Shown: piece by piece, positions 1 through 63,362 of the stretch
Numbering within the stretch: the stretch's first letter is position 1
How the letters are laid out: every line of letters starts with the position of its first letter
Position numbers and translations under genes: made by a program
The notes under the pieces: generated by a model
What the model was told of the DNA's origin: nothing
What the model saw: the letters and a program-made list of their open reading frames with translations, nothing else
The model's database searches: none
Source: a virus
Virus record (IMG/VR): IMGVR_UViG_3300045988_114118
Length of the DNA stretch: 63,362 nt
Direction: 5' to 3' (one strand)

Positions 1-50
1 CGCAAGCCTCGACCGTGGCAGAGCCGTAAGCCTTGACCGTGGCAGAGCCG
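1..50. repeat. terminal direct overlap (assembly-type circular closure)
   Basis: nt 1-50 are identical to nt 63313-63362. Confidence 0.95.
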
Positions 51-316
51 CAAGCAAATGATTTAGCATTAGAGGTGTGTTCTTTTCTTGTGTAAATGCC
101 GGCTTCGGCTAGTTCCTCTTCAGAAAAGTTATTTTCTAGGTAATTTGCGTCAATCATCTTGGATGCACTCAAGACCCAATACCAATTATCGGTTATCGCT
201 TTCAGCAAGTCTTGTTTGCTTTTTGCGTTTAACCCCATACTGTATCCATCTTGGCAAGCGTGATGTTTTTTAGCCCGTTCAAGCAGATCTTCTTTTAATT
301 CTTCGAATGTCTTCAT
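1..316 (-). CDS. octapeptide-repeat protein, N-terminal part (continues at 63089-63362 across the circular junction)
   Basis: ATG (rc) at 314-316; frame stays open to position 1; N-term MKTFEELKEDLLERAKKHHACQDGY...; 316+224 unique nt = 540 nt = 180 codons, in frame with the stop at 63089-63091. Confidence 0.7.
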   Translation of the reverse strand, partial: MKTFEELKEDLLERAKKHHACQDGYSMGLNAKSKQDLLKAITDNWYWVLSASKMIDANYLENNFSEEELAEAGIYTRKEHTSNAKSFACGSATVKAYGSATVEAC

Positions 317-477
317 TTTTTATCGTTTATTAGTTTAATGATATCTTTTCTTATCTCTATCAATTCTTCTTTGCTAAGTGTCTTTAATTCGTCTAGGATA
401 TCGTCCTTCTTGGATCGGTTAGGCCTTGAAGGGGCTTGCCCCACGTATAGTACTCTGAAATCATTTTTCTGACTCAT
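313..477 (-). CDS. hypothetical 54-aa protein
   Basis: hand-translated ORF MSQKNDFRVLYVGQAPSRPNRSKKDDILDELKTLSKEELIEIRKDIIKLINDKK; its TGA overlaps the next ATG (ATGA coupling); below the track's size cut-off. Confidence 0.4.
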   Translation of the reverse strand: MSQKNDFRVLYVGQAPSRPNRSKKDDILDELKTLSKEELIEIRKDIIKLINDKK

Positions 478-691
478 AAGTCATTATAACTATTTGGCGT
501 ACCACAATAAAGATTGATATGATCGCTAGGATCAAGAGGTGAATATTGAGAGGTTTTTCGTACCACTCAAATATTGACACTATTGATATCAACCCTAATA
601 TGGTAGCTGCGATCATCCTTAGCGAGAAGATGATAATGCTCTTTATGGCCCGGAATATCTTCCAGAACCATGCTTGGTTTCTCTTTATCAT
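461..691 (-). CDS. small membrane protein (2 predicted TM helices)
   Basis: track ORF of 76 aa with two long hydrophobic stretches; same strand as the surrounding operon. Confidence 0.55.
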   Translation of the reverse strand: MIKRNQAWFWKIFRAIKSIIIFSLRMIAATILGLISIVSIFEWYEKPLNIHLLILAIISIFIVVRQIVIMTYESEK

Positions 692-723
692 ATGTTGTTG
701 ATTTAAATTTCTTGATGTGAAAA

Positions 724-750
724 GGTCTCATATCCTCACGGACGGAGACT
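724..750 (-). repeat. conserved hairpin H1 capped by UCC-GUGA-GGA (GNRA tetraloop on the minus strand)
   Basis: stem gtctc/gagac around catatcctcacggacggag; this 19-mer (729-747) is identical to 60010-60028. Confidence 0.6.
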
Positions 751-810
751 TTCGTTGCAAATTGTGACTGATTTTTTGTTGATTGAATAAGCACCCCTAG
801 GGGTGAAACG

Positions 811-871
811 TGCTCCCTGCCGGGCTTGAACCGGCGACCCTAAAGGCTCTGACCAACTGAACTAAGGGAGC
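811..871 (-). ncRNA. tRNA-like minigene lacking the anticodon arm (61 nt)
   Basis: minus strand reads GCUCCCU-UA-GUUC/AGUUGGUCA/GAGC-CUUUAGGGUC-GCCGG/UUCAAGC/CCGGC-AGGGAGC-A. It has a perfect 7-bp acceptor, a canonical D arm and a canonical T arm, but only 10 nt where 23 nt (anticodon arm plus variable loop) are expected. Confidence 0.55.
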
Positions 872-1206
872 GTTTGCCGGGGAATCCCACCCCGGCACAG
901 TTTAAGTAATAACGAATATTCTTTCCTGCCTCACGGTGGTATTGTAAGGTCTTGGTAGCTTTATTACACATAAACAGCAAATAGTGTGAATTGTGATAGT
1001 GGTAGCCGGGGAACTCGCACCCCTTGTAACCCTAGATAATAATATAACTAGATAACCGGATTTCCACCGGACGTACTCCTTTTTAGTACGATATGAAGAC
1101 GGATTAAAATTGTTTCTGCGGTTCGCTACCTGCCCTAGCCATTTCCTAGGGTGGAATTCTTCTTTCTTTCATGTGATTAACTTGGTTATTAATAGGTCTA
1201 TCGGTT

Positions 1207-1560
1207 TTATTCGTTTTCTTCCTCTATTGTATCATCCAATAACTTGTCGATAGCCATGATAACCTTATCCGGCAACTCCTTGGCGGTATCATTAGACTTG
1301 AGATATTCTATGGTTCCGCCTATTCCGATAATCATCAGCATATCCCTTTTAGAGGGGATGAACACTAGCAAAAAAATAGGGATTGATATATAGGCGGCAC
1401 ATTTGATAGCCATGTCCTTAAGCTTGGAATCGTTTTCAAAGTCATCTTCAATAAACCATCCGAGAATATATATGGAAGTTAATATTCCCAAGATAAATAC
1501 TGCGATTATCGCCAACGTTTGTATGGCATCTAGCCTTGTGATCCAATAAATCTCATTCAT
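1207..1560 (-). CDS. membrane protein (3 predicted TM helices)
   Basis: track ORF of 117 aa, hydrophobic segments, acidic C-terminus. Confidence 0.6.
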   Translation of the reverse strand: MNEIYWITRLDAIQTLAIIAVFILGILTSIYILGWFIEDDFENDSKLKDMAIKCAAYISIPIFLLVFIPSKRDMLMIIGIGGTIEYLKSNDTAKELPDKVIMAIDKLLDDTIEEENE

Positions 1561-1582
1561 GTTGTTATTATTTTAAATGTTC

Positions 1583-1636
1583 GCTCCCCCACAACCTCCA
1601 ACGGTTTCGAACCCGAATCATAGACGGGTAGGGGAG
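1583..1636 (-). ncRNA. tRNA-like two-armed minihelix (54 nt)
   Basis: minus strand reads CUCCCCU-A-CCCG/UCUAUGAUU/CGGG-UUCGA-AACC/GUUGGA/GGUU-GU-GGGGGAG-C. It has a 7-bp acceptor-type helix and contains GGUUCGAAACC; it ends 26 nt before the ATG at 1560. Confidence 0.35.
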
Positions 1637-1902
1637 TGTATCTTATGCGTTAGATAGACAGTTTGACACCGATACGGAAATATCCGTACTTCACTGACAC
1701 GACGTAATATCTAACCTTTGTATATACATTATTAAATATGTAGACTCCAACGTCGGAACCGATTAAACTACATCGGGAGCGGGGATCATCATCCCTTCCG
1801 GTATCTTCGACTATCATAACCTTACCGCCATACCTATATCTCTTACGTATATCCTCTTATGGGGATAAGGATTTTTTCTCAATAAGTCAAAGAACTCTTT
1901 TT

Positions 1903-1989
1903 TGGTCACCGGGGTGGGATTCGAACCCACGGGGTATTTCTACTCCTCTTTAGGAGAGAGGGACGCTTCCAGTTACGTGCTACCCGGCG
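1903..1989 (-). tRNA. tRNA with anticodon CCU (Arg by anticodon), long variable arm, encoded CCA
   Basis: CGCCGGG-UA-GCAC/GUAACUGGAA/GCGU-C-CCUCU/CUCCUAA/AGAGG-AGUAGAAAUACCCC-GUGGG/UUCGAAU/CCCAC-CCCGGUG-A-CCA; 87 nt; one A.C mismatch in the D stem. Confidence 0.7.
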
Positions 1990-1997
1990 TTCTCCAC

Positions 1998-2201
1998 CTA
2001 TTTTAAGGTGGCGTACTTGATGCAATCCCAAGCGTTACAAAACCATTTTCCGTTCTGAGATTTTGTTGGTTTTTCGCATCTGATAAGTCCCTTCCCTACC
2101 AAATCGTAGAGCCTTCCACGTCCTCCTACTATGGAGGCTGCCGTCCTTTGCCCAAAGGTCTTATCGTTAAGGACTATTTTTAATGCTTCCTCGTTTATCA
2201 T
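1998..2201 (-). CDS. small protein, possible HTH DNA-binding (Cro/Xis-like position)
   Basis: track ORF of 67 aa; the segment QRTAASIVGGRGRLYDLVGKGLI looks like a helix-turn-helix; second gene of the operon divergent from the repressor. Confidence 0.5.
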   Translation of the reverse strand: MINEEALKIVLNDKTFGQRTAASIVGGRGRLYDLVGKGLIRCEKPTKSQNGKWFCNAWDCIKYATLK

Positions 2202-2206
2202 ATCGC

Positions 2207-2410
2207 TTATTTTAATCTGGTTACTTCTATACTGTCAATTCTCCCAGCTACTGATGTCTTAAATAAATACCCCTTCTTTTTTAATCTAGATATTGTATAG
2301 ATTATGCTTCGAGGGTTAATATCCTTGTTTAGGAACTCTATCGTTGTTCCTAAAGGAATGGATAACAGCGTGTCTGTTACTGAAATTCTAGTTTTAATTG
2401 TATTATTCAT
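2207..2410 (-). CDS. hypothetical protein, first gene of the early leftward operon
   Basis: track ORF of 67 aa, divergent from the CI-like repressor across the operator region. Confidence 0.5.
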   Translation of the reverse strand: MNNTIKTRISVTDTLLSIPLGTTIEFLNKDINPRSIIYTISRLKKKGYLFKTSVAGRIDSIEVTRLK

Positions 2411-2434
2411 ATTCTTTTACTAAATTTGCTCATT

Positions 2435-2548
2435 GCAACTTTTAAGTTGCGTTTGTTTGCTTGTATTGTTGTTTTACGATGCAAATATAATGCAATTGCA
2501 TTAATGGTAGAAATATTATGTGATAAATATTAATGCTTTTGCATTAAT
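2435..2548. promoter_or_regulatory. divergent promoter/operator region with three inverted repeats
   Basis: gcaactt-tt-aagttgc (2435-2450); perfect 16-bp palindrome taatgcaattgcatta (2488-2503); attaatgc-tttt-gcattaat (2529-2548); shared AATGCA/TGCATT half-sites. Confidence 0.6.
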
Positions 2549-2564
2549 TAACTATGGTCGATAT

Positions 2565-3353
2565 ATGGAGACAATCAATAACAGGATTAAACTAATTGTA
2601 GATGAGTTGTTTGATGGCAATGTTAGTGCATTTTGCCGTAGAGTAGGAGTAAAACAGCCTACTATTAATACAATATTAGGGACTCGTCAAAGTAAGCCTT
2701 CATATGATATTATTAATGCTATTGCATTATCTGGGCTGGGTGTGTCTTTGGCATGGTTAGTTACAGGATCTGGTGAAATGAAGGATGAGGGGAATGTTAA
2801 GGACGAGGTATTAGAAATACCTTTAGACCTTAATAAAGGAGATTTCTTAATTGAGAATAATAATGGCGTTAAATTTTATGACTTAGGAAATGGTCGATAT
2901 CGTATGACTGTCAGCAAGGTGCCGTTTTGCGCTTATGGCAGGTTTGCTAACGAAAGCGATCGTCTTGATCCGGATAAGGAGGATTGGGAGACTGAGTCTT
3001 TCGAATGGGATCGGATTGTCCATGGGAGATATTTAGCTTTTGAGGTTAAAGGGGACAGCATGGACAACGGGACGAGAGAGAGTTTTGAGGAAGGCGATGT
3101 CGTCCTTGTTAGGGAGCTGGATAGATCGCATTGGAGAGATGGGCTGCGATATAAGGATCATCCTTATTGGGTTGTCGTGTTTGGGACATCCGTCCTCATA
3201 AAGCAGATGACAGGCTGCGATATGGACGAGGGTAAGATAACGTTGCACTCACTAAACCCATCTCCAGAGTTTTCCGATTTCTCTTTACCGCTAGATAGCG
3301 TGAGGGCTTTATATTATGTATTACAGAAAAAGCCTAAAGTCGTGAGATTTTAA
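2565..3353 (+). CDS. CI/LexA-like repressor (N-terminal XRE-type HTH plus C-terminal S24 peptidase)
   Basis: NVSAFCRRVGVKQPTINTILG HTH; FEVKGDSMDNG...GDVVLV plus a downstream Lys (LIKQM), typical of S24 autopeptidases. ATG at 2565 is preferred over the GTG at 2520. Confidence 0.85.
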   Translation: METINNRIKLIVDELFDGNVSAFCRRVGVKQPTINTILGTRQSKPSYDIINAIALSGLGVSLAWLVTGSGEMKDEGNVKDEVLEIPLDLNKGDFLIENNNGVKFYDLGNGRYRMTVSKVPFCAYGRFANESDRLDPDKEDWETESFEWDRIVHGRYLAFEVKGDSMDNGTRESFEEGDVVLVRELDRSHWRDGLRYKDHPYWVVVFGTSVLIKQMTGCDMDEGKITLHSLNPSPEFSDFSLPLDSVRALYYVLQKKPKVVRF

Positions 3354-3466
3354 CGAGAAAGCCATACGCAAAAATGATATGATGTTCTTTAGCGTATCCT
3401 TGCCCTGTTAAAACGTGATAATAAATATTTGATGTATAAATCGATACGATACAAAATGGAGAAATA

Positions 3467-3508
3467 CTTCTAAGCTGTGGGTCATGGGTTCGAATCCCAT
3501 CCTGATCA
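3467..3508 (+). other. attP core: copy of the 3' half of a tRNA-Arg(UCU) gene
   Basis: CTTCTAA (anticodon loop, TCT)-GCTGT-GGGTC-ATGGG/TTCGAAT/CCCAT-CCTGATC-A. There is no complementary 5' half upstream; the site lies about 150 nt upstream of the integrase. Confidence 0.7.
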
Positions 3509-3513
3509 CGAAG

Positions 3514-3567
3514 AGCGGAAGTTTATAATTGTTTGATATTTAGCTATTAAACTTCCGCTTTTATTTT
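3514..3567 (+). terminator. hairpin plus T-run directly after the tRNA fragment
   Basis: agcggaagttta ... taaacttccgct (12-bp stem) followed by tttatttt. Confidence 0.6.
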
Positions 3568-3663
3568 AGATCTTTCCCCTTTTGTAGATTAAAAAAAAGG
3601 ATATAAAGTCCACTTTTGGACATAAAAGCTTATCCTTCGCGTATCCTAAAAAATTTAATCTAT

Positions 3664-4911
3664 ATGGCTACTTTAAAATTGACACTTTTCAAGGCCAAGG
3701 CTCTCAAGGATGGGAGGCACAAGGTCAGGGTGGCGGTCTGCCACAAGAGAGAGACTTGTTATATCGTGACGAACGTGATATTAGATAGCGAGTCCCAGTT
3801 TAAGAACGGTCAAGTCGTAAAGAGACCGGACGCTTCTTTTATAAACAAAAGATTGAGGAATATGCTTAATGAGTATCAAGACAAGCTTGACTCGATTAAG
3901 AACCAATCGTTATATACATGCGTGCAGATAAAGGGAATGTTGGTTAATTCAGCAGGGGATAACGATATCTCTACGTTCAAGGATGTAAGCTCATCCTATG
4001 AAAGGGAGTTGATCGATAATGGGAGTATCGGGTACTCAAAGCTGATCGAGCGGAATTGCAGGTATTTTACCGAGTTCGTGAAAGGGGATATATTCCTTTC
4101 CGATATCACTCCAGAACTGATAGAAGGTTATTCTAGGTTCTTGAGGAATAAAAAGGGAATTGGGGAGGCCACGAACTCCATGATGATGAGACATACCAAG
4201 ACTATAATCAATAAGGGTATAAAAAGAAGGCTTGTGAAATATGATGTCCATCCTTTCGTAAACTTCCAGATAGCGACTTCTCCCGTACGTGAGGTTGACA
4301 TATCTTTCGAGTCATTTAATCGTTTGCGAATGGCCGATCCTTCGGAGCGCCGATTAAAGGTGGCGCACGATCTGTTTTGCTTGTCGTTTTATCTTGGAGG
4401 TATCAATCTTATAGATCTACTTGGTATTGATTTCCGTGGAATCAATACGCTGGAATATGTAAGGACTAAATCTAGGAATATGACGAGGGGAGGCAATAAG
4501 ATCGTGTTCTCTATACCAGACCAAGCGAGAGATATTATAGATAGATGGATGGATAAGAGGACTGGCAAGTTGGATTTCGGATATAAGTTTTCCTATCCTA
4601 ATTTCTCTAGGTATCTTTCTCGTTCGCTATCCAAATTGGCGCAGTCGTTAGGGATAACGGAAAAAGTGGTGTATTATTCCGCTCGTAAATCTTTCGCTCA
4701 ATATGCTTCCGAGATAGGAATCCCGGATGGGGTCATAGATTATTGTTTAGGGCATTCAGATAAGTCGAAAGGCGTGATACGTTATTATACTAAGGTAAAA
4801 AAATTTCAAGCGGACATGGCGATATCAAGGGTAATTGATTACGTTAACAATCCGGATCGTTACCGGGATTATGTGGAGATGAGAAGGGATATAATGATGA
4901 TGCGTGGGTAA
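3664..4911 (+). CDS. int: tyrosine recombinase / phage integrase
   Basis: N-term MATLKLTLFKAKALKDGRHKVRVAV (arm-binding type); C-term ARKSF...CLGHS...VIRYY (R..H..Y catalytic pattern); adjacent to the tRNA-derived attP. Confidence 0.9.
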   Translation: MATLKLTLFKAKALKDGRHKVRVAVCHKRETCYIVTNVILDSESQFKNGQVVKRPDASFINKRLRNMLNEYQDKLDSIKNQSLYTCVQIKGMLVNSAGDNDISTFKDVSSSYERELIDNGSIGYSKLIERNCRYFTEFVKGDIFLSDITPELIEGYSRFLRNKKGIGEATNSMMMRHTKTIINKGIKRRLVKYDVHPFVNFQIATSPVREVDISFESFNRLRMADPSERRLKVAHDLFCLSFYLGGINLIDLLGIDFRGINTLEYVRTKSRNMTRGGNKIVFSIPDQARDIIDRWMDKRTGKLDFGYKFSYPNFSRYLSRSLSKLAQSLGITEKVVYYSARKSFAQYASEIGIPDGVIDYCLGHSDKSKGVIRYYTKVKKFQADMAISRVIDYVNNPDRYRDYVEMRRDIMMMRG

Positions 4912-5097
4912 TATGTTTTTTTATCATTAATGCTAAATAATATGTGAATATGATAAACTTTCATAAGCCGACAAAGGTTATAGGAATGGGCATTATAGCA
5001 ACAGTATTACTTATCGTGCGACAAGAGACTATAGCGTTAACCTTGAGTATAAATTGTGCATGTCTTAAAAAATTATCAATAATAAAACGTAAATGTT

Positions 5098-5319
5098 ATG
5101 GAAAAGAGCGATCGTCTTGTAGAATTGCTAGAGATTTTGAAAAGGGCTGAATGTATATTTGTTGAACAATGGAAAATCTTATATAAAGAGGATGAGATTG
5201 ACATGGAAGATATTTTCAGCATATTCTATAAAGGTAGTAATGATTGTGAAATTCAAGTTAAAAAATTGATAATTAAAAATATAGATAGTGTAGTATGTAA
5301 TAGGGTGGAGACTGCATGA
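5098..5319 (+). CDS. hypothetical protein in an AT-rich cargo segment
   Basis: track ORF of 73 aa, followed by a terminator hairpin. Confidence 0.4.
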   Translation: MEKSDRLVELLEILKRAECIFVEQWKILYKEDEIDMEDIFSIFYKGSNDCEIQVKKLIIKNIDSVVCNRVETA

Positions 5320-5356
5320 TAATTCGAGTTATAGAAAAGGAAAAATGGACCAATAA

Positions 5357-5390
5357 ATAACGCCCGTGTCAGAAAAAACACGGGCGTTAT
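5357..5390. terminator. bidirectional terminator hairpin between convergent genes
   Basis: ataacgcccgtgt ... acacgggcgttat (13-bp stem), A/T runs on both sides. Confidence 0.65.
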
Positions 5391-5419
5391 ACTTTTAGTA
5401 TGCGACAAATAGGACAATT

Positions 5420-5638
5420 TTAGAGACTGGTATCATGCCGGACAAAATCAAGCTCATAACCTAGAGCGTCTCCGATCTTTGATAACAGGTCGATGCCCGT
5501 GCTGTATTTCCCGGACTCAATCCGGGCGATATTCCCTTGGCTGATCCCTGTAAGATCAGCCAGCTTGTATTGAGATATACCGGCCTCCATGCGGAGCCGG
5601 GATATCCTTTTGCCGATTCTTTCTCTATCATTTCCCAT
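5420..5638 (-). CDS. XRE-family HTH protein
   Basis: IGKRISRLRMEAGISQYKLADLTGISQGNIARIESGK is a classic Cro/C1-type HTH. Confidence 0.8.
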   Translation of the reverse strand: MGNDRERIGKRISRLRMEAGISQYKLADLTGISQGNIARIESGKYSTGIDLLSKIGDALGYELDFVRHDTSL

Positions 5639-5651
5639 ACTGCGGATTTTT

Positions 5652-5837
5652 TCATTCTATATCTTCTATCGCATAATCTCCAGATGCAGCAGGAGCAAGC
5701 TCATTTACAATACTGTCAATTTTTTCCGCATCTTCATCAGATATTTCGATCTGCATATTTTCATTGCAGATCATTTCTATCCCGTTATTTTCCAGAATCT
5801 CTAATAACTCGCTATTTTTGCAATATAATGTCTTCAT
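5652..5837 (-). CDS. small acidic protein, co-oriented upstream partner of the XRE gene
   Basis: track ORF of 61 aa, 13-nt gap to the XRE gene. Confidence 0.45.
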   Translation of the reverse strand: MKTLYCKNSELLEILENNGIEMICNENMQIEISDEDAEKIDSIVNELAPAASGDYAIEDIE

Positions 5838-5947
5838 TTTTATTACGCCGCTTATCCGTTGCCGCCGGTTCTATTGTTATTTTGATATTGCAAATGTAAT
5901 ATCAAATTTGATATCATGCAAGGCTTTGGTAAATTATTTTATATGTT

Positions 5948-6178
5948 TTATGGCATATTTTCTTTCTCTTTCTCCTCCAGTACCTTTTTAAGCTGATATA
6001 GGCTCAAAATATCATACTCAAATGTCGGATTTTCCCAGTTTCTTCGGACGGAGTTTGTCTGTACAGCAATGAATTTATGGAGGTCAAATATGTATTGACA
6101 CGGGCTTAGTCTGATTTCGTTAAATGTGATCTCGTAGTTATCAAACCACTCTAAAAGTTGTTTAAGCTCTTCGTTCAT
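5948..6178 (-). CDS. hypothetical protein
   Basis: track ORF; internal ATG at 6178 (MNEELKQLLEWF...) preferred. Confidence 0.5.
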   Translation of the reverse strand: MNEELKQLLEWFDNYEITFNEIRLSPCQYIFDLHKFIAVQTNSVRRNWENPTFEYDILSLYQLKKVLEEKEKENMP

Positions 6179-6211
6179 GATATAAATGATTAACACCCGC
6201 AAATATAAACA

Positions 6212-6243
6212 AAGCCGTCCAATCGAAGAAGAAAGGACGGCTT
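6212..6243 (-). terminator. terminator hairpin after the gene at 6264-6560
   Basis: aagccgtcc/ggacggctt stem; T-rich tail on the minus strand. Confidence 0.55.
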
Positions 6244-6263
6244 AAAGTACGGATTAGCATTTA

Positions 6264-6560
6264 TTATTCCGTGTCATCTTCGGATAAGTCTCTTAACTTA
6301 TCTTCCACGGAGTCTCTTTTCTTGTCCACTACAGCGTCTATATCCACGGATTGCAAGGATGGGACGATGTATTTGACTAGCTGGGTGAAAGCCGCTACCT
6401 TATCTTTTGGCTCCAGCTCCTCGAAGGCTTTCTTGATCTCTTCTCTGTTGGATGTCAACAGCTCCGAGATGAAAGTCCTTATCTCTCCCGTCTTCTTGTT
6501 TGGAGTGCCTTTGGCCCTTCCTCCTAGCCTTCCTCTCCCGTCGTTCTTTGGTCGTGCCAT
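6264..6560 (-). CDS. hypothetical protein with a basic N-terminal arm (possible DNA binding)
   Basis: MARPKNDGRGRLGGRAKGTPNKKT... then an acidic helical tail; function not established. Confidence 0.55.
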   Translation of the reverse strand: MARPKNDGRGRLGGRAKGTPNKKTGEIRTFISELLTSNREEIKKAFEELEPKDKVAAFTQLVKYIVPSLQSVDIDAVVDKKRDSVEDKLRDLSEDDTE

Positions 6561-6659
6561 ACTGAACTAGTATTTAATAGTTTATCTGAAAGTCGATTTT
6601 TATTGTTATGGGGCAAAGCTACACGTCTAATTTTGAGGCATAACGATAAAAATCATTTT

Positions 6660-7208
6660 ATGGGAATAATAGGTAGTGTAGTGGGTGGTCTGGCTGGCAT
6701 AGGTGGGGCCATAGGAGCCGGGATAGCCGGACGTAAGGCTTACAAGAAAAATATGGGGATACTGAATGACATGAGGCAGGATTCCCAAAATTGGTATGAC
6801 AGGGAGTATAACTCGGATTTCACCCAAAGGGCGGACGCTCAAGCCGCCCTTAACAACGCACGGCGAATCCTTGACGAGAGATACAGGAGGGCGGAGGGTG
6901 CCGCCGCCGTTGCGGGCGCATCCGATGAGTCCGTGGCCTTGCAGAAACAAGCGGCCAACGAGGTCTTGGGGGACGTGACTAGCGATATCGTAGGCCAAGC
7001 CGAGGCTTATAAGGAGGGTGTGCGTAACAATTATGTAAACCAGCAGACCGCATTCAACCAAGCGGAGATGGATTTAAACTCTAAAAAGGCGGCGAACGTA
7101 GCCACGCAAGCGGTGGGATTGGCTACGGCGGCTGGAGGTCTTGGAGACGCTTTTGGCGATGGCGTTTTAAGGAGCACAAAACTTGGTAAATGGGCGGGAG
7201 TGAAGTGA
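6660..7208 (+). CDS. glycine-zipper membrane protein (putative virion/ejection protein)
   Basis: MGIIGSVVGGLAGIGGAIGAGIAG N-terminus and a Gly/Ala-rich C-terminus; first gene of the operon that ends in the giant ORF. Confidence 0.6.
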   Translation: MGIIGSVVGGLAGIGGAIGAGIAGRKAYKKNMGILNDMRQDSQNWYDREYNSDFTQRADAQAALNNARRILDERYRRAEGAAAVAGASDESVALQKQAANEVLGDVTSDIVGQAEAYKEGVRNNYVNQQTAFNQAEMDLNSKKAANVATQAVGLATAAGGLGDAFGDGVLRSTKLGKWAGVK

Positions 7209-7209
7209 T

Positions 7210-8535
7210 ATGGCTGGAAGAATAGATTTAGTAGAGGAAGAGAGGAGGAGAAACGCACAAGCCGTGGCTCCTCAAGCTACGTCCGGTGCGAGCGTGCCGG
7301 CACAGGTACCTGTATCCCAGCCCGTGGCGCAACCACAGCCTCAAGTACAATCTCCGGCACCTGTTCCCGGTACGGTGGGAACGGCTATACCGGATGTGGG
7401 GACCGCCCCGTTGCAGGCCCCATCTTTAACGCAAGCGCCGGTGAAACCAGAGGCAGCCCCGTTGTCCATGTATGACAAGTTCGCGGATATGACAGCTGAG
7501 CAAGCCATTAACACGGGTGAGATAACCCCGCAAGGATATTGGAACATACAAAGCGAGGCGATCAAGGCGGGTAAGCGTGATCCTTACTCCACGGAGGAGA
7601 TTATCGAGATGATGCGTACGAGCGATCCCGAGTACGAGACGGGCGAGCAAAGGGCGAGACGTGAGAGGAACGACCGGGCGAGCCGTGCCATAACGGGGAT
7701 AAGCGACCTGATAAGCAACATAGCTGGAATGGTGGGGACGGCCAAGGGATCGAGTCCCGTGGTCGTGAACAATCTCGCTCCCCTTGACGCTAGGCAACGT
7801 GAGATAACGGAAAGGAGAAACGCCTTGAAGAGGAAATACGATACGTTGCTCACGAACGCCAAGATGGGTGAGATAGCCTATCAACGTGATCTGGAGTCGG
7901 CTAGGCAAAAGGCGCAGAGGGATTATCGTTTGAAGCTGGCCTTGAAGGATATTGACGCTAGGATAAGGAAGGGCGAGATCGATCAAAAGCAAGCTAACGC
8001 AATGACATTGGAGGCGTACAGGCAAGCGAACAGAATGGCTACGGAGCAATTCAAGGCAGAGAACCGATCCAAGGAAGAGGCGGCGAACCGAGCGAACCAG
8101 ATAAAGGTCGCTAACATAAGATCTGGTGGTTCTGGAGGAGCGAAGGATATTGTACTGTTTGGTCGAGATAATGAAGAGTTTCGTATACCTAGAGATAAGG
8201 TGGACGGATTTGTTACAGCGGCCTATCAAGCCATGAAGGATTTGATTGCTAAAAAAAATAAAGAAATTGAGCAAGACTCTTCCTTGACCAAGGAAGAAAA
8301 AGAGAATCTAAAATTATCAGATATAGATGATATTAAACTTGTGATGGGTGAGGGCGGTGATCAGATAAGCAAAGCGAGAGCGATAGTTGGTAGACGGCTA
8401 GCTGATTTCCCGGAACTGTATCCAATGCTGAAAGGCATGCTTGAGGATCGTTCTGATAGTTATAAGAATATCAATCTGAATGATGATGCAAAAGAAAGTG
8501 TAAACGAAAAATACAAGTGGATTCATGGACTCTAA
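7210..8535 (+). CDS. P/Q-rich, coiled-coil protein (putative virion internal protein)
   Basis: 441 aa; N-terminal PQ-rich low-complexity region, then charged heptad-like sequence; overlaps the next gene by 11 nt. Confidence 0.65.
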   Translation: MAGRIDLVEEERRRNAQAVAPQATSGASVPAQVPVSQPVAQPQPQVQSPAPVPGTVGTAIPDVGTAPLQAPSLTQAPVKPEAAPLSMYDKFADMTAEQAINTGEITPQGYWNIQSEAIKAGKRDPYSTEEIIEMMRTSDPEYETGEQRARRERNDRASRAITGISDLISNIAGMVGTAKGSSPVVVNNLAPLDARQREITERRNALKRKYDTLLTNAKMGEIAYQRDLESARQKAQRDYRLKLALKDIDARIRKGEIDQKQANAMTLEAYRQANRMATEQFKAENRSKEEAANRANQIKVANIRSGGSGGAKDIVLFGRDNEEFRIPRDKVDGFVTAAYQAMKDLIAKKNKEIEQDSSLTKEEKENLKLSDIDDIKLVMGEGGDQISKARAIVGRRLADFPELYPMLKGMLEDRSDSYKNINLNDDAKESVNEKYKWIHGL

Positions 8536-11500
8536 CATAAAACATTTATATGATACGATGATAAGCCGGGGCTATACTGGTCTTGGTGATTTCTCAAACT
8601 TTGAGGGGAAAATGAAAGATTCTGGGAAAAGAAAATTGGTTTATGATCATCTGATGCAGGATGATTATTTCTCTGAGATAGGCGATTTCTCCAAATTTGA
8701 GAGTGCCCTAGGGTATTTGCCCGTTGAAAGGAAAGATTACGTTTCTCAGTCAAGAGCTAATCCTGCTCCTATCGCTTTAAGACAAGAGGCTGACGTGCCT
8801 ATGAAGGATCAATCGGAATACGTTAATCCGTGGACGAACTCACCTGATTATAATTTTGAGTCCTTGCGTAAAAAAGGAAAGATTGAGACTGCGACTCCTC
8901 CACCTCCTACGGAGTATGAGAAGGATTCTTCTTTCATGAATAGTTGGGTTGCGGATTTCATTCAGCGTACCGGAGGCCAAGGATTGAATCTTTTAGGTGG
9001 AGGATTCGGTTTCTTGGATAAGGCGACAAAAGATGTCTCTAATATGGGCCTTGGTACTTATGGAGGAATGTTTGGTGACTCTGCTAAATTGCTTAAGGAG
9101 GCTGGTCAAAAACTCATGGATAAGGGTGATAGGCACAAAGAGAAGAGTTTCACGGATCTATGGAAAGAAGGTGATTACGCCGGATCAATTAGCAACTTGT
9201 TCATGGAAGGAGGTTCTATGATCATTCCACAAATAGCTGCGGCTATGGCTACAGGTGGAACTAGCGCGGCCGGTTTGATGGGAGCCTCCGTATATTCGGA
9301 TAAGCTGGATCAACTCGATGAGTCAAATCCGGATATGCCAGAATTGGCAAAGAGGGTCAATGCCATATCTACATCCGCTTTTGAATTATTATCCGAGAAA
9401 CTTTCATTGGGTCCGGCGGTTAAATGGCTTAAAGGCGTATATAACTCAAAGGGAAAGGATGTCGCTCAAAAAGAACTAGCTGGAGCCATAGAGAATATAC
9501 TTGGCAAGGCTTATAAAGATGCGGGATTATTGTTTGCACCCGTATGGGAAGGTGTCACGGAGGCCGCTTCGCAGATTGCGGAGAATATTACGGACAAGGT
9601 AACTGGGGCTGATCCCGATAAAAATATATCTGATGGCGTATTTGAGGCTTTCGGATATGGAGTTGCTGGTGGCGCTCCAATAGGTTTGATCGGATATGGG
9701 AAGAATAAGTATGATAATTACAAGTATAATAAAATGTCTTCTCCAGAACCTTCTACTAATTCATCTAAAACAGATCAAGGCGTTAATACTACTCCTCAAT
9801 TCACTAAGTCTATAATTGACGATGCCTTTGAGCAAGGACGTAATATGAGTGATAAGGGAGATCTTAGGGATTTATCCTTACAAATGGAAGCTTCGAGGAC
9901 TGCTCTAACAGAAAAAAATCCAAATTTGGCTATAAGAATGGAGCAGTATATAGATAATGGAGCGAGTGAGAACCAAATAAATGAGATGCTTAAAGGTGTA
10001 GATAATGAGACAAGAGAATTAGCTTATGATTTCTATATTAACACCCAGAAAATTAAAGGGGTAGAAGATAAATCGATAGAAAATATTAATAACGAAGTGG
10101 ATTCTTATATGTCTGATAATATTATTCCCTATGTATCGATAAGTCCTAATGGGAGACAAGTCATATCTACCGCTACGTTCAAGGAAGGACTTGAGAACAA
10201 GAAAGTTTATATAAGGAGCATAAATGGGGATAACGTCATTATCTCGGATAACGGAAATAATCGTATGGTTCCTATGAGTAGTTTGAGCGATATAGAGGAA
10301 AATGACGTGGAACAAATAAGGAACTCTTATCGTCAACAATTATTGGTTACTCGCCAGTCCGAACTTGATATGGCCATGAATCATAATCCCAAGACGCAAT
10401 TACCCAAGCCGGGATTGGTCATATGGAACGGGGATAATGCGTTTATCCTTCAAGGACAAGATGAGAACGGTGATTGGATCGCTCAACCTGCGGCTTATGA
10501 TAGAGAAACCGGGCAGGTGACAGCCAAGAATGGCTCTTCCCCCGCAATGCCTATAACAGAGAATGAGATTCTTGATCTTCAAGATGCCATATATGACTCT
10601 CAACAAGTTAATGTGGTGTCGCCAGAGGATGATAATGTAGCAAGTGCTGATGCCGAGATAACCTCTGCACCTCCTGTGGAAGATGCGATCAACCAGCCAA
10701 CGAGTGAGATTGAGACGGAAGGTGCCATTGATCAGATAGCACAACCTAGCAATGTAGAGAATCCCTCCATGGTCATGCGAGAAGATGGTACGCCAGATTT
10801 CGTATCGTCTGGTACGGATATGACCTTGGATTTCCTCCATGATAAATATGGCGATAAGATGCCAAGGAAGATCGAGGTGACGAGAAAGTCTTTCGATGAA
10901 AGCCTTAAAAAAGCGTCCGATGCCTTGGAAAAGGCGCAAGAGGCATACGATGACGCCCCTATCGGAAAAGAGGATAAGGCCGAGGCCGCATTGATAAAAG
11001 CCCGACAAGAATATGAGGCGATCAAGGTCGAGGCTGATTTCTGGGCTAATCTTGATGATGATATCAAGGAGGCCAGCAAGAAGCCGGGTGATGTCATAGC
11101 AAAGGAGATCTCCGTGATGGGTGATCCTATGAGCGGAGAGGAGCTTGCGGCCATGATGCTGGCTAATGGGGCGATCAAATTGACACGTGACAGTTACAAG
11201 AAAGAGACCGGTGCCGGGAATAATGAGACTGCAAGAATGTTCGGATTGTTCGCCTCTCCGGAGAAAGGCGGTGTTAATATAGAGAGGGCAGGTGAGATAT
11301 TGGAGCTTGCCGATAGGGAGAATGGCACTAACTTCTTCGATGAGAACGATACGAACGCCGGAAGGGACGCTATCATAGAGGTCTTGTCTTCCGCTCATAC
11401 ACGTGGAGACTTGATCGATTATGTCAAGAGGAACCGTGAGGCGATCGCTGAGCGTGAGAGACAGGCCGAGTACAACGCTTACGCTGAGTGGTGCGAGGAG

Positions 11501-14500
11501 AATTATCATATGTCCCCGGAAGAATACGAGGCGTATGAGGAAAGCATGGCACGTGATTTCTCGGAGAAACAATTGACTGATGAGGAGCGAGGCGAGCTTA
11601 ATTCGCAAATCATGGATGAAATACAGGCCATAATTGACGAACAAAATGAAATAGACGCTATCTTAGCGCAAAATAAACCGATAGAAAATGAAAACATTGA
11701 AGGAAATGACGAAAGCGGAGGCGATGGCTTACGCGAGGGAGGCGGCGAGGTATTGCCAAGAGAACAACTTGATCAGACCGGGGGAACTGGAGAGGTTGAG
11801 GGAAGAGAATCGGCTGGCCCCGACATTGATCGCACGGATGGAGCTACACAAGAAGGCTCATCAAGGGGACTAGTTTCTTTTGTCGCTCCTTCTCCAAAGG
11901 AGAATGAGACCCCATTGGACTATGCCGAGCGCATAGTTGAGGCTAAGAGATTGCACGAAGAGGAGCTAAAGGTTGATACCAATCCAACAGAGGCGCAGAA
12001 AGAGGCCGGGAATTACAAGAAAGGGCACATAAAGATAAACGGTTTCGATGTTTCCATAGAACAGCCCGTTGGTTCCGTCCGTTCAGGTAAGGACGCTAGC
12101 GGAAAGGAGTGGTCGCAGGTCATGAATAACACTTACGGTTACATTCGAGGCACTGAAAGTGTGGATGGTGATCATATAGACGTATTCCTAGGTCCGGATA
12201 TGAATAGTGACATGGTGTATGTCGTGGATCAGGTGAATACTGATGGCTCATTCGATGAGCATAAGGTTATGATGGGATTCTCTTCCTTGGAAGACGCAAG
12301 GTCCGCTTACTTGTCAAACTATGGGGAAGGTTGGCAAGGGTTAGGCAACATTACCGGGGTAGCGTTGGATGAGTTCAAGAAATGGATTGATTCTTCAATC
12401 CGGAAGACCAAACCGTTCTCTGAATATAAAGGAATTAAACGGGAGGAAGATATTGCCCCCCGAAAAGTAAAGAAATTGTCTTTGGTTGATAAAGACGATT
12501 ATATTACCTCCGCAGAGCGGAAGCATATAAAAGCGTTTCTGGAGAGTGGATTGAAAGAGGCAAGGGTGAACAATTCTATCTACGAGATTTCTAATATTGG
12601 TGATGATGGTGTTTATGAGATCGTAAGGCGGTTTAACTATACCGATCCATTGACCTTGGTGAAAGACGAGAACGGTAAACTAGTTAATAAGCGAGGGGAG
12701 GGTGAACATGTTATAAGGGTAAAGCCCACTTTTGAGGAGACAAGGCCGGATAGTGGTATTCGTTTCAGGGAGACACGTATTATCCCCGAAGAGGAAAATA
12801 TCATAAAGAAAGCGAAATCCGATGGATCTTATATGAAAGCTCCTAATGGCAACCCTACTAATCTTAACGAAAAGCAATGGGTACAAGTTCGTACGAAAGC
12901 GTTTAAGGAATGGTTCGGTGATTGGGAAAATAATCCAGAGGATGCGTCTAAAGTGATCGATGAGAATGGTGAGCCAAGGGTTGTATATCATGGAACATAT
13001 TCCGATTTTAACGCATTTGACGAATCCCATCTGGGAGATGTCACTAATCTTAATGCTACAAACGAGGATTGGGCAAAAACCTCACATATAGGATTCTGGT
13101 TTAATGATAATAAAATAGGTTTCTATACGAAACATAAACCAGTGTTCCTTAACGTTAGGAATCCTTTAGAGTTTGCTTCAATGGAATCGCTCGTTGATGA
13201 AATGAGTTATTATGATTCAGGAGAGGATTTCAAGCGATCAAATTCAGATGGGTATGATTCTGTGATAGTCCTTGAGGACGAAGAAATGGGAGGAAGATCC
13301 TATTCGGTCTTTAATGATAATCAAATAAAGTCTGCTACCGAAAACAATGGGGGCTTTTCTTCTCATAATGATGACATCCGCTTCCGGGAAGTAAAAGATA
13401 AGAATGGCGAAAAGTCCTTGGTTGGGTTACATAATATCAGTGAAGAAAAACTTCGAAAAGCATTGAGACAAGGAGGCTTCGCCAATCCGAGTGCGGCCGT
13501 TATAGACATATCCAGACAATCGCATACTGGCTATGGTTCCATATCGCTTGTACTTCCCTCTTCCATGATAGAGAAACGTACTGGAAAAAATGCTGGTACT
13601 TGGAGTCAAGACGCATGGACACCCATTTATCCAACTATAGAGAGGCAGTTTTCAGGGAAAGGCAGTGACGCATTTTCAAAAGACTTGCAAAAACTTCCAG
13701 AGGAAATGCGGTCGACAACCAAAAGTGGGATGGACAGCTATATGGATGGAAGAGGCGAGGATAGTCTTGCTTATATGTATTTATATGAGCAAGGTAAAGC
13801 TCCGGAATTAGCCCGTACAAAGCCTTCATATCCGGAGAAAACAAGAACCGAAGTTGAAGATGCCACAAATGGATCGTTCTCCATGAGTGGTTTGTCTGAC
13901 AAGCAATTGTCCCGTCTGAAAGATGCCTATATGGAATATAAAGGATTTAGTACGGAAGGTTACAATGAGGCGATAAAACTTCGTAGAGCCAAGCTTGAAG
14001 AAGCTATAGGTAAAATGAATCCAAGATCAATCCTCTACGAGAAACGTAAGACGGATCTTGAACGAATCGATAAGTATGGGTTTGATTACTCTGCGGTAGA
14101 AAGCTTCATGAAATCAGTACGTGATGACATAAGCAATTCTGACAAGGTTGATGCTCACGGAACAATGCGCGATTCATGGAATTTCATAGAAGAAAATGGA
14201 ATGCGAGGCGATTTTAACAAGTGGCTCGATAAATTGAATGAAAGGTACGGGATAAAAGAAATTATTTTTAACGGATTTACTCCTTCCGGTATAAGAAAGT
14301 ACATTCCTAACACCTTGGAGAACGTATCCAAGTTTATGAAGAAGCAAGGAAGAAGCGCATCTGTCGGAATAGGTGCGTCGTTCCAAAATTTCGCTGCGAG
14401 TTTGCTGGATGCTAAAGGCTCACTGAAAGATATACGCAAGGATAAAGGGAAGCTGACTACGGATCATGCTGACGTTGACGCTTTCAGGGATAAATGGTCT

Positions 14501-17500
14501 AAGGTATTTCATGAGTTAGGAGAAAAATTGCAACCGGATGCCAAAGGATATGACGACTACGGTCTATACAGGTTGGCGGAAGCGGCACGAAGCAAAGACC
14601 CTCAAAAATATATAAAGGAAGAATATGGGATAGATTTTTCTGATGAGGATGTGAAGACGCTGAATGAGATGGTGGATGCCATAAGGAATGAATATCCGGC
14701 AATGTACTTCGAGACTAAGTTTGAACGTCCTGTATATTTGGAGGAATTTGCTGCCGCTGTAGTCCCGGATAACGTAGATGGTGACATTCGTAAGGCGATA
14801 TACGATGCGGGTTTGAAAATATTCACTTATAAAGCCGATGATGAAATATCGAGAAATGAGGCAGTTAAGCAAGCCTCAGAAATTGATGGCGTTCGTTTTC
14901 GTTCTATAGGTGATAAAGGCGCTGATAATTTAAATAAGGCTGAAACTATTGAATCCTCAATCAACGATTGGTCTACCAAGCTTAACACCCCTGTCAGGGT
15001 AATCCATGACGTGGACGATATAAACGATACGGATGAGAATATGTTGGCCCGTAAGAGAGATTCCAAAGGCTGGTATGATACTTCTACCGGGGAGATAGTC
15101 ATAGTATCATCTAATTCCACGTCCGTAGGTGACGCTCAAAGGACTTTCCTCCATGAGGTGGTAGGGCATCATGGGTTACGTGAGCTATTCGGGGATGATT
15201 TCGATACTTTCCTTGATAACGTGTATCGGAACGCCAACGAGGATATCCGGAAAAATATCATTGACCGGACTAAAGGCAATCCTCTTAACTTGCGTGAGGC
15301 TACAGAGGAATACCTAGCGGAATTAGCGGAACGTGGTTTCGATAACAAGGTCGATCGTTCGTTATGGGAAAAGATCAAGGACGCTTTTCTTGATATGTTG
15401 AGAAAGGCAGGTATTAGCCTTGATTTCAAGTTATCGGATAATGACCTCCGTTATATTCTCTGGAGAAGCTATAAGAACTTGGAGCAAGGGAACTTGATGG
15501 ATGTGGCCGAGGATACGGTAATGAGGAATGATTTGGGTGTCGGGGATTTTTCTGTTCGGTTTAGGGAAGCGAAAACAGAGGTGGAGAATGAAGAACCTTT
15601 GAATAAGGAAATGGTTGACGCTTGGGATAAAGTGGCATCTTCAGACAGTTTTAAGTTCAAGGAGGCTATGGTTGATTCTTTAACAGCTATAGATGAGTTC
15701 TTGAAATTATTGGCCAAGAAAACCAAATCGAAGATACTGGATTACGAGAACCCATATTACGCTCTTATAGCCTTGTCTTCAAAGAATAAGGCAGATATGG
15801 ATAGTTTCGACTCTAAATTCCTGAATCCTTTGAATGAGGCTATAAGGGCATTGATAGGTGATGTCTCTGAGGTGTCCAAGAAAGGCTTAAGAAGAACTTG
15901 GGATTGGTCTAAAGGGCCATTAAGGGATTTGGTTAAATATGTACAATCTAAACACGGTATCGAGAGAAACCGTGATATGTCCGTAAGGGATGGCATAGAA
16001 ACTCTTAAGGCGTTTGACGTGGACGCTTTGTCTAAAATGGGGGTTATTTCCGAGTCTGATCTTAAAAACGCTAAAAAAACAGCGGAAAAGGTTGCGGAGG
16101 AAAAGGGGAGTGAGGCTTACAAAAAGACGTATGACAAGGTTCTTGGCAAGGAACTAAAGAAAGGTGTTGATAAAGGTAAGGCTGAGCGTTCTGCTGAGAT
16201 AGCCGCCGATTATCGGCAATCATTTGTCAAATCCGAGATCTATAACAAGGAGATGGATAAATATAAAGAAAAGGTGACCGGAACGTTGATTGATAGGTGG
16301 GAAGATTCAAAGAAAGATATCCTTAAGAAGGGTCTAGCGTGGGACGAGGAACAAAAGGAGTTGGATCGAGAGGCATTGTCATTCCAATGGAAGTTAGGCG
16401 ATAATTCTTATGGTGTGATTCTAGGAAAGGACTATAGTGGTTTGTCTTCAGTGTTTAAGCCTTCGGAGGATGGGGCGAATAAAGATAAATGGCTTTCTGA
16501 CGCTTATGATTTCGTGAGAGATTATGAGTCTACCCACAATATGGTTTTGGTCGATAATCTATGGGATAAGGTTCATAACGTGTCAGAGTATACGTTAAGG
16601 AGGCAGTATGAGTCCGGGCTGATAAGCAAGTCCTATATGGATAAGAACCTTTCCCGGTTTAAGTACTTTATCCCGTTGAGAGGTTTCTCCGATAATATTG
16701 CCTCCGATGTTTATGATTACATAGACGCTACGGAGATAAAGATGGGAAACCCAGTGAAGACCGCAAAAGGACGTATCTCTGAGGCTGATAATCCTTTTGC
16801 TGGTTTGATACACGTTGGATACGGATCTATTACCGCTGGAAATAGGAACTTGGCGAAACAACGTTTTCTCAATTTAGCTAGCAATCATGACACTGGCGGT
16901 CTTATTACCATAGATAATATCTGGGTTCGAAATGTCGGTACCGAGGAAAATCCGGAATGGGTGGAGTCCATTCCGCAAATACCGGATAACGCTTCTGGCG
17001 AGGAAGTGGCCAAGGCGGTGAAAGATCATGAGGAAATGATGAGAGAGCTTAGAGAGGAAGGTAAGGCTGAGCTGATTAAAGGAGGTCGATCGGATATACC
17101 ATATAAAACATTGTATGACCAGAGAAGCCAGCATCAGGTACAGGTTTTCGTGGGAGGTAACAGGTATGTCATGACCGTTAATGGCAATCCCCGATTGGCG
17201 CAAGCGGTAAATGGATTGACTAATCCGGATGTGAAGGATGATCTCGCTTACGTCGTAGCTAGGAACTTGAAAACATTTATGGCCGGAGCTTTTACGTCCA
17301 AGAACGTGGCGTTCTCGTTTGCCAACTTGATAAGAGATACGCCTTATGCCAATAACTCCGTGTTTGTGACGGAGAACTTTAGGTATTTCAAGGATTTTTC
17401 AGGGAACCAGAGGCGAGCGTTATTTGGACTTCGGAGTTTAGGTCGTAATCTGTATAAATACAAAAGGGGAGAGATCGATATTTCTGATAAGGAACAGGCA

Positions 17501-19021
17501 ATATTTAAGGAGTTCATGGATAATGGAGGGGCTACTGGATATACGTTCGTGGAGACGCAAAAAGAATACGCCAAGGATTTAGCGAACAAGTTAGAGAAAC
17601 TTTCGGATGGTAATATTGGGAAGTTATCCCCCAAAGAACTAGTCTCTACTGTTTTTGAGTGCTTTGAGTTCATGGGTAACGTAGCGGAACTTGTGAACCG
17701 ATATGCGGCGTATAAGACGAGCCGGGAACATGGAAGATCCATTGACCGGTCAATCAATGATGCCAAGGAGGTATCGGTTAACTTTAACAAGAAAGGTGCC
17801 GGAAAGAAAACGAAGAGCGATAAATGGTATATTAACACAGCGGCGTGGATATCTGAGTATGGAAGAGATTGGGTGTTGTTCTTTAACGCCGCCGTTCAAA
17901 GCATGTATAAGGAATATTCCATGCTGATAAATCATCCAATTAAAGGAATAGGTTCCCGTATTGCCCCACTAATATTCATGGGATCGTCTGTCTCGTTGCT
18001 CAATAATATGTTTATGCCTATGCTCTTCGCTTATTTGGGATGGGATAGCGATGATGATGATAGGGATTATTTTGATTCATTGAGCGATCATGAGAGACAG
18101 AATAATATATGTATTCGTTTGACTCATGGTCGTTGGCTCAAGATTCCGTTATCTCCGGAGCTTGCCAATTATTTCAAGATCGGAGATATAATTGCCGGGC
18201 AATTATCCGGTAAAAGGGAAGTGGAGGCTATGGATGTCGTTAAGACAGGGATTGATATGGTATCCCCGTTAAACATAAACTGGGAGTATGATAGTTGGAA
18301 GTTCGCTCTAAATCTCCTGCCTACGGTGGTTCAGCCTATCGCCCAAAACGCCTCTAACGTGAATTTTATGGGTAATCCTATCTATAAGACCTCGATGAAT
18401 AAGGCTAATGATTATGATCCGGAGTACACCAAGGTCTACAGGAGTACCAGTACCACCATGGTCGAGTTGTCGAGGGCGCTTAACTCGTTGACGGGTGGCG
18501 ACGATGTCAAGAGAGGTCTGAGCTTTAATCCGGCTACTTGGCAGAACATTTTTTCCGGATATACGGGAGGTTTTGGTACCGTAGCCTTGGGTGTGTCTGA
18601 TTTAGTCCTTGATATACTGTCCGGAGAGGATGGAGATATGCCAGTGAGTCGTTATCCACTGTTAAGCCGTTTCTTGACCGGAGGGGATAAGGATTTGAAG
18701 CTGAGCCGGATGAATTCCATATATAACAAGAAGGTCGTAGACTTTGTCTCGGAAATGGATCATGATTACAAAGGGTATCTAGAGAAGTCCATGGACCCAT
18801 CTATCAATATTCTTGACAGGGCCGAATATATCGTAAAACTTGAGAAGTTTATGAAAAGTGATGATTTCAAGAAATCTCAAGAATTATCTCAATACGTGAG
18901 AGCCATATCCGATATGGAAAGGTTCCTTCGTGAGGTAGGTAGCGATAATGATTCTCTGGAGAACCAAGTGTACGAGCTGAAGCTACGAGCGTTGGAGATA
19001 TTTGAGGATTCAGATGAGTGA
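8525..19021 (+). CDS. giant multi-domain 'polyvalent' protein (3,498 aa)
   Basis: uninterrupted 10.5-kb ORF; contains PPase-like, ART-like and HExxH modules and C-terminal hydrophobic helices. Confidence 0.95.
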   Translation: MDSNIKHLYDTMISRGYTGLGDFSNFEGKMKDSGKRKLVYDHLMQDDYFSEIGDFSKFESALGYLPVERKDYVSQSRANPAPIALRQEADVPMKDQSEYVNPWTNSPDYNFESLRKKGKIETATPPPPTEYEKDSSFMNSWVADFIQRTGGQGLNLLGGGFGFLDKATKDVSNMGLGTYGGMFGDSAKLLKEAGQKLMDKGDRHKEKSFTDLWKEGDYAGSISNLFMEGGSMIIPQIAAAMATGGTSAAGLMGASVYSDKLDQLDESNPDMPELAKRVNAISTSAFELLSEKLSLGPAVKWLKGVYNSKGKDVAQKELAGAIENILGKAYKDAGLLFAPVWEGVTEAASQIAENITDKVTGADPDKNISDGVFEAFGYGVAGGAPIGLIGYGKNKYDNYKYNKMSSPEPSTNSSKTDQGVNTTPQFTKSIIDDAFEQGRNMSDKGDLRDLSLQMEASRTALTEKNPNLAIRMEQYIDNGASENQINEMLKGVDNETRELAYDFYINTQKIKGVEDKSIENINNEVDSYMSDNIIPYVSISPNGRQVISTATFKEGLENKKVYIRSINGDNVIISDNGNNRMVPMSSLSDIEENDVEQIRNSYRQQLLVTRQSELDMAMNHNPKTQLPKPGLVIWNGDNAFILQGQDENGDWIAQPAAYDRETGQVTAKNGSSPAMPITENEILDLQDAIYDSQQVNVVSPEDDNVASADAEITSAPPVEDAINQPTSEIETEGAIDQIAQPSNVENPSMVMREDGTPDFVSSGTDMTLDFLHDKYGDKMPRKIEVTRKSFDESLKKASDALEKAQEAYDDAPIGKEDKAEAALIKARQEYEAIKVEADFWANLDDDIKEASKKPGDVIAKEISVMGDPMSGEELAAMMLANGAIKLTRDSYKKETGAGNNETARMFGLFASPEKGGVNIERAGEILELADRENGTNFFDENDTNAGRDAIIEVLSSAHTRGDLIDYVKRNREAIAERERQAEYNAYAEWCEENYHMSPEEYEAYEESMARDFSEKQLTDEERGELNSQIMDEIQAIIDEQNEIDAILAQNKPIENENIEGNDESGGDGLREGGGEVLPREQLDQTGGTGEVEGRESAGPDIDRTDGATQEGSSRGLVSFVAPSPKENETPLDYAERIVEAKRLHEEELKVDTNPTEAQKEAGNYKKGHIKINGFDVSIEQPVGSVRSGKDASGKEWSQVMNNTYGYIRGTESVDGDHIDVFLGPDMNSDMVYVVDQVNTDGSFDEHKVMMGFSSLEDARSAYLSNYGEGWQGLGNITGVALDEFKKWIDSSIRKTKPFSEYKGIKREEDIAPRKVKKLSLVDKDDYITSAERKHIKAFLESGLKEARVNNSIYEISNIGDDGVYEIVRRFNYTDPLTLVKDENGKLVNKRGEGEHVIRVKPTFEETRPDSGIRFRETRIIPEEENIIKKAKSDGSYMKAPNGNPTNLNEKQWVQVRTKAFKEWFGDWENNPEDASKVIDENGEPRVVYHGTYSDFNAFDESHLGDVTNLNATNEDWAKTSHIGFWFNDNKIGFYTKHKPVFLNVRNPLEFASMESLVDEMSYYDSGEDFKRSNSDGYDSVIVLEDEEMGGRSYSVFNDNQIKSATENNGGFSSHNDDIRFREVKDKNGEKSLVGLHNISEEKLRKALRQGGFANPSAAVIDISRQSHTGYGSISLVLPSSMIEKRTGKNAGTWSQDAWTPIYPTIERQFSGKGSDAFSKDLQKLPEEMRSTTKSGMDSYMDGRGEDSLAYMYLYEQGKAPELARTKPSYPEKTRTEVEDATNGSFSMSGLSDKQLSRLKDAYMEYKGFSTEGYNEAIKLRRAKLEEAIGKMNPRSILYEKRKTDLERIDKYGFDYSAVESFMKSVRDDISNSDKVDAHGTMRDSWNFIEENGMRGDFNKWLDKLNERYGIKEIIFNGFTPSGIRKYIPNTLENVSKFMKKQGRSASVGIGASFQNFAASLLDAKGSLKDIRKDKGKLTTDHADVDAFRDKWSKVFHELGEKLQPDAKGYDDYGLYRLAEAARSKDPQKYIKEEYGIDFSDEDVKTLNEMVDAIRNEYPAMYFETKFERPVYLEEFAAAVVPDNVDGDIRKAIYDAGLKIFTYKADDEISRNEAVKQASEIDGVRFRSIGDKGADNLNKAETIESSINDWSTKLNTPVRVIHDVDDINDTDENMLARKRDSKGWYDTSTGEIVIVSSNSTSVGDAQRTFLHEVVGHHGLRELFGDDFDTFLDNVYRNANEDIRKNIIDRTKGNPLNLREATEEYLAELAERGFDNKVDRSLWEKIKDAFLDMLRKAGISLDFKLSDNDLRYILWRSYKNLEQGNLMDVAEDTVMRNDLGVGDFSVRFREAKTEVENEEPLNKEMVDAWDKVASSDSFKFKEAMVDSLTAIDEFLKLLAKKTKSKILDYENPYYALIALSSKNKADMDSFDSKFLNPLNEAIRALIGDVSEVSKKGLRRTWDWSKGPLRDLVKYVQSKHGIERNRDMSVRDGIETLKAFDVDALSKMGVISESDLKNAKKTAEKVAEEKGSEAYKKTYDKVLGKELKKGVDKGKAERSAEIAADYRQSFVKSEIYNKEMDKYKEKVTGTLIDRWEDSKKDILKKGLAWDEEQKELDREALSFQWKLGDNSYGVILGKDYSGLSSVFKPSEDGANKDKWLSDAYDFVRDYESTHNMVLVDNLWDKVHNVSEYTLRRQYESGLISKSYMDKNLSRFKYFIPLRGFSDNIASDVYDYIDATEIKMGNPVKTAKGRISEADNPFAGLIHVGYGSITAGNRNLAKQRFLNLASNHDTGGLITIDNIWVRNVGTEENPEWVESIPQIPDNASGEEVAKAVKDHEEMMRELREEGKAELIKGGRSDIPYKTLYDQRSQHQVQVFVGGNRYVMTVNGNPRLAQAVNGLTNPDVKDDLAYVVARNLKTFMAGAFTSKNVAFSFANLIRDTPYANNSVFVTENFRYFKDFSGNQRRALFGLRSLGRNLYKYKRGEIDISDKEQAIFKEFMDNGGATGYTFVETQKEYAKDLANKLEKLSDGNIGKLSPKELVSTVFECFEFMGNVAELVNRYAAYKTSREHGRSIDRSINDAKEVSVNFNKKGAGKKTKSDKWYINTAAWISEYGRDWVLFFNAAVQSMYKEYSMLINHPIKGIGSRIAPLIFMGSSVSLLNNMFMPMLFAYLGWDSDDDDRDYFDSLSDHERQNNICIRLTHGRWLKIPLSPELANYFKIGDIIAGQLSGKREVEAMDVVKTGIDMVSPLNINWEYDSWKFALNLLPTVVQPIAQNASNVNFMGNPIYKTSMNKANDYDPEYTKVYRSTSTTMVELSRALNSLTGGDDVKRGLSFNPATWQNIFSGYTGGFGTVALGVSDLVLDILSGEDGDMPVSRYPLLSRFLTGGDKDLKLSRMNSIYNKKVVDFVSEMDHDYKGYLEKSMDPSINILDRAEYIVKLEKFMKSDDFKKSQELSQYVRAISDMERFLREVGSDNDSLENQVYELKLRALEIFEDSDE
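12008..12360 (+). other. inorganic-pyrophosphatase-like domain within the giant ORF (aa 1162-1279)
   Basis: NTYGYIRGTESVDGDHIDVFLGP...DEHKVMMGF; DGDHIDV is one residue off the family I PPase DxDPxDV signature. Confidence 0.55.
12971..13390 (+). other. ADP-ribosyltransferase-like module within the giant ORF (aa 1483-1622)
   Basis: RVVYHGT..F..FD...GFWF...FLNVRNP...YSVFNDNQIKSA pattern, recalled from ART-type domains of polyvalent proteins; not verified by search. Confidence 0.4.
14968..15470 (+). other. zincin-type metallopeptidase module within the giant ORF (HEVVGHH at 15152-15172)
   Basis: TFLHEVVGHHGLRELFG carries an HExxH motif, with a helical region downstream. Confidence 0.6.
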
Positions 19022-19072
19022 AAAGATAGCGGGTGGCGTTTGGTGTCACCCGCTATGTATAATTTTTTCATT

Positions 19073-19705
19073 TTATTGAAATATATTACCAAGAAGCCCT
19101 AGCAAAAGAACAATTATTGATATGTAAGCAAATTCCTTTAAGGAGGTTTTTTGTCTAAATATCAACTTGAATAAGACTGCTAATGATGAAATAAAGAATG
19201 CTCCCAGTGTATATCCTAGAGGAGTGGATATTAAAAATATGTAATGACCTATGCTTTGTGGTTTTTCCTTGCTTATATCGTATAGATAAATTATTAAAAA
19301 TAGAATATATAGTATGATCCATTCCTTATTTTTCAAAAATGCCAACTTAGATGGTTTATCTGGTTCTGCTTTCTTTGAATTTACCTCATTTAAAATCGTA
19401 TAATGTTTAACCAGATCGCCTTCTGTATGTTTAAGATGATCTTTTATAAACATATCATTATTTCTATTATTATTTTCGCTTGGTGCCTGATCTGTCTTGT
19501 TCAACGATGCATCGTATTGATTTCTCTTTTCAGTGTCAGATAATGTCTCATACGCCTCTTTAATTATACGGAACATGCTATCGTCACTGATTCCTTTGTT
19601 GAAGTCGGGATGAAACTGGAATGATTTTTCTTTATACGCTTTTTGTATCTCTTCTAATGTAGCGTCTCTCTTAATTGATAGTATATCGTAGTAATTCATA
19701 GTCAT
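19073..19705 (-). CDS. J-domain (DnaJ-like) membrane protein
   Basis: YYDILSIKRDATLEEIQKAYKEKSFQFHPDFNKG carries the HPD motif; the C-terminal half has about 3 TM helices. Confidence 0.85.
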   Translation of the reverse strand: MTMNYYDILSIKRDATLEEIQKAYKEKSFQFHPDFNKGISDDSMFRIIKEAYETLSDTEKRNQYDASLNKTDQAPSENNNRNNDMFIKDHLKHTEGDLVKHYTILNEVNSKKAEPDKPSKLAFLKNKEWIILYILFLIIYLYDISKEKPQSIGHYIFLISTPLGYTLGAFFISSLAVLFKLIFRQKTSLKEFAYISIIVLLLGLLGNIFQ

Positions 19706-19875
19706 TCAAATTTATGAGTGCTTTGATCTAGGATGAGTGCTTTTTGGGATATCTTATCTACTAGAATGTATTCATTGACGCTTGAGTACCTTTGTGTCTG
19801 CACGTAATTCCATGCTATGAAAGCAAATATGAACATCAAAATCACCTTGAATATCCTGTATGTTTCCTCGCTCAT
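19702..19875 (-). CDS. 57-aa membrane protein translationally coupled to the J-domain gene
   Basis: hand-translated MSEETYRIFKVILMFIFAFIAWNYVQ...; ATGA overlap with the J-domain start. Confidence 0.45.
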   Translation of the reverse strand: MSEETYRIFKVILMFIFAFIAWNYVQTQRYSSVNEYILVDKISQKALILDQSTHKFE

Positions 19876-20048
19876 GTTTTATGTATTTAGATTTTTTGCA
19901 AAATTACCTAATCTTCACATCCGTTATCCCGCAGGAGGCATGTTTTACGGCATGTCCGTGAATTTTCCAGTAGTACTTACCCTTCCAACGAAGTATATCT
20001 CCTATGGGATGAAGCTATTGATCGTTTTGAGGCACCTGAAATAAAAAA

Positions 20049-20080
20049 CTCCCCAAATCCTCACGGATAAGGGAGCTTTT
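20049..20080. terminator. hairpin H2 (AUCC-GUGA-GGAU core) with T-runs on both strands
   Basis: ctccc-caa-atcc-tcac-ggat-aa-gggag, then ctttt on plus and tttttt on minus. Confidence 0.6.
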
Positions 20081-20123
20081 ATTATTTAACTATAATCTAT
20101 ATGAATGGTTTTCAGACAACCTT

Positions 20124-20155
20124 AAACGGTCCTATCCTCACGAACGAGAGCGTTT
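20124..20155 (-). repeat. hairpin H3, diverged copy of the GUGA-capped element
   Basis: aaacg...tcc-tcac-gaa...cgttt; the apical stem keeps pairing through a G.U wobble. Confidence 0.45.
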
Positions 20156-20174
20156 GTAATATCTAAATCCATAT

Positions 20175-20432
20175 CTAAACAAAGACATACTTAATCATCA
20201 TTGCCGATCCTCCCGGAATAGCAACGGTGGGTATATCCGTATTAAAATGCTTCCCAATACCACCCAAGGGAAGCTGGAAATATTTATTCAAACTATATTT
20301 TATGCCAATTGGCATAAATATACCTCTGGTTCTCACGAAAGAGCGGTATGACTTTGATAAAGTTATTTTATGAATACAACCTAGTGTAATATCTTTAAGT
20401 AATGACTCCAGTCCATCACGGATGAGAGCCAT
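20175..20432 (-). CDS. hypothetical protein (uncertain)
   Basis: track ORF of 85 aa; followed on the minus strand by hairpins H3 and H2. Confidence 0.3.
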   Translation of the reverse strand: MALIRDGLESLLKDITLGCIHKITLSKSYRSFVRTRGIFMPIGIKYSLNKYFQLPLGGIGKHFNTDIPTVAIPGGSAMMIKYVFV

Positions 20433-20517
20433 AAGGGGTCATAAATATATAACATACCATACTCACGTGAAAAAACGTGTAGCCGTCGCAACTACCAAGA
20501 CCCGGCATCCCAACGCC

Positions 20518-20613
20518 AACATAACAGGTAGTAAGCAACGGCCCACGTCTTATATATAGATTATATATACAAATAACGTGGGCGTATTGTTGCTATCGGC
20601 TCCCTGTTATGTT
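20518..20613. repeat. 96-nt imperfect inverted repeat with an AT-rich palindromic apex
   Basis: outer arms aacataacagg/cctgttatgtt (11 bp), inner gcccacgt/acgtgggc (8 bp), gcaac/gttgc, apex tatatatagattatatata. Confidence 0.7.
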
Positions 20614-20753
20614 TATAAATTTGGGGAATTTAGGTCTTTATAGGAGACGATATCTTTAACGCCACAATGTGTGTCACGTCTTATATTCTATATCGGTGAC
20701 AACGCGAATATACGATTTTTGTTTATTTAAACGAGAGATTGCTTATTTTTTGT

Positions 20754-21086
20754 TTATGTGGCAGATGTATTTTCAAGCGTGGAGACCCTTTCCTCTAAGT
20801 CTTTCAGGGAGATCCCTAGCGATGAGATAGACGATCCCATTTCGACCACGCTTTGGTCTATCCTGTTGATCTCCATAGTGATCCCTTTTTGCCCCATCAC
20901 CAGATCTTCAGATTCCCCCAGCTCTTGGGTTATGGATGTTTTCCTCACGTATTCCGTATCTATCTTTGCCAATAGCTGGTCGAGATTGTTTCCTTCCTTG
21001 TCATATACGGAGGATGAGGTGGTTACGTATGATATCTGGTTGCCCCACCTGTCCAGCGGTTTTCGTATTATGATCTTCTTCGCCAT
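20754..21086 (-). CDS. small protein carrying a tail-fibre-type G-x-S-E-x(3-5)-Q-K motif and a coiled-coil tail
   Basis: ITQELGESEDLVMGQKGIT resembles QEIGDSEDVSISQKTL (35521 gene) and TIGDSEVAVINQKGV (37507 gene). Confidence 0.6.
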   Translation of the reverse strand: MAKKIIIRKPLDRWGNQISYVTTSSSVYDKEGNNLDQLLAKIDTEYVRKTSITQELGESEDLVMGQKGITMEINRIDQSVVEMGSSISSLGISLKDLEERVSTLENTSAT

Positions 21087-21146
21087 GCTCGTTACTTTTC
21101 CGCTAAAGTATGAATTAAAGCGTAAATAACGTGCGGTGTCGTTAAC

Positions 21147-21166
21147 GTCGGGTAAGATTTATCGTT
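21147..21166 (+). promoter_or_regulatory. 20-bp motif copy 1 (gtcgggtaagatttatcgtt)
   Basis: exact repeat of 27668-27687; followed 24 nt later by gATATTTGc. Confidence 0.5.
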
Positions 21167-21249
21167 CCCGGTCGTTCCTGTATCCCGATATTTGCCTTGT
21201 CCGACAGCGACCGGACATAGGATATTGAAGTCAAATGCCCTGCATGGTG

Positions 21250-21280
21250 AGTCGCTGCGCCGTGTGGGGCGACTTTTTTC
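21250..21280 (+). terminator. hairpin plus T6 in the leader upstream of the KilA-N gene
   Basis: agtcgc...gcgact followed by tttttt. Confidence 0.55.
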
Positions 21281-21380
21281 ATGGAGGACGCACGAGGTAA
21301 TCAAAATAACAAAGTCGTTTTGATCTTATGGCTAAAATTGCGGGAGAAAATGATATTAACAATTTAAATATTATAGGATT

Positions 21381-22079
21381 ATGAAGACGAATCAAGAGAT
21401 GATCCGAATAATTGATAGCTTTTCTGTAATACAGAGAACGAGTGATGGATATTTTGACGGCAGTGAATTATTGCGTCAATGGAATAGCGTTTCGAATAAT
21501 CCAAGAAGGCAAATGAGTAAATTCTTGGAAATGGATACGACTAAAGAATTTATATCAGCGTTATCAAAAGATGAAAGCCAAAGAGCAAATATGCTCATTG
21601 CTGAAAACCAGTTGATTATAAGAGTTAAAGGACGAACTACCAAGAATGGTAAAACTCCCGATAAAGTATGGATGAATCCTATTTTGTTCATAAAATTTGC
21701 CATGTGGATCAATCCTACGTTTGAGGTCAAGGTTTTACGTTTTGTCTATGACGAAATGATCCGTTACCGTAATGAGGCTGGCGACGCTTATAAGGATTTG
21801 TATTCTGCTGTCAAGAAAATCGTACCAAAAGACTTCATGCCAAAAGCCATGTCTAAGATAGCCGAGGCACTTAATTGGATCGTATGGAATAATCACGAGA
21901 GGATGCTTCGTAACAAGCACGGTGACGAAAGCAAGCAACGTGAACTGTGGCAACTGGAGAAGAAGATAGCCGATCTGATAAACGAGGGATTCATTACCTC
22001 ATACGATCCGCTTATCAACTATCTACGGAAGCTTTATAATAAAAAGAATAATCCAGCGGTATTTAACCAAGCGGTATAG
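21381..22079 (+). CDS. KilA-N domain protein
   Basis: IQRTSDGYFDGSELLRQWN....TKEFISAL matches the KilA-N pattern recalled from the family. Confidence 0.65.
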   Translation: MKTNQEMIRIIDSFSVIQRTSDGYFDGSELLRQWNSVSNNPRRQMSKFLEMDTTKEFISALSKDESQRANMLIAENQLIIRVKGRTTKNGKTPDKVWMNPILFIKFAMWINPTFEVKVLRFVYDEMIRYRNEAGDAYKDLYSAVKKIVPKDFMPKAMSKIAEALNWIVWNNHERMLRNKHGDESKQRELWQLEKKIADLINEGFITSYDPLINYLRKLYNKKNNPAVFNQAV

Positions 22080-22099
22080 AAGATTTTTAATAGCTAATT

Positions 22100-22450
22100 A
22101 TGATATATAATATATTCAAGCAAATCCGTATATGGTTCGTCCTCTTGAGGGCGGACATCCAACTCCGATACGCCATAAAGGAGGCCAAGGAGAAGTACTC
22201 GAGGCGTAACGTGCGCTATTACGTGATCCCTAATTACGATCATAGGTTGATAACTTGCAACCGATCGGAGGTACGTAAATACAGGACGGACGGTTACTTC
22301 GCCCATTCTGTACGGATCAACGATTTCAACCGGGAATGTTTTTATTATACGCCATACGCCAACGGTAAAAATCCCATATCGGCCAAGGAGAGGGCGTTAA
22401 AGAGGAGGTCATGGTTGAATTACGTGTTACAGGCGAAAGGTCTTATATGA
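22100..22450 (+). CDS. hypothetical protein
   Basis: track ORF of 116 aa. Confidence 0.6.
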   Translation: MIYNIFKQIRIWFVLLRADIQLRYAIKEAKEKYSRRNVRYYVIPNYDHRLITCNRSEVRKYRTDGYFAHSVRINDFNRECFYYTPYANGKNPISAKERALKRRSWLNYVLQAKGLI

Positions 22451-22462
22451 TTAAGTGAAATA

Positions 22463-22496
22463 GAAAGGGGGTGACATTTATTTGCCAACCCCTTTC
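22463..22496. terminator. hairpin between convergent genes
   Basis: gaaagggg...cccctttc, 8-bp stem. Confidence 0.55.
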
Positions 22497-22507
22497 TTGT
22501 ATCAGGC

Positions 22508-22684
22508 TTACTCGGAAGCTATGATACCCGCGGCTCTCAAGGTCGCTAGGATGCTGTTAACCTTGTTTACCACGTCCGTTAAGGCGGCGGAACTTTCCAG
22601 ATTATCGATCTTGGGCTGCATGCCGTTCTTGAATAAATCCTTGAAGATTTCCAGCTCGCTTCTAACCTTGCTTACTTTTGACAT
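22508..22684 (-). CDS. 58-aa protein downstream of the portal gene
   Basis: hand-translated MSKVSKVRSELEIFKDLFKNGMQPKIDNLESSAALTDVVNKVNSILATLRAAGIIASE; aggaggttaaaATG upstream; preferred over the plus-strand ORF 22482-22703. Confidence 0.5.
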   Translation of the reverse strand: MSKVSKVRSELEIFKDLFKNGMQPKIDNLESSAALTDVVNKVNSILATLRAAGIIASE

Positions 22685-22712
22685 TTTAACCTCCTTTTTT
22701 TAATGTTGGTAT

Positions 22713-24647
22713 TTATAATTGTTGATTGATAGCGTCGATGCCTTGGCCGGCTATCATTTGTTGTTGCTGAGCGGCTAATTGTTCCTTCTGCGACTGGATC
22801 AATTGCAATAACTGATCGGCGAACGGGAAATTTCCCACCTCGAGCATTTGCTCGATAGATATCTGCTTGGCGTTCAGCAACTGCAATAGCAACTCGTTGG
22901 ATAACGCCCTGTATACCGGAGTGTCGTAGCTCTCTGATATGGATATGTCGAAATCCACGCCTCCCATGGTCTCCGGGTCCCATTGGACATAGCCGTTCCT
23001 TCCAACGATCCTTATTATTTTTTTATCGTCGTAGAATTGCTGGATGTTCTTGCACTTCTTGTACATGCCCGATATGATGAAGCTGGCGAACGATTCCAGC
23101 AAGTCCACGATGCTGTTGCTGGCGTTGGACGCTTGTTGCTGGTATAAGGCTCCGCTTGTCCCGCTCGTGGGCTGTTTCCCCTGCATGGCCCCTTGTACCC
23201 CGGATACGTCCTCCATCATGGACATCTGTAATTTTATCATGTCTCCCAACCCTGCCGGCACGCTCCGGTTCATCATCTGCTGGGGGACCTGTGCCCCCGA
23301 TTTGAGTTTCAGCTTGATCACGCCGTTGAACTTCGTCCACTCGTCCGCTATATCCTCTATGCTCATGTCATCGGGAACGGAGGCCTCGTCTACCACCAGC
23401 ACTCCCTTGGCGCTCGCTTTCGTCACGAAATCGTTCAGGATGATATAATGGTTGATATACCTTTGCTGGTCGATGATGTCGCTGACGAACGAGTGTATCT
23501 CCCCGTCAACGAAAGGATATGCCTTCATCGTGTAAGGGTGGCTCCCGTGGCTATAAGGGCTTTCTCCCTCGTCAAGTATATCCCCGAACGGTGAAAGATA
23601 ACGGTAGTACCAGTAGCTTTGTATCATGTACTCGTACTCTATGAGCGGGACCTCGCTCTCTGGCATGTATAGCGTGGGTTGTCCCAGCTCGTCCAGCACG
23701 TAATTCCCCAGATCGTCCTTGATCCTGTTATCCTCCAGCCGGCCCTCGTTCTCAGCGTCTATGTTCCCCTTGTTCGAGTAACTGTCCACGTAAGCGTCGC
23801 CCTTCAGCCAGTCGTGGCACCAGAACGCCTTTCTTCTCTCGAGCGTCCATAGTTCTATCACACGGCATAAGCGGGGGTCTTGCGGGGCCATAAACCCGTT
23901 AAGGTCATAGTTGTTGCCCTTGAACGTGTCGTTGAACTTGGCGATATAGTCCTTGTCACGGGCGTTCTTGTATATATCTTGCAGCCTTTCATAACCCCTG
24001 TCATCCTTGGCGAATACGCTGGCGAGTTGCCCGAAGGTCACGTCATGGATCTCTCCGATCATCTCGATGTCGGTATGTCTGGGGTCGTTCATGGGGCCAT
24101 CCACGAAGAACAGGTTCGGGTTGACGTTGTCAGTCCAGCATTCCCTTCGGTTCTCCCTTTGGGCGTAGGTCTCTTTCTGTATGGATAGGCCGCTTATGAG
24201 GAACTCCTCGAACATCCTTGCGTTCAGCTCCTTGATGTCGTTGATCTTGTTGTTGTACTCGAGCATGGTGCTCATGGTCTCTCCCAGCGTTTGCTCGTCA
24301 CGATCCCTCGCCACGCACACGGGTGTCTTATTCTGGTTCCGATAAACGCCGATGACGGTCCTTGCCAACCTTCGGATAAGGTTGTTGGTCATGGGGATAT
24401 TCCCCTGCATCCTTATATATTCCTCCTCCGGGATCATCCGGCCACAATACTCGATCAGGTCCCCCCATTGGTCGCCGTACATATATCTCTTGTTCCTGTC
24501 CCTCTCTTTCCTGAACTTGTCGAGCTTGTCCCATGCCCTAGCGCATTGGTATACCAATGGCATGTTCCGCCCGTCCGTCATGTTTCGTCTCTCGTATTTG
24601 ACGGTATCTATAGGTGATATCCTCGATTTAGGGATCAATCTAGTCAT
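22713..24647 (-). CDS. portal protein (by size and position)
   Basis: 644 aa, immediately downstream of TerL; Q-rich C-terminus. Confidence 0.6.
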   Translation of the reverse strand: MTRLIPKSRISPIDTVKYERRNMTDGRNMPLVYQCARAWDKLDKFRKERDRNKRYMYGDQWGDLIEYCGRMIPEEEYIRMQGNIPMTNNLIRRLARTVIGVYRNQNKTPVCVARDRDEQTLGETMSTMLEYNNKINDIKELNARMFEEFLISGLSIQKETYAQRENRRECWTDNVNPNLFFVDGPMNDPRHTDIEMIGEIHDVTFGQLASVFAKDDRGYERLQDIYKNARDKDYIAKFNDTFKGNNYDLNGFMAPQDPRLCRVIELWTLERRKAFWCHDWLKGDAYVDSYSNKGNIDAENEGRLEDNRIKDDLGNYVLDELGQPTLYMPESEVPLIEYEYMIQSYWYYRYLSPFGDILDEGESPYSHGSHPYTMKAYPFVDGEIHSFVSDIIDQQRYINHYIILNDFVTKASAKGVLVVDEASVPDDMSIEDIADEWTKFNGVIKLKLKSGAQVPQQMMNRSVPAGLGDMIKLQMSMMEDVSGVQGAMQGKQPTSGTSGALYQQQASNASNSIVDLLESFASFIISGMYKKCKNIQQFYDDKKIIRIVGRNGYVQWDPETMGGVDFDISISESYDTPVYRALSNELLLQLLNAKQISIEQMLEVGNFPFADQLLQLIQSQKEQLAAQQQQMIAGQGIDAINQQL

Positions 24648-24712
24648 GGATTCTTTTTTCTGACGAATATGGGGACTTGGCGTTCAATCGTAACGATAAA
24701 ACTTGTCGGTTG

Positions 24713-26788
24713 TCATATGGTAGCCTCGCTGATAGGACCATGGGGCCTTACGCCGGGGGACTTATCCTTGGGGATGGACGGCAGATCCATGTCGCAATAA
24801 CATATATAAAGTCCTATAGCCCTAGTCATGACCTTGTCGTCGTGCTTGCCTTCCACGGCCCCGAACGATCCGTTGGCTTTCTTCTCGTACGTGGACATCT
24901 CATCCAGCGTGTCTATATCCCGCTCGATATATGACTGTTCTCGGAGGCATGCCACGAGATAGGATATGATCATTGGCTTGGTGTTCCGGTTCGTGTGGAA
25001 TCCCCATTCCGTCAGTTTTCCGGCCCGTATCTTGGCCTCGCTCGCCTTACGTGCGTACAGGTTGTCGTAAGCGTCCCCGATCTGGTTGAATATCAACTCG
25101 GACTGGTCTCCGTCCGTATCGTTGTCCTTGGTCTCTATGGTATTGCTCTCTATGACTAACAGGGCGTTCCCGAAAAACTTGGCGATCTGGGCGGATTTCC
25201 ATGCTAACAGGTCATGGTCTATGTGTCCGTGCCATTCGGCCACTACCTCCGGCTTCCCGCCAAACATCATCCAATAGCGGTCTATCACCAATATGTCCGA
25301 GAAATCGGATTTCTTTCCACGGCCCCCTATATCCACGATCACGAGGTAACGATTCTTGACGTTCGCTTGATCGTCTGGCAACGACCATACCTTGAGCGAC
25401 CCGTTATGATCCTCCTTGAATGACAGCTCTGTCAAGGCGCTCTTCCCTTTAACGGACTTGCCCGATATCTCCCCGACATACTTGGGTGGCTTGCATCCAT
25501 CCTTCAGCTTGTCTATATGATATACGCTGAATACCATATTGCCGGAGTTCTTGAACGCCTCCACGTCATCGCTGGGAAACTCCGCCGCCATGTCCGCGTG
25601 CTCCATGAAATCCTTCCGCTTGACTAAATACCAGTTTATAGCCTCGAAGGAAGCCCCCAGCTCCCATAGTCTCCAATAATATTTCCCGGGGTCTAGGCAT
25701 CCATCCGGCGGATTGTCGTTCTCCTTGTTGTCTAGAAGCCATTTGGCGAATATCCTCTTGTCCTTCACGGGTAGCTCGTACCTCTCGATCTTGAACCATG
25801 GGACGAATACGAACCTCCTGTTGCTTTTGCCTTTCTTGGCCGTGACGCATGACCGGTAGAAGAAATTCCCCATACCGTTAGCGGTGGATTCTATGACCTC
25901 TACGGTAAGTGGGGCCAATAGCAAGGATGATGATATGCTCCTTATTATATCCTCAGGGGTTTTCCCGTCCGTGTCATCCCATAATCCCACCTCGGAATAA
26001 TGTACGCAGCTCATGTCACCGCCTCGTCCCGAGTTTGGGCTGTTATAGGTACCTATGGTTATGACCGTGTCCCTCGCCTTCTCCACGTTACTACCTTTCC
26101 CGTACGTTATGATACTGTCCAATTGCGATCCCTCGTAAGGCGTGAATCCCAGCGTGACGTTATCCGGTAGGTCCAACAGCCATGTGGGGTATTTCTCCAG
26201 CATCTTGCTATACATGGCCTTGATCTTCCTTGACGTGGATGCGTCTTGAGCTACGATGGTGGAGTACCACGCCTCTTTATGGCATAGTTGTATCCACGCT
26301 ATATATAGCTGTACCAACGTGGAACCTCCCCATTGCCGGGCCTTTAGCAGGATGATCCTTATGGGTAGTCCCGCCAATCTCATATTCTCCATCACGGATA
26401 GCAGCAGGCGTTGTGGATAGTTGAGCTTGAAATGGATGTTCTTGCCTCCCTCCTTGTTCTTTATCTCGCAGAAAGAGTAAGCCCAGAAAGGGAAGTCATG
26501 CTTGTTCCTTACTTTTATGAACTGTCGTACGACCTTCTCATGAAGTTCCTCGTCATACCTCTTGAAGGTGACCTTGCAAAAGGCCCTTATGGATTTATAC
26601 CTTATTATTCTTTTAACTAGCTTGTTTGATAGCATGCTGACTGGCAGGAGCATCTTGTATGGGTACATGTCGGATATCTCGACCATCTCTCTTGTCCCGG
26701 GCGAGTTCTCTCCCTTGATAGGGTCGAAATGGGCGTGCATCTCGTCGTTCCTCCTGTTATTCTCCTCTACTAACCAATCTATAGTCAT
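24713..26788 (-). CDS. terL: terminase large subunit
   Basis: LLKARQWGGSTL (Walker A-like), CVHYSEVGLW (Walker B-like), ESTANG coupling motif, C-terminal nuclease-like HDDKV. Confidence 0.85.
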   Translation of the reverse strand: MTIDWLVEENNRRNDEMHAHFDPIKGENSPGTREMVEISDMYPYKMLLPVSMLSNKLVKRIIRYKSIRAFCKVTFKRYDEELHEKVVRQFIKVRNKHDFPFWAYSFCEIKNKEGGKNIHFKLNYPQRLLLSVMENMRLAGLPIRIILLKARQWGGSTLVQLYIAWIQLCHKEAWYSTIVAQDASTSRKIKAMYSKMLEKYPTWLLDLPDNVTLGFTPYEGSQLDSIITYGKGSNVEKARDTVITIGTYNSPNSGRGGDMSCVHYSEVGLWDDTDGKTPEDIIRSISSSLLLAPLTVEVIESTANGMGNFFYRSCVTAKKGKSNRRFVFVPWFKIERYELPVKDKRIFAKWLLDNKENDNPPDGCLDPGKYYWRLWELGASFEAINWYLVKRKDFMEHADMAAEFPSDDVEAFKNSGNMVFSVYHIDKLKDGCKPPKYVGEISGKSVKGKSALTELSFKEDHNGSLKVWSLPDDQANVKNRYLVIVDIGGRGKKSDFSDILVIDRYWMMFGGKPEVVAEWHGHIDHDLLAWKSAQIAKFFGNALLVIESNTIETKDNDTDGDQSELIFNQIGDAYDNLYARKASEAKIRAGKLTEWGFHTNRNTKPMIISYLVACLREQSYIERDIDTLDEMSTYEKKANGSFGAVEGKHDDKVMTRAIGLYICYCDMDLPSIPKDKSPGVRPHGPISEATI

Positions 26789-27224
26789 GATATAAATTAT
26801 ATAGCTTTATCCAGCAAAACCCAATCAGCGATGACGCTAGATGTATCTCCCAGCTTATGCCGGGAATGACGTATGATATGACAAGACTGCTCGCCCATAT
26901 CGCCCGGTCTCTCCATTTGGCCGAGGCTAGTCGCTCGCCCCACGTGGCGAATATCATGGCGCTCGCCCCGATGACGGGGGACGTGGAGAAGAACGAGGCG
27001 AGGACGGCCATGATATAGGACCGTGCGATCTCCCTCTTGCCAATTCGCATTACCTTCAGGGCGTATGAGTTCCCGATCAGATGCCATATGTTCACGTGGA
27101 AGAACATGTATGACAGCCTCGTCCAGAAGGGGTATGACGGCCCGGAGGCGAAACCTAGTGGGTCTAGCGGTAACACGTATATCAGAAACAGTGCCGCAAT
27201 CGTCGCATGGTTTGCTCGTAACAT
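26757..27224 (-). CDS. rhomboid-family intramembrane serine protease-like protein
   Basis: FHVNIWHLIGN (H-x4-H-x3-N), GASAMIF (GxSx), EIHLASSLIG (His helix); polytopic hydrophobic, 155 aa. Confidence 0.65.
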   Translation of the reverse strand: MLRANHATIAALFLIYVLPLDPLGFASGPSYPFWTRLSYMFFHVNIWHLIGNSYALKVMRIGKREIARSYIMAVLASFFSTSPVIGASAMIFATWGERLASAKWRDRAIWASSLVISYVIPGISWEIHLASSLIGFCWIKLYNLYHDYRLVSRGE

Positions 27225-27628
27225 TCCTTTCTCATTTTAGATATGATGGCCTTGGCGCTCTCTGGCGTAAGGACGAAACATGGGGCGGGACTCTCTATGA
27301 TGATGGATACGATATGCTTTATGGGCATCTTGGGGTGATCCGATCGGTACGAGACGAATTTCTCGAATAAGGACTTGTAGAACATCTTGGCGTTGTCCTT
27401 CATACCCTTTGGCATGGCTCCCTTGTTCATCTGGTATATGACGGACGAGGCCCTTTCCACGGATACCCAGTATCTGGAGGCTTGTGACGCTACGGTCTCG
27501 GCAAGTAGGTCCATATAGACAAGGTCCTTGTCTGATCTCATGTTCCTGTTCAAGGCTTCCCTGTACGCCCTAAGGAGGTCAAGGTTTCTTTCCCGCATCA
27601 TGGAGAATACGCTTCCGTTCTTCCTCAT
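27182..27628 (-). CDS. hypothetical protein, possible small terminase (position only)
   Basis: 148 aa, first gene of the packaging operon, upstream of the rhomboid-like gene and TerL. Confidence 0.45.
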   Translation of the reverse strand: MRKNGSVFSMMRERNLDLLRAYREALNRNMRSDKDLVYMDLLAETVASQASRYWVSVERASSVIYQMNKGAMPKGMKDNAKMFYKSLFEKFVSYRSDHPKMPIKHIVSIIIESPAPCFVLTPESAKAIISKMRKECYEQTMRRLRHCF

Positions 27629-27667
27629 ATCATACCTGTTTTTACCAAAGTTACGAATTTCGGCTTT

Positions 27668-27687
27668 GTCGGGTAAGATTTATCGTT
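27668..27687 (+). promoter_or_regulatory. 20-bp motif copy 2 (gtcgggtaagatttatcgtt)
   Basis: exact repeat of 21147-21166; followed 20 nt later by cATATTTGc; sits between the divergent packaging and head operons. Confidence 0.5.
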
Positions 27688-27744
27688 ATGGAGGCTTGTA
27701 TCGTTATCATATTTGCGTATAGAATAATTTTTAAAAAGCAACGT

Positions 27745-28539
27745 ATGCCAGAGAATGATATTGACAATAAGCCCGTTACGTCTAAAAGAGATATATTTTT
27801 GGAGAGTATTAGGGGACGTTATCCAGATTTGGACGTGGAGAACGAGGATGAGTTTTATGGAAGATTGAACGACGAATTTGATAGGTTTGATAGAGGTGAT
27901 AAAGCGCAGAGGGAACTAGGGGACTTGTTGGCCTCTGACCCTAGGAGCGCCGGCTTCTTGATGGTGATGCGCAAGGGCGGTAATCCCGTGGAATATCTTA
28001 TCGAGAATTACGGGGATGATTTTAAGGCCGCCTTGGAAAGCGAGGAGGGAAAGAACAAATTCTCAGAGGCTTTTTCCAAGTATATGGAGAGGCAGACGAG
28101 AGACAAGGAACTGCAAAAGCAGGCGGAGGATAACCTGAGATTGATGATCCAAGGTCTGGAGGAAGCCCAGTCGGAAGGTAAATTCAGTGACGAGGACGCT
28201 AGGGCGGCTTATGAGTTCCTTTACGCCGATGGAGGATTGTTGGATCGGATCGTGGTGAACGGTGTCACCAAGGATGATTGGATGATGCTGATGAAAGCGG
28301 CAAACTATGACAAGTCCATGATGGATGCGGCCAAACGTGAGGAGGAGGCCCGTAATGAGGGGGAGATAGCCGGACGTAACGCCAATATAGACATAAACAA
28401 GAGAAAGAGTACCAAGGTGGATCGGTTGCCGCCCGATCTGGGTTCCAGCGGGGGGATGACATCTCCCACGAAAAAGGAGAGAAACCCGACGATTGACAGA
28501 CTAGACAAGATCACGGGACGTAAGAGTGTTTGGCAATAA
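27745..28539 (+). CDS. scaffolding protein (putative)
   Basis: acidic, helical, directly precedes the capsid gene; ATG at 27745 preferred. Confidence 0.5.
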   Translation: MPENDIDNKPVTSKRDIFLESIRGRYPDLDVENEDEFYGRLNDEFDRFDRGDKAQRELGDLLASDPRSAGFLMVMRKGGNPVEYLIENYGDDFKAALESEEGKNKFSEAFSKYMERQTRDKELQKQAEDNLRLMIQGLEEAQSEGKFSDEDARAAYEFLYADGGLLDRIVVNGVTKDDWMMLMKAANYDKSMMDAAKREEEARNEGEIAGRNANIDINKRKSTKVDRLPPDLGSSGGMTSPTKKERNPTIDRLDKITGRKSVWQ

Positions 28540-28570
28540 TCATAATTAATAACCATAAACAATTAGTAAA

Positions 28571-30007
28571 ATGAGATCAAAGAGTTTTTTTAATTATTTG
28601 GGCGGCTTGGTATTGACCGTTTTGGCCGTGATGCTAGGAGCCACTACCGGATGCGGGATGTGTATGGCCGTACCGACAACCACGGATGGAGGGGGAGAGG
28701 TGACTGATGTTAACCCGGGGATTGCGGTTACGGATGCCAATGGCGGGGCGACTGCTACGGATGGCATTCAAATCTCGAAAGAAACGGATAATCTAGAGTA
28801 TTATGCGAAGGCTATAGACAAGCGTATCACGAAAATGAGACCGATGCGTACTCCTATAGACCAGATCACGAGGAGCGCAGAGAGTATTAGCAGGGTCAAC
28901 AGCATGGTCGTGAAATATTACAGTGTATCGACAAGACCCATCAAGGATTCCGTCAAGACCAATACGACCGAGATGGCATCAGGATCATCTTATGTAACCT
29001 TGCCTGTGAATGATGCTTCTCTCTTTAGCGTGACTGATACGATCCGGGTATCTGGGATCAAGGGCTATAAAGAGGATGGATCGACTCAGGATACGGTAAA
29101 GGACTTGATGCTTTATGTCGTGGGCAAGAGCGAGAACGAGGGATATCCGCAAGTGATTGCCGTGAACGGCAAACGAAATACGACAGGAGAGAATTCTATC
29201 GTTCCAGCCCTTGAAAAGAATGACGTGCTTATTCGTATGGGCCGTGCCGCAGGGGAATTGGACGTGGAGACCGGGCAGTTCTATTCATTGCCTACGCCAC
29301 AAGAACAATTTTGCCAGAGATTCATGATGCAGGTAGAGGAGTCCACGTATAATAAGATGTGGAGTAAGGAGGTTGACTGGAACTTTGACGATATGGAGGA
29401 GGACGCTATCTATGATATGCGTTTGGGTATGGAGAACTCATTCCTGTTCGGTATCAAGGGAAAGAGTAAGGATCCCAAGAAAACGGGAATGGATGTTTAT
29501 TTCACCGGTGGTATTTGGTGGATGGCAGGTCAGGACAAGTCTTTGGGAACCGTTGATGACTCGACCAATGAGATTGTGATCAAGGACGATGAGATGGTTG
29601 ATTTCTTGAAGGAGATCTTCACGGGTAATGATGCGGGGAACAAGACGAAGATCGCTTTCTGCGGATCTGATTTCTTGGCAGCCTTGGCCAAGATGAAGAG
29701 TGAGCGTTTCAAGGTCGTTAAGGAGTTCGAGAAGTGGGGGCTTAAATTTACCTCTTTCGATAGCAATTTCGGTAAGTTGCTGGCTATGCACCATGAGTTG
29801 CTTGATATGAACATGAAATCAGACGAGGCCTTTGTTATGGACCCCGAATACCTCCGTAAAAGGACTTTCGAGATGTTTAGCAGAAAGACTTATGACATGG
29901 AGAAATTAGCGAAACGTAAGACTAGTGCCGTGGTCTTGAATGAGGCCAGTTGCTGTTATCTGGTATATCCGAACGCCCACATCCGTGTTAAGTTAGGTTC
30001 TTTATAA
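28571..30007 (+). CDS. major capsid protein (putative)
   Basis: 478 aa after the scaffold gene and followed by a hairpin; the N-terminal 30 aa are unusually hydrophobic. Confidence 0.6.
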   Translation: MRSKSFFNYLGGLVLTVLAVMLGATTGCGMCMAVPTTTDGGGEVTDVNPGIAVTDANGGATATDGIQISKETDNLEYYAKAIDKRITKMRPMRTPIDQITRSAESISRVNSMVVKYYSVSTRPIKDSVKTNTTEMASGSSYVTLPVNDASLFSVTDTIRVSGIKGYKEDGSTQDTVKDLMLYVVGKSENEGYPQVIAVNGKRNTTGENSIVPALEKNDVLIRMGRAAGELDVETGQFYSLPTPQEQFCQRFMMQVEESTYNKMWSKEVDWNFDDMEEDAIYDMRLGMENSFLFGIKGKSKDPKKTGMDVYFTGGIWWMAGQDKSLGTVDDSTNEIVIKDDEMVDFLKEIFTGNDAGNKTKIAFCGSDFLAALAKMKSERFKVVKEFEKWGLKFTSFDSNFGKLLAMHHELLDMNMKSDEAFVMDPEYLRKRTFEMFSRKTYDMEKLAKRKTSAVVLNEASCCYLVYPNAHIRVKLGSL

Positions 30008-30011
30008 AATA

Positions 30012-30040
30012 GGGGGGGGATTCGCCTCCCCGCTTTAAAT
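30012..30040 (+). terminator. G/C hairpin after the capsid gene
   Basis: gggga-ttcgcc-tcccc followed by tttaaat. Confidence 0.45.
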
Positions 30041-30049
30041 CGTTGTGTC

Positions 30050-30415
30050 ATGAAATATTTCTCAGATAGTGTTTTGTCATTTAATCTTAAGGTGCGTGAT
30101 AGATATCGAAGGATTCGTTTTATCCCTATGACAAGGAACGGGAGTTATTATATCCCTAGGGATAAGGATGAGGCCAAGGCGTTGGAGTCAATGGATTGTT
30201 ATGGGAGTCGTTTTATAAAGATAGAATCCGATCCCGCTCCAGATAAAAAGTCTAGGACAAAGGATTTGACCCCGGTCGAGGAGATAAGGTCCTTTCAAGA
30301 GGCTATTGATTATTTAGAGAAAACTTTCGGTTCGGATATAAGCGGGCTTATATCCCCGGAAAGCATTCAGGGGGAAGCCCGGAAAAACGGGGTGGTATTT
30401 CCTAATATGGGATGA
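30050..30415 (+). CDS. hypothetical head/neck protein
   Basis: track ORF of 121 aa in the structural operon. Confidence 0.6.
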   Translation: MKYFSDSVLSFNLKVRDRYRRIRFIPMTRNGSYYIPRDKDEAKALESMDCYGSRFIKIESDPAPDKKSRTKDLTPVEEIRSFQEAIDYLEKTFGSDISGLISPESIQGEARKNGVVFPNMG

Positions 30416-30416
30416 T

Positions 30417-31085
30417 ATGAGGTATAATGTCGAGGATTTGGTGACATCCGTGCGGATAACCTTGGATGAGAACAGGATTGAGCAAGAGTATATAGTCTCG
30501 GAGGATAACAATATGGAGCTTAATGAGATTATAAGGGAGAAGCTGCTTGACGCTGTACGATCAGTGGAGAGGATAGCTCCGGTACAGATGTTAGATAGCG
30601 TTCCGTTGGTAATCCCTGAGGCGGCCCAATATTGCGATACCGATGGTTCCGGATACGTGGTGCTTCCACCAGATTTCCTTAGACTGACCTTGTTTAAGAT
30701 GCGATCATGGCGTAATCCGGTATTTGACGCTATAGGGGATGATACGGAGGAGGCTAGGATGCAATATAACGTATATACCCGTGGCACGCCGATTCGTCCT
30801 GTTTGCGTGCTCTCAAGGGATTTGTCCGGTAGTAAGATCCTTCGGTATTATACCGTGGGGTTTGAGAATGACGGGAAATATAACCGTAGGGATCACCGGA
30901 TAGATAGGGCGCTTTATCTTCCCGTTCCTTCATATACGGGGGATAACAACGAAGAGCTAGAGTTCAATTCCCTCCTTCGGGAGGCCATTATAAATTATAC
31001 GGCCGGATTGGTTATGGTTTCCAGAAGGGAACCCCAAATGGCCGAGACTTTTTTTAATATTGGAAAATCATTCGTGGAGTCATGA
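30417..31085 (+). CDS. hypothetical head/neck protein
   Basis: track ORF of 222 aa, tightly packed with its neighbours. Confidence 0.6.
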   Translation: MRYNVEDLVTSVRITLDENRIEQEYIVSEDNNMELNEIIREKLLDAVRSVERIAPVQMLDSVPLVIPEAAQYCDTDGSGYVVLPPDFLRLTLFKMRSWRNPVFDAIGDDTEEARMQYNVYTRGTPIRPVCVLSRDLSGSKILRYYTVGFENDGKYNRRDHRIDRALYLPVPSYTGDNNEELEFNSLLREAIINYTAGLVMVSRREPQMAETFFNIGKSFVES

Positions 31086-34000
31086 GCGAGAAAGATAACA
31101 ACGTGATGCCTTTGGCTACAGATCCTCATAATCTGGGCGAGTTCGATAACGTGTATGACGCTATGCGTAGGTATCCTAACGGAGGCGTGGACGGGGATTA
31201 TATTTATATCTTGGGTGTCCAGCATTTTTGGAACGTGAATCGTCAAAGCTGGGGGATACTAAAGGATAAGGAGGATAATTTAGTCCAGATGGTAGAGGAT
31301 TTTATCGGCCTTTTCGAGAGAAGGGGGTATGTCTTCGCTGGTTATGCGTTACCAGACACCACTCCTGTTTCTGGGCTTGACAATATCTTTTATATTGCGG
31401 CCAAGAATGGGGTTTATACTCATTTTGGAAGCGATCTGAAATTATTGAATGAGGTTGCTATCTTACGTAAACCCAGAAGATCATCTATATGGATTAAGGA
31501 CTCAATGGATATCCCGAACTCGGAGAGGATAGACGCTATAGATGATGCCATATCACGTATAAATGTCGATATAAAGACAATAAAATCAGCGATTATCGGC
31601 ATGGAGAATGATCTTGATGGGGTACATGATTCTATCGATGATATAAATAAGGATATAGATGCTTTCAAGAAGGAGACCTCCGAAAATTTCGAGGAGGTAA
31701 ATTCTGATTTAGATAAGGTGGAGAAGCGTCTTGATTACATACCTAAGGAGTCGTTTTTATCAGCCCATCCCGCCGGTTTCAAGCCGGACATCGACCTTAC
31801 CCCGGAGATCACGGTAGACCGTGCTTGGAGAGACCATGAGGGTAACGTTATCCGTGATACGTATATCACCCGGAGGGGATTGAGGAACGAGATAATCGAC
31901 ATCACCAACCAACAGGTAACGGACTTGAAGCCCGGTTCCGTCGATCCGGACGATCTTTCCGAGGCTACGAAGCAATTGATAGGTAACAAGAGCATTACCA
32001 ACCTTCCGGACGAGGAGGATATAACCGTTACGGATAACCTGACATTGAAATTGAAAGACAAGGAATACGCCCCGAAGGATTACTCCGGCATGGGACGTGT
32101 GTACCTTCGGAAGCATTACGTGAACGGCGTGAACACGCTCACGCAGCACATGATGAGAAAGCCGAACACCATCTATATCATCCAATATGACTACTGTTTA
32201 GCCGGGCAGACTATAGTTATTCCTGAAAATTGCGTGCTGGATTTCCAAGGGGGGAGTTTGAGGAATGGCATTATAAACTGCCATAATACTATTATAAGGA
32301 ATCAATTTAAAGGTTCGACTACATTAATCGGTAGTTATATTTTAGAGGATGCCTTGCCTGATGAAGAAGATATAACAATTGAAGATCATTCATTAAAATT
32401 CAAGGATAGACAATACAACACGAATAACTATATAGGTAAAGGTTATAAGATATTGAGAAAGAATATTGTAAATGGAAAAAATGTTCTTACTCAAGAAATG
32501 GTTAATGAGGAAAATACGATTTATGATATCAGGTATGATTTTGATTTGGATTTTGATTGGGATAATTATGAGTCCGCTCATAATTATGCGGTGAAAATAC
32601 CAAAAGGATGTATATTAAGATATTCCGGGGGATCGATATTTAACGGTCTGTTAAACTTTGCTGATGATACCTATATAGAAGGGCCTGAACGTGGGGATTG
32701 TATGAAATACGGTTCATATGGATATGTGGATAAGCCTAGGTATAGTGTTCAAAATGACCCTTCTGTAATAAATAGGTTATCTGAGATATTTATATCTTAT
32801 TACAAACAAAATGAGAATTTTCATTATGGGCATGAGAATACTTTATTGAGACCTGACTTTAAAATAGATGAGCCTTGGTATATGAATTGTTCCAGTTTTT
32901 CTACTGCGATGATCCTTGGTATACCTTTTGAGAATTCTAAATATAACGGAAAAGACAATATACAAAATGGATTTGGATGGTATGACAAAGATTTTATCCA
33001 ATGGGTTTCGGGAAGTGATAATATTCATTTTTATAAGTATTCTCATAATTTGGCTAGATATTTAAATGATAGAGGATACACATTGCCAGAAAGCCAAAAC
33101 AATATTGAAAATTTACAACCGGGTGATGTTTTGTTTTATAATTTAGAAAATAAAGATCCATTTAACAATCCTTTCTATTATAAAGGAATAGACCATTCCG
33201 CAACTTTCGCATTCAGGGTAAATGATAACAGATTCGCCGTATGGGAAGTATGGGGAGAATCACAGGTATTTGGACTTGGATATTATGATAATAGTTATTT
33301 TGATGAACATATAAAATTGGTGGCGAGATTGCCTAAAGCATATAGTGATAATAAACAACAGGCTAACTTGGCTGAAAACCCTTATAATGGTATAACTAAA
33401 ATTATAGAAGCAAATTCATCTTATCCGAACACCTTGATAAAAAACGTTACTCTTTCAAAACCCATTCAAGCGTATAAGTATTATACGGTAATAGCTAAAC
33501 TAAGGTTTTTAACAGACAGAAAGAATGCGTTTCCATATGTAAGATATTCAAAACGGGGGAATTTTTCGTATTATGGTATGATAGAAACCCCGAAAGACGA
33601 CATGTACTATATACCTTTTTGTTTTACTAATGAGGAAATACAAATTAGCAATCCTCCAAGTCCTATAGAGCAAATACTAGAAATAAGTAGTGTTAATCTT
33701 GAAATCTATTGGAAAGGTTCTCCTACAGAGGTAAAAGTGGAATTAGATGAATGCTTTTTAGTAGAGGGGATAGTTTCTATGTATAATTCAGATTTTAAAC
33801 GACCTTCAATTTATCCTACGGGATTACTTAGTGAAGAATGGAATGAGATATTTAAAAATATAGGTAGTGAATGGACAAAGGTTCCGGAAGGTTGGTTGAT
33901 TTGTGGAAGATTTGAGTTAAAAGATGAAAATGATATAATTGAAGATTTTATTACAATGAATACACTCAAACCTTTAAATGATTTAAAGTTTAATAATATT

Positions 34001-34165
34001 GTATTTGGAAATACGATGAATTCAGAAGGTGGAGTAGGGACTATATTTCTGGATTTTAGAACTACACCTTCGTCCCCTACTCTAAAAATAAGAAATAAAA
34101 ATGGGGGGGTGTTACATTATTTTAGTATTATAGTACCTACTAATGTTATTAAAGAATATAGTTAG
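31082..34165 (+). CDS. tail fibre/tailspike with an internal module duplication and a Cys-His peptidase-like region
   Basis: 1,027 aa; LPDEEDIT... module occurs twice (from 32003 and from 32354); NCSSFS...GDVLFY...DHSATF. Confidence 0.6.
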   Translation: MSEKDNNVMPLATDPHNLGEFDNVYDAMRRYPNGGVDGDYIYILGVQHFWNVNRQSWGILKDKEDNLVQMVEDFIGLFERRGYVFAGYALPDTTPVSGLDNIFYIAAKNGVYTHFGSDLKLLNEVAILRKPRRSSIWIKDSMDIPNSERIDAIDDAISRINVDIKTIKSAIIGMENDLDGVHDSIDDINKDIDAFKKETSENFEEVNSDLDKVEKRLDYIPKESFLSAHPAGFKPDIDLTPEITVDRAWRDHEGNVIRDTYITRRGLRNEIIDITNQQVTDLKPGSVDPDDLSEATKQLIGNKSITNLPDEEDITVTDNLTLKLKDKEYAPKDYSGMGRVYLRKHYVNGVNTLTQHMMRKPNTIYIIQYDYCLAGQTIVIPENCVLDFQGGSLRNGIINCHNTIIRNQFKGSTTLIGSYILEDALPDEEDITIEDHSLKFKDRQYNTNNYIGKGYKILRKNIVNGKNVLTQEMVNEENTIYDIRYDFDLDFDWDNYESAHNYAVKIPKGCILRYSGGSIFNGLLNFADDTYIEGPERGDCMKYGSYGYVDKPRYSVQNDPSVINRLSEIFISYYKQNENFHYGHENTLLRPDFKIDEPWYMNCSSFSTAMILGIPFENSKYNGKDNIQNGFGWYDKDFIQWVSGSDNIHFYKYSHNLARYLNDRGYTLPESQNNIENLQPGDVLFYNLENKDPFNNPFYYKGIDHSATFAFRVNDNRFAVWEVWGESQVFGLGYYDNSYFDEHIKLVARLPKAYSDNKQQANLAENPYNGITKIIEANSSYPNTLIKNVTLSKPIQAYKYYTVIAKLRFLTDRKNAFPYVRYSKRGNFSYYGMIETPKDDMYYIPFCFTNEEIQISNPPSPIEQILEISSVNLEIYWKGSPTEVKVELDECFLVEGIVSMYNSDFKRPSIYPTGLLSEEWNEIFKNIGSEWTKVPEGWLICGRFELKDENDIIEDFITMNTLKPLNDLKFNNIVFGNTMNSEGGVGTIFLDFRTTPSSPTLKIRNKNGGVLHYFSIIVPTNVIKEYS

Positions 34166-34218
34166 TATAAAATTCATTATAATTCGCTTTAATATTATAA
34201 TAATCAACGGAAATAAAC

Positions 34219-34524
34219 ATGAGACAATTCATATACACGATCATCAGAAAGATATTCAAGCTTGTATTCTCTGTTTACAAGACTAAGGTAAGGACTTTGT
34301 ACAAAGGCCGTAAGAACATTGATCTTACGGAGAACGGCGATCAGCGCATAAGGGTAGGTAAGCCTTTCTATCTGGCCGGGAACATCTACAAATTAGATCA
34401 GTTGGATAATACGAGCGTATTCAAGCTGGCCCTTTACAAGAAGGAAGGCGAGGATTGGGTAAAGGCTAACGACCTTGATTTGATCTTGAGACTTAACGCC
34501 GGCTACAACATATTTTACGTATAA
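34219..34524 (+). CDS. hypothetical protein
   Basis: track ORF of 101 aa. Confidence 0.5.
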   Translation: MRQFIYTIIRKIFKLVFSVYKTKVRTLYKGRKNIDLTENGDQRIRVGKPFYLAGNIYKLDQLDNTSVFKLALYKKEGEDWVKANDLDLILRLNAGYNIFYV

Positions 34525-34545
34525 CGAACTAAAGCACGATACATC

Positions 34546-35502
34546 ATGGAAGAGCGAAAAGATATTTGCGAGGGTTACGAGAGGGATAGCGTACAGCAGC
34601 TAGACAAGCTGGCCAAGGATAAGAACGAGCGTTTTCCGATCTATCCGTTGACATACATTCAAGCCGTATATGACGCTAGGACGAAAGAGAGGCTTGATTC
34701 CATATTGTGGAAATGCAACAACGTGTATTTGCCTTGGATGGGATCGGCGGGGGATACTCGCGTACAGTTACCTTTCTGGATGAGAAGGAAGGGTATCATA
34801 ATCACTTACAAGAACCTTGACGAGGAGACGATAACCGAGAAGCTCACCTATGATCTTTGTATCGCCGATGATTTCTTCCGTCTTGACTCCTCTTGGACTA
34901 GGATAACGGACGCCCTCCCGGTCGGGGGTAACATAACCATAGGCTCTAACGGCAATTGGTTTCAAGATGGAGTTGATACCGGCTTCAAGGCACAGGGACC
35001 TAAAGGGGACAACGGACAAGTTCCACACCTTCGCTTGGCTGGGGGATACGTAAAATATAGCTACGATGAAGAGGTATGGTATGATCTTTTCCCGCTCATT
35101 GACATAACGCCAAGCGTAAAGGTGGGGGAGGTAAAGACGTTACCCGCAGGTAGCAAGGCTTCGGTAACGAACGTTAGCGGGGATAAGGACGCTATTTTCG
35201 ACTTTGGAATCCCTATGGGAAATACTGGGGCCAAGGGAGAGAAGGGGGATGGGTATGATTTGTTGGGATTCAGGGATACGGCGGATACTTTGCCTTCCAC
35301 CGCTAATATCGGTGACGCTTACGCTGTAGGAACTTCCTCCCCATATCATCTTTACGTATGGAAGGACAATGTTAGTAAGTTCGTTGATATAGGCTCACTT
35401 AACGAGATAAAGGCCTCTATCTTTGACGGGGGTAGGGCTGATAGTAATTATGGTGGGACAAGAACCATCGATTGCGGTGGGGCTGACGCTTATTTGGTGT
35501 AA
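34546..35502 (+). CDS. tail fibre protein with short collagen-like G-X-Y runs
   Basis: GPKGDNGQ and GAKGEKGDG tracts; in the tail-fibre cluster. Confidence 0.55.
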   Translation: MEERKDICEGYERDSVQQLDKLAKDKNERFPIYPLTYIQAVYDARTKERLDSILWKCNNVYLPWMGSAGDTRVQLPFWMRRKGIIITYKNLDEETITEKLTYDLCIADDFFRLDSSWTRITDALPVGGNITIGSNGNWFQDGVDTGFKAQGPKGDNGQVPHLRLAGGYVKYSYDEEVWYDLFPLIDITPSVKVGEVKTLPAGSKASVTNVSGDKDAIFDFGIPMGNTGAKGEKGDGYDLLGFRDTADTLPSTANIGDAYAVGTSSPYHLYVWKDNVSKFVDIGSLNEIKASIFDGGRADSNYGGTRTIDCGGADAYLV

Positions 35503-35520
35503 CTCATAAATTATTTACCT

Positions 35521-37497
35521 ATGGAAAGAATTCAGTTAAGAAGAGATACGTCGACAAGATGGAGAGAGGTGAACCCTATTCTCATGGAAGGTGAGGTCGG
35601 ATTTGAGACGGATACCAGATTGAGAAAGATCGGTGATGGCGTGAACCGTTGGAATGACCTTGAGTATTTGAAGGCAGAAGGTATCGTACAAGAAATTGGG
35701 GATAGCGAGGATGTATCCATTAGCCAGAAAACGCTTTCTAATGAAACATTTTTGAATCGTGTGAACTTAAAAAGCTCAAATGATTTAGACTTGTGTACTC
35801 AAATTGGAATTTATACATGGGCAAATGATGAGGTTCCTCTAAATTCCCCGGTACAAAGCTTAGGTTTAATGAGCGTATTTCCCTATCTCCTAGATAAAGA
35901 TGTCTTAAAACAACGAATTGTCCAGCAAGTCTTCGATTACTATGGGAGAATGTATGTCAGGTATAAAGGTAGTGGAGAATGGGGTGATTGGAACAGTCCT
36001 GCTGAAAAATCCATGTTGGATAACACCGTAGACAATACTTTCACTTACAGAAGAATTTTAAATTCGGATAACAATTTAGATGAGATCTCTCATATCGGGA
36101 TATACTCGTGGATATCGAGCTCGGTTCCTCAAAACGCACCAGCTAGTTACGGAGGCCTACTTCTATTATTCCCTTATTTCCGGACGGAGTATACCGAGTT
36201 AAGCCGTACCGTGCAAATAGTCATAGCCTCAAGCGGGAAGATGTTCTCCCGATATCGTACCACATCGGGTTGGGGTTCTTGGGTCTCTGGAGGATCGGGA
36301 GGATCTGGAGAGACTTATGAGGATCGATTGATGAGGGCGTTTTTAGATAAAACTTTCACGACGTGGCAACCCGAAGGTAATATACCTCGTAATTCACAAG
36401 ATTTGTCATATTACAGTGGGGCTATAAGTGGCCTTCCTTATAGCTCCGTGTTTAATTTTGGTAACGACATTTACTATAACCGTGGTCTCTCCTCCTTTTT
36501 TTCGGCGGTAAAGAATAAGGGAAGTGTTTTATATAGTAAAGGTTACGGACAGGACACTAGAAGAGGCTCTTATTATGGTACCGTTTGCTCTACTTTTGGA
36601 TCTTATATATCTGGTCAAAAGATATATTATACCACGACGGAGATTCCGGAGGTTGCCGAGGAGATCACCTATGTTGATATTGAGCAAATAAACATAGGTG
36701 ATATTTTGTGGACTTCCGGGCATTGTAAGGTTGTTTCCTCTGTCAATGTGGATGAGGATGGCATCTATAATATCGTCGTTACGGAGCAAGGAGGATATAA
36801 TATGATGGAAACGGTTTACGATAAAGATGGGTTTGAGAAAATCCTTAAAGGGATAGATCCTCATGATAAGAGGGTCTTTAAATTATATCGCTTCCAAAAT
36901 CAAAGGATACCGGTTTTGCCTAAAATAGAATATAGCGAGAATGTCATTTCTGAATATGGGGATAGGACCTATTTTGAGCAAGGGCAAGATGTCTTTATAG
37001 CGGTCAAAGACGGGGATCATATTAATATTTCTGATGGAAGCAATACGAATAGATACCTTTTATCGGGAATGTCCTCTAAAATCGTGAACGGGATCGAGCT
37101 ATATAATGTGCGACCATATCTATCAGGGACGGCAGAGTATGATTTGTATACCGATAATGATGATCTTCACGCTAAACTATCTGTGATAGACATGGGTGAT
37201 GTTATCTTGGATGATATTACCGTGAGGTTGACAGGATACAGCGACAATGTAAAACCTAGCTGGTATAACGTAATATACCTAATAGAAGCGGAGGAAGGAG
37301 AGTATCCGTATTTTCCGGCCCCAGAAGGATACATGGGGCATAATGCCGTGATGTGCAAGGATTTCATAAAAGACAATACTTTTAACGTAATCATGAGGGA
37401 TGTGAAGGATTATGCCTCTGGATATTACGTCAGATGTTATTATGAAACAAGATTTGGATTAGCTTATAAGGATAGTAATATCATTATGATAAAATAA
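35521..37497 (+). CDS. tail fibre protein with an NlpC/P60-like Cys-His domain
   Basis: N-term QLRRDT..W...NPIL.EGE.G.ETDT...KIGDG..RWNDLEY; YGTVCSTFGSY ... IGDILWTSGHCKVV. Confidence 0.6.
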   Translation: MERIQLRRDTSTRWREVNPILMEGEVGFETDTRLRKIGDGVNRWNDLEYLKAEGIVQEIGDSEDVSISQKTLSNETFLNRVNLKSSNDLDLCTQIGIYTWANDEVPLNSPVQSLGLMSVFPYLLDKDVLKQRIVQQVFDYYGRMYVRYKGSGEWGDWNSPAEKSMLDNTVDNTFTYRRILNSDNNLDEISHIGIYSWISSSVPQNAPASYGGLLLLFPYFRTEYTELSRTVQIVIASSGKMFSRYRTTSGWGSWVSGGSGGSGETYEDRLMRAFLDKTFTTWQPEGNIPRNSQDLSYYSGAISGLPYSSVFNFGNDIYYNRGLSSFFSAVKNKGSVLYSKGYGQDTRRGSYYGTVCSTFGSYISGQKIYYTTTEIPEVAEEITYVDIEQINIGDILWTSGHCKVVSSVNVDEDGIYNIVVTEQGGYNMMETVYDKDGFEKILKGIDPHDKRVFKLYRFQNQRIPVLPKIEYSENVISEYGDRTYFEQGQDVFIAVKDGDHINISDGSNTNRYLLSGMSSKIVNGIELYNVRPYLSGTAEYDLYTDNDDLHAKLSVIDMGDVILDDITVRLTGYSDNVKPSWYNVIYLIEAEEGEYPYFPAPEGYMGHNAVMCKDFIKDNTFNVIMRDVKDYASGYYVRCYYETRFGLAYKDSNIIMIK

Positions 37498-37506
37498 TTT
37501 ATAGAT

Positions 37507-38079
37507 ATGGACAGAGTATTACAAAGAAGAGATACGGCATCGAACTGGGCTAAGTTTAACCCTGTTCTTTCGGAAGGGGAGATAGGAATCGTCATCGACG
37601 AAGGTAAAGGCTATAAGATAGGTGACGGTGTCACACATTGGAACGATCTGGAATACCCCTCTAATCCAACCAGTGTTGTGGGCACGATCGGAGATAGCGA
37701 GGTTGCCGTGATTAACCAGAAAGGCGTATCCTCTTTGGTCGGCCTAGACACATACCCTGTCTTCTCCGATACCAAGCCCTACGTAAAAGGCGAGATCGTT
37801 AATTACGGAGGTCTCTTGTACGAGTTCACGGCTGATCATGAGGCGGGAGAATGGAATGAAGACGATAATGAGTCTATTTCTTTTAAAGAAATAATTAATG
37901 AGTCAATTAACATTATATTAAATCAAATCAACTTAATTAAAGGTAAAGGAACCTCATTAGAAAGACCTATTCTATCGGAACTAGATGATGGAGGTTTGTT
38001 TTACGATACCTCCGTGAAAAAGTATATCTGTTGGGATGGGACTAAATGGGTAAATATGGATGGATCAGAATTAAATTAA
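37507..38079 (+). CDS. tail fibre protein (shares its N-terminal domain with the 35521 gene)
   Basis: MDRVLQRRDTASNWAKFNPVLSEGEIGIVID..YKIGDGVTHWNDLEY. Confidence 0.6.
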   Translation: MDRVLQRRDTASNWAKFNPVLSEGEIGIVIDEGKGYKIGDGVTHWNDLEYPSNPTSVVGTIGDSEVAVINQKGVSSLVGLDTYPVFSDTKPYVKGEIVNYGGLLYEFTADHEAGEWNEDDNESISFKEIINESINIILNQINLIKGKGTSLERPILSELDDGGLFYDTSVKKYICWDGTKWVNMDGSELN

Positions 38080-38084
38080 AATAT

Positions 38085-38576
38085 ATGTACCGCTACCTCT
38101 CCTACATATCCGACCTAGCAAATTGGGCCAAGTCCATCGCCATAGCCGCCGTTGTCACGGCGATGGACTTCGTGTCACCGATAGAGAACTTCTTGGTGGT
38201 GATCCTGTCGCTGGCCTTCATCGATACGTTCTGGGGGCTGGCCGCGGATCACGGGGATTTTAGGAAAAGCAAGTTCATCCGTAGCTGGGTTTATATGCTT
38301 GTTTATTTCCTGATTATAATAATCTCGTTCTGGATAGGCGTGATGATGGATATATCGGAGGATAACGCCAAGGCTTTCGTGTCTTGGATCACGTGGGCGA
38401 TGATATGGTTTTACGGAACCAATGTCTTGAAGAATATGGGTAAGGTATTCCCGGATAACAAGGTGATAGCCTTCTTGTATTGGGTTGCCGCCGTAAAATT
38501 CATTAGTAAGGTCAACTTCTTGGATGAGTTCAATAAGACTAAGGATAAAAAAGGCTCCCCAGATCCAAAAGGATAG
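38085..38576 (+). CDS. holin-like membrane protein
   Basis: 3-4 TM helices, immediately upstream of the amidase; ATG at 38085 preferred. Confidence 0.5.
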   Translation: MYRYLSYISDLANWAKSIAIAAVVTAMDFVSPIENFLVVILSLAFIDTFWGLAADHGDFRKSKFIRSWVYMLVYFLIIIISFWIGVMMDISEDNAKAFVSWITWAMIWFYGTNVLKNMGKVFPDNKVIAFLYWVAAVKFISKVNFLDEFNKTKDKKGSPDPKG

Positions 38577-38674
38577 GGGAGCTGGATGTAAAAAACGCCT
38601 CTATCACGCCTGTCACAGGTTATGATAGAGGAACAAAGTTAACAAAGCGCATAAAAGTATAAAAAATAATTGAT

Positions 38675-39136
38675 ATGAGAACGATTAACAGGAAAATCAA
38701 CTTGATCGTGATCCATTGTTCGGCCACTAGGGTAGATAAGGATTATACCCCTGAGCAATTAGAGAGAGACCACAAGGCGAGAGGATTCAACTCCGCAGGT
38801 TATAACTATTATATCCGGAAGAGCGGGGAGATAGTATCTATGCGTCCATTGGAATTGATTCCGGCTCATGTGACCGGATATAACAAGAATAGTATAGGAA
38901 TATGCTATGAGGGTGGTCTTGATCCGGACGGGAATCCGGATGATACACGTACGGAGGCACAGAGACAGTCGATTATAAGGCTGTTGTTGGATTTGGTCGT
39001 ACAGTTCCCGGATAGTAGGATCTGCGGTCATCGTGACCTATCCCCGGATCTTAACGGTAACGGTAAGATTGAACCGGACGAGTGGATGAAGATGTGTCCG
39101 TGTTTTAATGCCGAGGAGGAGTATCGCAATATATGA
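38675..39136 (+). CDS. N-acetylmuramoyl-L-alanine amidase (endolysin)
   Basis: LIVIHCSAT...AGYNYYI...AHVTGYN..SIGICYEGG...CGHRDL is an Amidase_2/PGRP-type pattern. Confidence 0.9.
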   Translation: MRTINRKINLIVIHCSATRVDKDYTPEQLERDHKARGFNSAGYNYYIRKSGEIVSMRPLELIPAHVTGYNKNSIGICYEGGLDPDGNPDDTRTEAQRQSIIRLLLDLVVQFPDSRICGHRDLSPDLNGNGKIEPDEWMKMCPCFNAEEEYRNI

Positions 39137-39600
39137 AACCTTGGCAAGTAATATTAATACTAGTGTGCTTGGTAGCCAGTTTCACGGCTGGCTACCATAT
39201 CCGGGGGGATGTGACTGATAAAGTCGTGTCTAAATCCGATACCGTATTAATAACCGACACGATCCATGACAGTATCCCGTATCCTGTTTATGAGACACTG
39301 GTACAAACAATACCTGAGCCGTTCCCTGTTTATATCACGTTGGACGGTGACACGGTAAAGGAACCTGTATATGTTCCGGTACCCATAACCAGCAAGGAGT
39401 ACAAGACGGATGATTACCGGCTTTCAATTTCGGGTTACAAGCCTAATCTTGATTACATCGAGGTTTATAGAAGGACTGAGTATATAACCAAGACGATCAC
39501 CCCCCGTAGATGGGGAATAGGTGTTATTGCCGGTTATGGGATCGGGAAACATGGACTATCACCTTACGTTGGATTGGGTGGATTCTGCAGGATTTGGTGA
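39133..39600 (+). CDS. N-terminally anchored protein, possible spanin/lysis accessory
   Basis: MKPWQVILILVCLVASFTAG TM anchor; 4-nt overlap with the amidase. Confidence 0.4.
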   Translation: MKPWQVILILVCLVASFTAGYHIRGDVTDKVVSKSDTVLITDTIHDSIPYPVYETLVQTIPEPFPVYITLDGDTVKEPVYVPVPITSKEYKTDDYRLSISGYKPNLDYIEVYRRTEYITKTITPRRWGIGVIAGYGIGKHGLSPYVGLGGFCRIW

Positions 39601-39809
39601 GGCCTCCATGACTCACGTCCGGGAAGCCCCTATTAACTAGTAATAATAATTCGTCATATGAATAACAAGGGTTGACGTTTTTTTGTTCATGGTTAATTTA
39701 ATATTAGTTTGATGGTGACTTCGTGAGAACGAACCGGAAAGGGAAGATGAAGAAAAAAGAATCTTCCCTAAATAATCGGATCGGAAGTTTGATTATTTTT
39801 TCATGCCAC

Positions 39810-39857
39810 GCACGACGGGAAGATTCTTATAAGTCTTTCTGCCGTGCATTTTTTTTT
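39810..39857 (+). terminator. rho-independent terminator ending the late operon
   Basis: long imperfect stem gcacgacgggaaga/tctttctgccgtgc followed by T9. Confidence 0.7.
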
Positions 39858-39898
39858 GCCCGGCTTGATAGTAAAACAAACCACGAAATAAAAAGTTT

Positions 39899-40195
39899 AT
39901 GAATAAGGTGGAAATTTTTTACAAAAAAGTGATAGAGGCAGTCTGCAAGGAGTGCGGGACCGATCCGGTAATGATGTTTAGCAACAACAAGGAGAGGAAC
40001 GTTGACGCTAGGGGAGTGGCTATAACCATACTGGCCGATCGCAAGTTGAGCGACAATATCATATCCGATCTGACTGGAATGACGAGGCAAGCCGTGAACC
40101 GGATGCGTAACTTGTACCCGGACAGGATAAGGAGGAGTTACTACCTGAGGAGGACGGTGGAGAGCGTCAAAGAGGAGCTATCCGGTACGGTCTGA
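39899..40195 (+). CDS. small HTH protein (DnaA C-terminal-like)
   Basis: ERNVDARGVAITILADRKLSDNIISDLTGMTRQAVNRM resembles the DnaA domain IV HTH. Confidence 0.45.
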   Translation: MNKVEIFYKKVIEAVCKECGTDPVMMFSNNKERNVDARGVAITILADRKLSDNIISDLTGMTRQAVNRMRNLYPDRIRRSYYLRRTVESVKEELSGTV

Positions 40196-40348
40196 GGGTG
40201 CGTTATGTTGTAAGGCATGTGATTTGTCTATGAAAAAATTTTCATATAACAAAATTTTGTGCGACCTTTGCGGCGTAAAAGGTGATTTTGTAGCCTCGTC
40301 AAGTAACCAGCCTTGGCAGAGGCTTTGTTGTATACGAAAAGTTTCATT

Positions 40349-41248
40349 ATGGAAATATATATGCCACATGCGGTAAATGATATTAGGATAGGAGAAGCCT
40401 TCAATCATCTATTCAGGATAATCCTGAAAATGGAGAATTCCGATGATGATGATTTCATATGGAACTTCCAATATACGGCATTTGTGACTCCATTTTTCTT
40501 ATTGCCTCTTATGCTTTATAGAGATAAGTGCGGTAAGAATGTGGTTTGCAAGAATATATCGGACAGTGTTAAAAGCTATCTGGACTCTATTCATTTTGAA
40601 GGAGGTGTAGTAGCTGACAGTGTTAGTGATTTTCATAATTATATGGAATATTTTTCTATGAAAAAATATATTCCTATAATAAAGTTCCCGGGATGTAAAA
40701 GCAAGGATAGCATAAAAAACGATATACTGTCTGTAGCAGAGAATATAATGATAAGGCAATTAAATATTGAAGGAGAGTTGAGAAAGGCTTTATCTTATAT
40801 GCTGACTGAGACGATTGACAATATATCTGAACATTCAGAGAGTGAATTTGGTTATATATTTGCTCAGTATTATCCGTCAAAGAGTTATATAGACATTTGC
40901 ATAGCGGATAATGGTATAAGTATACTGGGTAGTTATGTTAAGTCTGGCAAGGGAGGTATAACTAACGATGTGGAGGCTTTAAAAAGCGCTGGAAAGGGTA
41001 TATCGACTAAAAATTTACCAGATACCGAGAATCGTGGTTATGGTATAAGTACTTGCAAGAGAATGTTGTCTAAGGGACTTGGAGGAACATATTTTTTGCT
41101 GTCAGGGCAAGCATTTCATCTTATGTCAGAGGAAGAGACATCATATATAGGACTTCCTGATTATATAAAATGGGATGGAACTATAGTGGCATTAAGGATA
41201 CCATATAAAGAGGAAAGGATGTTTAATTTTTATGAATATTTAGAATGA
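40349..41248 (+). CDS. GHKL/histidine-kinase-like ATPase protein
   Basis: ETIDNISEH (N box), IADNGISI (G1-like), ENRGYGIS and GLGGTY (G2-like); AT-rich. Confidence 0.6.
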   Translation: MEIYMPHAVNDIRIGEAFNHLFRIILKMENSDDDDFIWNFQYTAFVTPFFLLPLMLYRDKCGKNVVCKNISDSVKSYLDSIHFEGGVVADSVSDFHNYMEYFSMKKYIPIIKFPGCKSKDSIKNDILSVAENIMIRQLNIEGELRKALSYMLTETIDNISEHSESEFGYIFAQYYPSKSYIDICIADNGISILGSYVKSGKGGITNDVEALKSAGKGISTKNLPDTENRGYGISTCKRMLSKGLGGTYFLLSGQAFHLMSEEETSYIGLPDYIKWDGTIVALRIPYKEERMFNFYEYLE

Positions 41249-41604
41249 AGATCATGGAAAAGACAATTGTGATATCAGAATTGATAAGGGGAGAGCTTCG
41301 TTCTAGGACAGAAGCTAAAAAAATCTATATGAGGGCTAAGGATTTGAATAGCCCATGTGTACGTATAGATTTTAAGGATGTATACTTTATGTCTCGATCA
41401 TTTGCGGATGAGTTATGCAATACAATAGAGGCTTTGGCCTTGGATAAAGTGAGGGTCTCTATGGAGAATGAGAACGACTCTATAGATCTGATGATGAAAA
41501 TAGTAAAAGGTAATAGAAATAAACCGAGGAATATGCATGAGGACAGTGAGGTTAAAGAATTTTCGGACATGGATTCATTGTCAGAGTTCCTGTCTACCAT
41601 ATAA
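41245..41604 (+). CDS. STAS-like (DUF4325-type) protein
   Basis: SRTEAKKIY....VRIDFKDVYFMSRSFADELCN pattern recalled from DUF4325; 4-nt overlap with the ATPase gene. Confidence 0.5.
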   Translation: MKIMEKTIVISELIRGELRSRTEAKKIYMRAKDLNSPCVRIDFKDVYFMSRSFADELCNTIEALALDKVRVSMENENDSIDLMMKIVKGNRNKPRNMHEDSEVKEFSDMDSLSEFLSTI

Positions 41605-41635
41605 AATTATTTCATGCTATATAAAAGAGAATGAT

Positions 41636-41797
41636 ATGAAAAATCCAAAAATAGCTAAGGAGTATAATGAATTCCTAGAAAGGAATAGTTTTGATAAATA
41701 CTCAGATAGAAAAAAATATATATCTAGTCCAACCACGCTACAATGCATGTATTGGAAACAGGTGGAACCGGTAGAAATAAAAAGTAACCAACCATAA
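41636..41797 (+). CDS. 53-aa hypothetical protein, third gene of the cassette
   Basis: internal ATG of track ORF 41537-41797 (MKNPKIAKEYNEF...). Confidence 0.35.
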   Translation: MKNPKIAKEYNEFLERNSFDKYSDRKKYISSPTTLQCMYWKQVEPVEIKSNQP

Positions 41798-41848
41798 AAA
41801 TTAAGCGTTGTATATGCCTTTGGTTTGAAAGGTTTAAACAACAACAAT

Positions 41849-41884
41849 AAGCGTCGTCAACACAAATTGGCGGCGCTTTTTTTG
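41849..41884 (+). terminator. rho-independent terminator after the cassette
   Basis: aagcgtcgtc/ggcggcgctt, 10-bp stem (two G.U), followed by a T-run. Confidence 0.7.
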
Positions 41885-41906
41885 TCTTATCCCCTTCCGC
41901 AAAGAA

Positions 41907-41956
41907 CTAGCAACAACCTCGCAACAAGCTAGCAAGGAGATATTTATTTAGCAAGG
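41907..41956 (+). promoter_or_regulatory. array of four GCAA-core repeats upstream of the 42019 operon
   Basis: ctaGCAAcaa, ctcGCAAcaa, ctaGCAAgga, ttaGCAAggc; core spacing 11, 11 and 19 bp. Confidence 0.45.
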
Positions 41957-42018
41957 CACTTCTCTGGATTTTTGTGGTGTCCGGGATAACCCGGATATGA
42001 CCATAAAAAACTTCACAT

Positions 42019-42780
42019 ATGGAAGCAGAGAAAATCATTAAAGAGAAAGAGATCGTCCATGAGGATGAGCACAGGGATTACGCGAGCAAGGGCGTGGGTA
42101 ACGCCGGCTTGACATTGGGTATCATTGGTACGGCTCTTGGAGCTTGGGCGGTGTCACGTAACCGTGGCGGCTTGTTCGGCGGTGGCTGGGGAGCCGGTAT
42201 GCCCGAGAACGTTAACATCAACACGACCACAGGAGGCGGTGGCGGTTCTGGTGTAGGCGCTCCGACAGCGTTCATGGCATGGGAGAAAGGTTGTGAGGAG
42301 GCTATTTCCTTGACTAACTCATTGTGGGGACTTCACGTGTCCAGCATGCAGGCCGATTACGACCATCGTAATACGGATGTAGCCGAGAAATTCCAGCTTT
42401 ACCAATCACAGGTAAACGGCGATTTCGGGAACTACAAGGCTATCCGTGATCTTAACGACTATCAAACCGACAAGCTTAACAATGCGGCGTTTGGCCTTTA
42501 CAAGAGCCAACGTGATGGTTTTGACGTATTGGCTAATCGAATCAGCCATCTAGAAAAAGAGGTAGCCGTAGGTGCCGCTATCCGTCCTTACCAAGATCGT
42601 CTGATCCAGTGCGAGATTGACAAGGCGTTCACGGCTTCTGTCAACTACACGAGACAGCTTGATTGTCGTAACATCAAGGGCGAGTTGGTATTGCCTAACA
42701 CCCCTGTCGTTACCGGTTATGGGAGTTACCGTAGCTGCTGTGGGTTTCCCCAGACAAGCGCCCCCGCTGAGACAGCTTGA
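42019..42780 (+). CDS. glycine-rich membrane-associated protein (putative virion protein)
   Basis: GNAGLTLGIIGTALGAWAV TM segment, GGGGGSG tract. Confidence 0.6.
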   Translation: MEAEKIIKEKEIVHEDEHRDYASKGVGNAGLTLGIIGTALGAWAVSRNRGGLFGGGWGAGMPENVNINTTTGGGGGSGVGAPTAFMAWEKGCEEAISLTNSLWGLHVSSMQADYDHRNTDVAEKFQLYQSQVNGDFGNYKAIRDLNDYQTDKLNNAAFGLYKSQRDGFDVLANRISHLEKEVAVGAAIRPYQDRLIQCEIDKAFTASVNYTRQLDCRNIKGELVLPNTPVVTGYGSYRSCCGFPQTSAPAETA

Positions 42781-42837
42781 TAATCCGAAGCCCAAACCCA
42801 AGGCGAAGGCTAAGGTTAGCAAGAGAAAGAAAAGTTA

Positions 42838-42862
42838 GTGGTAGCCCCTCGGGGCTTACCAC
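42838..42862 (+). terminator. strong hairpin between the 42019 gene and the next gene
   Basis: gtggtagccc/gggcttaccac, about 10-bp stem, followed by tttcc. Confidence 0.5.
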
Positions 42863-42894
42863 TTTCCTATTACCAACCACTAACAAAAGATATT

Positions 42895-43401
42895 ATGGCA
42901 TTAAATAACGTATACATAGGAGGTGACCCGTTATTGGGGTCTAACGGTAACATGAGCAATGAGATGGAGGCTTATGAGCGTCAGTTGCAAGAGACCCTCA
43001 ATCAGATACAAGTTCATAAACAGAGGGTGTTAAACCCTCAGAACCCCAAAAGAAGCCAATCTCCATTATGGGATGAGATGGACAAGGTCGTTAACGACAT
43101 GACGGACATGGAGATCGAGGCGTTAAACAACGACCCGGAATACCAGAAGGCGCAAAACGCGCTGATGGGAATCCTTAACCGGGAATACATGCGTATCATG
43201 CGCCCGATCGTGGAAGAATCCAAGGACGGAAAGGAGATACTGGACAGCCTTATGGCAATCACAAAAAGAGTCAAGAAATCGGCCTCGGAGGAAGCGAACA
43301 AGAATATAGCGCTCTTTAATGAGTATACGTCTAAATACGCCGATATGCCCTACGCTGAGTTCCTGAAGCTGAAGAACAGTGGCAAGAAACAACCTAATTA
43401 A
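42895..43401 (+). CDS. hypothetical protein
   Basis: track ORF; ATG at 42895 preferred because the upstream part is the hairpin. Confidence 0.55.
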   Translation: MALNNVYIGGDPLLGSNGNMSNEMEAYERQLQETLNQIQVHKQRVLNPQNPKRSQSPLWDEMDKVVNDMTDMEIEALNNDPEYQKAQNALMGILNREYMRIMRPIVEESKDGKEILDSLMAITKRVKKSASEEANKNIALFNEYTSKYADMPYAEFLKLKNSGKKQPN

Positions 43402-43409
43402 TCGGGATC

Positions 43410-43853
43410 ATGGAACTGAAACAGCAAGCGTTGGAATTGAAGAGCCGGTTGGTGAACTCGGTGGAGATATGGGCGGAGGAAAGGGTTGACTCTTTCGTCT
43501 CTGGGAACACGGCATTCAAGCCCCTCGGCAAGTATCTTAAAAGAGGTGTCCACAACATCCTCGTGCAAAAGGACAAGGAGATCACTGATAAGGTGGAGGG
43601 TTTCATGATGTTCGTCGCTGACGAGAACGGCAATTACGATAAGGAAGAGCTATTCGATGACGCTATGAACGTATTCAAGAGCATGAAGCCGTATAAGTTC
43701 GAGCAAGGATTTATCAAGGGTACGATCGGGGAAGGCTCCATCTTGATAGAGCTTCCTGATAACGGCCTCATGAATTTTATCCTTGGTGACACTAACGCTA
43801 TCCGTATAACGGAAGCGGATTTTTTGGAGTTGAAATCAATATTTACCGAATAA
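43410..43853 (+). CDS. hypothetical protein
   Basis: track ORF of 147 aa. Confidence 0.6.
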   Translation: MELKQQALELKSRLVNSVEIWAEERVDSFVSGNTAFKPLGKYLKRGVHNILVQKDKEITDKVEGFMMFVADENGNYDKEELFDDAMNVFKSMKPYKFEQGFIKGTIGEGSILIELPDNGLMNFILGDTNAIRITEADFLELKSIFTE

Positions 43854-43864
43854 TAATATGAGAT

Positions 43865-44356
43865 ATGAGATACAAGGAATTGATGAAGGACTATCATTCG
43901 AAAGGAATGGTATCCGAAAAAAAGATGTGGGAGGCCATAGGAGAACTGGACGAGGCGATGGAGTGTCTAAAGGAAAAAGATCCCGAGAAGTATGACGAGG
44001 CCATACGTGATATACATGAGGTTTTTTGCGGTCCTCATTATAATGAGCATTTCGCTAAGATGGACGTGGCGGCAATGCACCATAAAGGCAAGTCGGGGGA
44101 GGATAAGGGTGAGCACTGGAACATCCAGCAAGTAACCGCCGTAGCTAAAGGCATGAGCATACCGGGAAATACCAACATATGGGATGTGTACGTCGCTCTT
44201 AACGCGAACTGGCACGACAAGGAGGTGAAGTTCTCGGAATGGTTCGGTCCGGACGCCGAGAAAAAGATCATCGAGGATGCTATTAATTTCTACTTCATGG
44301 ACGATGACGCTCCTGAAGGCAAGGTCTGGATTTACATGTGCGCTATGGATGATTAG
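43865..44356 (+). CDS. hypothetical protein
   Basis: track ORF of 163 aa. Confidence 0.6.
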   Translation: MRYKELMKDYHSKGMVSEKKMWEAIGELDEAMECLKEKDPEKYDEAIRDIHEVFCGPHYNEHFAKMDVAAMHHKGKSGEDKGEHWNIQQVTAVAKGMSIPGNTNIWDVYVALNANWHDKEVKFSEWFGPDAEKKIIEDAINFYFMDDDAPEGKVWIYMCAMDD

Positions 44357-44516
44357 GACACGATCACATAACAAGAAAAGAAACGATTCTGTAAGACGGG
44401 AGATAGACCGCCTTATAGAATCGTTGTCGTTCGAGCCTATAAACTTTCATGAGGTTATGGCCCGGATTAGGCACTTGATGTGCCATGAATATTCTATGAA
44501 TAAGAAATATCGTTAG
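44349..44516 (+). CDS. 55-aa basic hypothetical protein (uncertain)
   Basis: internal ATG of track ORF 44277-44516; fills an otherwise empty gap. Confidence 0.3.
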   Translation: MIRTRSHNKKRNDSVRREIDRLIESLSFEPINFHEVMARIRHLMCHEYSMNKKYR

Positions 44517-44553
44517 TATATTCTGGATTTCACTTCCTTTGAGAAAAAAAATA

Positions 44554-45096
44554 ATGGACATAGCTATTCGAAAAGCAGATATTTATAAGGAAGTGGAGAA
44601 GATTACCTCTATAACTGGTTCCTCTATAAACATGGAAGACGGATCGACCTTGTATGATAAGGTGTGGGCCAATGAATACGATCAAGGTACTTTAGATACA
44701 TTCTGGAGGAATGCTGTAAACACAGTCATATCTCTGTTCATTCGTTATCTGGACAAGGATACGGTAAAACATAATATTATTGAGACTGACAGAGGAGAGA
44801 TATTTTCCTTGAAAGTAAAGATGCCTGAGCGTTTTGACCGAAGGCTTGAGGGAGGAGTTTGCGACTTGGTTTCGGATTTATTGGCTACAATTGTCTTGTC
44901 TGGATGGTTTGAGCTAAAATTACCGGAAAAAGTCAAGACCTATAATGATAAGGCGATAGCGTTATCGTCAGAAATAAGAGGAGAGCTATTATATCGTGTC
45001 TCCCCGGTGCGAGAGAATAGAAAAGACTATGGATTAGATAATTTTATATTCGATCAAGTTTATGGCAAATGTACGGATTGTCCTTCACAAGGATGA
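44554..45096 (+). CDS. hypothetical protein
   Basis: track ORF, ATG at 44554. Confidence 0.6.
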   Translation: MDIAIRKADIYKEVEKITSITGSSINMEDGSTLYDKVWANEYDQGTLDTFWRNAVNTVISLFIRYLDKDTVKHNIIETDRGEIFSLKVKMPERFDRRLEGGVCDLVSDLLATIVLSGWFELKLPEKVKTYNDKAIALSSEIRGELLYRVSPVRENRKDYGLDNFIFDQVYGKCTDCPSQG

Positions 45097-45100
45097 GATA

Positions 45101-45559
45101 ATGGCAGATATAAAGGCTATAGCCCATGTTACAGGAAGAAGGTTATTGACCCCGGATAATATGGATAAAGCCTCGGATATACAAACACCGGAGGAAGGCC
45201 CGGACCTAGATATTGTTGCCCGGGCATTATCTTCCGCCTTTGATAACATAAAGCACGTATGTTCAAGATACCTCAATGTAGGTAGGCTGGAGGATTTTAA
45301 CAGCCTAGAGGATATATCAGGAGACTATGTGATAAATCTCAATATGCCTTTACGTTGGAACTATTCCGCGACATCCCGCATTAAGAGCTTAATGCACGAG
45401 CATATTGTTTGCTACGGATTGTACTCTATCTTTGAGAAGACCAATCCTGAGGACGCTACTATTTACTTGGAAAAAGCCAGCGGGCAACTGTCTTTGATAA
45501 AACCGGCCCTAGAATTGAGGACCGGTCCGATAAGGAGGAGGATTGATCCGTTTATCTAG
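45101..45559 (+). CDS. hypothetical protein
   Basis: track ORF, ATG at 45101 just after the preceding stop. Confidence 0.6.
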   Translation: MADIKAIAHVTGRRLLTPDNMDKASDIQTPEEGPDLDIVARALSSAFDNIKHVCSRYLNVGRLEDFNSLEDISGDYVINLNMPLRWNYSATSRIKSLMHEHIVCYGLYSIFEKTNPEDATIYLEKASGQLSLIKPALELRTGPIRRRIDPFI

Positions 45560-48251
45560 GCTTGTTTCTCCATTTTGGAGTATAATATACGGATATGACG
45601 GATATCGACTTTTGCCTTGTCAGATTAGCGGTGACCAGAATCCTGAAATATTTGAATGGTGTTCCGCATATTCTAGAAAGATACGGGCCAATAACGCTTC
45701 CGACGGGAAAATAAAAGATCCCGTCGGTACTAGCGTACAAGACAAATGATATATCGGTCTTGTTGAAAACTCCCCTACAAACAATATTATTGACAGTCTT
45801 CAGCATGTCATCCCCCAATTTAATCGGCCTTGTAAGGATAATTCCCTTTTTATTGTCGTTGCTGTCGTTATCTACTTTTGAGGATAGATCTATTATTTTG
45901 CTATTGGTTGATTGTAAAAAGGTCGATGGATAATCTGGAACAGCGTATTTATACGCCGATGATATCGTGCCCCATGTCCCTTGGTTAATGGAATAGACAT
46001 ATGCGTATACCTTATCAGGATTTATTACCATTATTCTCCCATTCGGATAATCATAGGCCATAAATGCGTCCTTTATGTAATCTTTAAAAGGTGTCATCTG
46101 ATTTATCTCTCCTGCTAGAAGCTCTTTTGTAGCTATCTCCGACAGTGATTTGATAGAAGCGATATCTAGGCTTGGGCCATCGAGGATCGAGGATATAAGC
46201 GTGGTATCTCCTCCTGATACTATCATAATGCCTTTCTCGGACGTGAAAGCGACCGCCCCGTCAAGCTGTGTGATAGATCTGGGGTTTGAGCATACGTCCC
46301 TGCTCATAGGCTGTTTGGTTGAGTATGTACCATCGGAGGATACTTCCATGGCCCAAATACCATCGGTAGAGAATACCAGTAACGGGAATTGTCCGAATTG
46401 TCCGGTGGATATAGGTCTTGTCGTGGAAGTTATCCCAAGGATTTTACCCACCCCAACGGTATTTATCCCTTTCAATGGAAAATAAAAGGGATTATTGACC
46501 TCGGAGGTATATAGTTTGTTGGGCTGGATGATTGACTTGTCCTCGGTCTCTATTGAATTATTATAAAATCCAAAAGAAAGGTCGTTAAACGGCCTTGCGT
46601 AATATGCGCCATTGAGCAAGGAATGCGGAGATAAGAAAACCTCCTCGGTATCGATTGCGCTACCTCTTTCAATAACCATACGATATGCGTCAGTATCGGG
46701 ATAATATAGGTAATATATATGCCCATCTAATGGTATATTGGTCTGCGATTTTACGACTATTTCTTTCCCCTCTTTCTTGATATGCGTATATACGGAGAAA
46801 GAATTGGCCGCCGTGTTGGAATAGCATACCATACTGTCTAGAGGATATCCGTCAAATAGTGTCGCTTTTACTCCGGCTATATTGAGCCTTGAATTGTACG
46901 GGTAGATAAAAGATGGCAATAAGGAATGGTTGCCGATATAAGTGTCATCCAGTCTTTCTCTTGTCTCTAGATTCTCCCAATTCCCTACAATGATAGCCTC
47001 TCTCTCCCCATAGGTTATATTGTCTATATTTATTGAATCTATTTTATAGAAAAGAGATATAGAGGAAATATCGTCTATTGCGTTATCCTTGCGTGGCAGT
47101 TCCAATATAAGATCATTCTCAAATATATCCGGTGTGTCTGAATATGCGTTTTGATACGCTTCCTTGAAATTAAGTTTCCCGTATTTATTGTCTGTAGGTC
47201 TTTTTACTATACCCCAAAAAGAATAAGGAAGCTGTGTGTTATTTAATGATTTTATGTTGTCGATACTACCAGATTGGTCGAATGTGTATATCGGCGCAGA
47301 TATAAATATATCAATAGACTTGATGATATCGTTCCATGACGCTAGACTAGAGGATGGTTCGGATATAAATCTGTCTAATCCTCCGGTAATCGACAATACA
47401 CGTCCTTTAATAGTGTGTATCGCTAACGTCTCCATCTCCTCTTCTCTATCAGTCCCGGGATGTACGATGACGGTGTCTGTTGATGCTTCGTATGTAATGG
47501 CGGCCATTGGAGCCATGTCCGATGACGGTATCATTAAAATAGGAGCTGAATGCATGGTATAATTCCCATCATACAACCTATATGCGTATCGTACAAAGAA
47601 GGGGAATATAAACGAGCTATTGCTCCTTGATTTGTTGTTGATAAATTCTATGGCTCTAGCCATTACCGTATCCGTTATAGCTCTTTTATTGTTATCGGTT
47701 AAATTGTTTAAGACATCGATGACAGCTATTTTATCCGGTAACTCAATAGAGAATAAATCAGATCTAGCGACATTCCCTCTTAGTCCAAATGATATGGACA
47801 GGAAGGGAGGCTTCTCGCCAAGGTAGTGATATCCATCGTCTTTTAACAAGATATATGACATTCTCTTGTCCGTAAGGATGATCAATGTGTTCCCTATGCT
47901 GGTGATCTTGTCCCATCTTTCTCCACTTTGAAGCGTGTAATCAATGGGGACATCTTCCCTTTCTGAGGTGCCGGACAGCTCAAACCCTATCAGATGATCG
48001 CTTTTTGAGCAGATAAATATTTTTCTGGAAGACGTATTATGGACAAATAGCAAGTTCTCATCTGTATTTAGAGTAAGGAACGGTTCTGGGAATGTCACCG
48101 CTCTCATGCTTCCGTTCTCGGATATCAAGTTTAAGGATATATCCAAGTCTCCATCGTTACAATCAAGGTTAGATGTATTGGCGGATAAGCCTGTTAATCT
48201 GATATTGCTCTCTTCCATGTTTTTTGAGGTAAAATTATCGCTGGATATCAT
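45552..48251 (-). CDS. large hypothetical protein (899 aa)
   Basis: long ORF; last gene of the minus-strand early/middle operon; no motif recognised. Confidence 0.8.
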   Translation of the reverse strand: MISSDNFTSKNMEESNIRLTGLSANTSNLDCNDGDLDISLNLISENGSMRAVTFPEPFLTLNTDENLLFVHNTSSRKIFICSKSDHLIGFELSGTSEREDVPIDYTLQSGERWDKITSIGNTLIILTDKRMSYILLKDDGYHYLGEKPPFLSISFGLRGNVARSDLFSIELPDKIAVIDVLNNLTDNNKRAITDTVMARAIEFINNKSRSNSSFIFPFFVRYAYRLYDGNYTMHSAPILMIPSSDMAPMAAITYEASTDTVIVHPGTDREEEMETLAIHTIKGRVLSITGGLDRFISEPSSSLASWNDIIKSIDIFISAPIYTFDQSGSIDNIKSLNNTQLPYSFWGIVKRPTDNKYGKLNFKEAYQNAYSDTPDIFENDLILELPRKDNAIDDISSISLFYKIDSINIDNITYGEREAIIVGNWENLETRERLDDTYIGNHSLLPSFIYPYNSRLNIAGVKATLFDGYPLDSMVCYSNTAANSFSVYTHIKKEGKEIVVKSQTNIPLDGHIYYLYYPDTDAYRMVIERGSAIDTEEVFLSPHSLLNGAYYARPFNDLSFGFYNNSIETEDKSIIQPNKLYTSEVNNPFYFPLKGINTVGVGKILGITSTTRPISTGQFGQFPLLVFSTDGIWAMEVSSDGTYSTKQPMSRDVCSNPRSITQLDGAVAFTSEKGIMIVSGGDTTLISSILDGPSLDIASIKSLSEIATKELLAGEINQMTPFKDYIKDAFMAYDYPNGRIMVINPDKVYAYVYSINQGTWGTISSAYKYAVPDYPSTFLQSTNSKIIDLSSKVDNDSNDNKKGIILTRPIKLGDDMLKTVNNIVCRGVFNKTDISFVLYASTDGIFYFPVGSVIGPYLSRICGTPFKYFRILVTANLTRQKSISVISVYYTPKWRNKPR

Positions 48252-48284
48252 AAATCCAGCGATAAAACTTGTTTGATAACAAGG

Positions 48285-48641
48285 TTATTGATCTGGCCCG
48301 ATGATCCGTCTTGTTATAATTGGAGTCCTCTCATTCTCCGTTGCTCCAAGCCTGAAAGACAAAGAAGGCTTGAACAAGTCTTTCCCTTTTATATCGGGAA
48401 GCCTATAGACATTATTGGTCACGTTTGAGCAATGGAAACGATAGTGGTTCCCTTTGACAGAGAATGGACGTATACCATCAGGATCTTTTTGGATATAAAG
48501 GTTCCCGTTATCATCTATGACGAATGATATGGAATCGTAGTTGCACAAACCTATTATTTTTGCGGCTGGGCTTAATATCTCAATTAGCCCGCTCTTATGA
48601 AACCTTATGTGAGGCTTTACCAATCTTGTTATTATTCGCAT
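48285..48641 (-). CDS. hypothetical protein
   Basis: track ORF of 118 aa. Confidence 0.6.
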   Translation of the reverse strand: MRIITRLVKPHIRFHKSGLIEILSPAAKIIGLCNYDSISFVIDDNGNLYIQKDPDGIRPFSVKGNHYRFHCSNVTNNVYRLPDIKGKDLFKPSLSFRLGATENERTPIITRRIIGPDQ

Positions 48642-48979
48642 ATCTCGAAATATTTAATTCCATTTGTTTCTTTCTCTCTTACTTTTAATATCCTAGAACC
48701 ATGAATATTTATACCGGTAATAGCGATGAAGTACTCAAGTGAAGGAATCGTGAAAAAAAATTTTCCGGGGGTGTCTCTTTCCCCTGTGCGTTCGACCATG
48801 TTACATTGTGTCTTGAATGTCTCAGATGAGGTCCTTTTTATTATGGCGAACTTGTCGCTTCCCTTTAGCTTAACAATTTGGATAAAAGCGGGATGCCCCT
48901 TCTTGAAATTCATCTTTTTGAATAATTTTCTGCCTATTTTGGCGAACTGATTCTTTTTATTGTAAATCTCGATATACAT
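48632..48979 (-). CDS. hypothetical protein
   Basis: track ORF of 115 aa. Confidence 0.6.
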   Translation of the reverse strand: MYIEIYNKKNQFAKIGRKLFKKMNFKKGHPAFIQIVKLKGSDKFAIIKRTSSETFKTQCNMVERTGERDTPGKFFFTIPSLEYFIAITGINIHGSRILKVREKETNGIKYFEICE

Positions 48980-49033
48980 GGTTTTATATTTAATCGTTTA
49001 ACATTTATACTTGCTTGGCATTTGATGTGCCTG

Positions 49034-49858
49034 TTATGATGACATGTATTTTTTTACGACATCCATATTACTAAAGGACATGGATAGAAACCGCACTGAG
49101 TCATTCCTTACGCTAGTCAATGCCTCCACGTTGTCTTCAAATGGATTTAACGATTTTATGGCGGAGACAAGATCATGCATACAATAGCATGCCAACAATA
49201 CATACGATCCCATGACCTCTGAATTGTTTTGTTCAGCGGCTTTATGCAATACTTTGTCTGCGAATCCCATCTTAACCATATTGCCATTGTCATCTTTTTG
49301 ATACATAGGTATATCAACTCCCATTTTGTCCTTGAAAAAATCCGCTATGGATAAATTAGCCTCTGCTTGTAGGCATCCGTATAGCCTCTCCAAATCTTTC
49401 GGGATGGTCTCTTGAACTATATCTGTCCAATCATCACAGACCAACTCCCTTATGACTGAGTAAGGCTCAAGCCTGTCATTGGGAATATCCATGACTTTCA
49501 CGCTTCCATCCTCGTTATAGTCATCGTCATCGCCGCCATATTCATTAACGCTCTCGACACGTTTCGATGAAGCGTAATATTTCCAGCTCCCACCAAACTC
49601 TGTCAGGTATTCATCCAGTGTTTTTATCCATCCATTCAGCTTGTATATGAATTGATGAAGATACATTTCCCACAAGCATGTATCATAAAAAAGATCAATG
49701 CAATATCGGCTATTTTCATCATCTTTATGACGAAAAGTACGGGGTGCGGATATGATTCTCGCCATATCCAAATTCCCTAACACCTTATTGAAAAAGTTGG
49801 CCAATAAACTGTCTTCATCTATGCGTGATAACAGCTCATAAAAAGGTTTATCTCTCAT
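49034..49858 (-). CDS. hypothetical protein
   Basis: track ORF of 274 aa. Confidence 0.65.
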   Translation of the reverse strand: MRDKPFYELLSRIDEDSLLANFFNKVLGNLDMARIISAPRTFRHKDDENSRYCIDLFYDTCLWEMYLHQFIYKLNGWIKTLDEYLTEFGGSWKYYASSKRVESVNEYGGDDDDYNEDGSVKVMDIPNDRLEPYSVIRELVCDDWTDIVQETIPKDLERLYGCLQAEANLSIADFFKDKMGVDIPMYQKDDNGNMVKMGFADKVLHKAAEQNNSEVMGSYVLLACYCMHDLVSAIKSLNPFEDNVEALTSVRNDSVRFLSMSFSNMDVVKKYMSS

Positions 49859-50655
49859 TAGGCTGAAATTTTAAGGTTATACAAATCAAGGATGAACTTC
49901 TTCCCGGCCTCCGTCCAATACATATGCTGGCGTGTCTTTATCTCGCCGTTGCTATCCGTATATGGATGTGGCTTGTGAAAGGTAAACCCCTTGTCCCTGT
50001 ATTTAGAGTAAAGAAAGTATGTGCCGCTTTCCTTGTATTGCACGCCCCACTCGCAAAGCAGCTTGTTCAATTTGATATCGGAGATACCGAGGCATGAAGC
50101 TATCATGTTAACCGTTAGATAACCCTTGGATGAAAGAACCTTATCGCAATATTCCGCTTTTGGGGCGGATATCCTTAATTCTTGCGCTTGCAGCTCTATC
50201 GTGGCTTGTTTATGTTCATTCTCGATCTCAAGCGTTTTTAGCCGTTCCTCTTTCCTTAATAGAGTGGCTTGCGCTATGGTCAATGCTCGTGCCATGATCT
50301 CCTCCGGGGTATCCTCCGGTTTGGCGACCATGTAACCTCCGGTCTTGCGGATTGAGGGGAGAACCTCGTGTGTTATCCAACGAGAGAAAGGTCTAGCTTT
50401 TGGACTATCGCTTTTTAATACCGCATCATACATCCCGGCTTCTGATACAAATACCGCTTGTTGGGTTCTACCTAAATTGTCTATGATGTCCACCAGATGG
50501 ACGTCATCTTCATCTAACCTGTTCTTCACGTTTCTGCTATTCGCTATATCGACCGCCTTGCATATATCTACCAAGCAGAATAAAGGGTTCTCATTAGTCC
50601 CGGCTACTCTCACTTCACCGAAAAGATCGTTCTTGAATATTTCGATTCCTTTCAT
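49858..50655 (-). CDS. antirepressor (Bro-N plus KilAC-type C-terminus)
   Basis: FGEVRVAGTNENPLFCLVDICKAVDI...VSEAGMYDAVLKSDSPKARPFSRWITHEVLPSIRKTGGY. Confidence 0.8.
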   Translation of the reverse strand: MKGIEIFKNDLFGEVRVAGTNENPLFCLVDICKAVDIANSRNVKNRLDEDDVHLVDIIDNLGRTQQAVFVSEAGMYDAVLKSDSPKARPFSRWITHEVLPSIRKTGGYMVAKPEDTPEEIMARALTIAQATLLRKEERLKTLEIENEHKQATIELQAQELRISAPKAEYCDKVLSSKGYLTVNMIASCLGISDIKLNKLLCEWGVQYKESGTYFLYSKYRDKGFTFHKPHPYTDSNGEIKTRQHMYWTEAGKKFILDLYNLKISA

Positions 50656-50753
50656 AATACGTAAGTCTTTAAAATTTCTGACAAAATAATTTTCAATGTT
50701 GATTTACAGTGGGGCCAAAACAGTAACCCCCTTTTTACAATGTGATTAATGAT

Positions 50754-50963
50754 TTAACTGATTGATCTTAATTTTCTTAACTCGCTATAAAGTAGATATA
50801 TTGTCCCGACATCATCCTTGAAAGTCTCGGAACGCTCCTCATTCACGGTCATGGAGTAATTAAACAGAAGGTCTATTAAAGCCTCGCATAACTCCTCCGG
50901 GGTAATGACCTTGGAAAAGAAATCATCGAGACCGGACAGATCAAAATGAATCTTGTCGGTCAT
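50754..50963 (-). CDS. hypothetical protein
   Basis: track ORF of 69 aa, 4-nt overlap with the upstream gene. Confidence 0.5.
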   Translation of the reverse strand: MTDKIHFDLSGLDDFFSKVITPEELCEALIDLLFNYSMTVNEERSETFKDDVGTIYLLYSELRKLRSIS

Positions 50964-51178
50964 GGCATACCTCCTTTCTCCATCCCTGCTAAAATGAATG
51001 CGGATATCAGTAAGATCAACGCCTTGACATAGCCTTTGGCATCGTCAACGCTTTCACACTCGCATATACCGAACGGTAATACGTTAAACACTCTGGCGAC
51101 ATTTCGCCACGAAAAGAACTTTCCGGCTCTTACGGACACGGGTACGGGCGTACCGGTGGCTTGAATCGTTTGCTTCAT
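50960..51178 (-). CDS. small C-terminally membrane-anchored protein, paralog of the 58152-58382 gene
   Basis: F.SWR..A....FG..EC....GYVKALILLISAFILAGMEKGG is shared with the 58152 gene. Confidence 0.55.
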   Translation of the reverse strand: MKQTIQATGTPVPVSVRAGKFFSWRNVARVFNVLPFGICECESVDDAKGYVKALILLISAFILAGMEKGGMP

Positions 51179-51180
51179 CT

Positions 51181-51241
51181 GGTCTTCGCATTAGATGAAT
51201 AAAAAAAGAGCAACCCCTCATAATCCTAGTTTGCGAAGACC
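51181..51241 (-). promoter_or_regulatory. leader hairpin abutting the start codon of the 50960-51178 gene
   Basis: perfect 10-bp stem ggtcttcgca/tgcgaagacc with a 41-nt loop; on the mRNA the 3' arm ends 2 nt before the AUG. Confidence 0.5.
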
Positions 51242-51289
51242 ACACATGTTGTTTTATTTTATATTTTGTTGCCATGATTTATTTATTTG

Positions 51290-51502
51290 TTACCATTCTA
51301 TTATTAATCCATAATCCCCTCGGTGCCATTCTCCTTGATAGAGATTGAATCCTTGTCTCATGAGTTCAAGTTTGCACTCATCGGAGAAGTATACCCAATG
51401 CGGGAAAAATATTTTATACTCGTTTCGTTTATTCGCTTCTTTTATAGCATTATATATCAGATCTAACGATGGTGAGTTTTTTTCTAATTCTCTAGCTTTC
51501 AT
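51290..51502 (-). CDS. hypothetical protein
   Basis: track ORF of 70 aa. Confidence 0.5.
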   Translation of the reverse strand: MKARELEKNSPSLDLIYNAIKEANKRNEYKIFFPHWVYFSDECKLELMRQGFNLYQGEWHRGDYGLIIEW

Positions 51503-51524
51503 ATATTTTTTTAATTATGAGCCT

Positions 51525-51869
51525 TCATGGGAAGGCTCGGTTAATACTATTCCTCAGATCGAGTATAGGCATCCAATGGGTAACACAAATTTTATCACCA
51601 TTAATATCATACCATTCATTACATTCTCTGCAATACCAACCCTGTTGTAAGTATTTAAAATAATCAGTACACCAGCAGCCAGTTATTACCAGATCTTCAT
51701 CATCAGGAAACTTATCTTTTGTGCTTATCCACGGGAATTGCTTTGCCTGCCATTCGGCACCTGCTATAAATCCCTGATAATACGCCGGGAATGCACTACC
51801 GCTACTCCTGCTTTCAGCGAATAAATGAGCCGCTTCTTCTACTGTCTGTCTCATATCAATCTTGCTCAT
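51525..51869 (-). CDS. hypothetical protein (DUF551-like C-terminus)
   Basis: WISTKDKFPDDEDLVITGCW resembles the DUF551 pattern; weak. Confidence 0.5.
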   Translation of the reverse strand: MSKIDMRQTVEEAAHLFAESRSSGSAFPAYYQGFIAGAEWQAKQFPWISTKDKFPDDEDLVITGCWCTDYFKYLQQGWYCRECNEWYDINGDKICVTHWMPILDLRNSINRAFP

Positions 51870-51871
51870 AT

Positions 51872-52288
51872 TTATTTATCTGTTAGGAATTTCTTATTCA
51901 AGTGCCCTTCTCTGATAAGCCATTCTATAGCGTCAACCACATTGTCCATCAGATTCTCTTTGTCGAAGGATTTTGCGCAATTGTAAGTATTGTCACCTTC
52001 CCCGTCCTTGATCCAGTCCGATGCGTACATTAACTCAACGAAATTTCCGGATAGGTAATAAACCATCCCGTCAATATCATCTTGGTATGATTTAGGCATC
52101 ATGTCTATCAGCTTGGATAGAGACCAAGCCGGGAATGCCATATCTTGATCCACGTGCCCTTCAATCCTTCTATATTCAAATGCGACCGGACATTCGAACT
52201 CGTCAAGATACATGTCTGCCGTCTCCGGTCTCACCCCGGCCTCTAATAGCCGTTGTGATTGTTCTTTATTCGTGCAAATTTGATTCAT
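51872..52288 (-). CDS. hypothetical protein
   Basis: track ORF of 138 aa. Confidence 0.6.
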   Translation of the reverse strand: MNQICTNKEQSQRLLEAGVRPETADMYLDEFECPVAFEYRRIEGHVDQDMAFPAWSLSKLIDMMPKSYQDDIDGMVYYLSGNFVELMYASDWIKDGEGDNTYNCAKSFDKENLMDNVVDAIEWLIREGHLNKKFLTDK

Positions 52289-52959
52289 GATTGTTTATTA
52301 ATTAATTCAAACTCGTAAACTATAACATATGGATTCGATTCCCACGCTCCCTTACCGCTTATCTTGTCTATCAAAGTCCCGTAAGCCTCACGTGGTGATT
52401 CTCCCAACTCGTAATACTCAATTCCGTAATATCTTTTGATAACTTTTATCCTTTCTCCATAATAACCATCTTGCAGTACCGTATGCGCCTCGAACTCTCC
52501 GGATACTTCGGTTATGCCTTCTTTCAAACAGTCCTCGCCTGATATATCCTGTAATCTCTCAACTTTGATATTAGTAATACGGATATGGTGTTTGCAAGCT
52601 TCCGCACGGACAAACATCTTATTGTTCCATCCTTTAGATTCCCCCAAGGTACCCCTAACCACTCTCCAATCTTTAGGGCTTCTGTCAAGAGCGTCAGCGT
52701 CATATCCGAGTTCTTTATAGCTTTGCGCTATGGCAACCTCTTCTCCGATTTTATACCGAGTATTTTTAGAGTCAAGCAGATAGTCGCTACCGGAATAAAT
52801 ACAAATTCTATTATCCTCGATTTTCGGATATGATTTCTCATCGCTTTCCAGATAAAATATCATCCTGAAATCAAGCTCAAGCCTTCTCGTCTGTGTCTTT
52901 CTACCTCCAAGAACTAACTTGGTTAGGTCAAATCGATCATTGAACATTATTTTATTCAT
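52285..52959 (-). CDS. hypothetical protein, possibly ASCH-like
   Basis: MFNDRFDLTKLVLGGRKTQTRR resembles an ASCH N-terminal strand pattern; weak. Confidence 0.55.
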   Translation of the reverse strand: MNKIMFNDRFDLTKLVLGGRKTQTRRLELDFRMIFYLESDEKSYPKIEDNRICIYSGSDYLLDSKNTRYKIGEEVAIAQSYKELGYDADALDRSPKDWRVVRGTLGESKGWNNKMFVRAEACKHHIRITNIKVERLQDISGEDCLKEGITEVSGEFEAHTVLQDGYYGERIKVIKRYYGIEYYELGESPREAYGTLIDKISGKGAWESNPYVIVYEFELINKQS

Positions 52960-53117
52960 GCTTTATCCTCCTTCACCTCTAAAATATTATATCTTGATTG
53001 TTTTCTCTTTGGGTTACATTTATCCAAATCCCATAAATATCCATTGATACAACGTGCGTCTGGATAAGATGCACCGAAAAAGGGAAACTCGGGACATTGT
53101 TTTATTTTCTCTTCCAT
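52956..53117 (-). CDS. 53-aa hypothetical protein
   Basis: hand-translated MEEKIKQCPEFPFFGASYPDARCINGYLWDLDKCNPKRKQ...; ATGA coupling to the next gene. Confidence 0.4.
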   Translation of the reverse strand: MEEKIKQCPEFPFFGASYPDARCINGYLWDLDKCNPKRKQSRYNILEVKEDKA

Positions 53118-53119
53118 AT

Positions 53120-53266
53120 TTATCCCTCCTGTATTATGACATCCCCATCCTTATCCGTGAACACGTCCACTAAATCGTAGTAATATTGATCGTCGGACGT
53201 GCGGATCATTACCTCCGCTTCCGGGTCTTGCTCTTGAAGCAATGTTATAAGATCTTTATTTCTCAT
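53120..53266 (-). CDS. 48-aa hypothetical acidic protein
   Basis: hand-translated MRNKDLITLLQEQDPEAEVMIRTSDDQYYYDLVDVFTDKDGDVIIQEG; ATGA coupling to the upstream gene. Confidence 0.4.
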   Translation of the reverse strand: MRNKDLITLLQEQDPEAEVMIRTSDDQYYYDLVDVFTDKDGDVIIQEG

Positions 53267-53637
53267 GATTCACCTCCTTCCTTTAATTTATTTATAAGTA
53301 GGTCCGCTAGCTCGACAGACCATCCCACTACTTTAGAATAAAGTATACCGCATTCAGTACGGCCTTGATAATGTTGCAATTTCACAAACTCGATAGAATA
53401 GCGCTTTGCCAAATCATATCTGCGTTGTTCCCAATCAACGGCTTTATCCTCCGTCTTATCTATAACCTCTAGATCCTCTAGAGCGTTGAGTTCCTGTATG
53501 AGATCAAGCCCCTCGGAATCCACATAGCGCACCCAATCCTTTTCAGGACAGGCTTCGGAAGATTTGAAGGCGATAACATCAACGATCTCCCCAGTCTTTC
53601 TTATTTTCGCTTTCATATCAAAACAATGTTTTCTCAA
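53263..53637 (-). CDS. hypothetical protein
   Basis: track ORF of 124 aa. Confidence 0.6.
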   Translation of the reverse strand: MRKHCFDMKAKIRKTGEIVDVIAFKSSEACPEKDWVRYVDSEGLDLIQELNALEDLEVIDKTEDKAVDWEQRRYDLAKRYSIEFVKLQHYQGRTECGILYSKVVGWSVELADLLINKLKEGGES

Positions 53638-54427
53638 TCTCGTAATTGTAAACCAAAACCTCCGTACTCTCCCTTATCCGAGAGTGAACGGCCGTATGAG
53701 TGGTGACTTTTACTTCCTTATGGTTCCATTTGTTTTCATTGACAAAGGAGCGTAAGGTGTCAGTCCAGTAATTGCTGAGAATGAATTTACCATTGATCCG
53801 AGACAAAAGATCTAGCAGATCCGCAAGGTCATTCTCCCCATAACCATAATAATGACCTTGAACCGCCCCGGGATAAGGAGGATCAAGGTAAAATAACGTA
53901 TCAACGCTATCCCTGTTCTTGATAACTTTCAACGCGTCCCTACAGGAAATCTGCACCTCTGATAGGCGATCGTACAATTTCTCGTTGAACTCCTCACGCT
54001 TATTCCTGAAAACCTTCCCGAAGTGTGTCCCGGCGGTACCGTTACAGAATTTCCATCCTCCATACAAGCTACCAGAATGGCACTCATTTGCCATGATCCA
54101 TACGGCCCAAGCCTTGTCTACATCCGAGACCTCAGATCGTCCTCGATAAATGTTCCTAGCCCTAATGTAGTCAGACTCGGAGTGTAGCGATAACCGGATT
54201 CTCTCACGTAACTCCTTAAATTTGGATGCGGACTGGCAGACCTTGAAAAAGTTTATCAACAAGTCGTTCTTGTCATTGATCACTTCTATGCCTGCTTTAG
54301 GCTTCGCAAAAAATACCGCTCCTCCTCCAAAGAATGGCTCGCAATATATCTTATGCCTAGGCATCATTGATACAATGCGTTCGGACAAGTTTTGCTTGCC
54401 TCCATAATATGTGATTGGTGTTCTCAT
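53618..54427 (-). CDS. dam: DNA N6-adenine methyltransferase (Dam/D12 class)
   Basis: YYGGKQNL...EPFFGGGAVFF (AdoMet binding) and FYLDPPYPG (DPPY catalytic motif). Confidence 0.85.
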   Translation of the reverse strand: MRTPITYYGGKQNLSERIVSMMPRHKIYCEPFFGGGAVFFAKPKAGIEVINDKNDLLINFFKVCQSASKFKELRERIRLSLHSESDYIRARNIYRGRSEVSDVDKAWAVWIMANECHSGSLYGGWKFCNGTAGTHFGKVFRNKREEFNEKLYDRLSEVQISCRDALKVIKNRDSVDTLFYLDPPYPGAVQGHYYGYGENDLADLLDLLSRINGKFILSNYWTDTLRSFVNENKWNHKEVKVTTHTAVHSRIRESTEVLVYNYEIEKTLF

Positions 54428-54491
54428 GTAATTTTATATTCTTTCTTTGCTCTCATCATAGATGAATGCAGTTTTCAACTATGATGAATGA

Positions 54492-54728
54492 TTAAACCTT
54501 ATTTGTTTTAGCGAACACCACCGACTCGTGATCCGGCCTCAGATGGGCCATGCAAGCCTTGCTGTACTCGCAAAATCTCGCTCCATCGTCCCGGAAGACG
54601 CATCCCCTGCACGGGATCTTGTTCTGCCCGTTGTAATACGGGCTGTACTTTTCCACGATAATTTTCATGTCTCCTACCAACACGATCAAACCGGTAGGGG
54701 TGTTCTTCAGTCTGTTGATTATTTCCAT
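54492..54728 (-). CDS. hypothetical Cys-rich protein
   Basis: track ORF of 78 aa. Confidence 0.5.
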   Translation of the reverse strand: MEIINRLKNTPTGLIVLVGDMKIIVEKYSPYYNGQNKIPCRGCVFRDDGARFCEYSKACMAHLRPDHESVVFAKTNKV

Positions 54729-54738
54729 GATTTGTTTT

Positions 54739-56094
54739 TTAAAATGGTTCTTCTTGTGATACTTCTTGGCTTATAGTGAACCCGCTATCATCATATTCCA
54801 TAAAGTGAGTGGTCTTTGCTTCAAATTTCACGATAAACTTGGCTAATCCGATATTTCTTCCTTTCGCTATATCTATCATGGCTGTTCCTCCCACGGGATA
54901 ATTCTGGAAAGGCTCAGGATAATATTTTCCATAAAGCTCAGGCCTATAGATCAGCATGACAACATCGGCGGCCTCCGCTATTTGTCCGCTGGCTCTTAAT
55001 CTTGCCAATGAGGGGGCCGGATTCATTTGGTCCCTGTTTAGCTGGGACAAGGCGATGATCCATATGTCTAGTTCCTTGGCCAGATTCTTCAACCTACGAG
55101 CGGCCTCACCCATTTGTTGCTCGGTATTGCTACCTCTCATATTCACGGACAATATTTGCAGGTAATCCACTACCGCCCCAGATATGCCGTATTTGAGTTT
55201 CATCGTACGGATGGATGAAAGTATCGTGTCTATGTTAGAAGTGCTCCTGTCGTCAAAATAAACAGGCTTATCGTAGATCTTTCCTATTCCCATGTCGATA
55301 CGGTTGAATTGCTCGGGCAAGAGTCTTGAATACATGATCTCGTTGGCGGGTATCCCAGACTCCATGGATATCATCCTAGCCGCTATCTGCTCTTTTTTCA
55401 TTTCCATAGAGTAGAACGCTATCCCATCACCATTCTTGGCGGCGGATAACGATAAGGCTACCGCTAGGGATGTTTTTCCAGAAGACGTATCTGCCGCTAT
55501 GATTATGAGATCTGATCTCTGTAATCCCCCGCTACGCTTGTCTATTTCATGGAATCCGGTAGGCGTTCCTGTTAGCTGTTTGTCATCGGATGCGTTAAGC
55601 GCCATTTGCCTTGATACCTCCTTGATCGCTTCCCTAAGGGTAAATACGCTGTCTTTCGATGTCTGGAAAAGCCCCTTGAGCTTGTCCTCTGTATCCGATA
55701 ACGTGTCAACGATATCGTCCGACTCGGAGTAAGCCCTTGATATCAACTCCTCTCCGATATCAATAAATCTCCTTCTCTTCTCCTTGTCATGCAGTAGGGC
55801 GGCATGCTGGTAGATGTCGAATGTCATGCATGTGGATACTTGGCTTAACCTTAGCATGTCCGTGGAAGGGTCTATTTTCATCATCTCGTTGGCTACGGCT
55901 ATCATGTCCGGTCTATCTCCTCTGCCGTCTATGTTGGATATAGCCTCGAACATGGCCCTATGGAAAGGATCATAGAAACAAGAAGGGGATAATATATCCC
56001 TTACCTCATTCAATGCGTTTCTTTCCGTCATTATCGTCCCCAGCACGACTTTCTCGGCCTCCGTATCGTGGGGGACTACCCTGTTAATTTCCAT
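54739..56094 (-). CDS. dnaB: replicative DNA helicase DnaB
   Basis: N-term VPHDTEAEKVVLGTIM; Walker A AADTSSGKTSLA; VVDYLQIL. Confidence 0.9.
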   Translation of the reverse strand: MEINRVVPHDTEAEKVVLGTIMTERNALNEVRDILSPSCFYDPFHRAMFEAISNIDGRGDRPDMIAVANEMMKIDPSTDMLRLSQVSTCMTFDIYQHAALLHDKEKRRRFIDIGEELISRAYSESDDIVDTLSDTEDKLKGLFQTSKDSVFTLREAIKEVSRQMALNASDDKQLTGTPTGFHEIDKRSGGLQRSDLIIIAADTSSGKTSLAVALSLSAAKNGDGIAFYSMEMKKEQIAARMISMESGIPANEIMYSRLLPEQFNRIDMGIGKIYDKPVYFDDRSTSNIDTILSSIRTMKLKYGISGAVVDYLQILSVNMRGSNTEQQMGEAARRLKNLAKELDIWIIALSQLNRDQMNPAPSLARLRASGQIAEAADVVMLIYRPELYGKYYPEPFQNYPVGGTAMIDIAKGRNIGLAKFIVKFEAKTTHFMEYDDSGFTISQEVSQEEPF

Positions 56095-57130
56095 AATCTT
56101 TTTTCTTTACCTCCATTATCGTCTCAAAAATGCTATTCTTGAACTTTATGAGGCGATCGTCGTTGTTAATTTTCTTGACTATTTCCGTTAATTGCTTTCT
56201 GTTCATACGGTTTAGGATCTCTATCTCCTCGTCTGAAGGGAATATGGGCATCTCTAGTATCAGAGGAGCCTCCTTTTCCAGATATGAGTATAGATTAGTT
56301 TGCTTTATTGATGTTAGGGATTTGAGATCCACTTTACCTCTAGCTTTTTTTACTTGGTTAGAAGGAAGATCCAAGGCGTTTATGAACGTCCTTTTCCAGT
56401 CTATATTAGAGCTTTTCGAGCTTTTTTTCTTCTTCCATCCTAATTCGGTGCTCCAGTAGTCTAAATACGCTTTCTTTAGCGACAATCGGATGTCTATGCC
56501 CGGATGCAGACTTTGGCGTTGAGCTATGAACTCGTCATCGTTAGATAAGGATTCATAGGCTTCTCTCAACCGATCGCAGTACACATCGAAGCTTTCTCTC
56601 CAATTATCCGTATTTTCATCTTCCTCTTCCTCTTCTCCTTCTTTTTCCCCCATACCCCCTATATTATCCTTAACTCTATTACTATCTATATTACCTATAC
56701 CTATACCATAGGGGCTATCAAGCCCCTTTGAAGGGGCTACTAAGGGGCTACCAAGGGGCTTTTTAAAGAAATCTTCAATTGATTGGAAACCAAACAATTG
56801 CTTCATTTCCTCTAATCTTCTTATTATACCTCTATGCGCAGCGTTCTTAGAATTCAAGGGAAGGTTCTTTTGGTGCTTGATGAAATTACGTATATAAATA
56901 TACTTACCGTCCACCGAATAAAGTAATCGTCCTTCAAGCTCCCTTAGGCCTCTTTCAACTTCTTGCTTACCTAGTACTAGATCAAAGCTGATCTTCTTCT
57001 CGTTTATTTCCATGAAGCCAGCTAGGTCGCAAAGGTCGCACAAGTACAAGAACAGAAGCTTGCTAGTCGCTTTCAGGTCGCAGAACCAGTTATCTGTCCA
57101 TTTGTTCGTATCTGTATATCTATATGCCAT
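56084..57130 (-). CDS. putative replication initiation/helicase-loading protein
   Basis: 348 aa directly upstream of, and overlapping, dnaB; acidic linker; function assigned from position only. Confidence 0.5.
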   Translation of the reverse strand: MAYRYTDTNKWTDNWFCDLKATSKLLFLYLCDLCDLAGFMEINEKKISFDLVLGKQEVERGLRELEGRLLYSVDGKYIYIRNFIKHQKNLPLNSKNAAHRGIIRRLEEMKQLFGFQSIEDFFKKPLGSPLVAPSKGLDSPYGIGIGNIDSNRVKDNIGGMGEKEGEEEEEDENTDNWRESFDVYCDRLREAYESLSNDDEFIAQRQSLHPGIDIRLSLKKAYLDYWSTELGWKKKKSSKSSNIDWKRTFINALDLPSNQVKKARGKVDLKSLTSIKQTNLYSYLEKEAPLILEMPIFPSDEEIEILNRMNRKQLTEIVKKINNDDRLIKFKNSIFETIMEVKKKDYGN

Positions 57131-57144
57131 GTTCTAGTGTTTTA

Positions 57145-57639
57145 TTAAAAAGGAATATCTTTGTTCTTTTCTCTAAAGTCTTTTCGTTTTCTTTCGTTTT
57201 CTTTATATAGTTTTTCTTTAGCTTTAATCCTTCTTTGGGTTAAGGCTAATATTTCGTTTTCTCTATGGAAATAGCTTCCGTCATTGCCCGTCACTTTTAA
57301 TATTGCATCATCGTGCTCAAGATATATCGATATATTTATATCCCATAGTAAAGAGGATATTTCAAATAAGGTTATTCCCATCTTCTGTAAGGATCTTATT
57401 GTTTCAAGTATATCGTTAAGCGCATTCTTATGTTCATCTTCATGACATTTTTCGCAAAGTGAAATCAATTGCCAGTCATCGTATTCCCATATTTTTTTAT
57501 TTTGTTCGTATGCTAGATGATGTACATGAAGCGTATTATCTGTATCTCCGCATATTTGGCAAGCGAAATTATCTCTGCTCAATATTTCTAACCTTCTTCT
57601 TTGCCATCTAGGGTCTTTTATTTGTTCCTTATAATCCAT
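57145..57639 (-). CDS. HNH endonuclease
   Basis: CQICGD...LHVHHL...CEKCHEDEH. Confidence 0.7.
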   Translation of the reverse strand: MDYKEQIKDPRWQRRRLEILSRDNFACQICGDTDNTLHVHHLAYEQNKKIWEYDDWQLISLCEKCHEDEHKNALNDILETIRSLQKMGITLFEISSLLWDINISIYLEHDDAILKVTGNDGSYFHRENEILALTQRRIKAKEKLYKENERKRKDFREKNKDIPF

Positions 57640-57650
57640 CGTGCCTTCCT

Positions 57651-57815
57651 TTAATATATTATCCCCCTGTTATACAACTCCTGCCTATATTGCTCCAACG
57701 CCTGAAGGCATCGTTCCTTGTCCATGTATCCCATTGGCATTATCCCGGCCAACCTTGCGTTGCATCGGTCTATGCCATATTTGAGATCCCTGTTTGACAT
57801 TTTCTTTATATCCAT
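57651..57815 (-). CDS. 54-aa hypothetical protein
   Basis: hand-translated MDIKKMSNRDLKYGIDRCNARLAGIMPMGYMDKERCLQALEQYRQELYNRGIIY. Confidence 0.4.
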   Translation of the reverse strand: MDIKKMSNRDLKYGIDRCNARLAGIMPMGYMDKERCLQALEQYRQELYNRGIIY

Positions 57816-57897
57816 GATTACTTAAATTTAAAGTGTACGATATACTCCCCGGTCGAAACCGGGGCTTTTAAAATCTTAATACGTGAGTAGGGTAGGG

Positions 57898-58155
57898 CTA
57901 TTTTATAGTCCTCTTGATCTCGTCCATCAACCTCTCTGTTATCCTCTTGTCGTGCCACTCGTGCCATTCGGTGAATAGCCCCTTGGCGGCAATGAAGAAG
58001 AAGCATGAGTTCTTTAGCTCCGTCTCTTGCGAAGACGTGATGCGTGCCCATTTTAGCTGGTTCTTCACGTGCTCCAGTTCCTTGGAAAGCATGTCGTTCT
58101 CCTTGGATAGGCGGTTGATGCGGATAGTTTGTTGACGTGCTGTTGGAGTACTCAT
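57898..58155 (-). CDS. hypothetical coiled-coil protein
   Basis: track ORF of 85 aa, 4-nt overlap with the upstream gene. Confidence 0.5.
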   Translation of the reverse strand: MSTPTARQQTIRINRLSKENDMLSKELEHVKNQLKWARITSSQETELKNSCFFFIAAKGLFTEWHEWHDKRITERLMDEIKRTIK

Positions 58156-58382
58156 AGCGCACCTCCTTCCAGCCCGGCTAAAATGAATGCGGACATCAAT
58201 AAGATTAGTACCTTGACATAGCCGATAACGTCGTTCTTGTTATCGCATTCGAGCAAGCCGAATGACATGAAGGTTAATAGCTTGGCGATGGATCGCCATG
58301 ATAGGAAGCTCGTTTCGTGAGCGGACGTGGTTGTGCAATTACTGTTGTTCGTTACACTCGCAATTTCATGTTCCTTGGTCAT
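58152..58382 (-). CDS. small C-terminally membrane-anchored protein, paralog of the 50960-51178 gene
   Basis: FLSWRSIAKLL..FGLLECDNKNDVIGYVKVLILLMSAFILAGLEGG; ATG at 58382 preferred. Confidence 0.55.
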   Translation of the reverse strand: MTKEHEIASVTNNSNCTTTSAHETSFLSWRSIAKLLTFMSFGLLECDNKNDVIGYVKVLILLMSAFILAGLEGGAL

Positions 58383-58622
58383 TTTGATGAAATTTGAGTT
58401 ATATAAAGAAAGCCGCTGGCTCCCAACTCCGACCAAGGAACACTACATTAGATAAACTGATGCAGCCAACAGGGAAACCAACGGCTTATATCTTTGCAGG
58501 TATAGCTGTAGTAACGACATAAAAAATGCCGCATACAAGTTTACTATGTAGTGATTCCTTGGTCTTGAATCACTGCAAAGATACAACTCAAATTCAAAAT
58601 GCCAAACATATTGAAGTTTTTT
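58383..58622 (-). promoter_or_regulatory. 240-nt structured leader with mutually exclusive pairings
   Basis: ttccttggtc at 58371-80 and 58555-64; complement gaccaaggaa at 58431-40; 11-bp pair 58489-99/58573-83; local hairpin 58551-57/58567-73. Confidence 0.5.
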
Positions 58623-58811
58623 TTAGAACCACGGGATATATCCCGGTGGCGTGTTGTCCTTGTCCTTGAATCTTTTTAGATGCTCTTCCACGTTCAATCC
58701 CTCCCTTACGAGGATGATCGTGTTCTTGTCAACCCTTACGGGTATCCTCTTGAATTTAGGCTCCGGGAGTATATCCCCGTTTGCCTTCGTGTTCGCTTTG
58801 ATCGTTCTCAT
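58623..58811 (-). CDS. hypothetical protein
   Basis: track ORF of 62 aa. Confidence 0.5.
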   Translation of the reverse strand: MRTIKANTKANGDILPEPKFKRIPVRVDKNTIILVREGLNVEEHLKRFKDKDNTPPGYIPWF

Positions 58812-58816
58812 ATAAG

Positions 58817-58969
58817 TTATCGTTTATAGTTGTCACAATACCGGAGGGAGTTCGCTACCCTTCCGGTGTTCAGTATCTCGCACCATACGGCCAGACCCTT
58901 GTGAGGCTTGCCGTGCACGCAATCGGCGCATCTGATACGCTCGGGTTGCTTGGTAGGTTTCTTAGCCAT
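58817..58969 (-). CDS. 50-aa Cys-rich (zinc-ribbon-like) protein
   Basis: hand-translated MAKKPTKQPERIRCADCVHGKPHKGLAVWCEILNTGRVANSLRYCDNYKR. Confidence 0.4.
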   Translation of the reverse strand: MAKKPTKQPERIRCADCVHGKPHKGLAVWCEILNTGRVANSLRYCDNYKR

Positions 58970-59312
58970 TCAAGTAGTCTTTTATAAGCACGATGAAATC
59001 GTCCAGCGATCGGCATATCTCATATCTGTACCCTTGAGCCTCTACCGCCTTCTGGAATGCCTTCTGGCTGTCCTGTTGCCGGCCTTTTCTTGTCTTCATC
59101 TCGACGTACAGGCCATGATGGACGTTATTCGGGACTGACAGGAACAGGTCTGCGACCCCGGCCAATGCCCCTTCCGCTTTCAGTATAGCCCCGGTTACCG
59201 TGTCCCTCCGTCCTCCGTTCGGGACGCTAAAGAAGCATCCTGCGTATCTCGGGTATTGGAGACGGAAGTATCTGACGCAAGCTTGCTGGGTCTGTGATTC
59301 GATATTCCTCAT
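58962..59312 (-). CDS. VRR-NUC domain nuclease
   Basis: QQACVRYFRLQYP...GVADLFL...LYVEMKTRKG (D...E.K PD-(D/E)xK core). Confidence 0.7.
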   Translation of the reverse strand: MRNIESQTQQACVRYFRLQYPRYAGCFFSVPNGGRRDTVTGAILKAEGALAGVADLFLSVPNNVHHGLYVEMKTRKGRQQDSQKAFQKAVEAQGYRYEICRSLDDFIVLIKDYLNG

Positions 59313-59422
59313 TTGTACTTGTCGTCTATCAAGATTAATACAATAAAAATTATCGCTAGGATAGCGAATATGAACGTTATCACCCCGAAGGATAATAACA
59401 GGCTTTGAAAAATGTCACTCAT
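59309..59422 (-). CDS. 37-aa single-TM peptide
   Basis: hand-translated MSDIFQSLLLSFGVITFIFAILAIIFIVLILIDDKYK; ATGA coupling to VRR-NUC. Confidence 0.35.
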   Translation of the reverse strand: MSDIFQSLLLSFGVITFIFAILAIIFIVLILIDDKYK

Positions 59423-59514
59423 AATCGTAATTGTCAAAATCGTCCGGATCGTAATCCGGAATGTCGTTACCGAAATCCATGATTGTTATTTGTTGTTGGT
59501 GGTGGCAGCGGGAA

Positions 59515-59886
59515 TTATAACATTTTCCAAGTTCTTCCTTCCCATATATCAGAAATACAACTCCTGCTTACGTTAAATTTTTCTGCAAGGCGATAACATG
59601 AAATTTTACCTTTTGATTTCTTTATTTCTTTTGCTTCTTCTAATGTTATCTTCCTTAGTTTTGCAAGCGATTCTTCTTTTATGTGTGTACCAATCATGTG
59701 ATTCCTTGAATGTTGACTTCTGCTTTGAACTTCTAAGTTCTCTATTCTATTATCATATTTATCTCCGTTTATATGGTGTACAACTTCATTTCTTGACAAT
59801 TTACAACCAAGATGCTGTTCCATTAAATACCTATGTAAATCATGCTTTTTGCCATTCACCTTTATAGCTTTGTATTTATAACTCAT
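59515..59886 (-). CDS. HNH endonuclease
   Basis: HRYLMEQHLG...VVHHINGDKYDNRIENLEV..RSQHSRNH. Confidence 0.7.
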   Translation of the reverse strand: MSYKYKAIKVNGKKHDLHRYLMEQHLGCKLSRNEVVHHINGDKYDNRIENLEVQSRSQHSRNHMIGTHIKEESLAKLRKITLEEAKEIKKSKGKISCYRLAEKFNVSRSCISDIWEGRTWKML

Positions 59887-59915
59887 AATAAGAATATATT
59901 AAAAAGTTGAATTAG

Positions 59916-59998
59916 AGGCGATAATCGGACTCGAACCGACATCAAGGGAAACCAATGAAGGGTGTGACAGCCGTTCTCGCATTATACCACTTACCGCC
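59916..59998 (-). ncRNA. tRNA-like gene with canonical acceptor and T arms but a non-canonical interior
   Basis: GGCGGUA...GUCGG/UUCGAGU/CCGAU-UAUCGCC-U. Best anticodon-arm candidate is ACACC/CUUCAUU/GGUUU (UCA) with one mismatch. The D region is 7 nt too long. Confidence 0.45.
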
Positions 59999-60002
59999 CG
60001 AA

Positions 60003-60033
60003 ATCCCCGCATATCCTCACGGACGGAGGGGAT
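60003..60033 (-). repeat. conserved hairpin H4 (GUGA-capped)
   Basis: atcccc/ggggat stem around gcatatcctcacggacgga; lies between the DUF4494-like CDS stop and the tRNA-like 5' end. Confidence 0.6.
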
Positions 60034-60072
60034 AAAAACTAAATCTAATACCATGAAAAACACACTCTAATA

Positions 60073-60531
60073 TTAATTATCTGTTTTGCCCTTTGGTACG
60101 CTATCAGCGTCAAACGGGAAGATGTCCATAATAAGGGTCTCGCTTACCATTGCCAAGGTATAATCCACCAAGGTCCCTTTCATATTCTCCTCGAAGCATG
60201 AGATCGCTTCCTTTAGGCCGCTCGCCTGTACTATGAATCTGGCCGCTGTTTTCTTCTCTATGCTGCTCTTCTCATCAAGCGTGATAAAATAGATCTTAAT
60301 CTCATAAAATCTATCACCGTTATCGTTAAAGAATAGTTCCGCTATCTTTTTACGTGTTATGTCGGCGATAGTGAACTCTCCGGTAATGTACGGCCTTAAT
60401 TCCTCTATCGTGCGTGCTTCAGCCTCCGTATAGGAGAGGGCATCCACTAAATAGGGTTCGACCACTCGTTTTTGCATGCCGTTCTCCAGCATCTTCTCAT
60501 ATGCGACCTTGCTAATAAACCAGTTTCTCAT
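60073..60531 (-). CDS. DUF4494-like protein
   Basis: MRNWFISKVAYEKMLENGMQKRVVEPYLVDALSYTEAEARTIEEL, pattern recalled from Bacteroidota DUF4494 proteins; ATG at 60531 preferred. Confidence 0.6.
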   Translation of the reverse strand: MRNWFISKVAYEKMLENGMQKRVVEPYLVDALSYTEAEARTIEELRPYITGEFTIADITRKKIAELFFNDNGDRFYEIKIYFITLDEKSSIEKKTAARFIVQASGLKEAISCFEENMKGTLVDYTLAMVSETLIMDIFPFDADSVPKGKTDN

Positions 60532-60538
60532 ATATACT

Positions 60539-60739
60539 TTAATAATTAATGTTATACTTCTTTCTTTCGTATTGTGGGATATACCCTTTGCAAGGGGTGT
60601 TCCCATTAAATAAGACCGATTCCGGCCTTACAGTTTCCCCATCTTTTTTAGACGGGTCTTTCCAATGTTTTTGCCGTTGATGGCAGAGGCAATGTCTTTT
60701 AGAGCATGCCTCATTGAGGCAGTATTTAAGATCTCTCAT
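60539..60739 (-). CDS. 66-aa Cys/His-rich hypothetical protein (uncertain)
   Basis: internal ATG of track ORF 60539-60814. Confidence 0.3.
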   Translation of the reverse strand: MRDLKYCLNEACSKRHCLCHQRQKHWKDPSKKDGETVRPESVLFNGNTPCKGYIPQYERKKYNINY

Positions 60740-60893
60740 TTTTCTTATAGGTTTCCAGCTTCTTGACTTCCTTTTTAAGGAGTCTGGCAGCATCCATGTA
60801 TTTGACGCTGCCATAAGGAGCGGTAATAATAATGTTGGTATGCCTCACGATCTTATCTATAAGATAATTTGGAGGCCTGTCACTTTTTCTCAT
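60726..60893 (-). CDS. 55-aa hypothetical protein
   Basis: hand-translated MRKSDRPPNYLIDKIVRHTNIIITAPYGSVKYMDAARLLKKEVKKLETYKKNERS; starts 3 nt after the upstream stop. Confidence 0.4.
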   Translation of the reverse strand: MRKSDRPPNYLIDKIVRHTNIIITAPYGSVKYMDAARLLKKEVKKLETYKKNERS

Positions 60894-60895
60894 GA

Positions 60896-61330
60896 CTAAA
60901 AATTCGAAAGGTTTCTCATGAAATCGTATTCGGATATATCACGAAGGAATACCGAGAAAAGCACGTCCTTCACACGCTCGTAGAGATCCATGAACTCGGC
61001 CTCGTCCATCTTGTCGAAGGCTATCGACTTCGGGACCTCTATCCATTCCTTACGTGATATGCTATAGGCCGTATCGCAATGCCCGGCGGCGATCTCGACG
61101 GTCTTCCGGAAACACTCCACGCTCTCCTTGAAATGCGCCGTGGTCTTCTCGTTCTGGTAAGACCATGCGCAATTTATCAAGGCGAAATACTTCCTATGGA
61201 AATCAATGTTCCGTGCCAGTGTTATCTTGGCCTTGTATATCTTGCCTAGCTTGAGCTTTTTCTTCTCGTCATAGTCGGAATCATAGCATGGCCTCAATCC
61301 GCCGGCTGTGTTGAGCAAGTATAGTTCCAT
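60896..61330 (-). CDS. hypothetical protein (possibly DUF1367-like)
   Basis: track ORF of 144 aa; the family guess comes from the ARNIDFHRKYFALINCAW segment only. Confidence 0.55.
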   Translation of the reverse strand: MELYLLNTAGGLRPCYDSDYDEKKKLKLGKIYKAKITLARNIDFHRKYFALINCAWSYQNEKTTAHFKESVECFRKTVEIAAGHCDTAYSISRKEWIEVPKSIAFDKMDEAEFMDLYERVKDVLFSVFLRDISEYDFMRNLSNF

Positions 61331-61332
61331 GG

Positions 61333-61641
61333 TCAGAACGGCAATCCATCGTCTTCTCCAACCGATGGGGCGTTGTTGATATCCTCCGGTGAGGGGATAT
61401 TGCTCTTGAACGTGGATTCCATCAAGTCACCTATGCCATAATAAACGCCTTCCTTTCGCTCCTCTTTCCTTGGGGCGCAAGACACATAATGCGTATAGGT
61501 GCGGTTGTCGAACGTGACAGGCTCTTTTTTCTCCCCGATCGAGATATTGAGGAAGATCTTCTCTCCCTTGGCCGTCATTACTTTTTTCATCAACTCCTTC
61601 GGTATGTCGCTCAAGCATATTGAGCCGTATAAATTTGCCAT
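61333..61641 (-). CDS. putative ssDNA-binding protein with an SSB-type acidic C-terminal tip
   Basis: ends ...GEDDGLPF, like the bacterial SSB tip DDDIPF; located next to ERF. Confidence 0.5.
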   Translation of the reverse strand: MANLYGSICLSDIPKELMKKVMTAKGEKIFLNISIGEKKEPVTFDNRTYTHYVSCAPRKEERKEGVYYGIGDLMESTFKSNIPSPEDINNAPSVGEDDGLPF

Positions 61642-61643
61642 AT

Positions 61644-62123
61644 TTATTGTTTATTAAAAGTTATAGAGTAACTGGTTTTTGCCATCCGTATCGCCGGATG
61701 GATCGTGTATATCTCTCCGGTCTCGTCATCAATGACCGTGGTATTATCCGGCACCGTCTTCAGGAACGCCTCCCGTTCTTTTATCTTGGCATCGAGAAGC
61801 AGCCTTTCCTCGATCAGCCTAGCGTAGACCGGATCATTGCAATTGGAGTGGTCGTAGGATACGCCTGTCTCCTTTATCTTGACCGTGGCCCCGTTCCAAG
61901 AGCGCTCCTTCCCGTATTTCTCGATCTCGGAAAGGACAGCGTCCTTCATCCGGTCATCGTCCAGCGTCCTCTTGATGGTCTCTTGCATCGCCTTTAACTT
62001 GACGACGTGTGATACGGGATCTACCTCACCTTCCAGTACCGGGTTCAAAAGGTCTATGGATAAAGCCTCGATATCGCTTTTCGTTAGCGGGGTCTTGCCG
62101 CTTAGCTCTAGTTCTTTGCTCAT
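61644..62123 (-). CDS. hypothetical protein
   Basis: track ORF of 159 aa. Confidence 0.6.
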   Translation of the reverse strand: MSKELELSGKTPLTKSDIEALSIDLLNPVLEGEVDPVSHVVKLKAMQETIKRTLDDDRMKDAVLSEIEKYGKERSWNGATVKIKETGVSYDHSNCNDPVYARLIEERLLLDAKIKEREAFLKTVPDNTTVIDDETGEIYTIHPAIRMAKTSYSITFNKQ

Positions 62124-62758
62124 GACAGGTTATTGTTTATTTTATAGTTGTTGTATATCTCGATAATGGATTCCATTTCCACCTTTCCGACGATGTAGGA
62201 CTTGTTTATAAGGCTCTCCACGGAGAAAGACTGGTTGGATTCCTTGGCCTTCTTCTCGTTCTTGTATATCCACTTAGATATGGATTCCATGGCACTCTCA
62301 TTGTTTATGTGATCTCTCGTAAGCTCTTTCTTCTCGTTGGAGTTAGCCTTTTTAGGCTGCTCCTTTTGGGCGGTATTACCGCTCGCTATGTTTGCGTCAT
62401 CGTCATCGTCAATATTCAAGCATAGTATTGCGCCTATGGCATATCTTCGTTGGTAGGTAATACAAGATCCTACACCTTGAGGATCGTTCTTAGAAGGCCT
62501 CATTGAGTATGTTGAGCTAATATACTCTCCGGAAATATGCATCAATATCGTCTCAAGCTCGTTCTCACCTGTTGGCATCTGTGTTATCGATAACCCGCAC
62601 TCAGATAACGGAGATTGGATCACGTCCAATATGTTTGCCAACGATGCGTACTTGCTTTTGAAAAAAGGATTATTGCTATCCTTTTTTATTTTGCCTACCT
62701 TTTTTTGAAACTCGCAAAGGGCGTTGGCTATTTCCTTTATAGAATCAGATCTTTCCAT
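62120..62758 (-). CDS. erf: ERF-family single-strand annealing protein
   Basis: IKEIANALCEFQKKVGKIKKDSNNPFFKSKYASLANILDVIQSPLSECGLSITQ; ATG at 62758 preferred over the 62989 extension. Confidence 0.7.
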   Translation of the reverse strand: MERSDSIKEIANALCEFQKKVGKIKKDSNNPFFKSKYASLANILDVIQSPLSECGLSITQMPTGENELETILMHISGEYISSTYSMRPSKNDPQGVGSCITYQRRYAIGAILCLNIDDDDDANIASGNTAQKEQPKKANSNEKKELTRDHINNESAMESISKWIYKNEKKAKESNQSFSVESLINKSYIVGKVEMESIIEIYNNYKINNNLS

Positions 62759-62776
62759 ATTATTTATTTTTGTTTC

Positions 62777-62936
62777 GTCAGCCTCCGGGAGTCGAACCCG
62801 GACTAAGACCATCGGCCGCCCTTCCCTCACTACCGTGTCCCTTTCCACCGGGCCAATGATATCGTCATGGCCTACCACTTGTCTAGGATATCGGTTGCCG
62901 GTCTGGGTCGGGGTTGCACCTCGTAAGGGCGGGATG
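62777..62936 (-). ncRNA. GC-rich structured RNA-like element ending in a tRNA-type T arm
   Basis: T arm CCGGG/UUCGACU/CCCGG (62785-62801); 8-bp long-range pair 62816-23/62925-32; hairpin 62851-72; no matching 5' acceptor strand. Confidence 0.35.
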
Positions 62937-63068
62937 TTACCAATTATATGAATCACATAGGAACCTAAGCTCCTCCATGCTCTCCTCATATTCCTCGTTG
63001 TCTTCCTCCCCGTCGTACTCCGGTTCGCCGTCGGGGTCTTTGATGTAGATGTCTCTCATGCTCTCCAT
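62937..63068 (-). CDS. 43-aa acidic hypothetical protein
   Basis: hand-translated MESMRDIYIKDPDGEPEYDGEEDNEEYEESMEELRFLCDSYNW. Confidence 0.4.
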   Translation of the reverse strand: MESMRDIYIKDPDGEPEYDGEEDNEEYEESMEELRFLCDSYNW

Positions 63069-63088
63069 CGATAAGCAAGGAATTGAAT

Positions 63089-63362
63089 TTATTCGATCTC
63101 GATAATCTCGAATTTTCCTTTCTTTATATATATCTTATGATTGTAGTAATCTTTGACTATTCCATGATCGGAAACTGCATTTATGTTCCCAGTGCAATCC
63201 TCAACATATGAGTTATCGTAAGCCTTGACCGTGGCATAGCCGTAAGCCTCGACCGTGGCAGAGCCGTAAGCCTCGACCGTGGCAGAGTCGCAAGCCTCGA
63301 CCGTGGCAGAGTCGCAAGCCTCGACCGTGGCAGAGCCGTAAGCCTTGACCGTGGCAGAGCCG
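63089..63362 (-). CDS. octapeptide-repeat protein, C-terminal part (continues from 1-316)
   Basis: repeats ...SATVEAYG/SATVEACD... then YDNSYVEDCTGNINAVSDHGIVKDYYNHKIYIKKGKFEIIEIE, stop at 63089-63091. Confidence 0.7.
   Translation of the reverse strand, partial: GSATVKAYGSATVEACDSATVEACDSATVEAYGSATVEAYGYATVKAYDNSYVEDCTGNINAVSDHGIVKDYYNHKIYIKKGKFEIIEIE
63218..63362. repeat. 24-bp tandem repeat array (6 full units plus a partial unit past the junction)
   Basis: units gtaagcctcgaccgtggcagagcc with a few substitutions; coding (8-aa period). Confidence 0.95.

Follow-up and report, generated by a model that had tools for sequence, protein, structure and literature searches.

What does a short AT-rich block of genes, closed by its own terminator, do for the phage that carries it? 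We address this question in the window, a 63,362-nucleotide stretch of viral DNA (IMG/VR record IMGVR_UViG_3300045988_114118). The source phage is a temperate Bacteroides phage. A sequence-only reading had described the block as a three-gene cassette encoding a GHKL ATPase, a STAS-like protein and a 53-aa ORF. The locus is composed of the following elements:

39810-39857, + strand: intrinsic terminator (hairpin and U-run) at the end of the lysis and late genes, upstream boundary of the unit
39899-40195, + strand: gene for a 98-aa HTH protein, with weak Pfam matches to Bac_DnaA_C and HTH_26 (E 0.009-0.02)
40229-40246, no strand: inverted repeat TATGAAAA-aa-TTTTCATA with 8-bp arms (40229-40236 and 40239-40246), upstream of gene A
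40361-41248, + strand: gene A, predicted STAS-GHKL Ser/Thr kinase of 295 aa (PHROG 3364, structure model, hhalign)
41245-41604, + strand: gene B, STAS protein (divergent DUF4325) of 119 aa, predicted phospho-substrate of A (fold, hhalign, pairing)
41636-41797, + strand: 53-aa ORF "C", a doubtful gene, lineage-specific and frame-unstable
41849-41884, + strand: intrinsic terminator closing the cassette (12-bp stem, then U-run)

Both terminators named in the sequence-only reading were recovered. The upstream hairpin (39810-39847) is followed by U9, with a dG of -19.6 kcal/mol and a z-score of -3.8, and the downstream hairpin (41849-41878) by U7, with a dG of -18.8 kcal/mol and a z-score of -6.2. 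The segment is also AT-richer than its flanks, as had been noted, with a GC content of 0.32-0.37 over 40200-42000 against 0.46-0.47 upstream and 0.48-0.53 downstream. The block is therefore a unit with its own terminator and a deviant composition, the features by which a moron, or accessory insertion, is recognized. As also expected of a moron, A-B is missing at the syntenic site of the relatives BS-TP4 and BKO1-TP3. In both, the homologue of the gene at 39133-39600 directly precedes the homologues of the genes at 44539 and 45062, and 39600-44539 is therefore extra DNA in the window; these relatives are distant (29-37% amino acid identity), and the extra DNA exceeds the cassette in size. Promoter-like sites at the cassette are no more frequent than in shuffled sequence, and the intergenic region upstream of gene A has no exact copy of the Bacteroides -7 motif (TAnnTTTG); a promoter of the Bacteroides type at this place has no statistical support.

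The larger gene, A, is divided into two domains:

40361-40696, + strand: N-terminal STAS-like domain of A (aa 1-112), presumed sensor (model, hhalign)
40697-41245, + strand: Bergerat-fold (GHKL) kinase domain of A (motifs, Foldseek)
40808-40822, + strand: N-box of the kinase domain (E150/N154), followed by the further kinase motifs G1 (D183-x-G185), G2 (R225-G226-x-G228) and G273-T274

The protein contains the three Bergerat motifs that had been read from the sequence (ETIDNISEH, ADNGISI and ENRGYGIS), but its length is 295 aa, or 299 aa from an alternative ATG at 40349, rather than 300. It matches PHROG 3364 (E 4e-36) and is 100% identical to BF1-TP2 gp43. Foldseek searches with the structure model (pLDDT 88) matched the DesK catalytic domain, VraS, SpoIIAB and GyrB with a probability of ~1, SpoIIAB giving the highest target-normalised TM-scores for the kinase domain (0.65-0.70). 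Residues E150, N154, D183, G185, R225, G226, G228, G273 and T274 are invariant across 38 homologues of 40-75% identity. The HATPase_c_2 score of A, 12.1 bits, lies below the Pfam cut-off of 27.4, and the A-family relatives P0243 and P0210 pass HATPase_c with 27.5 and 26.8 bits (cut-off 26.4). A PDB sequence search with A returned no match, and PADLOC reported a partial match to the N-terminus of the DrmA model (E 2e-8). By its motifs and its model, A is assigned to the GHKL/Bergerat-fold superfamily, in agreement with the fold first proposed for it. What that proposal had missed is the STAS-like domain at the N-terminus of A. This domain adopts a beta-alpha-beta-alpha-beta-alpha pattern in the model and aligns with the B family in hhalign (probability 89%, E 2e-6), against an E of 0.87 for the C-terminal domain used as control. 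T43, at the phospho-site position of the STAS-like domain, is not conserved among homologues.

Gene B is joined to A in the window by a 4-nt ATGA overlap, as the sequence-only reading had it, and its 119-aa product contains VRIDFKDVYFMSRSFADELCN. Two parts of this protein are of particular relevance:

41392-41412, + strand: B codons S50-R51-S52-F53-A54-D55-E56, predicted phosphorylation site at the start of helix alpha2
41560-41601, + strand: amphipathic helix at the C-terminus of B (aa 106-119), preceded by a flexible linker

The top Foldseek matches of the B model (pLDDT 87) are RsbS, prestin STAS, stressosome, RsbV and SpoIIAA, with probabilities of 0.93-1.0 and a TM-score of about 0.5. On this model B has a STAS fold, and the STAS-like assignment made earlier stands. 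The DUF4325 (PF14213) score of B is 16.8 bits (E 0.006; gathering cut-off 23 bits). An HMM of the B family finds ORFC of psiM100 (E 1e-18) and a Clostridioides phage protein (E 1e-11), both of which pass DUF4325 (29.4 and 54.9 bits). PADLOC returned nothing for B, and the sole match in a PDB sequence search was VapS (E 0.18).

The [S/T]-R-S-F-x-D-E motif of B sits where STAS proteins are phosphorylated, and we predict that it holds the acceptor. Among 76 distinct B proteins, position 50 is T in 39 and S in 37, while R51, S52, D55 and E56 are invariant; helix alpha2 begins at residue 51 in the model. Comparison with known phospho-sites leaves the predicted acceptor ambiguous between S/T50 and S52: S50 is aligned with the VapS phospho-site S48 in hhalign, the invariant S52 lies in an S-F-x-x-E context like that of CapS S54, and SpoIIAA Ser58 falls on R51 in a simple collinear alignment. 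Towards the C-terminus, the model shows a helix (residues 109-117) that comes after a linker with a pLDDT of about 58, and the hydrophobic pattern F106, L112, F/Y115 and L116 is conserved. This helix possibly serves to bind a partner, as in VapS. Comparison of diverged alleles gave dN/dS values of 0.06-0.07 for A and 0.09-0.13 for B; on these values, both are real genes under purifying selection. Of 80 viral contigs, 5 carry a frameshift in A.

Beyond the window, all 83 genome loci that could be tested have B directly after A, with a median gap of about 12 nt, and neighbour clustering across these loci found no third gene recurring beside the pair. The conserved unit is two genes, not the three first proposed. 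The 53-aa ORF has no relative beside any other A-B pair and no family match in Pfam, PADLOC, PHROG and NCBIfam scans. Owing to frameshifts at a poly-A tract, its length varies within the phage lineage, with versions of 31, 46, 53, 55 and 68 aa, and the ORF is missing in contig L125. Its missing relatives near other pairs and its unstable frame rule it out as a member of the module.

Two elements upstream of gene A were assessed in the same manner. The HTH gene, which had been taken as a boundary of the cassette, is present but lies inside the terminator-bounded unit; its GC content of 0.47 is unlike that of the cassette. It is 96-100% conserved along with A-B in BF1-TP2-like viral contigs and was not found beside A-B in 80 genome loci. 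The HTH gene travels with the pair in the BF1-TP2-like phage lineage only and stands outside the conserved module. The 8-bp inverted repeat is likewise present, but not at 40231-40248, where it had been placed, and it is statistically weak. Shuffling the intergenic region 5000 times produced such a repeat 107 times (~2%), and 2.45 kb of AT-rich DNA around the cassette holds 14 inverted repeats of 8 nt or more. Its significance is doubtful, and with statistics of this kind we did not retain it as an operator.

The pair is carried by abundant human-gut Bacteroides prophages (173 IMG/VR contigs), and the genome representatives, for the most part MAGs of Bacteroidales, contain 155 stretches that match it. 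It occurs mostly outside prophages, and its chromosomal and phage contexts are unrelated. Its GC content is 0.379 against 0.459 for the flanks, and lower than the flanks in 69 of 75 loci. In 28 of 73 loci the gene downstream is encoded on the other strand, and elsewhere it follows at a median gap of 222 nt; genes closely coupled downstream are housekeeping genes, which also adjoin many of the insertion sites. Neighbours vary among loci. One A-B allele sits in mosaic phage backgrounds with near-100% identity across phage contigs, an identity that is partly a selection effect, as loci were ranked by similarity to A. The pair is accessory and horizontally mobile, being AT-rich, followed by its own terminator, found in variable contexts and missing in distant relatives; the accessory, horizontally acquired character suggested at the outset was thus borne out. 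The expected association with defence was found only in part: the pair does occur in prophages and in integrative islands with Gabija, but defence genes are only occasional neighbours in a PADLOC census of 147 immediate neighbours. PADLOC found no known defence system in the window itself, reporting only the partial DrmA N-terminus and a methyltransferase; a scan of the window proteins gave no match with NCBIfam and sub-threshold matches only with Pfam. In one case, a RecQ-like helicase is fused to a whole A module, with a B-like gene after it. Together with the DrmA-model match, this fusion suggests a link between A-type modules and nucleic acids.

The closest functional counterparts of the pair come from two recently characterized systems, so that its mechanism, for which no description had been known to the sequence-only reading, now has precedents in CapK/CapS and VapK/VapS/VapC. 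In vapKSC, the ssDNA-activated kinase VapK phosphorylates the STAS protein VapS, which releases the VapC nuclease; the whole acts against phages and resembles a toxin-antitoxin system (Chambers et al., EMBO J 2026, PMC13373217). CapK combines a GHKL kinase with a STAS domain and phosphorylates CapS, its partner encoded immediately downstream, on a conserved Ser of helix alpha2, and CapK/CapS is a DNA-damage-responsive transcription switch that regulates immune operons (PMC13373217). Using hhalign, we aligned the A profile with VapK (E 5e-4, 247 collinear columns) and CapK (E 8e-5), and B with VapS (E 1e-5). The signature E-x-x-x-N-x-x-[ED]-H-S-x-S-x-x-G is common to A, VapK and CapK. These alignments point to A and B as remote homologues of VapK and VapS, at 23% identity and with hhalign probabilities of 31% and 82%.

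With the coupling of the pair, both folds, the invariant motifs, the remote VapK/VapS homology, purifying selection, mobility and the lack of any conserved gene beyond the two established, we propose that A-B is probably a mobile, self-contained switch of the VapK/VapS (CapK/CapS) type, made up of a kinase and its substrate, which this temperate Bacteroides phage carries as accessory cargo. A would consist of a degenerate STAS-like sensor domain fused to a Bergerat ATP-binding domain resembling those of SpoIIAB and histidine kinases. The cue that activates it would most likely be ssDNA or another nucleic-acid by-product of infection or DNA damage; here we infer by analogy with VapK and CapK, for which F54 and W68, respectively, are reported as ssDNA-contact residues (PMC13373217). 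Homology and motifs argue strongly that A phosphorylates B, at one of the two hydroxyls of [S/T]50-R51-S52 at the start of helix alpha2, and this modification would alter B binding through the STAS face and the C-terminal helix. Neither in the window nor among the neighbours at the loci does the pair come with an effector, phosphatase, sigma factor or DNA-binding domain. Because no effector gene lies beside the pair anywhere, the controlled partner should be A itself or a component encoded elsewhere by host or phage, and the switch most likely acts in trans or on itself. The lysogen may benefit from a response to stress or infection, such as exclusion or abortive defence, or from a modulated prophage behaviour; cue, partner identity and lysogen benefit alike are proposed by inference. 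As a more tentative extension, the pair may be a complete effector-free system in which triggered, nucleic-acid-sensing A phosphorylates B and thereby frees A or B onto a conserved host or phage target. If this extension were true, superinfection would be aborted, or prophage behaviour would be coupled to DNA damage independently of RecA/LexA, and the pair would represent a minimal two-protein phospho-relay module, immune or regulatory, that is widespread in gut Bacteroidales and their phages.

Several other readings share part of this evidence. One of the two proteins could itself be the effector of a two-gene toxin-antitoxin or abortive-infection module. In one variant, A would be toxic through off-target phosphorylation or sequestration and B would be a pseudo-substrate antitoxin; in the other, unphosphorylated B would be toxic and neutralised by A through phosphorylation, following the type VII toxin-antitoxin logic exemplified by TakA/TglT. 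The autonomous bicistronic arrangement, in which start and stop codons overlap and to which none of 83 loci adds a conserved third gene, would suit such a module, as would the AT-rich composition, the high mobility and the TA-like sites between housekeeping genes, in islands and in prophages. The related VapKSC is itself toxin-antitoxin-like (PMC13373217). We nevertheless consider this reading rather unlikely, given that neither A nor B has a recognisable toxic domain and that in the characterised relatives the kinase is the sensor and the STAS protein an inhibitor rather than a toxin (PMC13373217). The pair could also be a phage-specific sensor of DNA damage or ssDNA that acts with the HTH protein (39899-40195) in prophage induction or late-gene control instead of defence. 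HTH, A and B do form one terminator-bounded block that is 96-100% conserved in a mosaic phage population, an inverted repeat separates the HTH gene from A, and the transcription switch CapK/CapS responds to DNA damage (PMC13373217). This arrangement is improbable as an account of the pair: the HTH gene, with its different GC content, is missing in all 80 genome loci, B lacks a DNA-binding domain, the inverted repeat is statistically weak, and most pairs reside outside prophages.

Classical partner-switching, in which A is an anti-sigma or anti-factor kinase that sequesters a transcription factor and B the antagonist that releases it, would let the prophage rewire transcription of the host or of a superinfecting phage. 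The leading TM-scores of SpoIIAB for A and the presence of RsbS, RsbV and SpoIIAA among the fold matches of B are in line with it. However, anti-sigma kinases lack the N-terminal STAS-like domain found in A, and sequence signatures link A to VapK and CapK rather than RsbW. Furthermore, no sigma factor or PP2C phosphatase was found in the window cassette or among the best 25 of 149 families listed for the 147 immediate neighbours. We regard partner-switching as quite improbable; the likeness to kinase/STAS pairs without a sigma factor, recognized from the sequence, was borne out. Highly improbable is a role of A as an ATPase of the GHKL clamp or chaperone-like kind, with B as a regulatory STAS subunit that is never phosphorylated. 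The E-x-x-x-N motif is common to GyrB/MutL-type ATPases and GyrB is among the fold matches of A, but A has no transducer (S5-fold) domain, its best matches are histidine-kinase catalytic domains and SpoIIAB, and B retains invariant hydroxyls at the STAS phospho-site. The homologues VapK and CapK are kinases by experiment (PMC13373217).

A kinase-substrate switch of the VapK/VapS type in this setting is relevant because switches such as CapKS and VapKSC have only recently been recognised as DNA-damage sensors that control bacterial immunity. Here the predicted sensor-substrate core circulates alone, without a nuclease or DNA-binding output, and is carried by gut Bacteroides prophages, Bacteroidales MAGs, and Clostridioides and archaeal phages. 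Identifying what the orphan pair controls would reveal whether the core acts as an effector in its own right or feeds into pathways of the host, and would help to explain how infection or DNA damage is sensed by gut prophages.

Judged from sequence comparison, what is new here is a VapKS-type pair without VapC, an HTH fusion or an adjacent immune operon. VapK and A are both composed of a STAS domain and a GHKL kinase without an HTH, at about 296 aa. In both systems the VapS-like protein, represented here by B, is encoded directly after the kinase, is about 116 aa long, ends in a short C-terminal helix and has a conserved Ser/Thr; in both, defence genes are nearby in a minority of cases only. 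In contrast to VapKSC, no VapC/PIN gene is present in the window or any of the 83 loci; phmmer found no match to VapC in either, and no PIN family is among the best 25 of 149 families listed for the 147 immediate neighbours. The B clade has [S/T]-R-S-F-x-D-E in place of A-S-P-F-F, and A-B is found mostly in Bacteroidales and their phages. The N-box signature N-x-x-[ED]-H-S-x-S-x-x-G is common to A and CapK. Unlike CapK, however, A lacks an N-terminal HTH and begins directly with its STAS-like domain, while B has no wHTH and continues for about 30 aa after the STAS domain; no immune operon lies downstream of A-B in the window or the genome loci. The B profile gave no alignment with the STAS domain of CapS. 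The pairing of a Bergerat-fold Ser kinase with a STAS antagonist is also that of SpoIIAB/SpoIIAA and RsbW/RsbV, from which A-B differs in the additional STAS-like domain of A and in being mobile and AT-rich, whereas theirs belong to a core developmental operon.

Francisella MtvS1/2 was considered and has no bearing on the pair. For Francisella phage KIRK, a table entry suggests a likeness, listing a 293-aa hypothetical protein beside a 112-aa DUF4325 protein (Fhv_0046/0047). The "inserted fragment IFa" of Methanothermobacter prophage psiM100 (ORFB-ORFC-ORFD) differs in carrying one gene more, ORFD, whose 492-aa product matches no Pfam family; phmmer with ORFD found nothing recurrent beside the pairs. 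The B-like protein of Clostridioides phage ES-S-0173-01 differs in having no C-terminal tail. Both phages nevertheless carry the same arrangement as the window, an A-like gene followed by a DUF4325 gene, placed in an insertion or accessory region of the phage genome, and their A-like proteins are 27-36% identical to A.

Across the region searched (39000–43500), the window shares ~90% nucleotide identity with Bacteroides phage BF1-TP2 (PQ571263.1; host B. fragilis BL19). BF1-TP2 is temperate, as its genes for a tyrosine recombinase, a repressor, an Ant anti-repressor and a Rha regulator show. The cassette and the gene upstream of it comprise:

39899–40195, + strand, upstream HTH gene
40361–41248, + strand, gene A, N-terminal STAS-like domain and GHKL/Bergerat-fold kinase domain
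41245–41604, + strand, gene B, 119-aa STAS (DUF4325-type) protein, predicted phospho-substrate of A
41636–41797, + strand, 53-aa ORF

The BF1-TP2 counterparts are gp43 (“ATP-binding protein”; 100% identical to A), gp42 (“DUF4325 domain-containing protein”, B) and gp41. Gene A starts at 40361 (295 aa, the BF1-TP2 annotation) or at 40349 (299 aa). The sequence-only reading had proposed a self-contained three-gene GHKL/STAS module, and its ORFs, motifs, 4-nt A/B overlap, terminators and low GC were all found as described. The inverted repeat that it placed upstream exists, but lies at 40229–40246 and is statistically unconvincing. Elsewhere in the window, 8525–19021 holds a single 3498-aa ORF, an unusually large phage protein and the counterpart of the 10.9-kb hypothetical gene gp68 in BF1-TP2. 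Just 3′ of the cassette, 42019–42780 (GC 0.50–0.53) encodes a 253-aa protein that has a glycine-rich stretch and matches no family; among otherwise near-identical phage contigs, this gene is only 78% conserved or missing.

Pfam returned only sub-threshold matches for A (HATPase_c_2, E 0.2), and PHROG 3364, a family of unknown function, covers its full length (E 4e-36). In a family alignment of 38 homologues (40–75% identity), the Bergerat motifs of A are invariant (E150, N154, D183, G185, R225-G226-x-G228 and G273-T274). In the AlphaFold model (pLDDT 88), A folds into two domains, the C-terminal one matching the DesK and VraS catalytic domains as well as SpoIIAB (TM normalised to target 0.65–0.70) and GyrB. 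The N-terminal 112 residues follow a β-α-β-α-β-α pattern and match the B-family STAS profile (probability 89%, E 2e-6), against E 0.87 for a control comparison of that profile with the C-terminal domain. A 1-nt deletion in gene A is present in 5 of 80 viral contigs (L149–L153), four in an A6 run (window 40709–40714) and one in a GG (40582), reflecting either inactivation in part of the population or homopolymer sequencing errors.

The Pfam match of B was likewise sub-threshold (DUF4325, E 0.006). In its model (pLDDT 87), B forms a STAS domain whose top matches are RsbS, prestin STAS, the stressosome, RsbV and SpoIIAA; a flexible linker and then an amphipathic helix at the C-terminus follow this domain. 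These matches to Bergerat-fold and STAS structures bear out the folds that had been assigned to A and B. Among 76 distinct B proteins, R21, R51, S52, D55, E56 and V87 are invariant and position 50 is Ser or Thr in every one. The [S/T]50-R51-S52 motif caps helix α2, the site of phosphorylation in STAS antagonists. Strong purifying selection acts on both genes (dN/dS 0.06–0.07 for A and 0.09–0.13 for B).

The conserved unit is A plus B, and the 53-aa ORF has to be dropped from the proposed three-gene module. A B-family ORF lies directly 3′ of A in all 83 cases with continuing sequence, at a median gap of ~12 nt; this count covers 80 genome loci (species representatives) and further contigs, the four exceptions being contigs that end just past A. 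Of the loci compared, only the window and BF1-TP2 carry the 53-aa ORF and the HTH gene 5′ of A; the HTH gene may have a lineage-specific link to the pair, with no support for one beyond this phage group. Within the lineage, the 53-aa ORF is stable over no more than its first ~28 codons. Changes in length and sequence of a poly-A tract near 41716–41722 shift its frame across BF1-TP2-like viral contigs (variants of 31, 46, 53, 55 and 68 aa), which could reflect phase variation, decay or assembly error, and one contig (L125) lacks the ORF, with unrelated sequence right behind gene B.

No recurrent third gene was found near the pair, the commonest neighbour family being an integrase in 7 loci. Its 147 immediate neighbours gave 149 different Pfam families, and the 25 families listed included no PIN, sigma factor or PP2C. 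Genes closely coupled 3′ of the pair are housekeeping genes (Tex, MatE, TrkA, peptidase C69 and CBAH). Association with defence genes is occasional, with GajB, DRT-associated proteins, Hhe, PDC-S37, PDC-S01, PDC-M43A, MkoA and Vsr in some neighbourhoods. In Alistipes contigs L004–L006, the pair sits in an integrase-bounded island with a Gabija-like pair (an OLD-family TOPRIM ATPase and a UvrD helicase), a MobC-like gene and an AAA_14/DUF4143 ATPase.

Relatives are encoded in 155 matching stretches (genome representatives, mostly Bacteroidales MAGs) and in 173 IMG/VR contigs, and with a cut-off of E ≤ 1e-30 the family profile finds 384 protein clusters (50% clustering). The GC of the pair is below that of its flanks in 69 of 75 loci (means 0.379 versus 0.459). 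Across 48 distinct BF1-TP2-like contigs, at loci chosen by similarity to A, the A-B core is 99–100% nucleotide-identical and the flanks are mosaic. BS-TP4 and BKO1-TP3 (loci L167 and L168) are temperate phages that are syntenic with the window but only distantly related; in both, the homologue of the 39133–39600 gene directly adjoins homologues of the 44539 and 45062 genes; the interval 39600–44539, cassette included, is therefore extra in the window. The syntenic region 5′ of their lysis genes bears other cargo, namely a reverse transcriptase adjoining a DUF4376 gene and a RelE/XRE pair in BS-TP4, and a Lar-like restriction-alleviation gene in BKO1-TP3. For this phage group, the surroundings of the lysis module look like a hot spot for cargo.

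Related pairs occur in more distant phages. The “inserted fragment IFa” of Methanothermobacter prophage psiM100 (AF301375.1 6786–9578; L169), the classic insertion setting this archaeal prophage apart from psiM2, carries the A-like ORFB (E 7e-33) and the B-like ORFC (DUF4325; E 1e-18), then a 492-aa ORFD without Pfam match whose N-terminus (MKILVDTNILI) looks PIN-like. Clostridioides phage ES-S-0173-01 has a related two-gene pair, and Francisella phage KIRK, from its published gene table alone, has a 293-aa protein beside a 112-aa DUF4325 protein, between CI and integrase.

The sequence-only reading knew of no described mechanism for this pairing; precedent now exists in the VapKS/CapKS kinase–STAS switches, earlier literature having noted only a PIN subfamily “transcriptionally coupled to DUF4325” (PMC5499597). 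When ssDNA activates CapK (HTH-STAS-GHKL), this kinase phosphorylates a conserved Ser on helix α2 of CapS (STAS-wHTH), de-repressing the adjacent immune operon; for VapK (STAS-GHKL) the proposed substrate is VapS (a STAS domain with a short C-terminal helix), whose phosphorylation releases the PIN toxin VapC and protects against a phage (Chambers et al., EMBO J 2026, PMC13373217). In the best-supported reading of our pair, A would be a sensor kinase and B its dedicated STAS substrate, and phosphorylation of B at [S/T]50 or S52 would toggle its binding partner. Alignments disagree on the acceptor: VapS favours position 50, S52 fits the S-F-x-x-E context of CapS, and a collinear alignment with SpoIIAA puts the phospho-site on R51. 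The pair stands on its own in more than 80 contexts, so what it controls must be either A or B itself, by a toxin–antitoxin-like or partner-switching logic, or else a conserved component of host or phage. The new element is a widespread, strongly conserved module without any output domain, which makes the question of what the core does on its own directly testable.

Using the sequences in Appendix Table S2 of PMC13373217, we found that the A profile is collinear with VapK over 247 columns (E 5e-4, 23% identity) and matches CapK from the N-box to G1 (E 8e-5); all three have E-x-x-x-N-x-x-[ED]-H-S-x-S-x-x-G as a common signature. The B profile matched VapS (probability 82%, E 1e-5), with S50 on the VapS phospho-site S48, and gave no alignment with CapS; against PDB sequences it weakly matched “Escherichia VapS” (9Z7O, E 0.18). 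Because A aligns with VapK, and B with VapS but not CapS, the cassette belongs to the VapK/VapS side of the superfamily. By analogy, A may respond to a nucleic-acid cue, which is weakly supported by a fusion of A to a RecQ-like helicase and by a hit of A to the N-terminal end of a DrmA model from PADLOC. The fusion (L173:1–4171; JGI 3300005264 Ga0073581_105627) is a DEAD/Helicase_C protein of at least 1266 aa that ends in a complete A module (STAS-like and GHKL) and is followed by a 117-aa B-like STAS gene (E 5e-13), a helicase-kinase plus STAS variant. Unlike VapKSC, the cassette lacks the third defining feature, VapC, which was found neither in the window nor in the compared loci, and unlike CapKS, A and B lack the defining HTH features. 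The pair is an orphan, effector-less variant of the VapKS/CapKS kinase–STAS switches, carried as prophage cargo.
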